Assembly: GCA_965202585.1 (NCBI GenBank)
Contig: OZ241834.1
Location: 34,348,001-34,412,000 of the forward strand
From: Thalia democratica
Taxonomy: Eukaryota
DNA length: 64,000 nt
Direction: 5' to 3'
In this document: one piece after another, positions 1 through 64,000 of the stretch
Layout: the number at the start of each line of letters is the position of its first letter
Numbering within the stretch: position 1 is the first letter of the stretch
The notes under the pieces: model-generated
The model's database searches: none
Told to the model about the DNA's origin: nothing
What the model saw: only the letters and a program-made list of their open reading frames with translations
Made by a program: the position numbers and the translations under genes

Positions 1-448
1 AATTTCTACTAATTATAAGTAAAATATTCATTACAAGTATTGGAGGTTTTTAACAAACAAAATAAAACAACAAAATTTACATATTTTGACATTAAATTAA
101 AAATAAAACCAGTCTACAAACTTTTTTAGTCCTTTTTTTTTCAAAGTTTAACTGCTTTAGCATGTAAATCATAATACAAGTGTAGCTTATGGTATTGATT
201 TTAAAAATTGTTATGTATCAATAAAACTAATTATTAATTCAATTATTTTTCAATATCTTCATGTAATTTTTAGTTAAGTATAACATCAATTATAAATATT
301 AATACATTGGTTCGTATAATTCAACTGATTCAAAAAATTTTAAAATTTTATTTCAATAAAAGAAAAATAAATAGTTCTGTTATATAATACTATAAATAAA
401 AAAGTGGGTATAGTTGTAAAAGAATAAAGTATTAAGATTTTGTAGTTA

Positions 449-2865
<2,417 letters not shown>

Positions 2866-2970
2866 CCGACCCACTTCATTTCAAGCTTTTCATTGCCTAC
2901 GTTTGTAGATTCCCCTTTTTCATTTAGTTTGTATAAATTACTAATTTTGTTGCAATTTTGAGAAGCATTA

Positions 2971-2976
2971 AATAAA
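2971..2976 (+). terminator. Polyadenylation signal of polyubiquitin
   Basis: AATAAA about 105 nt after the TAA stop, overlapping ATTAAA. Confidence 0.6.
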
Positions 2977-4070
2977 AAGAGCACTGCATTAAGTTGAAAG
3001 TATTAGTTTGTAATATGCATAATTTTTTTTTGAAAATGTTGATGGAAGTATAGGATTTAGGATAGCTTACTAAAAGTATAACGATTAATAATCAAGGTTT
3101 ATCAAAAATTTGGTATTCTTATTGTAGCACACTTTAATTGGAGCTAAAGTAAATATATCATAATCAATAAGAAAAAATTAAAAATTAGTTTATAATCAAG
3201 TTTGTTTATGGTTGATGCAATTCCTGTAAAAAAAATTCTAAAACAGCGTTGCCACTTAGGCTGCTATGAAAATTTAAAAATACCTGAAATTTTAAGAGGA
3301 TAAATGAACAACTTAAGCTGTATTTTCTTAAAAATTAAATAAGATTGTGTTAAATAAATTTTTATTATCTTTAAATAGGTTGAAAATCCTACAATAACAT
3401 GTTAAATAGCAATAAGGTGGATTTTATCTTATAAACAATTTTTAATTTATGCTAATGTAAATTTTGAATACATACAAAGTCAATTTTTTAAAATGCAACA
3501 TTTTAATTTTTCTTAACAGCTTTAAAGTTCTCAAAAGTTAGTAAAAAAACAAAAGCGTAAAATACAATTTATAAGTATCAAAGATAATAAAATTATAATA
3601 AATTGGTACAAGTTGCAGTTAAACCTACTCAAAAAATTTCTATGTAGAGTCATAATCATAAATAACTTTAAAAAGTATTTACTTTGTTAATCTTAAAAAT
3701 ATCTCTTTATGACAAAAGTCAAACAGTACTTTGTTTTGAGTATCAGTATAAAACAGTTGTAGATTTATTCAGAGTTATACGATGTATTAAAATTATGAAA
3801 GATTTTGTGACTATACAAAAACATTTTCAGACTCCGATTTAAGTACTGAAAACACTTGACACTACATGAGCGTTGAAAACTTTTATTTAATAGTAAAATA
3901 CATCAGTCTTAAATACTACCCTTTGCAAAGATGAACATTAAATCGGGTAAAAATTAAAACCAGTTTTGTGCATAATGATTATAGTAATGAATTCTAAAAA
4001 CAAAAAATCATGGGTATCCTTAAAGATTTTGTATAAATTAGAATGTATTTCTGGATATAACAAGATGGAA

Positions 4071-4166
4071 AAATTTAAGAACAGATCTACGGAGTCTCAA
4101 TAAAATCTCTAAGAATAGCTCTATTCTAAGATATTTTTGAGACTCCATAGATCTGTTCTTGAATTT
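4071..4166. repeat. Near-perfect inverted repeat (~45-bp stem hairpin)
   Basis: Arms 4071-4118 and 4121-4166 pair with 3 mismatches, 1 G-T and one 2-nt bulge. Confidence 0.85.
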
Positions 4167-4227
4167 ATTTGAAAGCAGTGAAATGCCGTTAGTCGGAATA
4201 AAGTTTTGGCACAAAAACATCTGTGGC

Positions 4228-4242
4228 ATATATATATATATA
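4228..4242. repeat. (TA)n microsatellite
   Basis: Short TA run. Its paralogue at 8722-8746 is longer, and the paralogous position near 39485 lacks it. Confidence 0.8.
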
Positions 4243-5135
4243 ACATTATTAATGTTTTATTACTTCCTCCATAGTACTCAATTTTTACTCAGTGTTTGAA
4301 ATGTACATTTGTATCTTCTAATCTAACTTAGAAATTTTTTGAGCAAAATAAAAATTTTCATTATATTTTTGAGCTTGATGGATCTAAGCGAAAAGCAAAA
4401 ACATCAACATGCAGTACAATCCTAGAAGTTTGGCGAAAATAAAGAACTCTTCAGTTAGCAACTAAATGATTCACAGTCAAAGTATATAACTTAATTAAAA
4501 ATAAAAGTTGTTCTGGAGCTTAAAGTTATTATATTATTTATTTGATAAACTTAAGTTTAAGATACTAAATAAATTTTAACCAAAATAACAACACTTAATT
4601 TAATAGTTATAAAAGTAATCATGTGTTAATAAGTTTAAATAGAACGAATGACTGTAGTGAATGTTTATATTTTGTTTTCTTAAAACCAATATTAAAATTA
4701 TATCAGAATTAGCTATTTGGTAAAGAAAATATTGGGATCTATTGAGTACGCGTTTTAGGGTTTTGTTATAAATGCGTTCTCATAAGGAAGATTTAAATAA
4801 AATCAAATTATGTAAAACGACATAAAATTTTATTTAACATTTTTTCAACAAACTATTTTTAGACAAGTATCGTAATTACACTAAAATATCGTTGTTAATT
4901 TTACTTTTATTAATTTTTGAACAAAAAGAAATATTAAAAACTATAAAAAGTACTGCAAATTACAACTCTTACCGGCTCATTTATTGAAAAAATTAAACTA
5001 TTTTATTTTGCATTTAACTTTGTATAATAATATTAAATGTTAACGCAGGTTCGTATTCTAATAACTTTTTTTACGACTAAAAAATGATAAAAGTTTACTC
5101 AAGATCTTAGCTGAAAAAAGCTAAGTCAGAAAATT

Positions 5136-5261
5136 TACCCGTGTAAAAGTGACCCTCCGTGCTGAAGTTTCTTCGTGCAAAAATGACCCTTTGCGCAAAA
5201 GTGTCTTCGTGCAAAAGTGTCCCTTAGTGCAAAAATGTCTTCGTGCATATTTGACCCGCTC
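5136..5261. repeat. Degenerate alternating 18/16-bp tandem repeat (GTGACCCTTCGTGCAAAA-like), possible transposon relic
   Basis: Repeated TGACCC/TGTCTT-CGTGCAAAA units ending in TTTGACCCGCTC. Paralogous copies at ~9657-9747 and ~40415-40505. Confidence 0.65.
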
Positions 5262-5733
5262 TCTAAAACGTGATATTACATAGTAGTTATTATTCTATCA
5301 TAGTAGATAGTACTACTCTTTCAAAGTAACTAATTTTTCTTAGTCGTTTTTAAGTTAATACTTTCATATCATAAGCTGGTCCTTGAAAAAGCTTTTAAAT
5401 AGCAACTTAATACCAAGCAATAAATAAATTCAAACGTAAGGAGTATTATTGCTTGTAAATTCAGTTAGTTTTGTATGCTAAAACAAAACTATAAAATCAA
5501 AGCACTGGTATCGTCGTATATAAATAAGCACTAGAATACCTATTAAGACAACAACAAACACTATTTTTTGAAAAAAAATGTTTATTGCTTTTTCGGGTGA
5601 AAATTATAACAAAACGAATCAGCTTAGTTAAATAAAAAGTTCGAAATAAAACATAGTATTGTAGAAGTAACAAAATTACATTGATAAAGATAGGTATCGC
5701 ACACTGAGCACTATAACAAGTGTGGAAATTTAT

Positions 5734-7369
5734 TCACCAACGATCATTCCACACCAAATAAATAACAGAACCATTTTGAATGTTGTAGTCAGACAAAGCC
5801 CTTGCATATTCCAATTTTTCTCCAGCCCAAATCAGATGATGCTTGCGTGGTGGGATACCTGAAAATATTCAAATATTGAAAGTAATAATACATTTAAGCT
5901 TTTTTTTTCACAAATTAGTTAAAGTATATATTAAATTTTTTATACTACTTCAACATTTACAAAAAGTTAAAAATATTACATTAAGCTCAATATTTTAACC
6001 TCAATTATGTAATATTAAGGTATTTTCTTAATGTATGTTAAAAGTATGAGTACTGTTCAATTCATAATACACATTAAAGCTATTATATTTCCAAATTTCG
6101 TAGATTTAAAACTACTTTTAGATGGGACATTTTGAACATATTTACCAAGTTCTTGATATATTATCTTAGAAATTGTCTTAAATCTACAAGCTTAACAAAC
6201 CTTCTTTGTCTTGAATCATGGCTTTGACATTTTCAATGGTGTCAGAAGCTTCAACTTCCAATGTGATGGTTTTACCAGTTACAATTTTCACAAATATTTG
6301 CATTTTTATCTATTGATAAGTTTTTAGTAAAGTCTAACTTATAGTTAAAAAATTGCATAAAACCTTGTAAACTATTTTTAAAAACAACATATACGAGCTT
6401 TAAAATGTTTCGTAAAGTTTTAATATACTACAAAAAATATAACGAAAATACTTAAGAGCATTGACAATTTAATACATGAATTAGTGTTTTGTTAAAAAAA
6501 AAACAATTAAAATTAAAAGAGTCATTTTCTAGTACAAAAATTATTATTACAAAGCAATTGTTGTTTTTAGCATTGTAATCTATTTACACATTTTTTATTC
6601 TATAATGTATTTAATGTTTTTGAACTAAAATAATTTGTTATCCATTGCTATCCTTGTTTAAAAAACTTGTGCTAATGTTTCTGACTTAAGTCAAATATTT
6701 ATTTTTAATTTAATATCTATTTAGGAAAAACAAACTAATATGTAGTTTATTTTCATTCGATGCTAAATTTTCAATGCATTAAAAAGTGAGCATTGGGTAG
6801 TTATTTAAAAAAAACAAACTTATACTACACAATTGTTTTTTCAATAATATTTAGTTATTTGTTTGCTTATATTTTTAATATAACATACTAACTGCAGTAA
6901 GAGTTGATCCATTCTCAACTCCATAATCAGACAAAGTAGAAGGCCTTGAATTTCTTTCATCTTTCAATTCATCTTCACTAAAAAACAAGCGTACTTGATC
7001 TAACGAGTGACCTGAGTTTACAAATAATAACATGAATTTTGTATAAAAATAAGAAAATAGGCCTTGTTTATCTTGGCGAAAAAGTTTTTACAAAAAAATA
7101 AACTTTTATAACCTTTACTTAAGCAACGTAAAAAGTAACAACTAAGTAGTTTATTTAAAAATAAACAATAAATCCTATACTAGTTAAAGACTTTTGATGT
7201 ACATTTCATTGTTTAACATTTTAGTTATATAATTTTGCCAGTTAATTTATTTAAAAAAAGTTTTACTACCTTTTTCTTTAGCTTTATTTCTAAGCTCTTC
7301 AATGCTGTCGGAAGCTTCAACTTCCAATGTGATGGTTTCACCAGAAAAAGTTTTCACAAATATTTGCAT
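5734..7369 (-). CDS. Di-ubiquitin-like protein, minus copy 1 (intact, 150 aa)
   Basis: Exons 7369-7270, 7011-6893, 6309-6201, 5858-5734, all GT-AG, phases 1/0/1. [150 protein letters not shown]. Confidence 0.82.
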
Positions 7370-8721
7370 TTTTATTTTGAAAAGCTGTTAAGATATTTGT
7401 ATTTATAAATCGGTGTCCCACAAAATGCTACCAAGTAAATCTAGTTTTTCTATTTTATTTTTAAGCAAAAATGAATATAAGAAATCAACTGATATTTACT
7501 TATAAAATAAAATGACAACCAAAACACTTGTTTTACTTTCCATACAACTGTTCCTATAAAACTTAATTTTAAATACCAAAATCACTTATTTATTAAACCT
7601 TTTGTCTGTGGTATAAGCTTATCTACAATAATAGTAAATTAAAAGTAAATTTATGTTCAACTTTTTTAAACTAAAAAAGTTTTATTATGGAGCAACATAA
7701 TCTTGACCTTTTAAATAAGTTTGTTTTTATGTCTGTTCAACAGAAATTGTGAAATGTATAATAATCATTGACTTTACTGGAGTTTTAATTTTATACTTTT
7801 GTGTTCATAAGTCACATTTTAAGTTTAAAAGCAATAAAAATCTATGTTTGAATTTGTGCTGTACTTAGTTTAAAAATATTTAAGTACCAGCTTATGATAT
7901 GAAAACAATAAATTTGAACTATCTAAGAAAAACTGGTTACGCTAAAAAAGTAGTACTATCAATTTTTAAAATAAAACATTTTCTATGTAATATACTTTTA
8001 TATATTTGAAGATTGTTGACTGTATTGTTTTCATCAGCTATCAAATAGCTTTTAAAATCTGCTAATTAATAAAAACGGTTCTATAATTTTATCTTTTTGA
8101 AGAACTTAGGTAATGCGCTTACTTATCAATTTTAATATAAATAAGCATATAAAGTATCGTGCTTGATATAAACATTTGATAAACAAAAGTAAAAAATTCC
8201 TGACACAAAATTAAAACTAATATAATACTTTTATGATCAGTTTCATACTTTTGCCCGTACTGTGGCTAAATTTTCTATAAATTTATTGAGATCAAAAAAG
8301 TCTTCATAGTTCAAATTACAAATCTCCTTAACTTAAAATTTTATTTATAACTTCAGAAACTTACTATTTTATATTCGTAAAATTGTTGTGCTAGTTAGTT
8401 GTCATTTTGATAAACTACTTTATAAGTTATACAACTGTTCTTTTTAATGTTAATTTTCAATGTTTTTTTTTTAAGTCTTTAACAAGCCAGACTTACCTAA
8501 AATAAATTCGCGGGCTGTATAAATGAAAAATAAATTGTACAATAAATATTTCATAACTATTAAATAAAACTTTTTATTTTTTAAAGGTAGAAAACCTTCT
8601 TTAAGCTAAAATCTTTAATAAAAATATCATTTTAAAATAACTATTGTATTACAAAAACTGAATTAATAGCAAAAGATTGCTTTTAATATACTGTTTTTGT
8701 TTCTTTTGTATAACATTATTC

Positions 8722-8746
8722 ATATATATATATATATATATATATA
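8722..8746. repeat. (TA)n microsatellite
   Basis: About 12 TA units, marking the start of the duplicated 3' flank of copy 2. Confidence 0.85.
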
Positions 8747-10217
8747 ACATTAATAATGTTATTTTACTTTCTCCATGGTACTAAACTTTTACCCTGTATT
8801 TAAAATGAAAATTTGTTTCTTTTATAGCAAAATAAAAATTTTCATTATATTTTTGAGTTTGATGTATCTGAGCGAAAAGCAAAAAAAAAACACAAAAACA
8901 TTAACATGCAGTTCAATCCTAGAAGTTTCGCAAAATAAAGAAGTTATCAGTTAGCAACTAAATGATTCATAGTCAAAGTAAAAAACTTAATTTAAAAATA
9001 AAAGTTGTTCTAGAATTAAGAGTTATTTTTCTAGTAAAGAACCAATTAAAATAATTATTTATTTGACAAACTTAAGCTTAGGAGATACTAAATAAATTTT
9101 AAACCAATTAACAACACTATATTTAATATTAAAAAAAATAATCACGTGTTAATAAGTTTAATAGAACGAATGCCTATACGGAGTGTTATATTTTGTTTTC
9201 TTAAAAAATTTAGTAAAATTATATCAAAATTAGCTATTTGGTAAAGAAAAATTAAACTAGGATCTTTTGAGTACGCGTTTTTGGGTTCTCAAGAGTGAGG
9301 GCTTAAATAAAAACCAACCATGTATAACAACATAAAATTTTATTTAACATTTTATTCAACAAACTATTTTTAGAGTTTTACAAAGGTTAATTACACTGAA
9401 ATATTGTTGTAAATTGAATTAGAAATACTTTTATAAATGTTTGAACAAAAAAATGTTAAAAACTATAAAAAATACTGCAAAATACTCTTACCAACTTATT
9501 TATTGAAAAAAAGGAGCTATTTTATTTTACATTCAAACTTTGTATAATAATATTAAATGTAAACGCAGGTTCATATTTTAATAACTTTTTTCACGACGAA
9601 AAAATGAAAAAAGTATACTTAAGGTCTTAGCTGAACAAAAATGAGTCAGAAAATTAACTCGTGTAAAAATGACCCTCCGTGCTAAAATATCTTCGTGAAA
9701 AAATTACCCTTTGCGCAAAAATGTCTTCGTGCATATTTGACCCGCTCCCTAAAACGTGATGTTACATAGTAGTTATTATTTTACTATAGTATATAATAGT
9801 ACTCTTTCAACGTAACTAATTTTTTATAGTCGTTTTAAAATTAATATTTTCATATCATAAGCTGGTCCTTGAAAACGCTGTTATATAGCAACTTAATACC
9901 AAGCAAAAATAAATTCAAACATAATGAATATTATTGATTGTAAATTCAGTAACAGTTTTGTAAGCTATAACAAAACTATAAAAGCACTAGTATCGTCGTA
10001 TATAAATATGCACTAGTCTACCGATTAAGATAACAACAAACGCTATCTTTTTGAAAAAATGTTTAATGTATTTTCGAGTGAAAAGTAAAACAAAACAAAT
10101 CAGTTTAGTTGAACAAAAAATTTGAAATATAACATAGTATCATAGCAGTAGAAACATAATTGCATTGATAAAAGTAGGTATCGCATACTAAGCACTGTAA
10201 TAAGTGTGAAAATTTAT

Positions 10218-11904
10218 TCAACCACGAAGTCTCAACACCAAATAAAAAACAGAGCTATTTTGGATGTTGTAGTCAGACAGAATCATTCCATCTTCCTATA
10301 GCTTTCTAACAATAAACAGAACTTGCTGGTCTGCTGGGATACCTGAAAAAATATTCAAATATTGAAAGTAGTATTACATTTCAGCTATTTTTTATTATTT
10401 TCATAAAATTAATTAATTTGAATATTTATTTTAATTTTTATGCTGTTTTAATATTTACATTTGTTATTAACTATACATTTAGCTCTAATTTTATACCTCA
10501 ATTATATACTATTATTGTATTTTATTTTCATGTATGTAAAAAGTATAGATAAGTGTTCGATTCATAATAAACATTGAAGCTATAATTCCAAATTTAGTAG
10601 ACTTAAGTTTACTAATAGATTGAACAGCTTAAATATTTTTACCAAGTTCTTAAATATATCATCTTAAAAGTTGTATATCTACAAGCTAAACAAACCTTCT
10701 TTTTCTTGGATCATTGCTTTGATATCTCCACCGGTATCAGAACCCTCAATTTCCAATGGGATGGTTTTACCAGTCAATGTTTTCACAAATATTCGAATTT
10801 TCTATATATATATAAGATTTTAGTAAAGTTTAACATATAGTTTTAAACTTGCATAAAAAAACTTTTAATAAGAATACAAAAAATAAAATAAACAAGCTTT
10901 TAAAATGTTTTGAAAATTTTTAAACTTACTAAAGATAGTTAATGTACTATAAATTTTATGACGAAAAACAATGTAGAAGAGCTTTGACAACTTAAAACGT
11001 GAACTTCTGTTTTATTTAAAATGTATAATTTTTTAACGAAGAAATTCAAAATAAAACATTTTAAAAATTAAAAGTCATATCATAGTACAAAAATTTCCGA
11101 TACAAATAAATTTAGTTGTTTTTATCATTGTTAGCTATCTACACATTTTGCATTTTAATGTATTAAATGTTTCCATATTAAAACAACTTGTTAACCAAGC
11201 TATCCTTGTATTAAACTTGTATTAATATTTCTGACTATAGTCAAATATTAATATTTAATTTAATACCTGTTTGTATAACTAAATTGTTTTTTATTCGATG
11301 CTAAATTTTCAATGCATTAAGTATTAAGTATTTATCTGAAAAAAACCAAACAAACATATACTACACAATTTTTTTAAAATAATATTTAATTATTTATTTG
11401 CTTATATTTTTTATATAGAGTACTAACTGTAGTAAGAGCTGATCCATTCTCAACTCCATAATCAGACAATGTAGAAGGCCTTGAATTTCTTTCATCTTTC
11501 AATTCATCTTCACCAAAAAACAAGCGTACCTGATCTAACGAGTGACCTAAGTTTTCAATTAATAACATGAATTTTGTTCAAAAATAAGAAGTTAGGCTAA
11601 TTTATCTTGGCAAAAAAGTGTTCACAAAAATATAAACTCAACTTTCATAAACTTTACTTAAGCAACGTAAAAAGTAACAATTAAGTAGTTTACTTAAAAA
11701 TAAACAATAAATCCTATACTAGTTAAAGACTTTTGATGTACAACTGTTTAACATTTCAGTTATATCATTTTGCCAGTTAATTTATTTTAAAAAAGTTTTA
11801 CTACCTTTTTCTTTAGCTTTATTTCTAAGCTCTTCAATGGTGTCAGAAGCTTCAACTTCTAATGTGATGGTTTCACCAGAAAAAGTTTTCACAAAAATTT
11901 GCAT
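10218..11904 (-). pseudogene. Di-ubiquitin-like gene, minus copy 2, premature stop in domain 2
   Basis: Exons 11904-11805, 11546-11428, 10801-10696, 10342-10218. Exon 3 starts AAA ATT CGA (K-I-R; the domain-2 Met is replaced by Ile). In-frame TAG at 10296-10298 (Leu50 position). The residual frame ends LVLRLRG-TGA. Confidence 0.8.
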
Positions 11905-13464
11905 TTTTATTTTGAAAAGCTGTAAAGATATTTGTATTTTTGAATTGGTTGCCCACAAAATGCTACCAAGTAAAACTAGTTTTTCTATTTTCTTTGTAAG
12001 CTTATTAAATGAATATAAGAAATGAAATAATATTTACCTTGAAAATAAAATTGCAACCAATACACTTGTATTACTTTTCATATAACTGTTCCTATAAAAC
12101 TTAGTTTTAATTACCAAAAGCATTAATATGTTAAACCTATTGACAGTATTATAAATTTATCTACAATAATATTAAACTGAAAGTATATTTGTGCTCAACA
12201 TATTTACATAGAAAAGTTTCTTTTGAAACAACATAATCTAGACCTTTTAAATAATTTTTAGTGTCTATTGATGAGAAATTGTGAAATGTATAATAATCAT
12301 TGACTTTACTGGTGTTTTAATTTTCTACTTTTGTGTTCATCAGAAACATTTTGAGTATAAAAACAAAAACAAAAATATGTTTGAAAATTTACTTAGTTTA
12401 AAAATATTTAAGGACCAGCTTATGATATGAAAATAATAACTTTGAATTATCTAAAAAAAAAGTTACGCTAAAAAAGTAGTATCATCAACTTAAAAAATAA
12501 AAAATTTACTATGTAATATATTTCTATATATTGAAAGATTGTTGACTGTATTATTTTCATTCAGCTATCATTCAGCTTTTAAAATGTGCAAACTAATAGA
12601 AACGGTTCTACGATTTTTTTTTGAAGAACTTAGGTAATGCGCTTACTTATCATTTTTAATATAAATAAGCATCTAAAGTATCGTGCTAGATATAAACATT
12701 TGACAAATAAAAGTTAAATGTTTACTGACACAAAATTAAAACTAATGTCTAAAACTTATATAAAGTTTTTATGATCAGTTTCATACTTTTGCCCGTACTA
12801 TGGCTAATTTTTATATAATTTTATTGAGATAAAAAAGTCTTCATAGTTCAAAATACTGTTTTTCCTTAATTTTAAGTTTTATTTATTTCTGCAGAAGCTT
12901 ACTACTTTATATACTTTATTTGTGCTAATTAGTTGAAATTTTGATAAACTACTTTATAAGTTATACAACTGTTCTTTGTGTTTTTGTTTAAAAAAAATCT
13001 AATTCATTTTGAAAAGCTCCAGCAAAACATTATTTATTAAATAGTGATTATCAAGGTCATAAGTGATCATCGCTACTTGTTTATTTACTTTTGTTTAAGA
13101 AATTTATAACAATTGTCATCTAATACCTAAAAACTTAAGTTCAAAAATTGATTTGTTTTGTTACAATAACTGTGGTTCATTCTAAATTGCAGCATTTTCT
13201 ATTTAGATACTATTTTTTTATTGTGGACTAAACCGTTTTTATAGCAACATTTTGGCAAAGCATTTTAAAAGTAATTTACTTGAATTAAAGCATTAGAAAA
13301 AAAAAAGGTAAAAAGCTAGTTTGTTAAGTCAATATTGTTTTAAGTAAGAATAATTTTGTTATTATTTATGTAGTTTATAGTAATAACAAAGTTAAAAATT
13401 TTATTCAAAATATTAAAAGTACAAAGTTTTACAGGTGTGACTTATATATAAAGAAAGGCTTTCC

Positions 13465-13735
13465 AAAAAAAAAACAGGCTGTGACAAGGACTGCCCACCC
13501 TGGCGGGCTTACAGCTACATCGCCTATCAATTTAGGCCAGTGGACCAATGGTACCGCCGGCCAACACATACTTGGTTCACGTCCCGAATTACGGCAATGC
13601 TATCTTGCAGACACATCTGAACTCACTGGGAGTCAGGCTAAGGGCGCCTGGTCCCTAATGGGAGAGCACCACCGGGACTCGAACTCAGGACGCATCGACT
13701 GACAGCGGCTAAGCAAACCACTAGTCAATTTGAGC
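13465..13735 (-). mobile_element. tRNA-derived SINE-like / Pol III-type element
   Basis: On the minus strand: A-box-like TTGACTAGTGG (13718-13728) starting at position 8, B-box GTTCGAGTCCC (13674-13684), a GC-rich body and a terminal T10 tract (13465-13474). Headless paralogue at 28783-28946. Confidence 0.65.
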
Positions 13736-13980
13736 TAAACAAACCCACATTTGAGATTTTCTTAACAAATATTTTGGCTATGCCTTCACAAAAATATACG
13801 ACTCGCGAGATTCGATTGCCTATCGATCGTAAGACACTTAGTCAAACCGCTAACCTATGAAAAATCTTATTTTGAACATTTATTAAAGGTATATAAATGT
13901 TATAAAAAGTTAAAGTTATATGATAATTTTTTTTTATTTTTATGTACATTTAGGTTAAACTTTTCAATTAGATGATTTAT

Positions 13981-14113
13981 TGTGACGCAACAACGGCGTC
14001 CTGAGGGTCGTCAGGTTCAGGGGCGGACATCAGTGCTTGCAGGGAGAGCATCACTGTCCTCAAGGTTAAAATGGATGACCTGTCAAAATGTATAATAGTT
14101 GATGTGGCTAACC
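13981..14113. repeat. GC-rich dispersed-repeat-like island
   Basis: About 130-bp GC-rich segment in AT-rich DNA, with a paralogue at ~29105-29238. Family not identified. Confidence 0.4.
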
Positions 14114-14114
14114 A

Positions 14115-14275
14115 TATCTTGGCGAATAAATTTTTACAAAAGAATAAACTCAACTTTTCTAAACTTCACTTAAGCAACGTTTTAAGTAACAATTAAGTAA
14201 TTTACAAAAATATAAAGCATAAATTTAATATTATTAAAAAAAGTTTTGATGTACAACTGTTTAAAATTTCAGTTG
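14115..14275 (-). pseudogene. Orphan fragment of intron 1 of the minus-strand di-UBL genes
   Basis: TATCTTGGCGAA...CTTAAGCAACG...TTTTGATGTACAACTGTTTAAAA matches intron 1 (e.g. 7070-7230, 21555-21710) but has no flanking exons. Paralogue at ~29257-29410. Confidence 0.65.
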
Positions 14276-15731
14276 TCTCACTTTGCTAACAACTCTCATC
14301 TTGCAAGTTAGTTTAAACATAATCACTCCAAAAAACTAGTTAGCTTTTACATCATAGAATAGCTTTTTTTCTATAACTTTAAAAAAATGTGTAGCTGTAA
14401 TAAAGGAATATTACAAAATTAAACAAATTTGGTCGTTTGTCAACTTTTAGTTTTTTGTCGTAACTTACCAGTTAAGCTAAAAAAATTTAATAAACGATAT
14501 ATAAACTTTAAGAGTTCACTTTTTCATTAAATATAGTCTAATAACTTTGATTTTAATTAAACTTTTGCCCTTTAAATAAAATTTGTCGTGAGTGTATTTG
14601 TTTATTCCGATATAGCTGTTCAAATATTAAAGAATCGGTTAATAGAATGATAAACAAATATGTAGTTTCGTATGCAAAATAAAAGGTTTCTAAGACTGAT
14701 AACATACCTTATAAGGTCTCACAAGCAAGTTGATAAAATTTTTAAACAAATGTTACATAAAGTTTAATTAAGATTCTTGATTAAGCAATTAATATACTAA
14801 GTTAAAATTAAGGACACTGAATTAATAATTGACGTCGAAGTTTTAGTTGTATTTGTTAACTTTACCAATAAGTATAAACTTGATGTAATATTGTTTTTCG
14901 AAGGAAAAGAATGATTGATACTTGTGTTAGTTTATAAAACATTTATAAGGACAAATCAAAGAAAAAACCTTTTTCCATTTTACCATATTCGCTATGCTGA
15001 GCATATTTCATGCAAACTCAAATTTAACAATGATTAAAAAATATCAAGTTGAAATTATTGAATTTGTTCTAGATTTTTAACATTTTCAGGTATTTTAGTT
15101 ACAACATTTTTCACTTACTTTTATCAAATATCAATTTTGTAGGTTATAAAATTCAACTTTGTTCTTATTGGCTCATTTCCTAGTTTTATTTTATTTTTTT
15201 TTTAAATAATCAATCCACAACTTATGACTATTCTTGTAATACTTTGTAAGCTTTTCAGGTACTTATAGAAAACTCACTTAATTAAAACAATGGCCTTCAA
15301 ATTCGATTCGTGTTAAAGCAAAAATATTTTATAATTAATTTAACAACAAACATTGATATTGCTTTTGAATAAACAGCTTAAACTAAAAACTTGCCAAACT
15401 GTTTTATCAATTTACCCTACCATATTCATTCAATATTTTTTAAATACTAACAGTAAATAAAGTGATATTCTCAGTTACTTTACATTTTTAAGAGTTTAGT
15501 ATAGTTTATTTAAGTATGCTAATTTAGTATTATTTATACCGATTAAGATAAAAATAAACACTATCTTTTTGAAACAATTTTTAATGTATTTTCGAGTGAA
15601 AAAACAAAACGAATCAGCTTAGTAAAATAAAAAGTTCGAAATGTAAAATAGTATCATAGCAGTAAAAACAAAATTGCATTGGTAAATATAGGTATCGCAT
15701 ACTGAGCACTTTAATAAATGTGGAAATTTAT

Positions 15732-15793
15732 TCAACCACCAATTATCAACACCAAATAAATAAGAGCACTATTTTGGATGTTGTAATCAGACA
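15732..15793 (-). pseudogene. 3' fragment of a di-UBL last exon, cut by a rearrangement
   Basis: Minus strand reads SDYNIQNSALIYLVLIIGG*, followed by the family 3' UTR. Upstream homology stops at ~15793. Confidence 0.8.
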
Positions 15794-16481
15794 TTTCTCA
15801 ATACAAGTTAAAAAATGGGCTCAAAAGGGTTCGGTACAAGGACCTGGTTTACGAAAAGTCCTTTCGGTTATCGTGCCAAAAGTTTAAAGTTTAATCCAGA
15901 AGAAGTTATTTTTAAGATGCTACCTTTTGTTTAATATAAATTAGTTTAGACTTGATTAGTTACTTAAAACATTATGTTTTGACATGCACTAATTTTTGAG
16001 TACTAAATAGTGTTTACCATTTTTGTTATCTTATATGTGTGCTGACAATCAAAGTTATTGTCTTGAAAATAAAATTAACCCTATCTCCTCCTTATTAAAT
16101 ATAGGGATAATCTTCATCAGTTTTTATCTCAAGTATTACAAAAAAATTTATATGAAAAACCTGTTTGGTACAGAACAACTATTTGAATTACTTAAGACTA
16201 AAAACATGTAAATGATAATTAAAATTTCAGCTTGAATTATTTTCAATTTATAAACTAAAAGTAGAAATAAAATATAACATAATTTTTTACTTTGCCTATA
16301 AAAGCTTTTATTTAGTAAGTTCTCATTAAAGGCTAAAGAACCACAAATTTTTGTTTAGAAGAATAAAACAACTTAACTTTTATAAGTTAAAGAGTTATTT
16401 ATGTTAAAAACTAGGATTAACTAGATGTATTCTATTGAGTTTTTGATTATGACTTAAATTTGAATAAAATCTTATTAACAG

Positions 16482-16779
16482 AAAATGAAATTAATTGTGA
16501 TGTCACTGACGGGTCACAACTTCACTTTGGAAGTTGAAGTTTCTAATACAGTTAAAGATATCAAAGATAAACTGAAAGAGAAAATGGGTAACTCTAACTT
16601 AAAAAATTGTGAAAATTTTTAAGATAATAAATTGAAGTAAATCTTTAATATTATTAGGGTGGTCGTCAGTGTACATTAAATATTTGATGATTTCTGGTGG
16701 TGTAAAATTACTTGACGACAAAACACTGTCTTACTATTATATACAGAACAACTCTAATCTTTATGTGGTGTTTAGGTAG
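16482..16779 (+). CDS. Orphan second UBL domain of the plus-strand subfamily (74 aa from its own ATG)
   Basis: Exons 16482(ATG 16485)-16587 and 16658-16779, with a phase-1 intron at the Gly35 position. [74 protein letters not shown]. Exons 1-2 seen in the paralogues are missing beyond the 15793 junction. Expression unknown. Confidence 0.55.
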
Positions 16780-17072
16780 ATAAAGTAAAGAGGTTAGGTA
16801 AGTCTTATCAGATTGTCGTTTAAATAAAAAATAAAATATAATTTTATTGTCTATCAGGTAAGTTATTAGTATATCAGTAACATTAAGCTCATAAATTCAT
16901 AATTTTGAAAAATTGATAAAAATTTGTTTAGTTTTCTCTGAAGTTGAAAAACTTATTATGTATATGTTTTAATTTGTTTTTAAGGTAAGTTGACTACACT
17001 TTAAAGCTTATAAGTTGATAAAACAATTATTTGTAGATAGACTTGGTACAAATTTTTATTAAATGTCTACAT

Positions 17073-17336
17073 CAGGGTTTCCAAAAAAGAGCCGTACATT
17101 ATAGAAATAAAGTCATAAGCATCAAATGGGTCAAGTAGGGACATGAGTAGTAAAGGGACCACATGAGGGACATGAGGCCGTAAATTAAAACTTGCATTAG
17201 ACATTCCAGAGTTGATGATTAAAAGCAAAAAAAAAAGTTCTTAAGCGTATTAATGGTTGCTTTTTGAAAAACTTTGTCGGGGGTCAAGCTTATTTTTTTC
17301 TTTAAAGGGGCCTTATGAAATTATTTTTAAGTTCTG
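17073..17336 (+). mobile_element. Degenerate hAT MITE, same family as 1143-1516
   Basis: GTCTACAT|CAGGGTTTCCAAAA left end, similar GGGCC-rich interior, decayed right end (..TTCTG|GTCTAT). Confidence 0.75.
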
Positions 17337-19872
17337 GTCTATGCACTACATATTGTAAATTTTTACTTAAGCAAACCTATCTAAAAATAAGTTCCAACAG
17401 TTATTAATTGTTGTTTAGGCTAGACATCACGCAAGTAATATTTGAAGAAAACGAATCAAAACATATAATTAACTTGGTATAATTACTGCATTGAAAATGA
17501 AGTTGAACTTACAGTGTTTTCTCGAGTTTGTTTAATATAAGTTACAGATTTGTGATTTTATGTTAACCATAAAAGTGCTTATGTTTGTATAAAATGTTTT
17601 ACTTTTTTGTTTTATTTTGAACTGGATTAAACACTGAGTAAATAAAAATGTCATTTACTTATATAGAAACAACTTAAGTAAGTATCTATCTATACTGCTA
17701 AAATAATACTAATTAAAATATAACATTTTATTACAGTTACCACACACTAAAAAAAGAGAGTGATCTTGAAAAATATTTGTCTAATACAAGTATAAGATTA
17801 GTAATAGTTCAAATGCTATAAGACATGACTCTATAATAGAAAAACACTGAGTTCAAATACTTTTTTTTTAAATAAACAAAATTCAATGTTTGTTCTAAAA
17901 TTTACTGTAATATTAATGTACAACATATTTCATGAGGAAAATTACCAGAAGTTTCATACTTGAAACTTTAAAATCAAAGAATGTACCATTAAATGAACAC
18001 TTTTGTTACCAAAGCTATTCTTGTATTCTAAATTATATTAAACATACACTTTTAACGCTTTGAAAGGTTTTAAAACATAGCCAACGTTCATTAAATTTAA
18101 TTTGTTTTTTCATAATCAACAAAAATGTTTAATTAATTCTATGAGAATCCGTTTAATATTGTACTTAAGAGTTTTTTATTTATGTAATGCATCGTATTAG
18201 TTATATCGAAAACAACCCGAAACGTTTTATAAAGAGAAACTAAAAAGTTAAAAAGTTAAACAATCAATAGTAACTTAACATATTTTTATTATACAATTAT
18301 AAATGATTGGTGATAGTTTATTATGATAAAACAAAACAATTATTTATTATGGCAGAAAATTTTTTTAATTTTACTAATTAGTACAAATTTAAACAAAATT
18401 TAAATATTGAAGTAAATTTAACCTTCTTTTAAGAAAGTTTTAAAGTTATATAAGTAAGAATGGTTAAACATCTCTATTTTTTTAGACTTATTAGATACGA
18501 AAACTTTAGAGCTGTATGTTATTTTATAACATCACACGTTTAACTTATTCTACAGTTACCCCACACTAAAAAGTGGGTGATTTTGAAAAATGTTTGTTTA
18601 AAATAAGAATTAGATTAAAAGTGCTAGCGTCGATTTTACATTTTTTTACATTTGTTAAAATAGATGGTTTGAAATATGGTTTCATATACAAATTCACAAT
18701 GACCAAGTGTAGGTCATTTAAAATATGTAAGAAACTTTACAGTTTTTGTAGTATTCATGAAAACAATATTACTGTTATTTGAATTTATAGAATAGTTTTT
18801 TTATAACTTTTTCACAATGTGTAGCTGTAATAAAGGAGTATTACAAAATTAATAAAATTTGGTTGTTCGTTAACTTTTAATTTTTTCGTAAGTTACAAAT
18901 TTGACTTAAGATTTATTTAATAAACGATATATAAATTTTAAGAGTTCACTTATTTATTTAATTTAGTCTAATAACTTTATCTGTAGTTAAACTTTTACCC
19001 CTTTAAAAAAACTATATTGAAATTCTTAGAGTGTGTTAGTTTATTCCGATTCTGTTCAAATGTTAAAGAATCAGTAAATTAAATAATAATAAATATGTAG
19101 TTTCTCATGCAAAATAAGTTTTTTTAATACTAATAGTGAAAACAAAATTTTTTAATACCTTATAAGCTTTCACAAAAATTAACAAAAATGTCTAGACAAA
19201 AGTTACATAAAGTTTAATGAAAATTTTGGGTTTCAACAGTTTATATATTATGTTAAAACTTTAGATTCTGAATTAAAAATTGACGTGGAAGTTTTAATTT
19301 TATTTTTTAACTTTAAAAATAAAATTAAACCTGAAGTTATATTATTTTTCAAAAGAAAGTAATGATTTATAACTGTTTTATAAACTAATAAAAGTATAAG
19401 GACAAAATATATCACTCCTAAAAACTAGTTTTTGTTGGAAGTTTTACTAAAATAACAAAAAGTTGACTTTTGTTTTATTGTTTTTTCACGTTTTTCAGCA
19501 GAAAACTCACGGAATTTAATAAGTTGCGAAACTTTTTCTGTCGTGGCTTCTAGCTTACACCATTAATAATTTAATTACCTTTAAAAAGAAATTTAAAATT
19601 TTATATAAAAACAAAAACTTTGTTTTAAATAAGATCGTTTTAAATACTTCTTAACTGACTTACTTTACATGTGAAGGTTTTTGATGACTAAGGTAGTTTC
19701 GAACAAAGATAGAATGAAATATTTTGTAGTATTATTACGTCATAATAATGAACAAAACTGTGAATATAAAAAAACACTTAACATCTTTTTACAGCATGAA
19801 AGCTTAAATATTTGTATCATACAAAAATGTTAATTCTTAATATTAAAAAATTTTTGATTTTTTTTTTTGAAC

Positions 19873-19921
19873 GAAACTGTCCTGATAAGTAAGCGTCCGG
19901 ATAAGTGAATAAGAACTGTAC
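19873..19921. mobile_element. Possible pogo/Tc1-like terminal relic
   Basis: GTCCTGATAAGT...GTCCGGATAAGTGAATAAGAACTGTA. The reverse complement begins TACAG with TTATCCGG repeats. Paralogues near 45640-45686 and 59410-59438. The family call is a guess from motif style. Confidence 0.3.
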
Positions 19922-20203
19922 TAACATATATAACAAATAAAATTATTTTCTTAGTTGCATTTTAGAAATTTTAATACTAATTAATTAAATATACTAACTA
20001 AATATTCTTTATACCGATTAAGATAACAATAAACAACATTTAAAAAAAAAGTTTAATGTTTTTTTCACGTAAAGAGTAAAACAAAAAAGTTTAGTTAAAT
20101 AAAAACTTCGAAGTATAACATAGTATCATAGCACAAAAAACATAATTTCGTAGATGAAAATAGGAAACGCATACTGAACACTGTAATAAGTGTGGAAATT
20201 TGT

Positions 20204-21860
20204 TCAACCAAAAAGGCTCAACACCGAAAAAATAACAGAACCATTTTGAATGTTGTAATCAGACAAAGCCCTTTCATTTTCCAATTTTTCTCCAGCCCAG
20301 ATCAGATGATGCTGGTATGGTGGGATACCTGAAAAATATTCAAATACTGAATGTAATAATACATTTAAGCTTTTTCTATCACAAAATTAATTAATTTATT
20401 TATTTATTTGGTTTTTTATACTATTTCAACATTTACATTAAGTTATGTAATTTACATTAAGCTCAATATTTTAACCTCAATTATGTAACATAATGTTATT
20501 TTTTTAATGTGTGTGAAAAGTATAAGTACTGTTCAATTCATAATAAATATTAAAGCTATTATATTTTCGAATTAAGTAGACTTCTTACGTCTACTAATAG
20601 ATGGAACAGTTTGAGTATATTTACCAAATTCTTAAAATATTATCTTAAAAGTTGTCATAAATCTACAAGTTATACAAACCTTCTTTGTCTTGGATCTTGG
20701 CTTTGACATTTTTAATGGTGTCAGAAGCTTCAACTTCCAATGTGATGGTTTCACCAGTTATCATTGTCACAAATATTTGCATTTTTCTCTATTGATAAGT
20801 TTTTAGTAAAGTTCAAAAATTATAGTTCTTATAGTTCAAAAATTGCATAAAAAACTTAAACCACTATATTAATAAGAATAAAAACAAAAAAAACATATAC
20901 GAGCTTTAAAAGGTTTTGTAAATTTTTGATTTTACTAAAAAATTAATTTACTTCGAAATTTATAACGAAAATAATATAAAAGAGCTTTGACAACTTATTA
21001 CATGAATTAGTGTTTTGTTTAAAAAAAAACAATTAAAAATTATTATTACGGAGCAATTGTTGTTTTTAACATTGTAAGCTATTTACACATTTTTATTTTT
21101 TAATGTATTTAATGTTTTTGAACTAAAATAATTTGTATCCATAGCTATCCTTGTTTAAAAAACTTTTGCTAATTTTTCTGACTTTAGTCAAATATTTATT
21201 TTTAATTTAATACCTATTTAGAAAAAAAACTAATATGTAGTGTATTTTGAATGCATTAAAAAGTGAGTATTGGATTGTTATTTAAAAAGATAAAACAAAT
21301 TTATACTACGCAAAAATTTTTTTTATAATATTTAGTTATTTATTTGCTTATATTTTTAATATAGAATACTAACTGCAGTAAGAGTTGATCCATTCTCAAC
21401 TCCATGATCAGATAAAGTAGAAGGTTTTGAATTTCTTTCGTCTTTCAATTCACTTTCACCAAAAAACAAGCGTACCTGATGTAACGGATGACCTGAGTTT
21501 TCAAATGATAACATGAATTTTGTATAAAAATAAGAAAATAGGTTTTGTTTTTTATCTTGGCGAAAAATTTTTTACAAAAAATACACTAAACTTTCATAAA
21601 CTTCACTTAAGCAACTTATTAAGTAACAATTAAGTAATTTACTCAAAAAAAAATAAAGCATAAATCCTATATTAGTTAAAGACATTTTGATGTACAACTG
21701 TTTAAAACTTCAGTGCAACACTTATTTTGTTAGTTAATTTATTTAAAAAAGTTTCACTACCTTTTTCTTTAGCTTTATTTATAAGATCTTCAATGCTGTC
21801 AGAAACTTCAACTTCCAATGTGATGGTTTTACCAGTCAAAGTTTTCACAAAAATTTGCAT
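20204..21860 (-). CDS. Di-ubiquitin-like protein, minus copy 3 (intact, 150 aa)
   Basis: Exons 21860-21761, 21492-21374, 20788-20680, 20328-20204. [150 protein letters not shown]. Confidence 0.82.
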
Positions 21861-22661
21861 TTTTATTTTGAAAAGCTGTTAAGATATTTGTATTTATAAA
21901 ATGGTGTCCCACAAAATTCTACCAAGTAAATCTAGTTTTTCTATTTTATTTTTTGCAAAAATGAATATAAGAAATCAACTAATATTTACTTTTAAAATAA
22001 AACTGCAACCAATACACTTGTAAAACTTTTCATAGAACTGTTCCTATAAAACTTAACTTTTAAATACCCAAAAGGACTTATTTGTTAAACCTATTGTCAG
22101 TAGTATAAATTTATTTACAATAATTTCAAATTAAATGTAAATTTATGTTTAACTTTTTTACACTAAAAAGTTTTATTATGGAGCAAGATAATCTTGACCT
22201 TTTAAATAAGTCAGTTTTTATGTCTGTTCAACAGAAATTGTGAAATGTATTTTAATCATTGACTTTACTGGTGTTTTAATTTTATACTTTTGTGTTCATA
22301 AGTAACATTTTGAGTTTAAAAACAAAAAAAAATGTTTGAAAATATTTTAGTTTAAAAATATTTAAGAACCAGCTTATGATATGAAAATAATAAATTTGAA
22401 TCATCTAAAAAAATAGTTACGCTAAAAAATTAGTATTATGAACTTAAAAAATAAAACATTTACTGTGTAATATATTTTCATATAATTAAAGATTGTTGGA
22501 TATACTGTTGAAATTTAGCTACTGTAAGCTTTTAAAACGTTCTAACTTACAGAAATGATTCTATATATTTATTTTTGAAGAGCTTAGATAACTTTAATAT
22601 AAATAAGCGGATAAACTATTGTACTTGACTTGTCCTGGATAAGACGTTAAAATGTATCCAT

Positions 22662-22708
22662 GGTGTGCGACTCGATAACCGAAAGGTTTTTCGTGCACCA
22701 GTTCCTAG
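22662..22708. promoter_or_regulatory. Conserved GC-rich upstream element (GACTCGATAACCGAAAGGTTTTTCGTGCACCAGGTCCTAG-like), candidate regulatory site
   Basis: Eight copies: 22662, 33349, 53526, 62165, 63589, and reverse-complement at 15838, 41628, 55396. Seven lie ~600-820 bp upstream of a UBL-domain ATG in the same gene-relative orientation; the 63589 copy is a more distal duplicate. Function is inferred only. Confidence 0.4.
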
Positions 22709-25474
22709 AACTAAATATTTTGAGCGTATTTTATGTCGTTCAATAAACTATAAGATATAAACATAAGAAAAAATAACTTACTGACATAAATGTAAAACTA
22801 ATGTCTAAAAATTCTAAAACTTATATAAAACTTATGATAAGTTTCATAATTTTGCTTGTACTGTAGTTTATTTTATATAAACTTATCGATATCATTGATT
22901 TTTTATAATTCAATCTAAAACTTTTTCTTTAAGTATAAGTTTTACTCATAACTGCGGAAACCAACTACTTTATGTTCGTAACAGTTTTGTGCTAACTGGT
23001 CGTAATTTTAAAAAACTTTTTCATAAATTGTACGACTGTTCTCTGTTTTATTTTCAAAATAGCAAGTACTTAATTTGAAAATATTAAAACTAAAATACAA
23101 TTATTTGTGGTTGAAAAAAAATACTTAAAAGTCTTCAGTTTAAAAAGTTTTGCTGAAAAAAACTTTTTTTTACAATTGTTAAAAAAAAACTTCAGTCCTT
23201 AACTCTAGACTTTACAACGATAATCGTTAAAATTTAGCTTTTATGTAAATAAAACGGTTTTGCTTTTTAATTTGCATTTAAAAAATCTTAATTTAGTTTT
23301 AAAACAGATTAAAACTTGTGTCCTTCTAACCATAAGTTTATTTTTTAAATATTGGGTTATAAAAAATACGAAACACGCAGGTATGAAAAAACATACAAAA
23401 GTTATTTTGTAAATTTTAAGAATGCAATCAAACATTTTCAAAATATAAAGCTGTTTTTACTTCTATTCTATGCATAATTGTTTTCTAGTAACATTTTAAG
23501 AATCACCTAGATCATCTTTTGTCTGGTTTTTATAATTTATTTTAAAATATGTATAATTCAATTAAAACTGGGTTGTTTCTACTAGAACAGCGATTCTAAC
23601 TTGACTATTTTACAAGTTGATTTATTACTGAAACTTATTGTTTATACGCATTGATGAGAGAAATTAGTAATGTTTAAAAATTTTTTAGTTTGTTAAGATT
23701 ATCAATAACTGATAAAAATCTGTCTACTAAATTGTGTATTAAGTAAGTACTTTTTAGATACCAATAAAATATTTTAATTTCTGTTTTAGTATAAACAGTA
23801 CTAAAACTTAAAAAGAATTTTATAAAACAAAATTTAAACAAAAGTTGCTTTTGCTCGTAAGTTCTTAAGTAGAATATTACACTAGTTTTAAATATTTTTT
23901 GAAATTTACATTGATATATAACTAAAATACATTTAAAAAAGTTTCATGCTAAAAGCTAATAGCAGTAATTTTACTCCAAGAGTAAACATTTAGAAGTATT
24001 ATTTTTTTATAAATTGTACATTATGTAATTTAAAAATCTAAAAAACTAAAGTTTGGACTAGGTGATAACTAGTTTTTATTTATTACACTTATTCATAAAA
24101 ACTTTACTTTTAAAGAAATATTAAGTAAAAAAAAATATTAAAATATTCTATGTCATCTAAATGTTAATATACGACTTTACAGTTATATATTTTTGTCGGT
24201 ATATGCTTATTTTTTTCAAATACTTTAATTAACTCCAACAATTCTATTACTTAATCCTAAAAAATTTACTAAGTACATTATTAAAATTATAAATACTGTT
24301 GCACCTATAAAGTATGGAACATTTGTTTTTAGTAGATACGTTTCAAAAGTTAAGGTTTAAAATAAAGTTAATGACTGCTAATTTGCTAATATGTACTTGT
24401 AAAATTCTTTTTTTTTTTAATAAATTAAATACAATATCTTTCACTTCTAAGTTCTACTGTATCAGAAAAATATTATTTTCTTGATTGTTTTTATGCATTT
24501 TAATTTTTCTGTTCTTTTGCATTTAAACTTTTAATAAAAGATTTTTAAGTAAGCTATTAAAAGTATAAAGGTTATTATGTAAAAACTTAAAACATGAATT
24601 CAAATACAAAAGTATTTGAGTAAAAATTATACAATCCATTATTGATACATCTATGACATAGAGTAATGAGTAGACATTTAAACTAACTAATAGAAAATAA
24701 ATATAAGCTTAGATATCAATAAATGTAAATAGTGATGTAAAGTAAATTTAAAAAATTTCCTAAAGTCTAGTTATCATAGATTTTGAAATACTAAATACTT
24801 AAATCAAAAAGGTATTTTTGACATCTAAATACTTGTAGTGACTAGTAATGAAATAACCAATTTTAATCTACACCATCTTTCGAAATTTTGAATAAAACTG
24901 TCATTACAGCTTCTTTAAGTTAAAAAAGTACTAATAAAAAAAACAAGAGGGTCATATGCTAAGTATAAACCTGCAGTAAAAACATCATGTATTTTACCTA
25001 TTATTAACTATTAACCTGTAAAATCTGTTGAAATCATTTTTTAAATTTTAATTTTAATGAAAACATGTATACACCTACTTTATTCTATGCTTCTATTCTT
25101 TCATTACAGTAATTATTTTTTTACAGAACCCAGTTGAAGTGTGTTGATTCGTTAACACACAGAAACATATGTTGGTACAATAAAGGAAGATCTTTGTATA
25201 ATTTATTTTTATATATATTCCAGTGAACTTGTTTTAGTAGGATCTTTTGTAAGCAAACGGTTAAATTTATATTTTGAAAAGTGATAACAAATAAATACTA
25301 TTTTTTTGAAAAAGAAATTTATAATGTTTTTTCGAGTGAAAAGTAAAACAAAGCAAAACAGTTTAGTTAAATAATAATTCGAAACATAACTTAGTATTAT
25401 AGCAGTAGAAACAAAATTGCATTGATAAAAATAGGTACCGCACACTGAGCACTTTAATAAATGTGGAAATTTAT

Positions 25475-27298
25475 TCAAGCACTAAGTCTCAACACCAAAT
25501 AAATAACAGAACCATTCTGGATGTTGTGGTCAGACAAAGTCCCTCCATCTTCCAATTGGTTTCCATCAAAGATCAAACGTTGCTTGTTCGGTGGGATACC
25601 TAAAAATATACTAATTAACAAAGTATTGAAATGTTTAAAGTAATATTATAATTCAGCGTTTTATCATCATTTTCACACAATTAGTTAGTTTGAGTACTTA
25701 TTCAATTTTTTATATATAATTTTGACATTTACATCTAGTTATTGACTTTAGATTAAGCTCAAAATTTATGTAACTAATTATGTAATATCGTGGTATTTTA
25801 TTTTTGTTTTATGTTTCAAAATATACACGTGCCTTATGTAGAGTATACCGTGAGTTTTTAAACATTAAAATGAATTTTGTAGAAATATTAAGAAATATAA
25901 GTACTGCTCAATTCAATATAAACAATAAAGCAGTTAGATTTTCAATATTAGTGGACTCTAGTCTACTAATAGATTAGACAGTTTACATATATTACCAAGT
26001 TCTTAAGTATATTATCTTAAAAGTTGTCATAAATCTACAAGTTATACAAACCTTCTTTGTCTTGGATCTTTAATCTGACACTTTTAATTGTGTCAGAAGC
26101 TTCAACTTCAAATGGGATGGTTTTACCAGTCAATGTTTTCACAAATATTTGCATTTTTCTCTATTGATAAATTTTTAGTGAAAACTAACTTATAGTTTAA
26201 AGCTTACTTAAAACTTAAGCTATCTTTTTGTATAAAAATGAATTCATATACACGTAAAAGAGCTTTAAAAAAAGTTTAGTAAGTTTTTAAACTTACTAAC
26301 AAAAGTTAACAGACTATAGATTTTATTAAGAAAATAATATAGAAAAAAGCTTTGAAAAAAACTCATAAAAAAGTGTTTTGTCTAAAATGCTCGTTTTTAA
26401 AACTGTAAAACTTATAGAAAAACAATTGAAAAGTCATTTAGTAATACAAAAATGTCCAATACAAAGTAATTAACTGTTTTTAACATAGTTAATCGTATAC
26501 ACATTTTTATCTTTTAACAGGTTAATTTTTTCTGAATTAAAATAGTTTGTAATTCAAAACTATCTTTGTATGAAACACTTTTTAAAACTACCATTTATTT
26601 ATGACAAATTAACGACTATAGTAAGAAATTTATTTTTAATTCAATACCTGTTATGAAAATAAATAACTAGCAAGAAAATATTTTTATTCGATGTTAAATT
26701 TTTAATGCTTTAAATTGAGCGTTAAGTAGTTATTTATAAAATATTTTAGCAAAAAAAATTATGCTAAATTTAGGAATTTATTACTTATATTTTTGGAGAA
26801 TACTAACTGTAGTAAGAGTTGATTCATTCCGGACTCCATAATCAGACAAAGTAAAAGGTCTTGATTTTCTTACATATTTCAATTCATTTGCACCAAAATA
26901 CACACGTTCCTGATGTAGTGGATACCCTGATTTTTCAAACATTAACATAAGCTTTGTAGAAAAGTAAGAAACTAGGCTATGTATAAGTAAAATTTTATCT
27001 GGGCGGAAATTATAACTTTTCTGTTACCATTCACTTCACTTAAGCAACGTATTAAGTAACAGTTAAGTAGCTTACTAGAATAAAAAGCATAAATCCTATA
27101 CTAGTTAAAGGAATTTAGATGTACAACTGTTTAAAACTTAGTAAAACTTAGTAAAACACTTATCTTGCCAGTTAATTTATTAAAATAACTTTCACTACCT
27201 TTTTCTTTACCTCTACTTCTAAGCTCTTCAATGCTGTCGGAAGCTTCAACTTCCAATGTGATGGTTTCACCAGTAAAAGTTTTCACAAAAATTTGCAT
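25475..27298 (-). CDS. Di-ubiquitin-like protein, minus copy 4 (intact, 150 aa)
   Basis: Exons 27298-27199, 26926-26808, 26160-26052, 25599-25475. [150 protein letters not shown]. Confidence 0.82.
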
Positions 27299-28782
27299 TT
27301 TTATTTTTAAAAGCTGTAAAGATATTTGTATTTATAAATTGGTGCCCGCAAAATGCTACCAAGTAAAATTAGTTTTTCTATTTTATTTGTAAGCAAAAGT
27401 GAATATAAGAAATCAACTAATATTTAAAATAAAACTGCAACCAATACACTAGTATTGCTTTTCATATAACTATTCCTATACAACTTAGTTTTGATATACC
27501 AAAAGCATTTATTTGTTAGACCTATTGTCAGTAGTATAAATTTATCTACAATAATATTAAATTAATAGTAAATTTATGTTCAACATTTTAACATAATCTT
27601 GACCTTTTAAATAAGTTTAGATGTATTTTTCATAAGAAATTATGAATTGTTAATAAGTATTGACTTTACTGGAGATTTAATTTTATACTATTGTTTTCAT
27701 AAGTAACATTTTGAGTTTAAAAACAATAAAAAAATATATTTGAATTTGTTTTGTACTAAGCTAAAAATATTTAAGTACCAGCTTATGATATGAAAACAAT
27801 AAATATGATTTAACTAAGAAAAACTAGTTACGCTAAAAAAGTAGTACATATTATTAACTTAAGAAATAAAAAAATTACGATGTAATATCTATATATATTT
27901 TTTGATGGTTGACTGTATTGTTTTCATTCAGCTATCAAATAGCTTTCAAAATGTGCTAACTAATAGAAACGGTTCTATAGTTTTTTTTTGGAGAACTAAG
28001 GTAATGCGCTTACTTATCATTTTTAATATAAATAAGCATATAAAGTATCGTGCTTGATATAGAAATTTGATAAATAAAAGTAAAGTATTCACTGACACAA
28101 AATTAAAACTAAAATAAAACTTTTATGATCAGTTTCATACTTTTGCCCGTACTGTGGCTAATTTCTTTGATGAGTTTATTGAGATAAAAAAAGTCTTCAC
28201 AGTTCAAAATACTGTTTTTCCTTTATTTTAAATTATATTTATAACTGCAGAAGCTTACTATTTTATATTCGTAAAATTGTTGTGCTAATTAGTTGATATT
28301 TTGGTAAACTACTTTATAAGTTATACAACTGTTCTTTGTTTTATGTTTTTTGCTTTAAAAAGTCTAGTTCATTTTAAAAAGCTCCAGCAAAAAGTTATTT
28401 ATTAAATAGAGATTATCAACGTCATAAGTGATCATCGCTACTTGTTTATTTACTTTTGTTTAAGAAGTTAATAATAATTGTCATCTAATACCAAAAGTTG
28501 ATTTGCTTACAATAACTGTGGTTCATTCTAACCGCAGCATTTTCTATTTAGATAACATTTTTTTATTGTGGACTAAACATTTTTTTATAGTAACATTTTG
28601 ACAAAGCATTTTAAAAGTAATTTACTTTAATCAAAGCATTAGAAAAAAAAGGTAAAAAGTTTCATAAATAGCTAGTTTGTATAGTTATTATTGTTTTAAG
28701 TTTATAGTAATAACAAAGTTAAAAATTTTATTCAAAATTTTATAAGTCCAAAGTTTTACCGGTGTATATATCAAAGCTTAAC

Positions 28783-28946
28783 AAAAAAACAGGGCTAAGA
28801 CAAGAGCTGACCACCCTGGCGGACTTACGGCTACATCGCCTATCAATTTAGACCGGTGGACCAATGGTGCCGCCGGCCAATGCATCCTGGGTTCACGTCC
28901 CGAATTAAGGCATTGCTGTCTTACAGACACGTCTGATCTCAATGGG
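28783..28946 (-). mobile_element. Truncated paralogue of the SINE-like element at 13465-13735
   Basis: Same body (CCACCCTGGCGG..CATCGCCTATCAATTTAG..GTTCACGTCCCGAATT) in the duplicated block, without the tRNA-like head. Confidence 0.6.
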
Positions 28947-30878
28947 TTACGGTAAAACGGTAAGACGCAGTATCAAACCGCTAACCTATGAATAGCTTAT
29001 TTTAAATCTTTATTGAAGGTATATAAATGTTATAAAAAGTAAAAACTATATGCTAATTTGTTTTCATTTACATTTAGGTTAAACTTTACACTTAGATAAT
29101 GTATTGTGACGCAACAACGGCGTCCTGAGGCTCGTCAGGTTCAGGGGCGGACATCAGTGCTTGCAGGAAAAGCATTACTGTCCTCAGGGTCATAATGGCA
29201 GCCCTGTAATAAGATATAATAGTTGATGTGGCTAACCAAAATTATTTTTTTTTTTATTGGCGAAAAAGTTTTTACAAAAAAATAACCTTATCTTTCCTAA
29301 ACTTTACTTAAGCAACGTATTAAGTAACAATTAAGTAACTTACAAAAAAATAAAGCATAAATTTAATATTAGTAAAAGACATTTTGATGAACAAGTGTTT
29401 AAAACTTCAGTTATCTAACTATGCTAACAACACTCATCTTTCCAGATAGTTTAAACATAATAACTCCTAAAAACTAGTTAGCTTTTACCTCATAGAATAG
29501 CTTTTTTTATATAACTTTTTAAAAATGTGTAGCTGTAATAAAGGAGTATTACAAAATTAATCAAATTTGGTAGTTCGTCAACTTTTAGTTTTTTGTCGTA
29601 ACTTACGAGTTAAGCTTAAATTTATTTAATAAACGATATACAAACTTTAAGAGCTAAATTTGTTATTAAATATAGTCTTAAAATATAAACTTTGATTTTA
29701 ATTAAACTTTTGCCCTTTAAATAAAATTTGTAGTGAGTGTATTAATTTATTCCGATATAACTCTTCAAATGTATAAGAATCGGTTAATAGAATGATAAAC
29801 AAATATGTGTAGCTTTTTATGCAAAATAAAAGCTTTCCAAGACTGATAAAATACCTTATAAGGTCTCACAAGCAAAACAATAAAATTTTTAGACAAATGT
29901 TACATAAAGTTTAATTAAGATTCTTGATAAGCAATTAACATACTAAGTTAAAATTAAGGACACTGAATTAATAATTGACGTCGAAGTTTTAATTTTATTT
30001 GTTAACTTTACCAATAAGTATAAACTTGAAGTTATATCAATTTTTGAAGTAAAATAATGATTCATAATCTTATTAGTTTATTAAGCGGTTATAAGGACAA
30101 ATAAAAGATTAAAAAAAATATTTTACTTTATTCGCTATGCTGATCAAATTTCATGCAAACTCAAATTTAACAATGATTAAAAAATATCAAATTGAAGTTA
30201 TTGAATTTGTTCCAGGTTAACATTTTCAGGTATTTTAGTTACAACATTTTTACTTACTTTTATCTAATATTGATTTTGTAATCTAAAAAAAATTAAACTT
30301 TCTGCATATTGACTCATTTCTTAGTTATATTTTATAATTATTTTAAAATAATTAATCGACAACTCATGAATGACTACCCTTGTAATACTATGTAAACTTT
30401 TCAGGTACTTATAGAAAACTCACTTAGTTAAAACAATGGTCTTCAAATTCGATACGTGTTAAAGCAAAAAATATTTTATAATAAATTTAACAACAGACAT
30501 TGATATTGCTTGTGAATAAACAGCTTAAACTAAAAATTTGTCAAACTGTTTTATAAATTTATCCTACCGTATTCATTCAAACATTTTTTAAATACTAACA
30601 GCAAATAAAGTTATATTCTCAGTTACTTTACATTTTTGACAGTTTAGTATTGTTTAATTAAGTATACTAATTTAGTATTATTTCACCGATTAAGATAAAA
30701 ATAAACACTATCTTTTTAAAAAAATGTTTAATGTATTTTCGAGTGAAAAAACAAAACATATCAGTTTAGTTCAACAAAAAATTTGAAATATAACATAGTA
30801 TCATAGCAGTAAAAACAAAATTGCATTGGTAAATATAGGTATCGCATACTGAGCATTGTAATAAGTGTGGTGATTTAT

Positions 30879-32548
30879 TCAACAACCAAGTATCATCACC
30901 AAATAAATAACAGAACTATTCTGGATGTTGTAGTCAGACAAAATCCTTCCATCTTCCTATAGTTTTCTAACAATAAACAGAACTTGCTGGTCTGCTGGGA
31001 TACCTGAATAAATATTCAAATATTGAAAGCAATATTACATTTCGGCCTTTTTTATTATTTTCACAAAATTAATTAATTTGAATAATTATTTTAATTTTTA
31101 TACTGCTTTAACATTTACATTTAGTTATTAACTGTAAATTAAACTCAAATATTTAACCTCAATTATATACTGTTATTGTATTTTATTTTCGTGTATGTAA
31201 AAAGTATAAGTACTGTTCAATTCATAATAAACATTAAAGCTATACATCCGAATTTAGTAGACATAAGTCTACTAATAGATTGAACAGCTTAAATATTTTT
31301 ACCAAGTTCTTGAATATATTATCTTAAAAGTTGTATATCTACAAGCTAAACAAACCTTCTTTTTCTTGGATCATTGCTTTGATATCTCCACCGGTATCAG
31401 AAGCTTCAATTTCCAATGGGATGGTTTTACCAGTCAATGTTTTCACAAATATTCTAATTTTTCTCTATATATAAGTTTTTAGTAAAGTTTAACATATAGT
31501 TTTAAACTTGCAGAAAAAATTTCAATGTGAATATAAAAAATAACATAAACGAGCTTTTAAAATGTTTTGTAATAATTAAAGATAATTAATGTACTGTAAA
31601 TTTTATGACGAAAAACAATATAGAAGAGCTTTGACAACTTAACACATGAACTTCTGCTTTGTTTATAATAAATTTTGTAACGAAGAAATTTAAAATAAAA
31701 CAATTTAAAAATTAAAAGTCATATCATAGTACAAAAATTTCCAATACAAATAAATTTAGTTTTTTTAAACATTATAAGCTATCTACACATTTTGCATTTT
31801 AATGTATTTAATGTTTCCTTATTAAAACAACTTGTTGTCCAAGCTATCCTTGTATTAGACATGTATTAGTGTTCTGACTATAGTCAAATATTTATTTTTT
31901 ATTTAATATTTCGAAAATATATAACTAATAATGTTTTTTTTTACTCGATGCTAAATTTTCAATGCATTAAGAATTAAGTATTTATCTGAAAAGACCAAAC
32001 AAACTTATACTACACAATTTTTTTTCAATAATTTTTAGTAACGTATTTGCCCATATTTATAATACAGAATACTAACTATAGTAATAGTTGATCCATTCTT
32101 AATTCCATAATCAAACAAAGTAGAAGGCCTTGAATTTCTTTCATCTTTCAATTCGTTTTCACCAAAAAACAAGCGTGACTGATCTACTGGGTGACCTGAG
32201 TTTTCAAATAATAACATGAATTTTGTATAAAAGTAAGAAATTAGTCTAATTTATCTTGGCGAAAAAGTTTTTACAAAAAAATAAATTTTTATAAACTTTA
32301 CTTAAGCAACGTAAAAAGTAACAATTAAGTAATTTACTTAAAAATAAACAATAAATCCTATACTAGTTAAAGACTTTTGATGTACAACTGTTTAACATTT
32401 CAGTTATATCATTTTGCCAGTTAATTTATTTAAAAGAAGTTTTACTACCTTTTTCTTTAGCTTTATTTCTAAGATCTTCAATGCTGTCGGAAGCTTCAAC
32501 TTCCAATGTGATGGTTTCACCAGAAAACGTTTTCACAAAAATTTGCAT
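30879..32548 (-). pseudogene. Di-ubiquitin-like gene, minus copy 5, premature stop in domain 2
   Basis: Exons 32548-32449, 32195-32077, 31464-31356, 31003-30879. Exon 3 starts AGA AAA ATT AGA (no Met). Same in-frame TAG (30957-30959) as copy 2. Confidence 0.8.
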
Positions 32549-32549
32549 T

Positions 32550-34700
32550 TTTATTTTGAAAAGCTGTAAAGATATTTGTATTTATAAATTGGTGTCCCAC
32601 AAAATGCTACCAAGTAAATCTAGTTTTTCTATTTTATTTGTAAGCAAAAATGAATACAAGAAATCAACTGATATTTACTTTCAAAATAAAATTAAAACCA
32701 ATATACTAGTATTACTTTTCATATAACTGTTTCTATAAAACTTAGTTTTTGAACACCCAAAAGGACTTATTTGTTAAACCTATTGTCAGTAGTATAAGTT
32801 TATCTACAATAATATTAAATTAAAAGTAAATTCATGTTTAACTTGTCTACATAGAAAAGTTTTATATGGAACAACATAATCTTGACCTTTTAAATAAGTT
32901 TATTTGTCTTTTTCATAAAAAATTATGAAATGTATGATAATCATTGACTTTACTGGAGTTTTAATTTTATACTTTTGTATTCATAAGTAACATTTTGAGT
33001 TTAAAACAAAAAAAAATGTTTAAAAATTTACTTAGTTTGAAAATATTAAAGTAACAGCTTATGATATAAAAATAATAACTTAAGAATTGTCTATGAAAAA
33101 CTAGTTACGCTAAAAAATTAGTATTATCAATTTAAGAAATAAAACATTTACTATCTAATATATTTTCATATAATTAAAGATTGTTTACTATATTGTTGCA
33201 ATTTAGCTACTGTTAGCTTTTAAAACGTGCTAACTCACAGAAATGATTCTACATTTTATTTTTGAATAGATTAGATAACTTTAATATAAATAAGCGGATA
33301 AACTATTGTGCTTGACTTGTCCTGGACAATAAGTTAAAATGTATCCATGGTGTGCAACTCAATAACCGAAAGGTTTTTTCGTGCACCAGGTCCTAGGACA
33401 AAATATTTTGAGAGTATTTTATATGGCGATTAATAAACTATATGATATAAACATAAGAAAAAAAAATTACTGACATAAATTTTAAACTGATGTCTAAAAC
33501 TTATATAAAATTTAATCATAAGTTTTATAATTTTGCTTGAACTGTGGTTTATTATGTATAAACTTAACGATATCATTGATTTTTCAACACTACAATATAC
33601 AATTTTTCGTTAAGTATAAGTTTTATTTGTAACTGCAAAAGCTTACTATTTATTATAAATTTGTTGTACTAACTAGTTGCAATTTTGATAAACTACTTTA
33701 TAAATTATACAACTTTAATTTGTTTAATCCTTCAAAATAGCAAGTACTTAATATTAAAACTTAAATACAATTAATTGTGATTAAAAACATTTGTTTTAAA
33801 TTTGTTCAGCTCCCAAAGTTTCACAAGAAACGATGTTTTTGTATAAAAAGTATTGTTATAATATGTATAGTTATAACTTGTCTTGGGCTCTAAATCAATT
33901 TATTTTTATAGATTTTATTCACAGTCTGAATGACTTGCTTGTTTAAGAAAAGTAGATAGTGTTTAAAAACTTATTCGTTATTTTAACTTTGTCCCAGATT
34001 CTTAAGAGAAAACTATACTTGAACAAAACAAGATATACAAAATACGCACCGCAATCCAACAATAAAGATTTTTTTTTGCGAACAAGTTTAAATTGTTTTA
34101 TTTTGGCTTAAAAATGTAGGTTATGCTATTTGTAAAACTAAGCGTTATTTTGCCATTATTGAAGAATAAACTAATTTACTATAGTATAAACTAATATTTT
34201 TATGTAAATTAGTTTAGTAAAACAAGTTGAGCTTTTGGAGTTCAATGTAAAAACTTCGCTTAAGTAAGCTTATTTTTAGTGTAATAGAGTTATAAAAATT
34301 TTTGTATACCCACAATTCCAAACTTTTTTTTGTTCATTCACTACCACTGTTATCCATAAGTCTTGCTCGGTAAGCGGTTCTCGGATTTTATTTAGTGGGA
34401 ATTGTGCGAATGGGAGTTGAGCGGTTCTCTAAATTCTAGTTTATACGCAGCTAAACTAAAATGCATATAGTATTGATTTTTTATTTAAATTCAAACTAAA
34501 ATTTTGCACTCTTTTCATGCTGGTTGATGTACTAATATTATATTCTTGACTGCTTATTATTGCAAGTTTACAAATAAAACGTTTTTAATTTGATTTTAAG
34601 TCCTGTTTTTCTTTACTATTTTACATTTTGGGCGTTACGTTTTCGTTATACCACTAGCAGCTTTAGAACTCGACCTTTAAACGGTCTTTGAACTACCTCT
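32550..34700. repeat. Segmental duplication block (upstream/divergent spacer)
   Basis: Colinear with ~61390-63540, including the GCGGTTCTC-containing GC patch (34370-34430 vs 63190-63246). Confidence 0.8.
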
Positions 34701-35893
34701 GAAATAGAATAAATTTTTTTCACAATTAAATTTGTACTAAATTAAGACTGCCATGTATAATCATTAAAAATTAACCATGAAACAAATGCAAATTGTTTTT
34801 AAGATCAATAGAAAAAAGTTCTTGTTAAATTCAACTTAAACCACTTAAAGACTTAACTAAAAACTATTAATTTTTACAAAATAATTATTTTTATTTGTGC
34901 AAATTAAAAAAAAACTTTAAGTCATACAAAAAATTGTACGAAATATTTAATATAGGGTGCAAAAAATTTGTAATAACTTCCCTTCATAATAACACTTAAC
35001 AACAACTAAATTGTACGAAAGTACTTTAAAACAATAATATTTAACTATTCTTTGCTATCAAACTAAATATTAGTGTCGCTATTGAAAAATATTCAAATAT
35101 TTTATCAGGCACAATATTTTATCCGTTCATTTTTTATAGAAAAGTACTAAGTAAGTGTAAACTTTGCATTATATAAAAACTGTAAACTATTTTGTGTTTT
35201 AAAGTATATAATTATTTTTTTTAGTTAGCACGTTTTAAAAGCTAACACGAACTAAATTAAAACACAAAAGCTGTAAATTTCTAATTATATCGCAACATGT
35301 TACATATTAGTTATTATGCTTTAAGTTAATAGTACTTTTTAAGCATAACTTTTTTTTCATTTTTTGAAAATTAATAATTTAATGTCATAAGCAATTCTTA
35401 AACATTTTTTAAGTACAAGTCAAGTTTAAGCAGAAGAATTTTTTGATTTCAAACTTAAAATGTTACTTTTGAATATAAAAGCATAAAGTTAAAACACCAG
35501 TAAAGTCAAGATTTTTACATATTTGATAACTTCTTAAAAATAGACACAAAAGCTTACTTGTTTAAAAAAAAGAAGATTGTTTAACTGACAAACTTTTCAG
35601 TTCATACAATAAAAATTTTTTTCCTATAATTTAAAATAGTTTAAGATAAAGTTGTACAGCAGACAAAATATTTAACAATTAAGTGCTTTTAGTATTTAAA
35701 ATAAGTTTTTTTAATAGTTACATGAAAAGTAAAAACAGCGTACTGTTTGTATTTTTAATTCGTACTTTAAAACTAAATGATTTTTTATATTTATTTAGTT
35801 TACTCATTTAGAAAAAAAAACATTTTTCCCGGAAGTATTTTTTAAAACAATATTTTATATATAGTTATCTCTACAGCTAGTCAAAATCTAAAG

Positions 35894-35993
35894 ATGCAAA
35901 TTTTTGTGAAAACATTGACTGGTAAAACCTTCACATTGGAAGTTGAAGCTTCTGACACCATTGTGGATCTTATAAATAAAGCTAAAGAAAAAG
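35894..35993 (+). pseudogene. Isolated exon 1 (UBL1 N-half) whose partner exon 2 is absent
   Basis: [34 protein letters not shown]|gtatgt, 100 nt like every other exon 1. No exon-2 homologue was found before 36367. Confidence 0.6.
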
Positions 35994-36375
35994 GTATGTT
36001 TAACTTTTCATAACACAATAACTGGTAAGATAAGTGTTGTTAGTGTTTACTAAGGCTGTTTTCCAAAAAAAGCGAGCTTTATAATTTAAAAACAGTTGCA
36101 TTTAAAACAAGTTAAATTAAATTATTCGACTAGTATAAGATTTATGCTTCATTTTTTCAGTAGACAATTTAGTTTTGACTTTTAGCTTAGCTCCAGCGAA
36201 ACTTTACTAATTTTTTCTAAATAGATGTTTGCCAAATTTGTAAAAGTATGCTTATATATTGATTAATTTATAATTTTTAATTAGTCATTTTTATTAGTTA
36301 TTATAGTTTATTTTACTTTTCAAAAAATAAGACTAAGTTTGAGTTAAATTCAAACAAATTTTCAAGGAGAATAAA

Positions 36376-36687
36376 ATGCAAATAGTTGTAAAAACAATGT
36401 ATGGTGATATCATAAAGTTAGAAGTTGAAGCTTCTGATACAGTAGAAAGTGTCAAGTACAAACTACTCGAGAAAAAAGGTAAATTTAACTTGTAAATTTG
36501 TGACGATTTTTGAAATAATCATTCGATTTGATGTATATGTTAAATATGTTTAGGTTGGCCATTGGATAGGGTACGTTTGATTTTCCAAGGTAAACAGATG
36601 GCTGAACATTGGATATTGTCGCACTACAATATACAGAATAACTCTACTGTCCATGCGAAATTTAATTGTATTTCTTATAAAGGCTAG
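36376..36687 (+). CDS. Divergent single ubiquitin-like domain (78 aa), domain-2 type
   Basis: Exons 36376-36478 and 36554-36687, with a phase-1 intron at Gly35. [78 protein letters not shown]. Acceptor AG 9 nt (or 6 nt) before the ATG. Confidence 0.65.
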
Positions 36688-37329
36688 TTAAATATTATCA
36701 AATTGTAATCGTTGATTGAATAAGATATATAAGGTTAAAATATGTATAACTTGTTATGACATAAGCCTCTTTAAACATATATTTTTAAAATTCAAGTTAA
36801 AAAATGATGAAATCTAAGTCAGTTAAAAAAAAAACTATTTAATGACATATCATTTCTAAAAAAAATGTTGTTTGTAAACAATTCTCTTCAAAATTTTAGT
36901 TTAATAATAATTAAGTAGAAACTTTTTTAGTTCATTAGATGCTAATACAAATTATTTATTGAAAACAAATTAGTATATTTCTTTTTCACTGTATAAATAG
37001 ACTGTTTATATTGTAAATTTTTTCTTAAACCCATCTATAGCCAAGTTTAAACTTTTATTAATTGTTGTTCAGGGTAGACATCACGCAAGTAATATTTGCA
37101 GAAAATCTAATCTCAAATCAAAATATAGAATGACTTGGTAAAATCACTGAATCTAAAATGAAGCTGAACTTACTGTGTTTTCTCGAGTTTGTTTGATATA
37201 AGTTATAGATCTGTGATTTTATTTTGTTTTACTTTGAACTTCAGTAATAAAATAGTTCATAAACATCTGTTTTAGTTATATAAAATAACTTCCGTAAGTA
37301 TCTATCTATACTGCTAAAGTAATAATTAT

Positions 37330-39230
37330 TGAATTATAATACTTGATTACTGTTTCCCCACTAAAAATTTGGGTGATCTTGAAAAATGTTTGTCTAAAAT
37401 AAGTAAAAGATTATAATTGCTTAGTAATTATTTAAATGCCAGAGAAGACCTATGACTTGATAATAAAAAATTGTATCATCATACTTTAAATTTAATGTTT
37501 TCTAAAATTTACTGTTGTGTAAATGTACAACATATTTCATTACAGAAGTTTTTACGAAAAATCATAATACTTAAAACCTTAATAAACAAAATGCGTACCG
37601 TTAAACGACCACTTTTGTTACCAAAGTGTTCTTTTGTCTTGTGTTCTAATTTATATGCGGCACTTTAGCTCTGAAAGGTTTTAAAACATAGCCAACCATC
37701 ATAAAATTTTTGGTATTCTTCCATAGTCAACAAAAATTTTATGAAATGTTAAAGTTCGTTTAATATTGTAGGTGAAGAGTTTTTTTCTTATATAATAAAG
37801 CATAATAGTTACATCCAAAAACAACCAAAAAATATTAAACAGATTAAAACTAAAAAGTTAAATGTTAAACAGTTCGACCACTACGATATAAAGCTTTATT
37901 ATACAATTTTAAATGATTGGTGATAATTTGTTATGGGTATACGAAACAAGTATTTATTATAGCAGAAGAAAGTTTTGACTTTAGTAATTTTTCAGACCTA
38001 TGTATGTTTGATTTCTAGTGACCATTAAAACTGGTGGCCTGTAAACTGCAAACTTTTGTTACTATAAAGGATCCGAGCTCCTGCAAAATGTTACTTGTCA
38101 ATTTGAAGTTGATCAATAAATGATACTTTTTAAAAATTTTAGAGTGTATTTTCTAGATTTTTTTTTATTGGAGTAATACAATTTTGATAACTTGTTACCT
38201 TTAAATAAGTAAACTTTTGAATAAAGGCTTAGCTAAACCCAGGGCCATAAATCAAAGTTGTAAAATTGTTGTTGCTAAAAGTTACGTAACTTTCAAAGAC
38301 TGCCAAAAAACTGAAAAGGTTCCCTTTTTGCCACCTGACTTCCTACAATGGCCCCTAAGAAGGCCCCTTGGTCCACTTTGGGAAACCCAGGCATAGACCC
38401 TAGTTCGTGGATTTAATTTAAAGTAATTAACCCGTAGCCTAAAAAAAATTGTACTTATACACAATTTTTAATTTCATTTGTTTTGAAAAACAAGTTTATA
38501 TATAAGTTTGCGCACTAAAGGAATTACTTAAATGCTTATCGATTATTACAAGACTTGTTTAGAATTATTAAATTTTATAAGTACTTTATTTTATATAAAT
38601 CAACACTTGCTAAACTTGTCTAGTACAAATCAGCTTGGTTTACCTTAAAACTTATGAAAATATCTAAATTAAAAAAATCAAAACGTTTTTTTGAACTAGA
38701 TTGAAGTTTCTTCAAATTAATAACTTAGTTCAGTTAAAAAAAAAGAAATAGATATTTTATTATTTACATTCAAATTTTAAATAACAAAAATTACACAATA
38801 TAAGTTTATTTTCACGTAAAAAAAATCAACTGATTTTTTAAAAATACGATTAAAAATATCAAAATTTAAAACCGTTAGTTTTAGCGAACATTTTGTAATA
38901 AATTCATTAATAATTAACAAAATTAGTTTTACATTTCAAATAAGTATTTTTGTTTAAACAAAAGTTTTGTACGATTTTAATGTGTATAAAAACTTTATTT
39001 TATCAGTTGAGTTAGACTGCTTACTTTCTTGAACTTATCCTAAATCGTGAAACAATTTGTTCTGTCTGTTAGTTAGTTCTTAAGTACAATTTAAATGTTT
39101 TATTATTAAAATAATTGAATTAAAGAAACCTTTTATGTACAGTTTTTGTCAAAGTGTTCTTTAAATTTAATTGATTAGAAATTAAAACAAGTTTATATGA
39201 CAGAGTTTATCCTTACGATATGTCAGACTT
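37330..39230. repeat. Segmental duplication block
   Basis: Colinear with ~48460-50270, including the reverse-orientation partial MITE. Confidence 0.75.
38236..38390 (-). mobile_element. Partial hAT MITE, reverse orientation
   Basis: One TIR (TTTGGGAAACCCAG, ends 38390) with GGCCCC-rich subterminal sequence. The other end is not recognisable and the start is approximate. Confidence 0.55.
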
Positions 39231-41123
39231 GTTTTATTATGTATGACTAAATTTTTAAAGTCTTTCGCAAGCCAGACTTTTCTAAAATAAATTCGCAGGC
39301 TGTATAATTAAGAAATAAATTTTACTATAAATATTTAAAAATTCTTAAATATTTTTTTTTATTTTTTAAGGTAGAAAAACTTAAATAAAAATATAATTTT
39401 ATACGAACTATTTATTCGAAAACTGAACTAATTGCAAAAGATTGCTTTTAATATACTGTTTTTTTTTTCTTTTGGATAACATTATTCATAAACACATAAC
39501 ATTATTAATGTTTTATTACTTTCTCCATGGTACTCAAATTTTACCCTGTTTTTAAAAGAAAATTTGTATCTTCTTATCTAACTAAAACTTTTTAATATAA
39601 CTTTGAGTTCAGTGGATCTAAGCGAAAAGCAAAAAAAAAAAACACAAAAATATTCTCATGCAGTACAATCCTAGAAGTTTTGCGAAAATAAAGAACTTTT
39701 CAGTTAGCATCTAAATGATTCATAGTCAAAGTAAATAACTTAATTTAAAAATAAAAGTTGTTCTAGAGCCAAGAGTTATTATTCTAGTGAAAAACTAATT
39801 TAAAAATTCATTATTCATTTGATAAATTTAAGTTTAGAAGATACAAAATAAATTTTAAACCAATTTACAACTTTTAGTTTAATATTTAAGAAAATAAACA
39901 TGTCTTAATAGGTTTAATAGAACGAATATCTATAGGGAGTGTTTATATTTTGTTTTCTTAAAAACATTAGTAAAATTATATCAAAATTAGCTATTTGGTA
40001 AAGAAAAATTAAACCAGGATTTTTTGAGTACGCGTTTTTGGGTTTTCTTATAAATGCTTTCTAAAGAGGAAGGCTTAAATAAAAACCAACCATGTATAAC
40101 AACATAGAATTTTATTCAACAAACTATTTGTTAGACAAGTGTCGTAAAGACACTAAAACTTTATTGTTAATTGAATTAGAAATACTTTATAAAAAGTTTG
40201 AACTAAAAGAAATATTAAAACTATAAAAAATACTGCGAACTATAATTCTTACACACTCATTAATAAAAAAATGGAGCTATTTTATTTTACATTCAAACTT
40301 TATATAGTAGAATTAAATGTAAACGCAGGTTTATATTCTAATAATTTTTTTCACGACAAAAAAAATAAAAGTATATTTAAGATCTTAAATGAAAAAGGCT
40401 GAGTCAGAAAATTTACCCGTGTTAAAGTGACCCTCCGTGCTAAAATGTCTTTGTGCAAAAATGACCCTTTGCGCACTAATGTCTTCGTGCATATTTGACC
40501 CGCTCCCGAAAACATAATGTTACTTAGAAGTTATTACTATAGTTGATAGTAGTACTCATTCAACGTAACTAATTTTTATAGTCGTTTTATAGTAAATTTT
40601 CTTATCATAACCTGGTCCTTGAAAAAGTTTTTAAATAGCAACTTAATACCAAGCAAAAAATAAATTCAAACATAATAAGTATTATTGCTTGTAAATTCAG
40701 TAACAGTTTTGTAAGTTAAAACAAAACTATAAAACTAAAGCACTAGTATCGTGAAATTTTTATGAAAAGACACAAAAAATAACTTTTTGAAAAAGAAAAG
40801 ATAGTGTTGTTCAGATAGAACAATTTTCAGTGGAAAAGGTGAAGACTAGTTGTACCTAAACGTTTAACTTAGAACAGTTAAAGTAATACTACAAATTTTA
40901 ACAAAAAAGTGATTTAGCAATCAAAAAAAAATTCAATACAAATATTTGTTGTAAAAGTAAAAATAATAATAGTGTATATACTAAAACTTAAATTCAAAAT
41001 TTAATGTTTTTTGTGTTCTTACATCAATATAATTAATTTTCATAGAAATAACTGGTTTACATGTTTGGACCTTGTAGAATACAACTTTATAAATAACTAT
41101 TTTTACAGCTTTTTAAAGAAAAA

Positions 41124-42553
41124 ATGCAAATATGTGTGAAAACTTTGACTGGTGAAACTATCAAATTGGAAGTTGAAGCTTCTGACACCACTGAGAATTT
41201 CATAAATAAAGCTAAAGAAAAAGGTAATAAAAATGTTTGCTCGATAGAATGACAATTAGATTTTGGACTTGAATTGCTTTAGTTTTCTAAATTAAAACTA
41301 ATAAAAAACTTCATACAACTAAGATGTTTGTCTTTTACTGAAAACATTTTTACCAAGTAGTAATTACATTGTATTCAAATATAAAATATTTACTTCGTAC
41401 TTTCAATAATCTATACTATTCATGTTTAAAATTTGAAAACTCAGGGTGTCAATTATATGAAGAATTTGTGACTTTTGGTCAACATAAATTGAAATATGGA
41501 AGAAGTTCAAGACCTTTTACTCTGTCTGATTATGGAGTTCAAAATGGATCAACTCTTTCTGAGGTGAGTATTTTACATGCACTTTTCTCAACACAAGTAA
41601 AAAAATTGGCTCAAAAGGGTTTGGTACAAGGACCTGGTTCACGAAAAGTCCTTTTGGTTATCGAGCCAAAAGCTAAATGTCTAGTCGAGGAGAAGTTATT
41701 TTTAAGATTCTACATTTTGTTTAATATAAACTGGTTTAGACTTGATTAGTAACTTAAAACATTATGTTTTGACATGCACTAACTTTTGAGTACTAAACAT
41801 TGTTTATAATTTTTGTTGTCTTATATGTGTGCTGACTATCAAAGTTATTGTCTTGAAAATAAAACTAAGCACAGTCACCTCCTTATTAAATATAGGGATA
41901 GTCTTCATCAGTTTTTATTTTAAGTATTATAGAAAATTTTTATATTAAAAACCTGTTTGATTCAGAACAACTACTTGAATTACTTTAGACTTAAAACAGG
42001 TTTTTGACATTTAAAAATTTCAGCTTGAATTATTTTCAATTTATAAACTAAAAGTAGAAATAAAATATTACATAATTTTGTACTTTGCCTATAAAAGCTT
42101 TTATTTCGTAAGTTCTCATTAAAAGCTAAAGAACAATAAATTTTTTGTTTAGAAAAATAAAACAACTTAACTTTTATAAGTTAAAGAGTTATTTACGTTA
42201 AAAACTAGGATTAACTATTTGTATTCTATTGAGTTTTTGATTATGACTTAAATTTGAATAAAATCTTATTAACAGAAAATGAAATTAATTGTGATGACAC
42301 TGACGGGTCACAACTTCACTTTGGAAGTTGAAGTTTCTTATACAGTTAAAGATATCAAAGATAAACTGGAAGAGAAAATGGGTAACTCTAACTAAAGATA
42401 ACAGATTGAAGTAAATCTCTAACATTATTAGGGTGGTCGTCAGTGTACATTAAATATTTGATGATTTCTGGTGTTGTAAAATTACTTGACGACAAAACAC
42501 TGTCTTACTATTATATACAGAACAACTCTAATCTTTATGTGGTGTTTAGATAA
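41124..42553 (+). CDS. Di-ubiquitin-like protein, plus copy A (intact, 148 aa)
   Basis: Exons 41124-41223, 41445-41563 (donor GAG|gtgagt), 42276-42381, 42432-42553. [148 protein letters not shown]. Confidence 0.8.
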
Positions 42554-42842
42554 ATAAAGTAAAGAGGTTAGTTAAGTCTTATCAGATTGTCGTTTAAATA
42601 AAAAATAAAATATAATTTTATTGTCTATCAGGTAAGTTATTAGTATATCAGTAATATTAAGCTCATAAAATTCATAGTTTTAAAAAATTGATAAAAATTT
42701 GTTTAGTTTTCTTTAAAGTTGAAAATTTTTTTATGTATATGTTTTAATTTGTTTTTAAAGTTGACTACATTTTAAAGCTTATAAGTTGATAAAACAATTA
42801 TTTGTAGATAGACTTGGTACAATTTTTATTAAATGTCTAAAT

Positions 42843-43104
42843 CAGGGTTTCCAAAAAAGAGCCGTACATTACGGAAATAAAGCCATAAGCATTAAATGGG
42901 TCAAGTAGGGACATGAGTAGTAAAGGGGCCACATGAGGGCCATGAATCCGTAAATCAAAACTTGCACTAGACATTCCAGAGTTGATGATTAAAAGCAAAA
43001 AAAGTTCTTAAGCGTATTTAATGGTTGCTTTTTGAAAAACTTTGTCGGGGGTCAAGCTTATTTTTTTCTTTAAAGGGGCCTTATGAAATTATTTTTAAGT
43101 TCTG
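42843..43104 (+). mobile_element. Degenerate hAT MITE (paralogue of 17073-17336)
   Basis: Near-identical to the 17.1-kb copy, inside the duplicated cassette. Confidence 0.75.
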
Positions 43105-45970
43105 GTCTATGCTTTACATATTGTAAATTTTTACTTAAGCAAACCTATCTAAAACTAAGTTCCAACAGTTATTAATTGTTGTTTAGGGTAGACATCACGC
43201 AAGTAATATTTGAAGAAAACTAATCAAAACATATAATTGACTTGGTAAAATTACTGCATTGAAAATGAAGTTGAACTTACAGTGTTTTCTCGAGTTTGTT
43301 TAATATAAGTTATAGATTTGTGATTTTATGTTAACCATAAAAGTGCTTATGTTTATATAAAATGTTTTATTTTTTTGTTTTATTTTGAACTGGATTAAAC
43401 ACTGAGTAAATAAAAATGTCATTTACTTATGTAGAAACAACTTAAGTAAGTATTTATCTATACTGCTAAAATAATACTAATTAAAATATAACATTTTATT
43501 ACAGTTACCACACACTAAAAAAAGAGAGTGATCTTGAAAAATATTTGTCTAATACAAGTATAAGATTAGTAATAGTTCAAATGCTATAAGACATGACTCT
43601 ATAATAGAAAAACACTGAGTTCAAATATTTTTTTTTTAAATAAACAAAATTCAATGTTTGTTCTAAAATTTACTGTAATATTAATGTACAACATATTTCA
43701 TGAGGAAAATTACCAGAAGTTTCATACTTGAAACTTTAAAATCAAAGAATGTACCATTAAATGAACATTTTTGTTACCAAAGCTATTCTTGTATTCTAAA
43801 TTATATTAAACATACACTTTTAACGCTTTGAAAGGTTTTAAAACATAGCATAGCCAACGTTCATTAAATTTAATTTCTTTTTTCATAATCAACAAAAATG
43901 TTTAATTAATTCTATGAGAATCCGTTTAATATTGTACTTAAGAGTTTTTTATTTATGTAATGCATCGTATTAGTTATATCAAAAACAACCCGAAACGTTT
44001 TATAAAGAGAAACTAAAAAGTTAAACAATCAATAGCAACTTAACATATTTTTATTATACAATTATAAATGATTGGTGATAGTTTATTATGATAAAACAAA
44101 ACAATTATTTATTATGGCAGAAAATTTTTTTAATTTTACTAATTAGTACAAATTTAAATAAAATTTAAATATTGAAGTAAATTTAACCTTCTTTTAAGAA
44201 AGTTTTAAAGTTATATAAGTAAGAATGGTTAAACATCTCTATTTTTTTTAAGACTGATTAGATACGAAAACTTTAGAGCAGTATGTTATTTTACAACATC
44301 ACACGTTTAACTTATTCTACAGTTACCCCACACTAAAAAGTGGGTGATTTTGAAAAATGTTTGTTTAAAATAAGAATTAGATTAAAAGTGCTAGCGTCGA
44401 TTTTACATTTTTTTACATTTGTTAAAATAGATGGTTTGAAATATGGTTTCATATATATTTCACAATGACCAAGTGTAGGTCATTTAAAATATGTAAGAAA
44501 CTTTACAGTTTTTGTAGTATTCATGAAAACAATATTACTGTTATTTGAATTTATAGAATAGTTTTTTTATAAGTTTTTCACAATGTGTAGCTGTAATAAA
44601 GGAGTATTACAAAATTAATAAAATTTGGTTGTTCGTTAACTTTTAATTTTTTCGTAAGTTACAAATTTGACTTAAGATTTATTTAATAAACGATATATAA
44701 ATTTTAAGAGTTCACTTATTTATTTAATTTAGTCTAATAACTTTATCTGTAGTTAAACTTTTACCCCTTTAAAAAAACTATATTGAAATTCTTAGAGTGT
44801 GTTAGTTTATTCCGATTCTGTTCAAATGTTAAAGAATCAGTAAATTAAATAATAATAAATATGTAGTTTCTCATGCAAAATAAGTTTTTTTATTACTAAT
44901 AGTGGAAACAAAATTTTTTAATACCTAATAAGCTTTCACAAAAATTAACAAAAATGTCTAGACAAAAGTTACATAAAGTTTAATGAAAATTTTTGGTTTC
45001 AACAGTTTATATATTATGTTAAAACTTTAGATTCTGAATTAAAAATTGACGTGGAAGTTTTAATTTTATTTTTTAACTTTAAAAATAAAATTAAACCTGA
45101 AATTATATTATTTTTCAAAGGAAAGTAATGATTTATAACTGTTTTATAAACTAATAAAAGTATAAGGACAAAATATATCACTCCTAAAAACTAGTTTTTG
45201 TTGGAAGTTTTACTAAAATAACAAAAAGTTGACTTTTGTTTTATAGTTTTTTCACGTTTTTCAGCAGAAAACTCACGGAATTTAATAAGTTGCGAAACTT
45301 TTTCTGTCGTGGCTTCTGGCTTACACCATTAATAATTTTATTACCTTTAAAAAGAAATTTAAAATTTTATATATAAACAAAAACTTTGTTTTAAATAAGA
45401 TTATTTTAAATACTTCTTAACTGACTTACTTTACATGTGAAGGTTTTTGATGACTAAGGTAGTTTCGAACAAAGATAGAATGAAATATTTTGTAGTATTA
45501 TTACGTCATAATAATGAACAAAACTGTGAATATAAAAAAACACTTAACATCTTTTTACAGCATGAAAGCTTAAATATTTGTATCATATAAAAATGTTAAT
45601 TCTTAATATTTAAAAATTTTTGATTTTTTTTCTGACCGAAACTGTCCTCATAAGTGAGCGTCCGGATAAGTGAATAAGAACTGTACTAACATATAAAACA
45701 AAAAAAAAATATATTCTTAGTTGCGTTTTAGAAATTTTAATGCTATTTAATTAAATATACTAACTAAATATTCTTTATACCGATTAAGATAACAATAAAC
45801 AACATTTAAAAAAAAATTTTAATGTTTTTTTCACGTAAAGAGTAAAACAAAACAGTTTAGTTAAATAAAAAATTCGAAGTATAACATAGTATCATAGCAC
45901 AAAAAAACATAATTTCGTAGATGAAAATAGGAAACGCATACTGAACACTGTAATAAGTGTGGAAATTTGT

Positions 45971-47660
45971 TCAACCATAAAGGCTCAACACCGAAAAAAT
46001 AACAGAACCATTTTGGATGTTGTAATCAGACAAAGCCCTTTCATATTGCATTTTGTCTCCAGCCCAAATCAGATGATGCTGGTATGGTGGGATACCTGAA
46101 AAATATTCAAATACTGAATGTAATAATACATTTAAGCTTTTTCTTTCAAAAAATTAATTTATTTATTTATTTGTTTGGTTTTTTATACTATTTCAACATT
46201 TACATTAAGTTATATAATTTACATTAAGCTCAATATTTTAACCTCAATTATGTAACATAATGTTATTTTTTTAATGTGTGTGAAAAGTATAAGTACTGTT
46301 CAATTCATAATAAATATTAAAGCTATTACATTTTCGAATTAAGTTGACTTCTTAAGTCTACTAATAGATGGAACAGTTTGAGTATATTTACCAAATTCTT
46401 AGAATATTATCTTAAAAGTTGTCATAAATCTACAAGTTATACAAACCTTCTTTGTCTTGGATCTTTGCTTTGACATTTTTAATAGTGTCAGAAGCTTCAA
46501 CTTCCAATGTGATGGTTTCACCAGTTATCATTGTCACATATATTTGCATTTTTCTCTATTGATAAGTTTTTAGTAAAGTTCAAAAATTATAGTTCTTATA
46601 GTTCAAAAATTGCATAAAAAACTTAAACCACTATATTAATAAGAATAAAAACAAAAAAAAAAAAACATTTACGAGCTTTAAAAGGTTTTGTAAATTTTTA
46701 ATCTTACTAGAAAATTAATATACTTGGAAATTTATAACGCAAATAATATAGAAGAGCTTTGACAACTTAATACATAAATTAGTGTTTTGTTTAAAAAAAA
46801 AACAATTAAAAATGATTAAATAGTCATTTTCTAGTAGAAAAATTATTAATACAAAGAAATTTAGTTGTTTTAACATTGTAAGCTATTTACACATTTTATT
46901 TTTTAATGTATTTAATGTTTTTGAACTAAAATAATTTACATCCATAGCTATCCTTGTTTAAAAAACTTTTGCTAATGTTTCTGACTTTAGTCAAATATTT
47001 ATTTTTAATTTAATACCTATTTAGAAAAAAAAACTAATATGTAGTGTATTTTGAATGCATTAAAAAGTGAGTATTGGATTGTTATTTAAAAAGATAAAAC
47101 AAATTTATACTACGCAAAAATTTTTTTTACAATATTTAGTTATTTCTTTGCTTATATTTTTAATATAGAATACTAACTGCAGTAAGAGTTGATCCATTCT
47201 CAACTCCATGATCAGATAAAGTAGAAGGTTTTGAATTTCTTTCGTCTTTCAATTCACTTTCACCAAAAAACAAGCGTACCTGATGTAACGGATGACCTGA
47301 GTTTTCAAATGATAACATGAATTTTGTATAAAAATAAGAAAATAGGCTTTGTTTTTTATCTTGGCGAAAAAACTTTTACAAAAAATAAACTCAACTTTCA
47401 TAAACTTCACTTAAGCAACTTATTAAGTAACAATTAAGTAATTTACTCAAAAATAAAGCATAAATCCTATATTAGTTAAAGACATTTTGATGTACAACTG
47501 TTTAAAACTTCAGTGCAACACTTATTTTGTCAGTTAATTTATTTAAAAAAGTTTCACTACCTTTTTCTTTAGCTTTATTTATAAGATCTTCAATGCTGTC
47601 AGAAGCTTCAACTTCCAATGTGATGGTTTTACCAGTCAAAGTTTTCACAAAAATTTGCAT
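45971..47660 (-). CDS. Di-ubiquitin-like protein, minus copy 6 (intact, 150 aa)
   Basis: Exons 47660-47561, 47296-47178, 46555-46447, 46095-45971. Closest to copy 3. Domain 2: [75 protein letters not shown]. Confidence 0.82.
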
Positions 47661-49424
47661 TTTTATTTTGAAAAGCTGTAAAGATATTTGTATTTATAAA
47701 TTGGTGTCCAACAAATTTCTACCAAGTAAATCTAGTTTTTCTATTTTATTTTTTGCAAAAATGAATATAAGATATCAACTAATATTTACTTTTAAAATAA
47801 AAATGCAACCAATACACTTGTAATACTTTTCATAGAACTGTTCCTATAAAACTTAACTTTTAAATACCCAAAAGGACTTATTTGTTAAACCTATTGTCAG
47901 TAGTATAAATTTATTTACAATAATTTCAAATTAAATGTAAATTTATGTTTAACTTTTTTACACTAAAAAGTTTTATTATGGAGCAACATAATCTTGACCT
48001 TTTAAATAAGTCAGTTTTTATGTCTGTTCAACAGAAATTGTGAAATGTATAATAATCATTGACTTTACTGGAGTTTTTATTTTATACTTTTGTGTTCATA
48101 AGTAACATTTTGAGTTTAAAAACAAAAAAAAATGTTTGAAAATGTTTTAGTTTAAAAATATTTAAGGACCAGCTTATGATATGAAAATAATAAATTTGAA
48201 TTATCTAAAAAAATAGTTACGCTAAAAAATTAGTATTATGAACTTAAATAATAAAACATTTACTTTGTAATACATTTTCATATAATTTAAGATTGTTTAC
48301 TATACTGTTGAAATTTAGCTACCGTTAATTTTTAAAACGTGCTAACTTATAGAAATGATTCTATATATTTTTTGTTTTTGAAAAGTTTAGATAACTTTAA
48401 TGTGAATAAGCGAATAAAGTGTTGTGCTTAGTTTGTACTGAACACTAATAAAATTATACTATTTGATCACAATTACCCCACATTAAAAAATGTGAACGAT
48501 CTTTATAGTTGTTTGTCTTTAATAAGTATAAGATTAAAATTGCTTAGGAATAGTTTAAGTACAAGAGAAGACTTATGACTCGATAATGAAAACTGACTTT
48601 AAAAATTTGTATCATCATACATTGAATTTAATGTTTGCTAAATTTTAATGTTATTAAATGTACGACATACTGCATAATAAAAGCTTTTACAAAAAAATTA
48701 ATACTTGAAATGTTAATAAACAAAATCTGTACCGTTAAATGATTACTTTATTTACCAAAGTTTAGTCTTGTGTTTTAAATTATATGTAATATTTTAGTTT
48801 ATAAAGGTTTTAAAACATAGCCAATGTTCATAAAATTTGTTGGTACTTTTCCATAATCAACAAATTTTTTATGAAATGTGAAAGTTCGTTTAATACTGTA
48901 GGTAAAGAGTTTTGTACTTATATGTTTCAGCATAATAGTTACATCGAAAGACAATTTAAAAACACTTATAAATGGAAACTAAAAAGTTAAATTTTAAAAA
49001 TTTCATCAACAACGATACAAAGTTTTAATATACAATTTTAAACTATTGTTGATAATTTATAAAAAACAAACAAGTATTTATTATGGTAGAAGAAAGTTTT
49101 GACTTTATTAATTTTTCAGACCCATATACGTTTAGTTTTTAGTGACCATTGAAACTGGTGGCCTGTAGACTGCAACCTTTAGTTAGTAGATCCGAGCTGT
49201 AAAATATTACTTTTCAATTTGGAGTTGATCAGTTTACGATACTTTTTAAATTATTTAAACTGTATTTTTTTAGAAAAACATATTTTTATTTGAGTATTAC
49301 AATTTTGAAAACTTGTTATCTTTAAATTAGTAAATTTTTGAATAAAGGCCTAGTTAAACCCATGGCCATAAATCAAAGTTGCAAAAACTTACGTAATTTT
49401 TAAAGACTGCTAAAAAATTGAAAA

Positions 49425-49543
49425 GGCTCCCTTATGGCCCTTTTACTAGTTAAGGGCCCCCTTTGGCCTATTTACATATTATGGCCCCCTGACTTCCTCA
49501 AATGGCCCCAAGGGGGTACCTTGGTCAACTTTGGGAAACCCTG
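49425..49543 (-). mobile_element. Partial hAT MITE, reverse orientation (paralogue of 38236-38390)
   Basis: TTTGGGAAACCCTG TIR ending at 49543, with a GC-rich subterminal region similar to 1143-1270. The start is approximate. Confidence 0.6.
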
Positions 49544-51085
49544 GCCTAGTCCCTAACTTGTAGATTTAATTTTAAAGTAATTAATTCTTAGCCTTAGAAA
49601 AACTGTACTTATACAATAATTTTTAATTTCAATTGTTTGAAAATTGAGGATTACATATAACGAATTACTAAAGTGCTTATCAACTATTACAAGATTGGTT
49701 TAAAATCACATAATGCTTAAGTATTATATTTTGTATGAACTTGCTAGATTGGTTTAGAACAAATCAGCTTGGTATACCTTAAAACTTATGTAAATATTTA
49801 AACTTAAAAAAATCAAAACGTTTTTCTTGAACTATATTAAATTTTATTAAAATTAATAACTTCATGGTTAAAAAAAGGAATAACTATTTTACTATATACA
49901 TACGAACTTTAAATACTAAAAATTGAACAACTTAAGTTTATTTTCCAGAAAAAATCTACTTTTTTATAAGTATACGATTAAAAATATCAAAGTTTGAAAC
50001 CGTTAGTTTTAAATAAAAGATTTTAGTCTACAAATATATAATTATTTAGTTGATGTTGTCTAAGTATTAGCGAACAATTTGTAATAAATTCATTAACTAT
50101 TAACAAAATTTAAACAAAAAATTGTTGTAACACTTTTAATGTAAAAATAAACTTTATTTTATCAGTTGGGCTAGACTGCTTACTTTCTTGAACTTATTCT
50201 AAATTGTGAAACAATTTGTCCTGTCTGTTAGTTAGTTCTTAAGTACAATAAAAATGTTTTATTATTTAAATGATTATGATTTATATGATTTAAACTTTAG
50301 TTAGTTTATTAAGTAGTTATAAGGATAAAGCAGAGATTTTTTTTTCATATCAATATTCGCTATGCTGAGTATATTTAATGCAAACTCAAATTTAACAATG
50401 ATTAGAAAATATCAAGTTGAAGTTGTTGAACTTGTTCTAGGTTTTTAATATTTTCAGGTATTTTAATTACAACATTTTTTACTTACTTTAATCTAATATT
50501 GATTTTGTAAGTTATAAAATTCAATTTTATGCTTATTGAACTCATTTCCTAGTTATATTTTATAATCATTTTAAAATAATTATCCATAACTTATGACTAC
50601 TTTTGTAATACTTTGTAAGCTTTTCAAGTATTTATAGAAAACTCACTTAGTTAAAACAATGGCCTTTAAATTTGATTAGTGTTAAAGCAATAAATATTTT
50701 ATAACTAATTTAACAACAAATATTGATATTGCTTTTGAATAAGCAGCTTAAATTAAAAATTTGTTAAACTTTTTCATCAATTTATCCTACCGTATTAATT
50801 CAAACATTTTTGAATACTAACAGCAAATATAGTTATATTCTCAGTTACTTTACATTTTTGACAGTTTAGTACATTTTAAATAAGTATACCGATTAAGATA
50901 AAAATAAACACTATCTTTTTGAAAAAATGTTTAATGTAATTTCGGGTGAAAAGTATAACAAAATGAATCAGCTTAGTTAAATAAAAAATTCGAAATATAA
51001 CATAGTATCATAGCAGTAAAAACAAAATTGCATTGATAAAAATAGGTATCGCATACTGAGCACTTTAATAAATGTGGAAATTTAT

Positions 51086-52768
51086 TCAAGCACTAAGTCT
51101 CAACACCAAATAAATAAGAGAACCATTCTGGATGTTGTGGTCAGACAAAGTCCTTTCATCTTCCAATTGCTTTCCAGCATAGAGTAAACGTTGCTCGCAT
51201 TGTGGGTAACCTGAAAAAAAATAGAAAGTAACATTATATTTCAAATATTTTTATTATTTTAACAAAGTAAATTAATCTAAGTTTTCTTTTAATTAAATAT
51301 TATTTCAACATTAACATTTAGTTATAAACTATATATTTAACTCAAGTTTTTAACCTCAATTATGTGTTATTATTGTATTTTATTTTCATGTATGTAAAAA
51401 GTATAAGTACTGTTCTATTCGTAATAAAAATTAAAACTATTATATTTCCAAATTTAGTAGACTTTTTAGTAGTCTACTAATTGATAGGACAGTTTAAGTA
51501 AGTTTATTAAATTCTTAATATGTTATCTTAAAAGTTGTCATAAATCTACAAGTTATACAAACCTTCTATGTCTTCGATCTTAGCTTTGACATTTTCAATG
51601 GTGTCAGAAGCTTCAACTTCTAATGGGATGGTTTTACCAGTCAATGTTTTCACAAAAATTTGCATCTTTCTCTATTGATAAGTTTTTAGTAAAGTCTAAC
51701 TTATAGTTTAAAATATGTATAAAAAACCTTAAACTATTTATTCAATAAGGATACAAAAAAAAATTATATACGAGCTTTAAAAGGTTTTGTAAATTTTTAA
51801 TCTTATTAAAAAAATTAATATACTATATATTTTATAACGAAAATAATATAAGAGCTTTGACAACTTAATACATGAATTAGTATTTTGTTTAAAATAATAA
51901 AAGAAATAAAAAAATTAAAAGTTATTTCATAATACTAAAATTTCCAATAAGAAGAAATTTAGTTGTTTTTAACATTGTTAGCTATCTACGCATTTTTACT
52001 TTTTAATGTGTTTAATATTTATAAACTAAAATAATTTGTTATCCAAGCTATCCTTATATTAAAAATTTTAAAGACTACCACTTTTTTTAAGTGTCGACTA
52101 TAGTCAATCATTTATTTTTAATTTAATACCTATTTAAGAAAAAAAAAAATAATATGTACTATATTTTCATTCAATGCATTAAAGAGTGAGCATTGGGTAG
52201 CTATTTAAAAAGATAAAACAAACTTATATTACGCAAAAATTTTTTTTTTAATATTTAGTTATTTAATTGCTCATATTTTTAATACAGAATACTAACTGCA
52301 GTAAGAGTTGATCCATTCTCAACTCCATAATCAGAAAAAGTAGAAGGTTTTGAATTTTTTTCATCTTTCAATTCATTTTCACCAAAAAACAAGCGTACCT
52401 GATCTAACGGTTGACCTGAGTTTTCAAATAATAACATGAATTTTGTATAAAAATAAGAAGTTAGGCTAATTTATCTTGGCGAAAAAGTTTTTACAAAAAA
52501 ATAAACTTTTATAAACTTTACTTAAGCAACTTAAAAAGTAACAATTCAGTAATTTACTTAAAAATAAACAGTAAATCCTATACTAGTTAAAGACTTTTGG
52601 TGTACAACTGTTTAACATTTCAGTTATATCATTTTGCCAGTTAATTTGTTTAAAAAAAGTTTCACAACCTTTTTCTTTAGCTTTATTTCTAAGCTCTTCA
52701 ATGCTGTCGGAAGCTTCAACTTCCAATGTGATGGTTTCACCAGAAAAAGTTTTCACAAAAATTTGCAT
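51086..52768 (-). CDS. Di-ubiquitin-like protein, minus copy 7 (intact, 150 aa)
   Basis: Exons 52768-52669, 52415-52297, 51671-51563, 51210-51086. [150 protein letters not shown]. Confidence 0.82.
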
Positions 52769-54884
52769 TTTTATTTCGAAAAGCTGTAAAGATATTTGTA
52801 TTTATAAATTGGTCGCCCGCAAAATGCTATCAGGTAAAACCATTTTTTTTTCTTTGTAAGGAAAAATGAATATAAGAAATCAACTGTTATTTACTATGAA
52901 ATTAAATTGCAACCAATACACTTATATTACTTTTCATATAATTTTTCCTATAAAACTTAGTTTTTAATTACCAAAAGCTCTTATTTGTTAAACTAGTTGT
53001 CAGTATTATAAATTTATCTACAATAATATTTAATCAAAAGCAAATTTATGTTTAAGTTCTTTACACTAAAAAGTTTTATTGTGGAGCAACATAATCTTGA
53101 CCTTTAAATAAGTTTTTATATCTGTTTATCAGAAATTAGGAACTGTATAATAAGTATTGACTTTACTGGTGTTTTAACTTTATACTTTTGTATTCATAAG
53201 TAACATTTTCAGTTTTAAAAAAAATGTTTGAAAATTTACTTAGAAAAAATAATAAATTTGAATTATCTAAAAAAAACTAGTTACACTAAAAAAGTAGTAT
53301 TACCAACTTAAAAAATAAAACATTTACTATGTAATATATTTTCATATAATTAAAGAATGTTGGATATAATGTTGCAATTTAGCTACTGTAAGCTTTTAAA
53401 ACGTGCTAACTTACAGAAACGATTCTACATTTTATTTTTTGAAGAGCTTATATAACTTTAATATAAATAATCGAATAAAGTATTGTACTTGACTTGTCCT
53501 GGATAAGACGTTAAAATGTATCTATGATGTGCGACTCGTTAACCGAAAGATTTTTTCGTGCACCAGGTCCTATAACCAAACATTTTGAGCGTATTTTATG
53601 TCGATCAATAAACTATATGATATAAGCATAAGAAAAAAAACTTACTGACATAAATTTTAAACTGATTTCTTAAACTTATATAAAATTTTATCGTGTGTTT
53701 TATAGTTTTGCTTGTACTGTGGTTTATTTTATATAAACTTATCGATATCATTGACGTTTTAGTGGTTCAATCTACAATTTTTCTTTAAGTATAATTATTA
53801 TTTATAATTACAGAACCCAACTATTTCATGCTCGTAAAATTTTTGTGTTAACTGGTTTTAATTTAAACAAACTATTTCATAAGTTATACAACTCCTTCTC
53901 TTTTATTTTTCAAAACAGCAAGTACTTAATTTCAAAAAAAAAAACAATTAACTGTGATTGAAAACGTTTGTTTTAAACTTCTTTAAGTTAAAATGTTTCT
54001 TATAAAATAATGTTTTTGTATAAAAAATTATTGTAATTATATTGAATAGTTATAACTTATTTTAATGTTTAAATCAATTAATTAGATTCCAGGCCTTTCT
54101 TTGAATAATTTACTTACTAATTTCGTTAGACACTAGTTTCTTAATACTTAAAAATAGTATTACTTGTATTAGTTATGCATCTCTTCCTATGAAAAAATAT
54201 CATCTTTTAACTTTTATTATTTCGTCTTTTTATGGTTTCCATTTTCTTTTTCATTACAAAAATTAGTTTTTATTTTTATAAAAGCTGACTTTGAAAACTA
54301 ACGTAAGGAGAAAAAAGTGCTAAACTACTATTTCATACAAAAAAAAAAACTTCTATTTTGTATGTTGTGCCCGTGTTTTGAAAAATTAAAGAACTATTTC
54401 AATGGTGAGGATTTTATTTTTTTTGTTAGTAAATAAAATAGACAACCGTGTAAGAAACTGTCTTACTAAATACTTACTATGTAGTATGTATTATTAAGCA
54501 AAAAATAGCTCTAAATACTTATTCTTTTAATCTGATGCATAATACAATGTTTGTTAAAATAACAGAAAAACTGTTTACTTATTATTTAAACGTTTAGTTA
54601 AATGATTAACCAATTTTATAAGAAGTCATTAAATTATTGTTTTACTGGTTGTATTGCTAATTATTCGAAACTTAAAATAAACATAATTGTGATATTTTTA
54701 ATACAAATAATTGCTGTAAAAGTAGAAATAGTGTATATACTAAAGTTAAAATTCAAAATTTAATGCTTGTTGTGTTCTTACATCAATATAATTGGTTTTC
54801 ATAGAAATAACTGGTTTACCTGTTTGGAATTTTTAGAAAACAACTTTAAAAACAAATATTTTCACAACTTTTTAAAGTGAAAAT

Positions 54885-56336
54885 ATGCAAATATTTCTGA
54901 AACTATTCTGTGGTAAAACCATCACATTGGAAGTTGAAGCTTCTGACACCATTGAAAATGTCATGAATAAAGCTAATGAAAAAGGTTATATAAAAATGTT
55001 TGCACTATAGAATGACAATAAAATTTTGGTTTTGAATTGCTTTAGTTCTTTAAGTTGAAACTGAAAAGATAAATAAATTCAACTTAAAGGTTTACTTTTT
55101 ACTTAAAACTTTTTTTTTGCCAAATAGATAATACATTGTATTCAAATATAAACTTTTTACTTAGTTCTTTTCACTAATCTATACAATTTATGTTTGAAAT
55201 TTGAAAACTCAGGGTGTCAATTATATGAAGAATTTGTGACTTTTGGTCAACACAAATTGAAATATGGAAGAAATTCAAGACCTTTTACTCTGTCTGATTT
55301 TGGAGTTCGAAATGGATCAACTTTTTCTGAGGTGAGTATTTTACATGCATATTTCTCAATACAAGTTATAAAATGGGCTCAAAAGGGTTTGGTACAAGGA
55401 CCTGGTTTACGAAAAGTCCTTTCGGTTATCGAGCCAAAAGCTTAATGTCTAATCCAGAAGAAGTTATTTTTAAGGTGCTACCTTTTGTTTAATATAAACT
55501 GGTTTAGACTTTATTAGTAACTTTAAACATAATGTTTTGACATGCACTAATTTTTGATACTAAATAATGTTTATTATTTTTGTTACCTTATATTTGTGCT
55601 GACTATCAAAGTTATTGTCTTGAAAATAAAACTAACCACAGTCACTTCCTTATTAAATATAGGGATAGTCTTCAACAATTTTTATTTTAAGTATTTCAAA
55701 AAAAAATATATGAAAAACCTGTTTGGTTTAGAACAATTATTTGAATTACTTAAGACTTAAAACAGGTAAATGACAATCTAAATTTCAGCTTGAATTGTTT
55801 TCAATTTATAAACTGAAGTAGAAAAAAATTTAACATAAATTTATACTTTGCCTATAAAAGCTTTTGTTTAGTAGGTTCTCATTTTAAGCTAAAGAACAAC
55901 AAAAGTTTTGTTTGGAAAAATAAAACAACTTAGCTTTTATAAGTTAAAGAGTTATTTATGTTAAAAACTAGGATTAACTTTTTGTATCCTATTGAGTTTT
56001 TGATTATGACTTAAATTTAAATAAAATCTTATTAACAGAAAATGAAATTAATTGTGATGTCACTCACGGGTCACAACTTCACTTTGGAAGTTGAAGTTTC
56101 TAATACAGTTAAAGATATCAAAGATAATTTGGAAGGAAAAATGGGTAACTCTAACTTAAAAAATTGTGAAAATTTTTAAGATAACAGATTGAAGTAAATC
56201 TCTAACATTATTAGGGTGGTCGTCAGTGTACATTAAATATTTGATGATTTCTGGTGGTGTAAAATTACTTGACGAAAAAACACTGTCTTACTATTATATA
56301 CAGAACAACTCTAATCTTTATGTGGTGTTTAGGTAG
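54885..56336 (+). CDS. Di-ubiquitin-like protein, plus copy B (intact frame, 148 aa)
   Basis: Exons 54885-54984, 55213-55331, 56039-56144, 56215-56336. [148 protein letters not shown]. The upstream acceptor CAG seen in copy A is CAA here. Confidence 0.76.
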
Positions 56337-56629
56337 ATAAAGTAAAGAGGTTAGGTAAGTCTTATCAGATTGTCGTTTAAATAAAAAATAAAATATAATT
56401 TTATTGTCTATCAGGTAAGTTATTAGTATATCAGTAACATTAAGCTCATAAATTCATAATTTTGAAAAATTGATAAAAATTTGTTTAGTTTTCTCTGAAG
56501 TTGAAAAACTTATTATGTATATGTTTTAATTTGTTTTTAAGGTAAGTTGACTACACTTTAAAGCTTATAAGTTGATAAAACAATTATTTGTAGATAGACT
56601 TGGTACAAATTTTTATTAAATGTCTACAT

Positions 56630-56868
56630 CAGGGTTTCCAAAAAAGAGCCCTACATTATAGAAATAAAGCCATAAGCATCAAATGGGTCAAGTAGGGCCA
56701 TGGGGCCGTAAATTAAAACTTGCACTAGACATTCCAGATTTGATGATGAAAAGCAAAAAAAAGTTCTTAAGCGTATTTAATGGTTGCTTTTTGAAAAACT
56801 TTGTCGAATGGTCCAGCTTATTTTTTTCTTTAAGGGGCCTTATGAAATTATTTTTTTTTAAAGTTCTG
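56630..56868 (+). mobile_element. Degenerate hAT MITE (third paralogue)
   Basis: GTCTACAT|CAGGGTTTCC left end, an internal deletion relative to the other two copies, and a decayed right end. Confidence 0.72.
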
Positions 56869-59718
56869 GTCTATGCACTACATATTGTAAATTTTTACTT
56901 AATTAAACCTATCTAAAACAATGTTTTAACAGTTATTAATTGTTGTTCAGGGTAGACATCACGCAAGGAATATTTGAAGAAAATCTAATCAAAATATAGA
57001 ATGACTTAGTAAAATCACTGAATCTAAAATGAAGCTGAACTTACTGTGTTTTCTCGAGTTTGTTTAATATAAGTTATAGATTTGTGATTTTATGTAGTCC
57101 ATAAAAGTGTTTTATTTTGTATAAAGTGTTTGTTTTGTTTTACTTTGAACTGCATTAAACACAAAGTTCATAAACATGTGTTTTAGTTATATAAAATAAT
57201 ATACGTAAGGACCTATCTATACTGCTAAAATAATACAATTAAAAATATAACATTCAATTACTGTTTTCCCACTAAAAACTTGGGTGATCTTGAAAAATGT
57301 TCGTCTAAAATAAGTATAAGATTAAAATTGCTTAGTAATAGTTTAAATGCTAGAAAAGACATGACTGTTTAATAAAGAAACTGAGTTCATGTATTTTTTC
57401 ATGAATAAACTAAATTTAATATTTTTTAAATTTATTATTATATAAATTTACAACATATTTCATGTAAAAAGTTACCAGAAGTTTAATACATAAAACGTTA
57501 ATAAACATAAAATGATTACTTTTTTTACCAAAGCTATTCTTGTGTTCTTAATTATATGAAACATTTTAACTTTGAAAGGTTTTAAAACATAGCCAACGTT
57601 CATAAAATTTGATATTTTTTTTTTCATAATTGACAAAAAAATTTAATAATTTATGTTAAAATCCGTTTAAAGAAGTTAATATTAAATATTATATTACTAA
57701 TATTGTAGATGAAGAGTTTTTTTACTATATATTAGCTGTATCGAAAAACAGCCCAAAACCGTTATATAAAGAGAAACTAAAAACTAAAAAAGTTTAACAA
57801 CCAATATTAACATGACATATTTTTATTATACAATTATAAATGATTGGTGATAGTTTATTATGAATAAACAAAAAAATATTCATTATGACGGAAGAAAGTT
57901 TTTATTTAAGCAATTAGTACAATACTAAATATAACTTAAATATTAAAGAAAACCTTCTTTTAAGAAAAGTTTTATAGTTATATAAGTAAGAATGGTGGAA
58001 AATTTCTTATTTTATTTAGACTTATTAGATACGAAAACTTTAGAGCTGTATGTTATTTTATAACATCATACGTTTAAATTATTTTACGTTATTTTACATA
58101 TCAACGTTACCCCACACTAAAAAGTGAGTGATCTTGAAAAACGTTTGTTTAAAATAAGTATTAGATAAAAAGTGCTAGTTTTATATTTTCTTACATTTGT
58201 TAAAATAAAATAAAAAGTTTCACATATAAATTCATAATGACCAAAAATAGGTCAATTAAAAGACTTAAGAAACTTTTGTTTGTAATATTCATAAATATAA
58301 CAGTTTATTACTTGAAATCATAGAACAGTTTTTTTCTATAACTTTTTTACATTGTGTAGCTGTAATAAAGGAGTATTACAAAATTAATCAAATTTGGTTG
58401 TTCGTCAATTTTTAACCGTTTTCGTAAGTTACAAATTTATGTTAAAGTTTATTTGATAAAGAATATACAAACTTTAAAAGTTCACTTATTTATTTAATTT
58501 AGTCTTATAGCTTTATCTGTATTTAAACGTTTGGTCCTTGAAATAAACTATATCGAAATTCTTAGAGTGTATTAGTTTATTCCGATAATGCTCTTCAAAT
58601 AAAAAAATTAAGTAAATAAAATAATGAACAAATATGTAGTTTCTCATGCAAAATATTTTTTTAATACTGATGGAGAAAAAAAAGTTCAAATACCTTATAA
58701 GCTTTCTCAAAAAACTAACAAAAATGTTTAGACAAAAGTTACATGAAGTTAAATGAAAGTTTTGGGTTTCAACAGTTTATATAATATGTTGTAATTTTGG
58801 ATACTGAATTTAAAACTGACATCAAAGTTTTAATTTAATCTGTTAACTTTAAAAACAAATATAAACCTGATGTTATATTATTTTTCGAAGGAAAGTAATG
58901 ATTTATAACTGTTTTATAAACTAATAAAAGTATAAGGACAAACTATATTAGTACTAAAAACTAGTTTTTATTGGAAGTTTTACCAAAATAAGAAAAAATA
59001 GATGTTTTTTTTATAGTTATTTCACGTTTTTCAGCAGAAAACTCACGGAATTTAATAAGTTGCGAAAACTTTTTCTGGCGTGGCTTCTGGCTTACACCAT
59101 TAATAATTTAATTACCTTTAAAAAGAAATTTTAAAGTTTAAATAAAAAACTAAATGTTATGTTTCAAGTACGATTGCTTTAAAAATTTCTAAAGTGACTT
59201 ACTTTACATGTTAAGGTTTTTATTGACTAAACTAGTTTTGAAAAAAGATAGAATGTTATCTTTAGTAGTATTATTACGTCATAATAATGAACAAAACTGT
59301 GAATTTATTAAATCACTTAAAATTTTCTTACAGCATAGAAGCTTAAACATTTTTATCATAAAATGTTAGTGTTTAATATTGAAAAAATTTTGAATTTTTT
59401 CTTACGGAAACGGTCCGGATAAGTGAATAAGATCTGTACTAACAGATATAAAGTTATATTGTTAGTTACATTTTAGACATTTTATTACTATTTAATTAAA
59501 TATACTAACTTTATATTGTTTATACCGATTAAGATAACAATATTTTTTTTTTTTTTTAAATGTTTAATGTTTTTTCGTGTGAAAAGTACAACAAAACAAT
59601 CAGCTTAGTTAAATAAAAAATTCGATATATAACATAGTATCGTAGCAGTAAAAAACAAAATTTTGCAGATGAAAATAGATAACTCATACTGATCACTGCA
59701 ATAAGTGTGGAAATTTGT

Positions 59719-61391
<1,673 letters not shown>

Positions 61392-64000
61392 TTTTATTTT
61401 GAAAAGCTGTAAAGATTTTTGTATTTATAAATTAATTGCCCACAAAATGCTATCGGGTAAAACCAGTTATTTTACTTTCTTTGTAAGCAAATTAAATGAA
61501 TATAAGAAATCAAATAATATTTACTTTTAAAACGAAATTGCAACCAATAAACTAGTTTTAATTTTCAGATAACTGTTCCTATTGAACTTAATTTTTAATA
61601 AGTAATATGTTTTAAATACCAAAAGCACTTATTTGTTAAATCTATTGTCAGTAGTATAAATTAATCTACAATAATATTAAATTAAAAGTAAATTTATTTT
61701 CAACTTTTCTACATTGGAAAGTTTTATTATGAAGCAACATAATCTTGACCCATTAAATAAGTTTTTATGTCTATTCATCAGAAATTATGAACTGTATGTA
61801 TAATAAGTATTGACTTAACTGGTGTTTTAACTTTATAGTTTAATATTCAAAAATAACTTTTTGAATTTAAATACAGTAAAACTTATTATTGTTTAAACTT
61901 GTTTTGTACTTAGATGAAAAGTTTTTAAGAACCTATGATGAGAAATAATAACTTAAGAATTATCTTATGAAAACTGGTTACACTAAAAAAGTAGTATTAT
62001 CAACTTAAATAATAAAACATTTACTATTTTCATATAATTAAAGATTCTATAACAGAAATGATTCTATATTTTATTTTTTGAAGAGCTTATATAACTTTAA
62101 TACAAATAAGCGGATAAACTATTGTACTTGACTTGTCGTGGACAATAAGTTAAAAGGTATCCATGGTTGCAACTCGATAACCGAAAGGTTTTTTCGTGCA
62201 CCAGGTCCTAGGACCAAATATTTTGAGCGTATTTTATGTCGATCAATAAACTATATGATTAAAACGTTTGAAAAAAATAACTTACTGACACAAATGTAAA
62301 AATAATGTCTAAAAGTTATATAACATTTTATGATAAGTTTCATACTTTTGCTTGTACTGTGGTTTATTTTATATAAAGTTATCGATATCATTGACGTTTT
62401 ATTATTCAATCTACAAATTTTCCCTAGTATAAGTATTATTTATAACTGCTGAACCCAACTATTTAATCTTCGTAAATTTTTTGAGCTAGCTGATTGTAAT
62501 TTCAACAAACTTTTTTGTAAGTTGTACCGCTGTTCTTTGTTTTATTATTCAAAATAGCAAGTACTTGATATCAAAACTAAAATACAATTAATTGTGATTG
62601 AAAACATTTGTTTTAAATTTGTTCAGCTCCTAAAGTTTCACAATAAATAATGTTTTTGTATAAAAAAAGTGTTGTAGTAATATTGGATAGTTATAACTTG
62701 TCTTGGGCTCTAAATCAATTTATTTTTATAGATTTTATTCACACTCTGAATGACTTGCTTGTTTAAAAAAGTAGATAGTGTTTAAAAACTTATTCGTTAT
62801 TTAAACTTTGTCCCAGATTCATAAAAGAAAACTATTCTCGAACAATACAAAATATACAAAATACACACCGCAATCCGACTATAAATAATTTTTTTGCGAA
62901 GAAGTTTAAACTGTTTTATTTTGGCTTAAAATTATTGGTGGTACTATTTGTAAAAGTAAGCGTTATTTTGCCGTTATTGAACAACAAATTGATTTGCTTT
63001 ACTAAAACCTGATATTTTTATGTAAATTAGTTTAGTAAAATAAGTTGAGCTTTTGGAGTTCAATGTAAAAACTTTGCTCGTGTAAGCTTATTTTTAGTTT
63101 ACTGAGAGTTATAAAAATTTTTGTATACCCACAGTTCCAAACTTTTTTTCTTTATTTATTCACTACCACTGTTACCCCTAACCCTTGGTCGGCAAGCGGT
63201 TCTCGGATTTTACTGGGTTGCGCGGGTTGGAACTGATCGGTTCTCTAAAATTTTAGTTTATACACAGCAAAACAAAAACAAATATGTTGTTGATTTTTTT
63301 AATTAAATTCAAACTGAATCTTTTGCACTCTTTTCATACTGGTCGATACACTGATATTATATACTTGACTTCTTGTTATTGCAAGTTTACAAATAAAACT
63401 TTTTTTATTTGATTTAAAGTCCTATTTTTATTTACTATTTTACATTTTGAGTGTTACGTATTTTTTATACTATTAGCAGCTTTAGAACTCGACCTTTGAA
63501 TGCTCTTTGAATTAACTGCGAAAGCCTAACATTTTTTTCTACATTTTTTTTCATTAGTAGCTTTTACATAAAAATTGTAAAAGCATGTGGTGTACGACTG
63601 GATAACCAAAAGGTGTTTCGTTGACCAGGTCCTTAGACCATACTTTTTGTCAAAACTTATTTATTGTTCAATAACATATTAAAAACATATTACATAGTAT
63701 ATAGTTTAATTTTTAGGTTTTCTTAATTTTTCTTAATTGATTTAAAATTTTTATTTTCATCTCATAGGATGGTTCTTTATTATAATTGAAAAATTCTTTA
63801 TTATAAAATTTAATTCAAGTACATAACTAGTTCAAACTGAAATTCTATTGTAGTTAAATTTAATGAATTACTTTTGAATACAAAAGTATAAAGTTAAAAC
63901 ACCAGTACTGTCAATGCTTTTTATGTAATTCACGAATTCTTATGAATAGACAAAAAACTAATTCATTTAAAAAGACCAGATTAGGTTGTTCAATAAAAAC

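Follow-up and report, generated by a model that had tools for sequence, protein, structure and literature searches.

Gly-Gly-less ubiquitin-derived genes in a fast-evolving tandem array of Thalia democratica probably act without covalent attachment

Introduction

Ubiquitin is among the most conserved proteins of eukaryotes and its power lies in its C-terminal Gly-Gly tail, on which both E1 activation and DUB processing depend. What, then, do ubiquitin-derived copies encode that have lost this tail? In the AT-rich genome of the marine animal Thalia democratica, a tandem array of fast-evolving ubiquitin-derived copies lies beside a normal polyubiquitin gene. The window, i.e. the whole stretch of 64,000 nucleotides analysed here, contains eight array copies on the minus strand, and at least 12 pairs of N- and C-type units extend across 174 kb. 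A sequence-only reading of the copy at 5734-7369 had regarded these copies as mimics of linear diubiquitin that can be neither cleaved nor conjugated. We ask here whether the copies are maintained as genes, whether each pair of units forms one gene or two, and whether the products could imitate a linear chain.

Results

The array and its genomic setting

Each array copy consists of two units of ubiquitin fold, N-type and C-type, with two exons per unit and a conserved inter-unit spacing of 586-650 nt. The neighbouring polyubiquitin gene has nine repeats and starts 11.5 kb upstream of the window. A phase-1 intron interrupts the Gly35 codon of every one of its repeats, and the array units carry their intron at this same Gly35 phase-1 position. 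The features in the window are as follows, each minus-strand copy starting at its higher coordinate.

468..2865, plus strand: last two repeats of the genuine polyubiquitin gene, which ends ..LRLRGG-Leu-TAA
5734..7369, minus strand: copy m1, C-terminus ..LVWNDRW
10218..11904, minus strand: copy m2, N-unit intact; C-unit with ATT for ATG, TAG at codon 50 and an LRLRG-TGA end
16482-16779, plus strand: relative p0, a partial duplicate with the second unit only
20204..21860, minus strand: copy m3, C-terminus ..SLFG*
25475..27298, minus strand: copy m4, C-terminus ..RLSA*
30879..32548, minus strand: copy m5, C-unit with ATT for ATG, TAG at codon 50 and C-terminus ..ILGC*
35894-36687, plus strand: relative p1, without N-type exon 2, C-terminus ..SYKG*
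41124..42553, plus strand: relative p2, N-type unit plus a highly divergent second unit (MKLIVM.. to ..YVVFR*)
45971..47660, minus strand: copy m6, C-terminus ..SLYG*, a near-duplicate of m3
51086..52768, minus strand: copy m7, C-terminus ..RLSA*, Lys48 retained
54885-56336, plus strand: relative p3, resembling p2
59719..61391, minus strand: copy m8, with a C-terminal extension of 5 codons (..RRLFV*)

The same cluster also contains stand-alone N-type and other two-exon, GG-less genes for single ubiquitin-like (mono-UBL) proteins (q1-q7). Old paralogs of matching architecture lie on another chromosome (the C8 contig); they are GG-less as well (..IIMLKCF*) and include an N-N-C triple, while the array of the window (C10) is built of N-C pairs. 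All eight minus-strand copies had been taken to be complete, which does not hold for m2 and m5: their second units are dead, having ATT where the start codon ATG should be, TAG in frame at codon 50 and the core change I23G. Altogether, 4 of the 12 modelled pairs have a dead C-unit, m2, m5 and m10 through one common event and p5 through a separate one. A variant code in which the in-frame TAG is a sense codon was considered, because all stops of the family are TGA, and was rejected: the copies with TAG lack the ATG and core residues as well, and TAA terminates the polyubiquitin gene.

A search with the whole protein returned matches dominated by polyubiquitin, and a protein search restricted to residues 22-75 gave no match. 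For the exon-2 ORF the sole match was a 57-aa ORF on Tara Oceans contigs. No annotated relative of the family was found in public protein databases, and only Tara Oceans metagenome fragments match it. Histone H2A of this genome is likewise present in identical form on many marine contigs of Tara Oceans.

Ubiquitin-fold units without Gly-Gly

Identity to ubiquitin is 63-79% for the C-type unit (codons 1-70) and about 55% for the N-type unit. In all copies the latter differs from ubiquitin by an insertion of five codons (NSRPS in m1) and by one codon fewer before Gly35. The match to PF00240 (Pfam) has E = 5e-35, in two stretches, for a model in which both units are fused; the N-unit by itself gives 1e-13 and the divergent plus-strand second unit 2e-8. 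Together with the predicted beta-grasp fold, these matches place the units in the ubiquitin family.

The ends of the units bear out what had been read from the letters. Seven of the 8 C-units stop by TGA at codon 76, copy 2 ending CGT GGT TGA, and copy 8 carries its five additional codons (..RRLFV*). All C-termini listed earlier are present, VVFR and SYKG in the plus-strand relatives and the other five (NDRW, SLFG, RLSA, SLYG, RLFV) on the minus strand. All copies indeed have Asn at the Lys63 position of each unit, and that of Lys48 is mostly occupied by other residues, with E, D or N in 5/8 C-units and K in 3/8. Lys6, 11, 27, 29 and 33 are mostly retained in the C-units, whose variation is about equal at buried and exposed positions.

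A Gly-Gly end or ..RGG is absent from all units, in the 12 pairs, the C8 paralogs and the distal mono-UBLs, and under both the spliced and the read-through models; read through without splicing, the N-unit ends ..VS(I/M)LY-stop and is GG-less likewise. As neither unit can expose a C-terminal Gly-Gly, established enzymology excludes E1 activation, conjugation and release by DUBs, and the earlier claim that the products are unconjugatable stands. The family consequently falls outside the conjugatable ubiquitin-like modifiers. It differs from a polyubiquitin precursor too, given the spacing of its units and the absence of an LRLRGG junction. With TGA in place of the Gly76 codon and potential acceptor lysines retained, the C-units are conjugation-dead in the manner of UBB+1.

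Selection on the reading frames

Are these frames open only because the copies are young? In codon maximum-likelihood analyses the N-unit has an omega of 0.42 (p = 6e-5 against omega = 1), while the C-unit has 0.79 among the recent C10 copies, no different from 1. Exons contain no indel, whereas the introns show 141 gap events; once homopolymer runs are adjusted for, about 10 frameshifts per unit are expected, and the probability of finding none is ~3-6e-5. For the two unit types, 0 and 1 nonsense changes are observed where 9.4 and 11.5 are expected. Between C8 and C10 copies, omega is 0.25-0.58 for the C-type (Fisher p at most 0.014 in ten comparisons, 0.087 and 0.039 in the two with m7) and 0.33-0.6 for the N-type, and between the two C8 copies the C-type omega is 0.20 (p = 0.006). 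The dS of ~0.5-1.9 between C8 and C10 makes the family old. Site models (M2a vs M1a) gave no significant sign of positive selection in either the N-unit or the C-unit.

Altogether, these comparisons of sequences show that selection preserves the open frames in spite of fast change in protein sequence; since the C-unit omega among recent C10 copies is close to neutral, part of the array may be drifting. Could the copies nevertheless be non-functional debris, decaying fragments of duplicated polyubiquitin that look like genes only through their youth? The near-neutral C-units, several of them dead, would fit such decay, as would the exon and intron mismatch rates, which are alike in some copy pairs, and the protein searches, which found no annotated homologue. 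Yet the frames are open far beyond the neutral expectation, indels and stops each giving P ~1e-4 or lower per unit, the N-unit is constrained, the family is old with omega at 0.2-0.6, and no copy has lost the in-frame indels typical of the N-type, a loss of one codon and a gain of five. We thus consider debris very improbable.

One fused gene or two separate genes

Whether the two units of a copy belong to one gene can be followed on the anatomy of m1.

7385..7407, minus strand: leader upstream of exon 1, with TATAAATA (7407-7400) and acceptor-like TTAACAG (CAG 7387-7385)
7270..7369, minus strand: N-type exon 1, running from Met1 into the Gly34 codon (first base); donor GTAGTA
6893..7011, minus strand: N-type exon 2, ending ..GSTLTA
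6875..6892, minus strand: putative intron-2 donor GTTAGT (6892-6887); unspliced reading Val-Ser-Met-Leu-Tyr-stop, TAA 6877-6875
6310..6344, minus strand: element before the second unit, with TATA-like CTATAAG (6344-6338), TTTACTAAAAAC and AG (6311-6310)
6201..6309, minus strand: C-type exon 3, with linker codons ATA AAA, ATG 6303-6301 and the first half of the C-unit; donor GTTTGT
5734..5858, minus strand: C-type exon 4, second half of the C-unit; TGA 5736-5734 overlapping AATAAA 5734-5729

Throughout the copies, a putative GTTAGT donor follows codon 69 of the N-unit and an in-frame AG lies 3-6 nt before the second start codon. Joined, they would give the exon 2-exon 3 junction ..ACTGCA followed by ATAAAAATG.. 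and a linker of IK, RK or K, as predicted from the splice sites. Donor, acceptor and frame are compatible with a di-UBL protein in all copies; each unit also has its own start, stop, TATA-like box and AATAAA. The 12 nt GTTAGTATTCTA at the putative intron-2 donor region of m1 are conserved in the chromosome-8 paralogs too, and downstream of the first-unit stop of m1 lie an AATAAA/ATTAAA signal and a GU-rich block. The element before the second unit is a conserved stretch of 35-45 nt, homologous to the exon-1 promoter and 5' leader, with TATAAG kept at -43, and TATAAATA and the acceptor-like TTAACAG 15 nt upstream of the first ATG are kept in all copies. Judged by sequence, which fits both equally well, separate or trans-spliced mono-UBL mRNAs would be about as likely as fusion.

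If each copy were a four-exon gene, cis-splicing from GTTAGT at codon 70 to the AG before the second ATG would yield a protein of 150 aa. Such fusion would account for the invariance of GTTAGT in 11/12 pairs and in the C8 paralogs, where adjacent codons vary, and the motif resembles weak donors of the same genome (GTTTGT, GTTAAT, GTAGTA). The acceptor AG always lies in frame, either 3 or 6 nt upstream of the second start, and neither the C8 N-N-C triple nor the divergent p2 and p3 depart from this. The spacing of the units is conserved, and intron 2 shows, ahead of its TATA-like box, little of the conservation seen in the real promoter. The loss of the second ATG in two lineages whose frame is still open points the same way, yet both lineages bear further lethal changes (TAG, or a broken donor). 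Against fusion, a pattern search of the animal's own genome for a processed retrocopy or cDNA junction gave chance matches only, none of them UBL-related, JGI metagenome and metatranscriptome contigs gave no UBL-related match to the exon 2-exon 3 junction, and among 5.8 billion sequences no protein of 82-262 aa was found to have words in common with the N-unit. The sliding conservation of intron 2 versus promoter did not separate the gene models.

Alternatively, each copy may hold two genes or cistrons, one for a 78-aa N-type mono-UBL (..VSILY) polyadenylated at a site of its own, the other for a 75-aa C-type mono-UBL expressed from its own TATA-like promoter or through spliced-leader trans-splicing at the AG, both GG-less and never forming a diubiquitin. 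Indeed, the read-through end V-S-I-L-(Y/F/I)-stop is shared by most C10 copies, the C8 paralogs and one Tara Oceans contig, and the Leu codon of this tail varies synonymously only (TTA, CTA, CTC, CTG). AATAAA and a GU/U-rich block follow the first-unit stop within ~60 nt, and the block after the stop is better conserved between C8 and C10 than exon 2 (mismatch 0.18 vs 0.25-0.42). The homology of the 45 nt upstream of the second ATG to the exon-1 promoter/leader, with TATAAG at -43, likewise favours separate genes, as do the stand-alone mono-UBL genes q1-q7 and the lone second unit p0 in the cluster, and m2, m5 and m10, whose first unit is intact and whose second is dead. What two genes leave unexplained is that GTTAGT is conserved at the nucleotide level with zero synonymous change, that every copy has an in-frame linker, that read-through of p2 and p3 adds an unrelated tail of ~60 aa, and that no conserved promoter elements precede the TATA-like box. 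We regard this arrangement as quite possible, its chances falling somewhat below even.

Structure and linear-diubiquitin mimicry

The AF2 model of the fused protein has two beta-grasp domains (pLDDT 85), and the N-domain is predicted at pLDDT 75-90 when fused compared to 56.5 alone, a difference that favours fusion weakly and, coming from shallow 6-sequence alignments, does not discriminate. In Foldseek, the best match of the fused model by sequence and structure is linear diubiquitin, at 57-59% identity. In the model, however, the domains match and their arrangement does not: it superposes on Met1-diubiquitin domain by domain only (TM ~0.5, rmsd 6.5-12 Å to the solved structures). In the fused protein the linker would be ~5 residues shorter than in Met1-diubiquitin, residues 70-76 being reduced to 1-2 linker residues, so that the R72-L73-R74-G75-G76 tail used by Met1-specific readers and DUBs is absent, and the position of His68 is occupied by Thr in the N-unit and by Tyr or Phe in the C-unit. 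With its shorter linker and missing LRLRGG tail, the protein would, if the units are fused, be a poor mimic of a linear chain according to the model. This weakens the earlier suggestion of a linear-diubiquitin decoy, and we consider it unlikely that the copies are four-exon genes for an uncleavable, unconjugatable di-ubiquitin-like decoy of linear (Met1) diubiquitin readers and DUBs.

Discussion

In our view, the array is probably a lineage-specific, tandemly amplified set of GG-less ubiquitin-derived genes, whose frames are kept by selection and whose products act non-covalently. The near-neutral omega of the recent C-units, the dead C-unit in 4 of the 12 pairs and the even variation of buried and exposed C-unit positions speak against this view. 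In the common ancestor of the C-type, the Gly76 codon would have turned into a stop, while the N-type unit would end either at the codon-70 splice donor or at ..VSILY-stop. N- and C-unit may be cis-spliced into one 150-aa protein, be expressed from separate mRNAs, or both. Acting without covalent attachment, as we infer, the proteins might serve as ubiquitin-fold binding modules for ubiquitin-binding proteins, or as conjugation-dead acceptors that are themselves ubiquitylated on the retained Lys6/11/27/29/33, like the frameshifted human ubiquitin UBB+1. A decoy function is speculative.

A bolder version would have the Val70 codon turned into a donor and the following gene's old 5' leader into an acceptor, giving rigid, DUB-proof head-to-tail concatemers without GG (N-C on C10, N-N-C on C8), with polyadenylation or trans-splicing versus cis-splicing setting whether mono- or poly-UBL proteins are made. 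Such non-removable 'polyubiquitin surrogates' could be, e.g., decoys or scaffolds for host or pathogen ubiquitin-binding proteins; we give this scenario little credence. Were the predicted splice true, a di- or tri-domain protein would have been born from tandem genes through the turning of a codon into a donor. Under the preferred reading of GG-less genes acting non-covalently, dozens of ubiquitin-derived units without the tail, with open frames and fast-changing surfaces, constitute a natural experiment in what the ubiquitin fold can do non-covalently or as a chain cap. Standard annotation would miss the family.

Among known systems, UBB+1 comes close: its loss of Gly76 blocks E1 activation, while its internal lysines can still be ubiquitylated (PMC8032880). 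In both cases ubiquitin has its Gly76 destroyed, in the C-units by a stop, and m8 also has a short extension, that of UBB+1 being 19 aa. UBB+1, however, is the product of an error in the transcript and is associated with disease, whereas the loss in the array is germ-line encoded, amplified and under selection, and the main acceptor sites Lys48 and Lys63 are mostly gone from the array units. For the tandem UBLs of OASL, non-covalent mimicry of polyubiquitin towards RIG-I has been reported (PMC6019448). They too are two consecutive ubiquitin-fold domains without a conjugatable Gly-Gly, and PDB 7sbi is among the structural matches; yet they are appended to an OAS-like enzyme domain and share ~25% identity with the fused model, whereas the array units have no other domain, are 55-80% identical to ubiquitin and are joined by prediction only.

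ISG15 and FAT10 also have two ubiquitin-fold domains in ~150-165 aa, as the array products would if the splice is real, and are structural matches with TM ~0.5. They differ in their Gly-Gly end, their own E1 enzymes, a longer hinge and ~22% identity to the fused model; the array family lacks Gly-Gly and derives directly from ubiquitin. Unlike Met1-diubiquitin and the polyubiquitin precursor, the array has no LRLRGG-M junction and at most 1-2 joining residues, which leaves nothing for DUBs to cleave and no R72-G76 tail to be recognised. Hub1/UBL5 is a small free ubiquitin-fold protein that ends in Tyr-Tyr, has no Gly-Gly and binds non-covalently. The N-unit read through ends in Leu-Tyr; Hub1/UBL5 is a single conserved gene, in contrast to a fast-evolving array. 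UbKEKS is likewise a diverged copy of ubiquitin, which reportedly retains Gly-Gly and is conjugated, whereas the array copies cannot be. It comes from UBBP4, a ubiquitin 'pseudogene' of the kind once dismissed, and is expressed and functional (PMC7066184). Set beside these systems, the array family belongs to the known class of non-conjugatable ubiquitin-like proteins.

Results

Extent and structure of the ubiquitin-like array

The window is AT-rich (GC 22–27% per 2-kb window), corresponds to G000:C10:34348001-34412000 in an assembly of 802 Mb and holds spliced genes but no long ORFs. Joining the four short exons of the minus-strand copy m1 yields a protein of 150 aa with two ubiquitin-like halves, both assigned by Pfam to PF00240. 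In the same window, tblastn with this protein recovered eight minus-strand copies (m1–m8), four related plus-strand copies (p0–p3) and, at the left edge, a genuine polyubiquitin gene.

Features of the array and its surroundings (window coordinates unless a contig or fetched stretch is named; G000, the window's own assembly; C10, the window's contig)
7369-7270, 7011-6893, 6309-6201, 5858-5734, minus: four short exons of copy m1, within 5734-7369
468-2865 and G000:C10:34336528-34348000: polyubiquitin gene
10218-10801, 30879-31461 and C10:34422798-34423358 (outside the window): dead second units of three copies
6800-6892 and the equivalent in every copy, and L031:5960-6042, 4810-4889, minus: conserved stretch after exon 2 of the first (N-type) unit
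L020 (G000:C7:14674300-14683400), with many more on C2, C7, C8, C9 and C10: histone arrays

With 110 kb of flanking DNA added, the array extends at least 80 kb further than the window in the flanks examined, with minus copies m9 and m10, plus copies p4 and p5 and several two-exon single-unit genes (q1–q7); Gly-Gly is absent from all of them. The seven single-unit genes (G000:C10:34467083-34488615, L008–L010, window coordinates 119083-140615) combine a nearly unaltered ubiquitin first exon with strongly diverged second exons, and their C-termini, none with Gly-Gly, include ..LRLANRCCHQET-stop, ..FVCREIFV-stop and ..GRIFRKK-stop. Among the plus-strand relatives, p0 (16482-16779, +) is a partial duplicate that begins within the spacer and holds only a divergent MKLIVM.. 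second unit, while in p1 (35894-36687, +) the second unit directly follows N-type exon 1, N-type exon 2 being missing.

Several copies moved together in a segmental duplication of ~25.8 kb (20204-32548 vs 45971-~58000). Copies m3 and m6 are almost identical (intron divergence 0.02–0.05), and m1 and m9, 64.5 kb apart, differ at 0–0.7% of intron positions and at 3 exonic bases. Gene conversion between copies is likely, because the trees of the N-type and the second (C-type) units differ.

The polyubiquitin gene comprises 9 repeats, all of them split by a phase-1 intron within the Gly35 codon, and terminates with ..LRLRGG-Leu-TAA. An intron in each repeat is an unusual structure for such a gene; these introns span 0.5–3.3 kb and carry weak donors (GTTTGT, GTTAAT, GTTATT).

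Loss of Gly-Gly and of acceptor lysines

The sequence-only reading took the copies for diubiquitin mimics that have lost both Gly-Gly motifs. Indeed, the second unit stops with TGA at codon 76 in seven of the eight minus copies, copy 2 ends in CGT GGT TGA, copy 8 carries five additional codons, and every C-terminus listed in that reading was recovered. Its account of the lysines also stands: Asn occupies position 63 in the two units of every copy, and position 48 is non-Lys in most. C-type units, which have thus always lost Lys63 and mostly Lys48, mostly retain Lys6/11/27/29/33. The Leu8/Ile44/Val70 patch remains hydrophobic, and His68 is replaced by Tyr or Phe in C-type and by Thr in N-type units.

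Copies 2 and 5, previously counted as complete, have a dead second unit (ATG->ATT, TAG at codon 50, Ile23Gly/Glu24Gly), and the same three changes occur in m10 outside the window. In these three copies the frame beyond the TAG is still open to the usual TGA and the first units are intact. Without splicing, unit 1 reads Val-Ser-Ile/Met-Leu-Tyr-stop, which completes the fifth strand and contains no Gly-Gly. Hence both motifs are lost whether the units are fused or read through, but the term diubiquitin does not hold in both cases. A donor and an in-frame acceptor for the proposed splice-encoded linker are found in all copies, the splice itself being a prediction.

Selection on the reading frames

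We analyzed 12 modelled N+C pairs by codon-model likelihoods on trees from exon and intron alignments, every test taking introns as a fair neutral yardstick. N-type units gave omega = 0.42 (2dlnL = 16.2, p = 6e-5 vs omega = 1) and C-type units omega = 0.79, not different from 1; site models revealed no significant class with omega > 1. The reading frames are nevertheless protected. The exons of the 12 copies accumulated ~134 (N) and ~164 (C) substitutions and 0 indels, the introns 141 gap events per ~1400 substitutions; after homopolymer correction the neutral expectation is ~10 frameshifts in each unit (P(0) = 3-6e-5), while an indel test with an over-strict filter had no power. With intron base composition as mutation target, 0 and 1 nonsense changes were observed vs 9.4 and 11.5 expected.

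Older paralogs on contig C8 share the architecture and end in ..IIMLKCF-stop. Between C8 and C10, C-type units show omega 0.25–0.58 (Fisher p <=0.014 in ten comparisons; the two involving m7 gave 0.087 and 0.039) and N-type units 0.33–0.6; between two C8 copies, the C-type value is 0.20 (p = 0.006). Both unit types have therefore long been protein-coding (dS about 0.5–1.9), and the C8 paralogs appear to settle whether the C-type unit is a real gene. Constraint is relaxed among the recent C10 copies; several second units are dead. We note that dS (0.5–1.9) lies well above intron and flank divergence between the same paralogs (0.17–0.3 mismatch); perhaps this AT-driven genome mutates its GC-richer exon sites faster; alternatively, homogenisation or constraint acts on the non-coding parts.

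Relatives on C8 and in public data

On C8, an N-N-C row (L031:3724-6553, minus; G000:C8:8387724-8390553) has spacers of ~600–650 nt, GTTAGT donors and in-frame AG acceptors as on C10, and may be a tri-UBL gene or a three-gene operon. Stretch L032 holds one more N-C pair and one broken N-type unit. No annotated relative was found in public protein databases; the only public relatives found are Tara Oceans metagenome contigs (L028–L030), with DNA ~86% identical to m6 over exon 2, spacer and next exon. The start and end of L028 are the same sequence, its spacer being joined to N-type exon 1; either the contig is chimeric, assembled across the exon start that the units share, or N-type units form a tandem array there. 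The histone arrays comprise hundreds of tandem repeat units of ~7–8 kb (H1-H3-H4-H2A-H2B) plus many H3 variants, and the H2A protein of this genome has identical counterparts among the ORFs of many marine metagenome contigs from Tara Oceans, which suggests a planktonic animal of the sea.

One protein or two

The units may be fused mainly by cis-splicing into one protein, a reading to which we give somewhat less than an even chance. Directly after unit-1 codon 69 lies GTTAGT, a typical donor for this genome, which, unlike the codons on either side, does not vary in the C8 paralogs or in 11 of the 12 pairs. An in-frame AG always precedes the second start codon by 3 or 6 nt, also in the C8 triple and the divergent p2/p3, the spacing of 586–650 nt is conserved, and conservation is poor upstream of the TATA-like box preceding unit 2. 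That the units are mainly separate genes is equally likely. In favour of this reading, C10, C8 and a Tara contig all retain V-S-I-L-(Y/F/I)-stop as the tail read through from unit 1, with only synonymous changes of its Leu codon. Behind it come AATAAA and a GU-rich block, whose C8–C10 conservation exceeds that of exon 2. The 45 nt preceding unit 2 are homologous to the unit-1 promoter/leader and retain TATAAG at -43; moreover, single N-type genes and one lone second unit occur, and the first unit survives beside a dead second unit in m2, m5 and m10.

The remaining probability falls to both forms being made or neither being expressed. In a third reading, the AG preceding unit 2 could serve to accept a spliced leader; TTAACAG or TTTACAG lies 15 nt before the first ATG in every copy. 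Cis-splicing, polyadenylation and trans-splicing may compete. No processed retrocopy or cDNA-like exon junction was found in the own genome or in JGI metagenome contigs.

The ~70–90 nt after N-type exon 2 read GTTAGTATTCTAT.TTAAAAA.ATAAGCAAATAAATAA..TTTTGCGTAGT and are more conserved between C8 and C10 than the preceding coding exon. This stretch looks like a module of stop, AATAAA and GU-rich poly(A) signal, or like a strong intronic element. Of 12 words sampled from exon 4 and its 3' flank, run X3 (organism label B) contains 7, but it is not listed for the whole 1.9-kb locus, as would be the case if the run came from RNA and covered exons only or 3' tags.

Structural model

AF2 folds the fused model into two beta-grasp domains (pLDDT 84.9, pTM 0.59); the N-type unit alone gave low confidence (56.5), with alignments too shallow to carry weight. 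Met1-specific readers and OTULIN-type DUBs contact the Arg72-Gly76 tail of ubiquitin. In the fused model 1–2 residues replace residues 70–76 and this tail is therefore missing, which weakens the earlier proposal of a linear diubiquitin decoy. Interdomain geometry points the same way, as the individual domains of the model, but not their arrangement, match solved linear diubiquitins (TM about 0.5, rmsd 6.5–12 Å).

Discussion

Our analysis reveals an array of predicted ubiquitin-fold proteins without Gly-Gly, whose reading frames are maintained and whose sequence is changing fast. The C-terminal Gly-Gly is required for E1 activation, conjugation and release by DUBs. In UBB+1, loss of Gly76 blocks all three steps (PMC8032880). 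By analogy, the array products would act non-covalently or as conjugation-dead acceptors.

Non-conjugatable ubiquitin-fold proteins as such are an already known kind. UBB+1 has the same defect, but owes it to an error in the transcript. OASL carries tandem UBLs that are reported to mimic polyubiquitin without being conjugated (PMC6019448, PDB 7sbi), ISG15 and FAT10 also have two domains, yet both are conjugated, and Hub1 is a UBL that stays free and non-conjugated. Variants expressed from ubiquitin "pseudogenes" (PMC7066184) are also among the closest known things. What is new is a large, selected, tandem expansion directly from ubiquitin in a lineage without annotated relative and, possibly, gene fusion by splicing as its mechanism.
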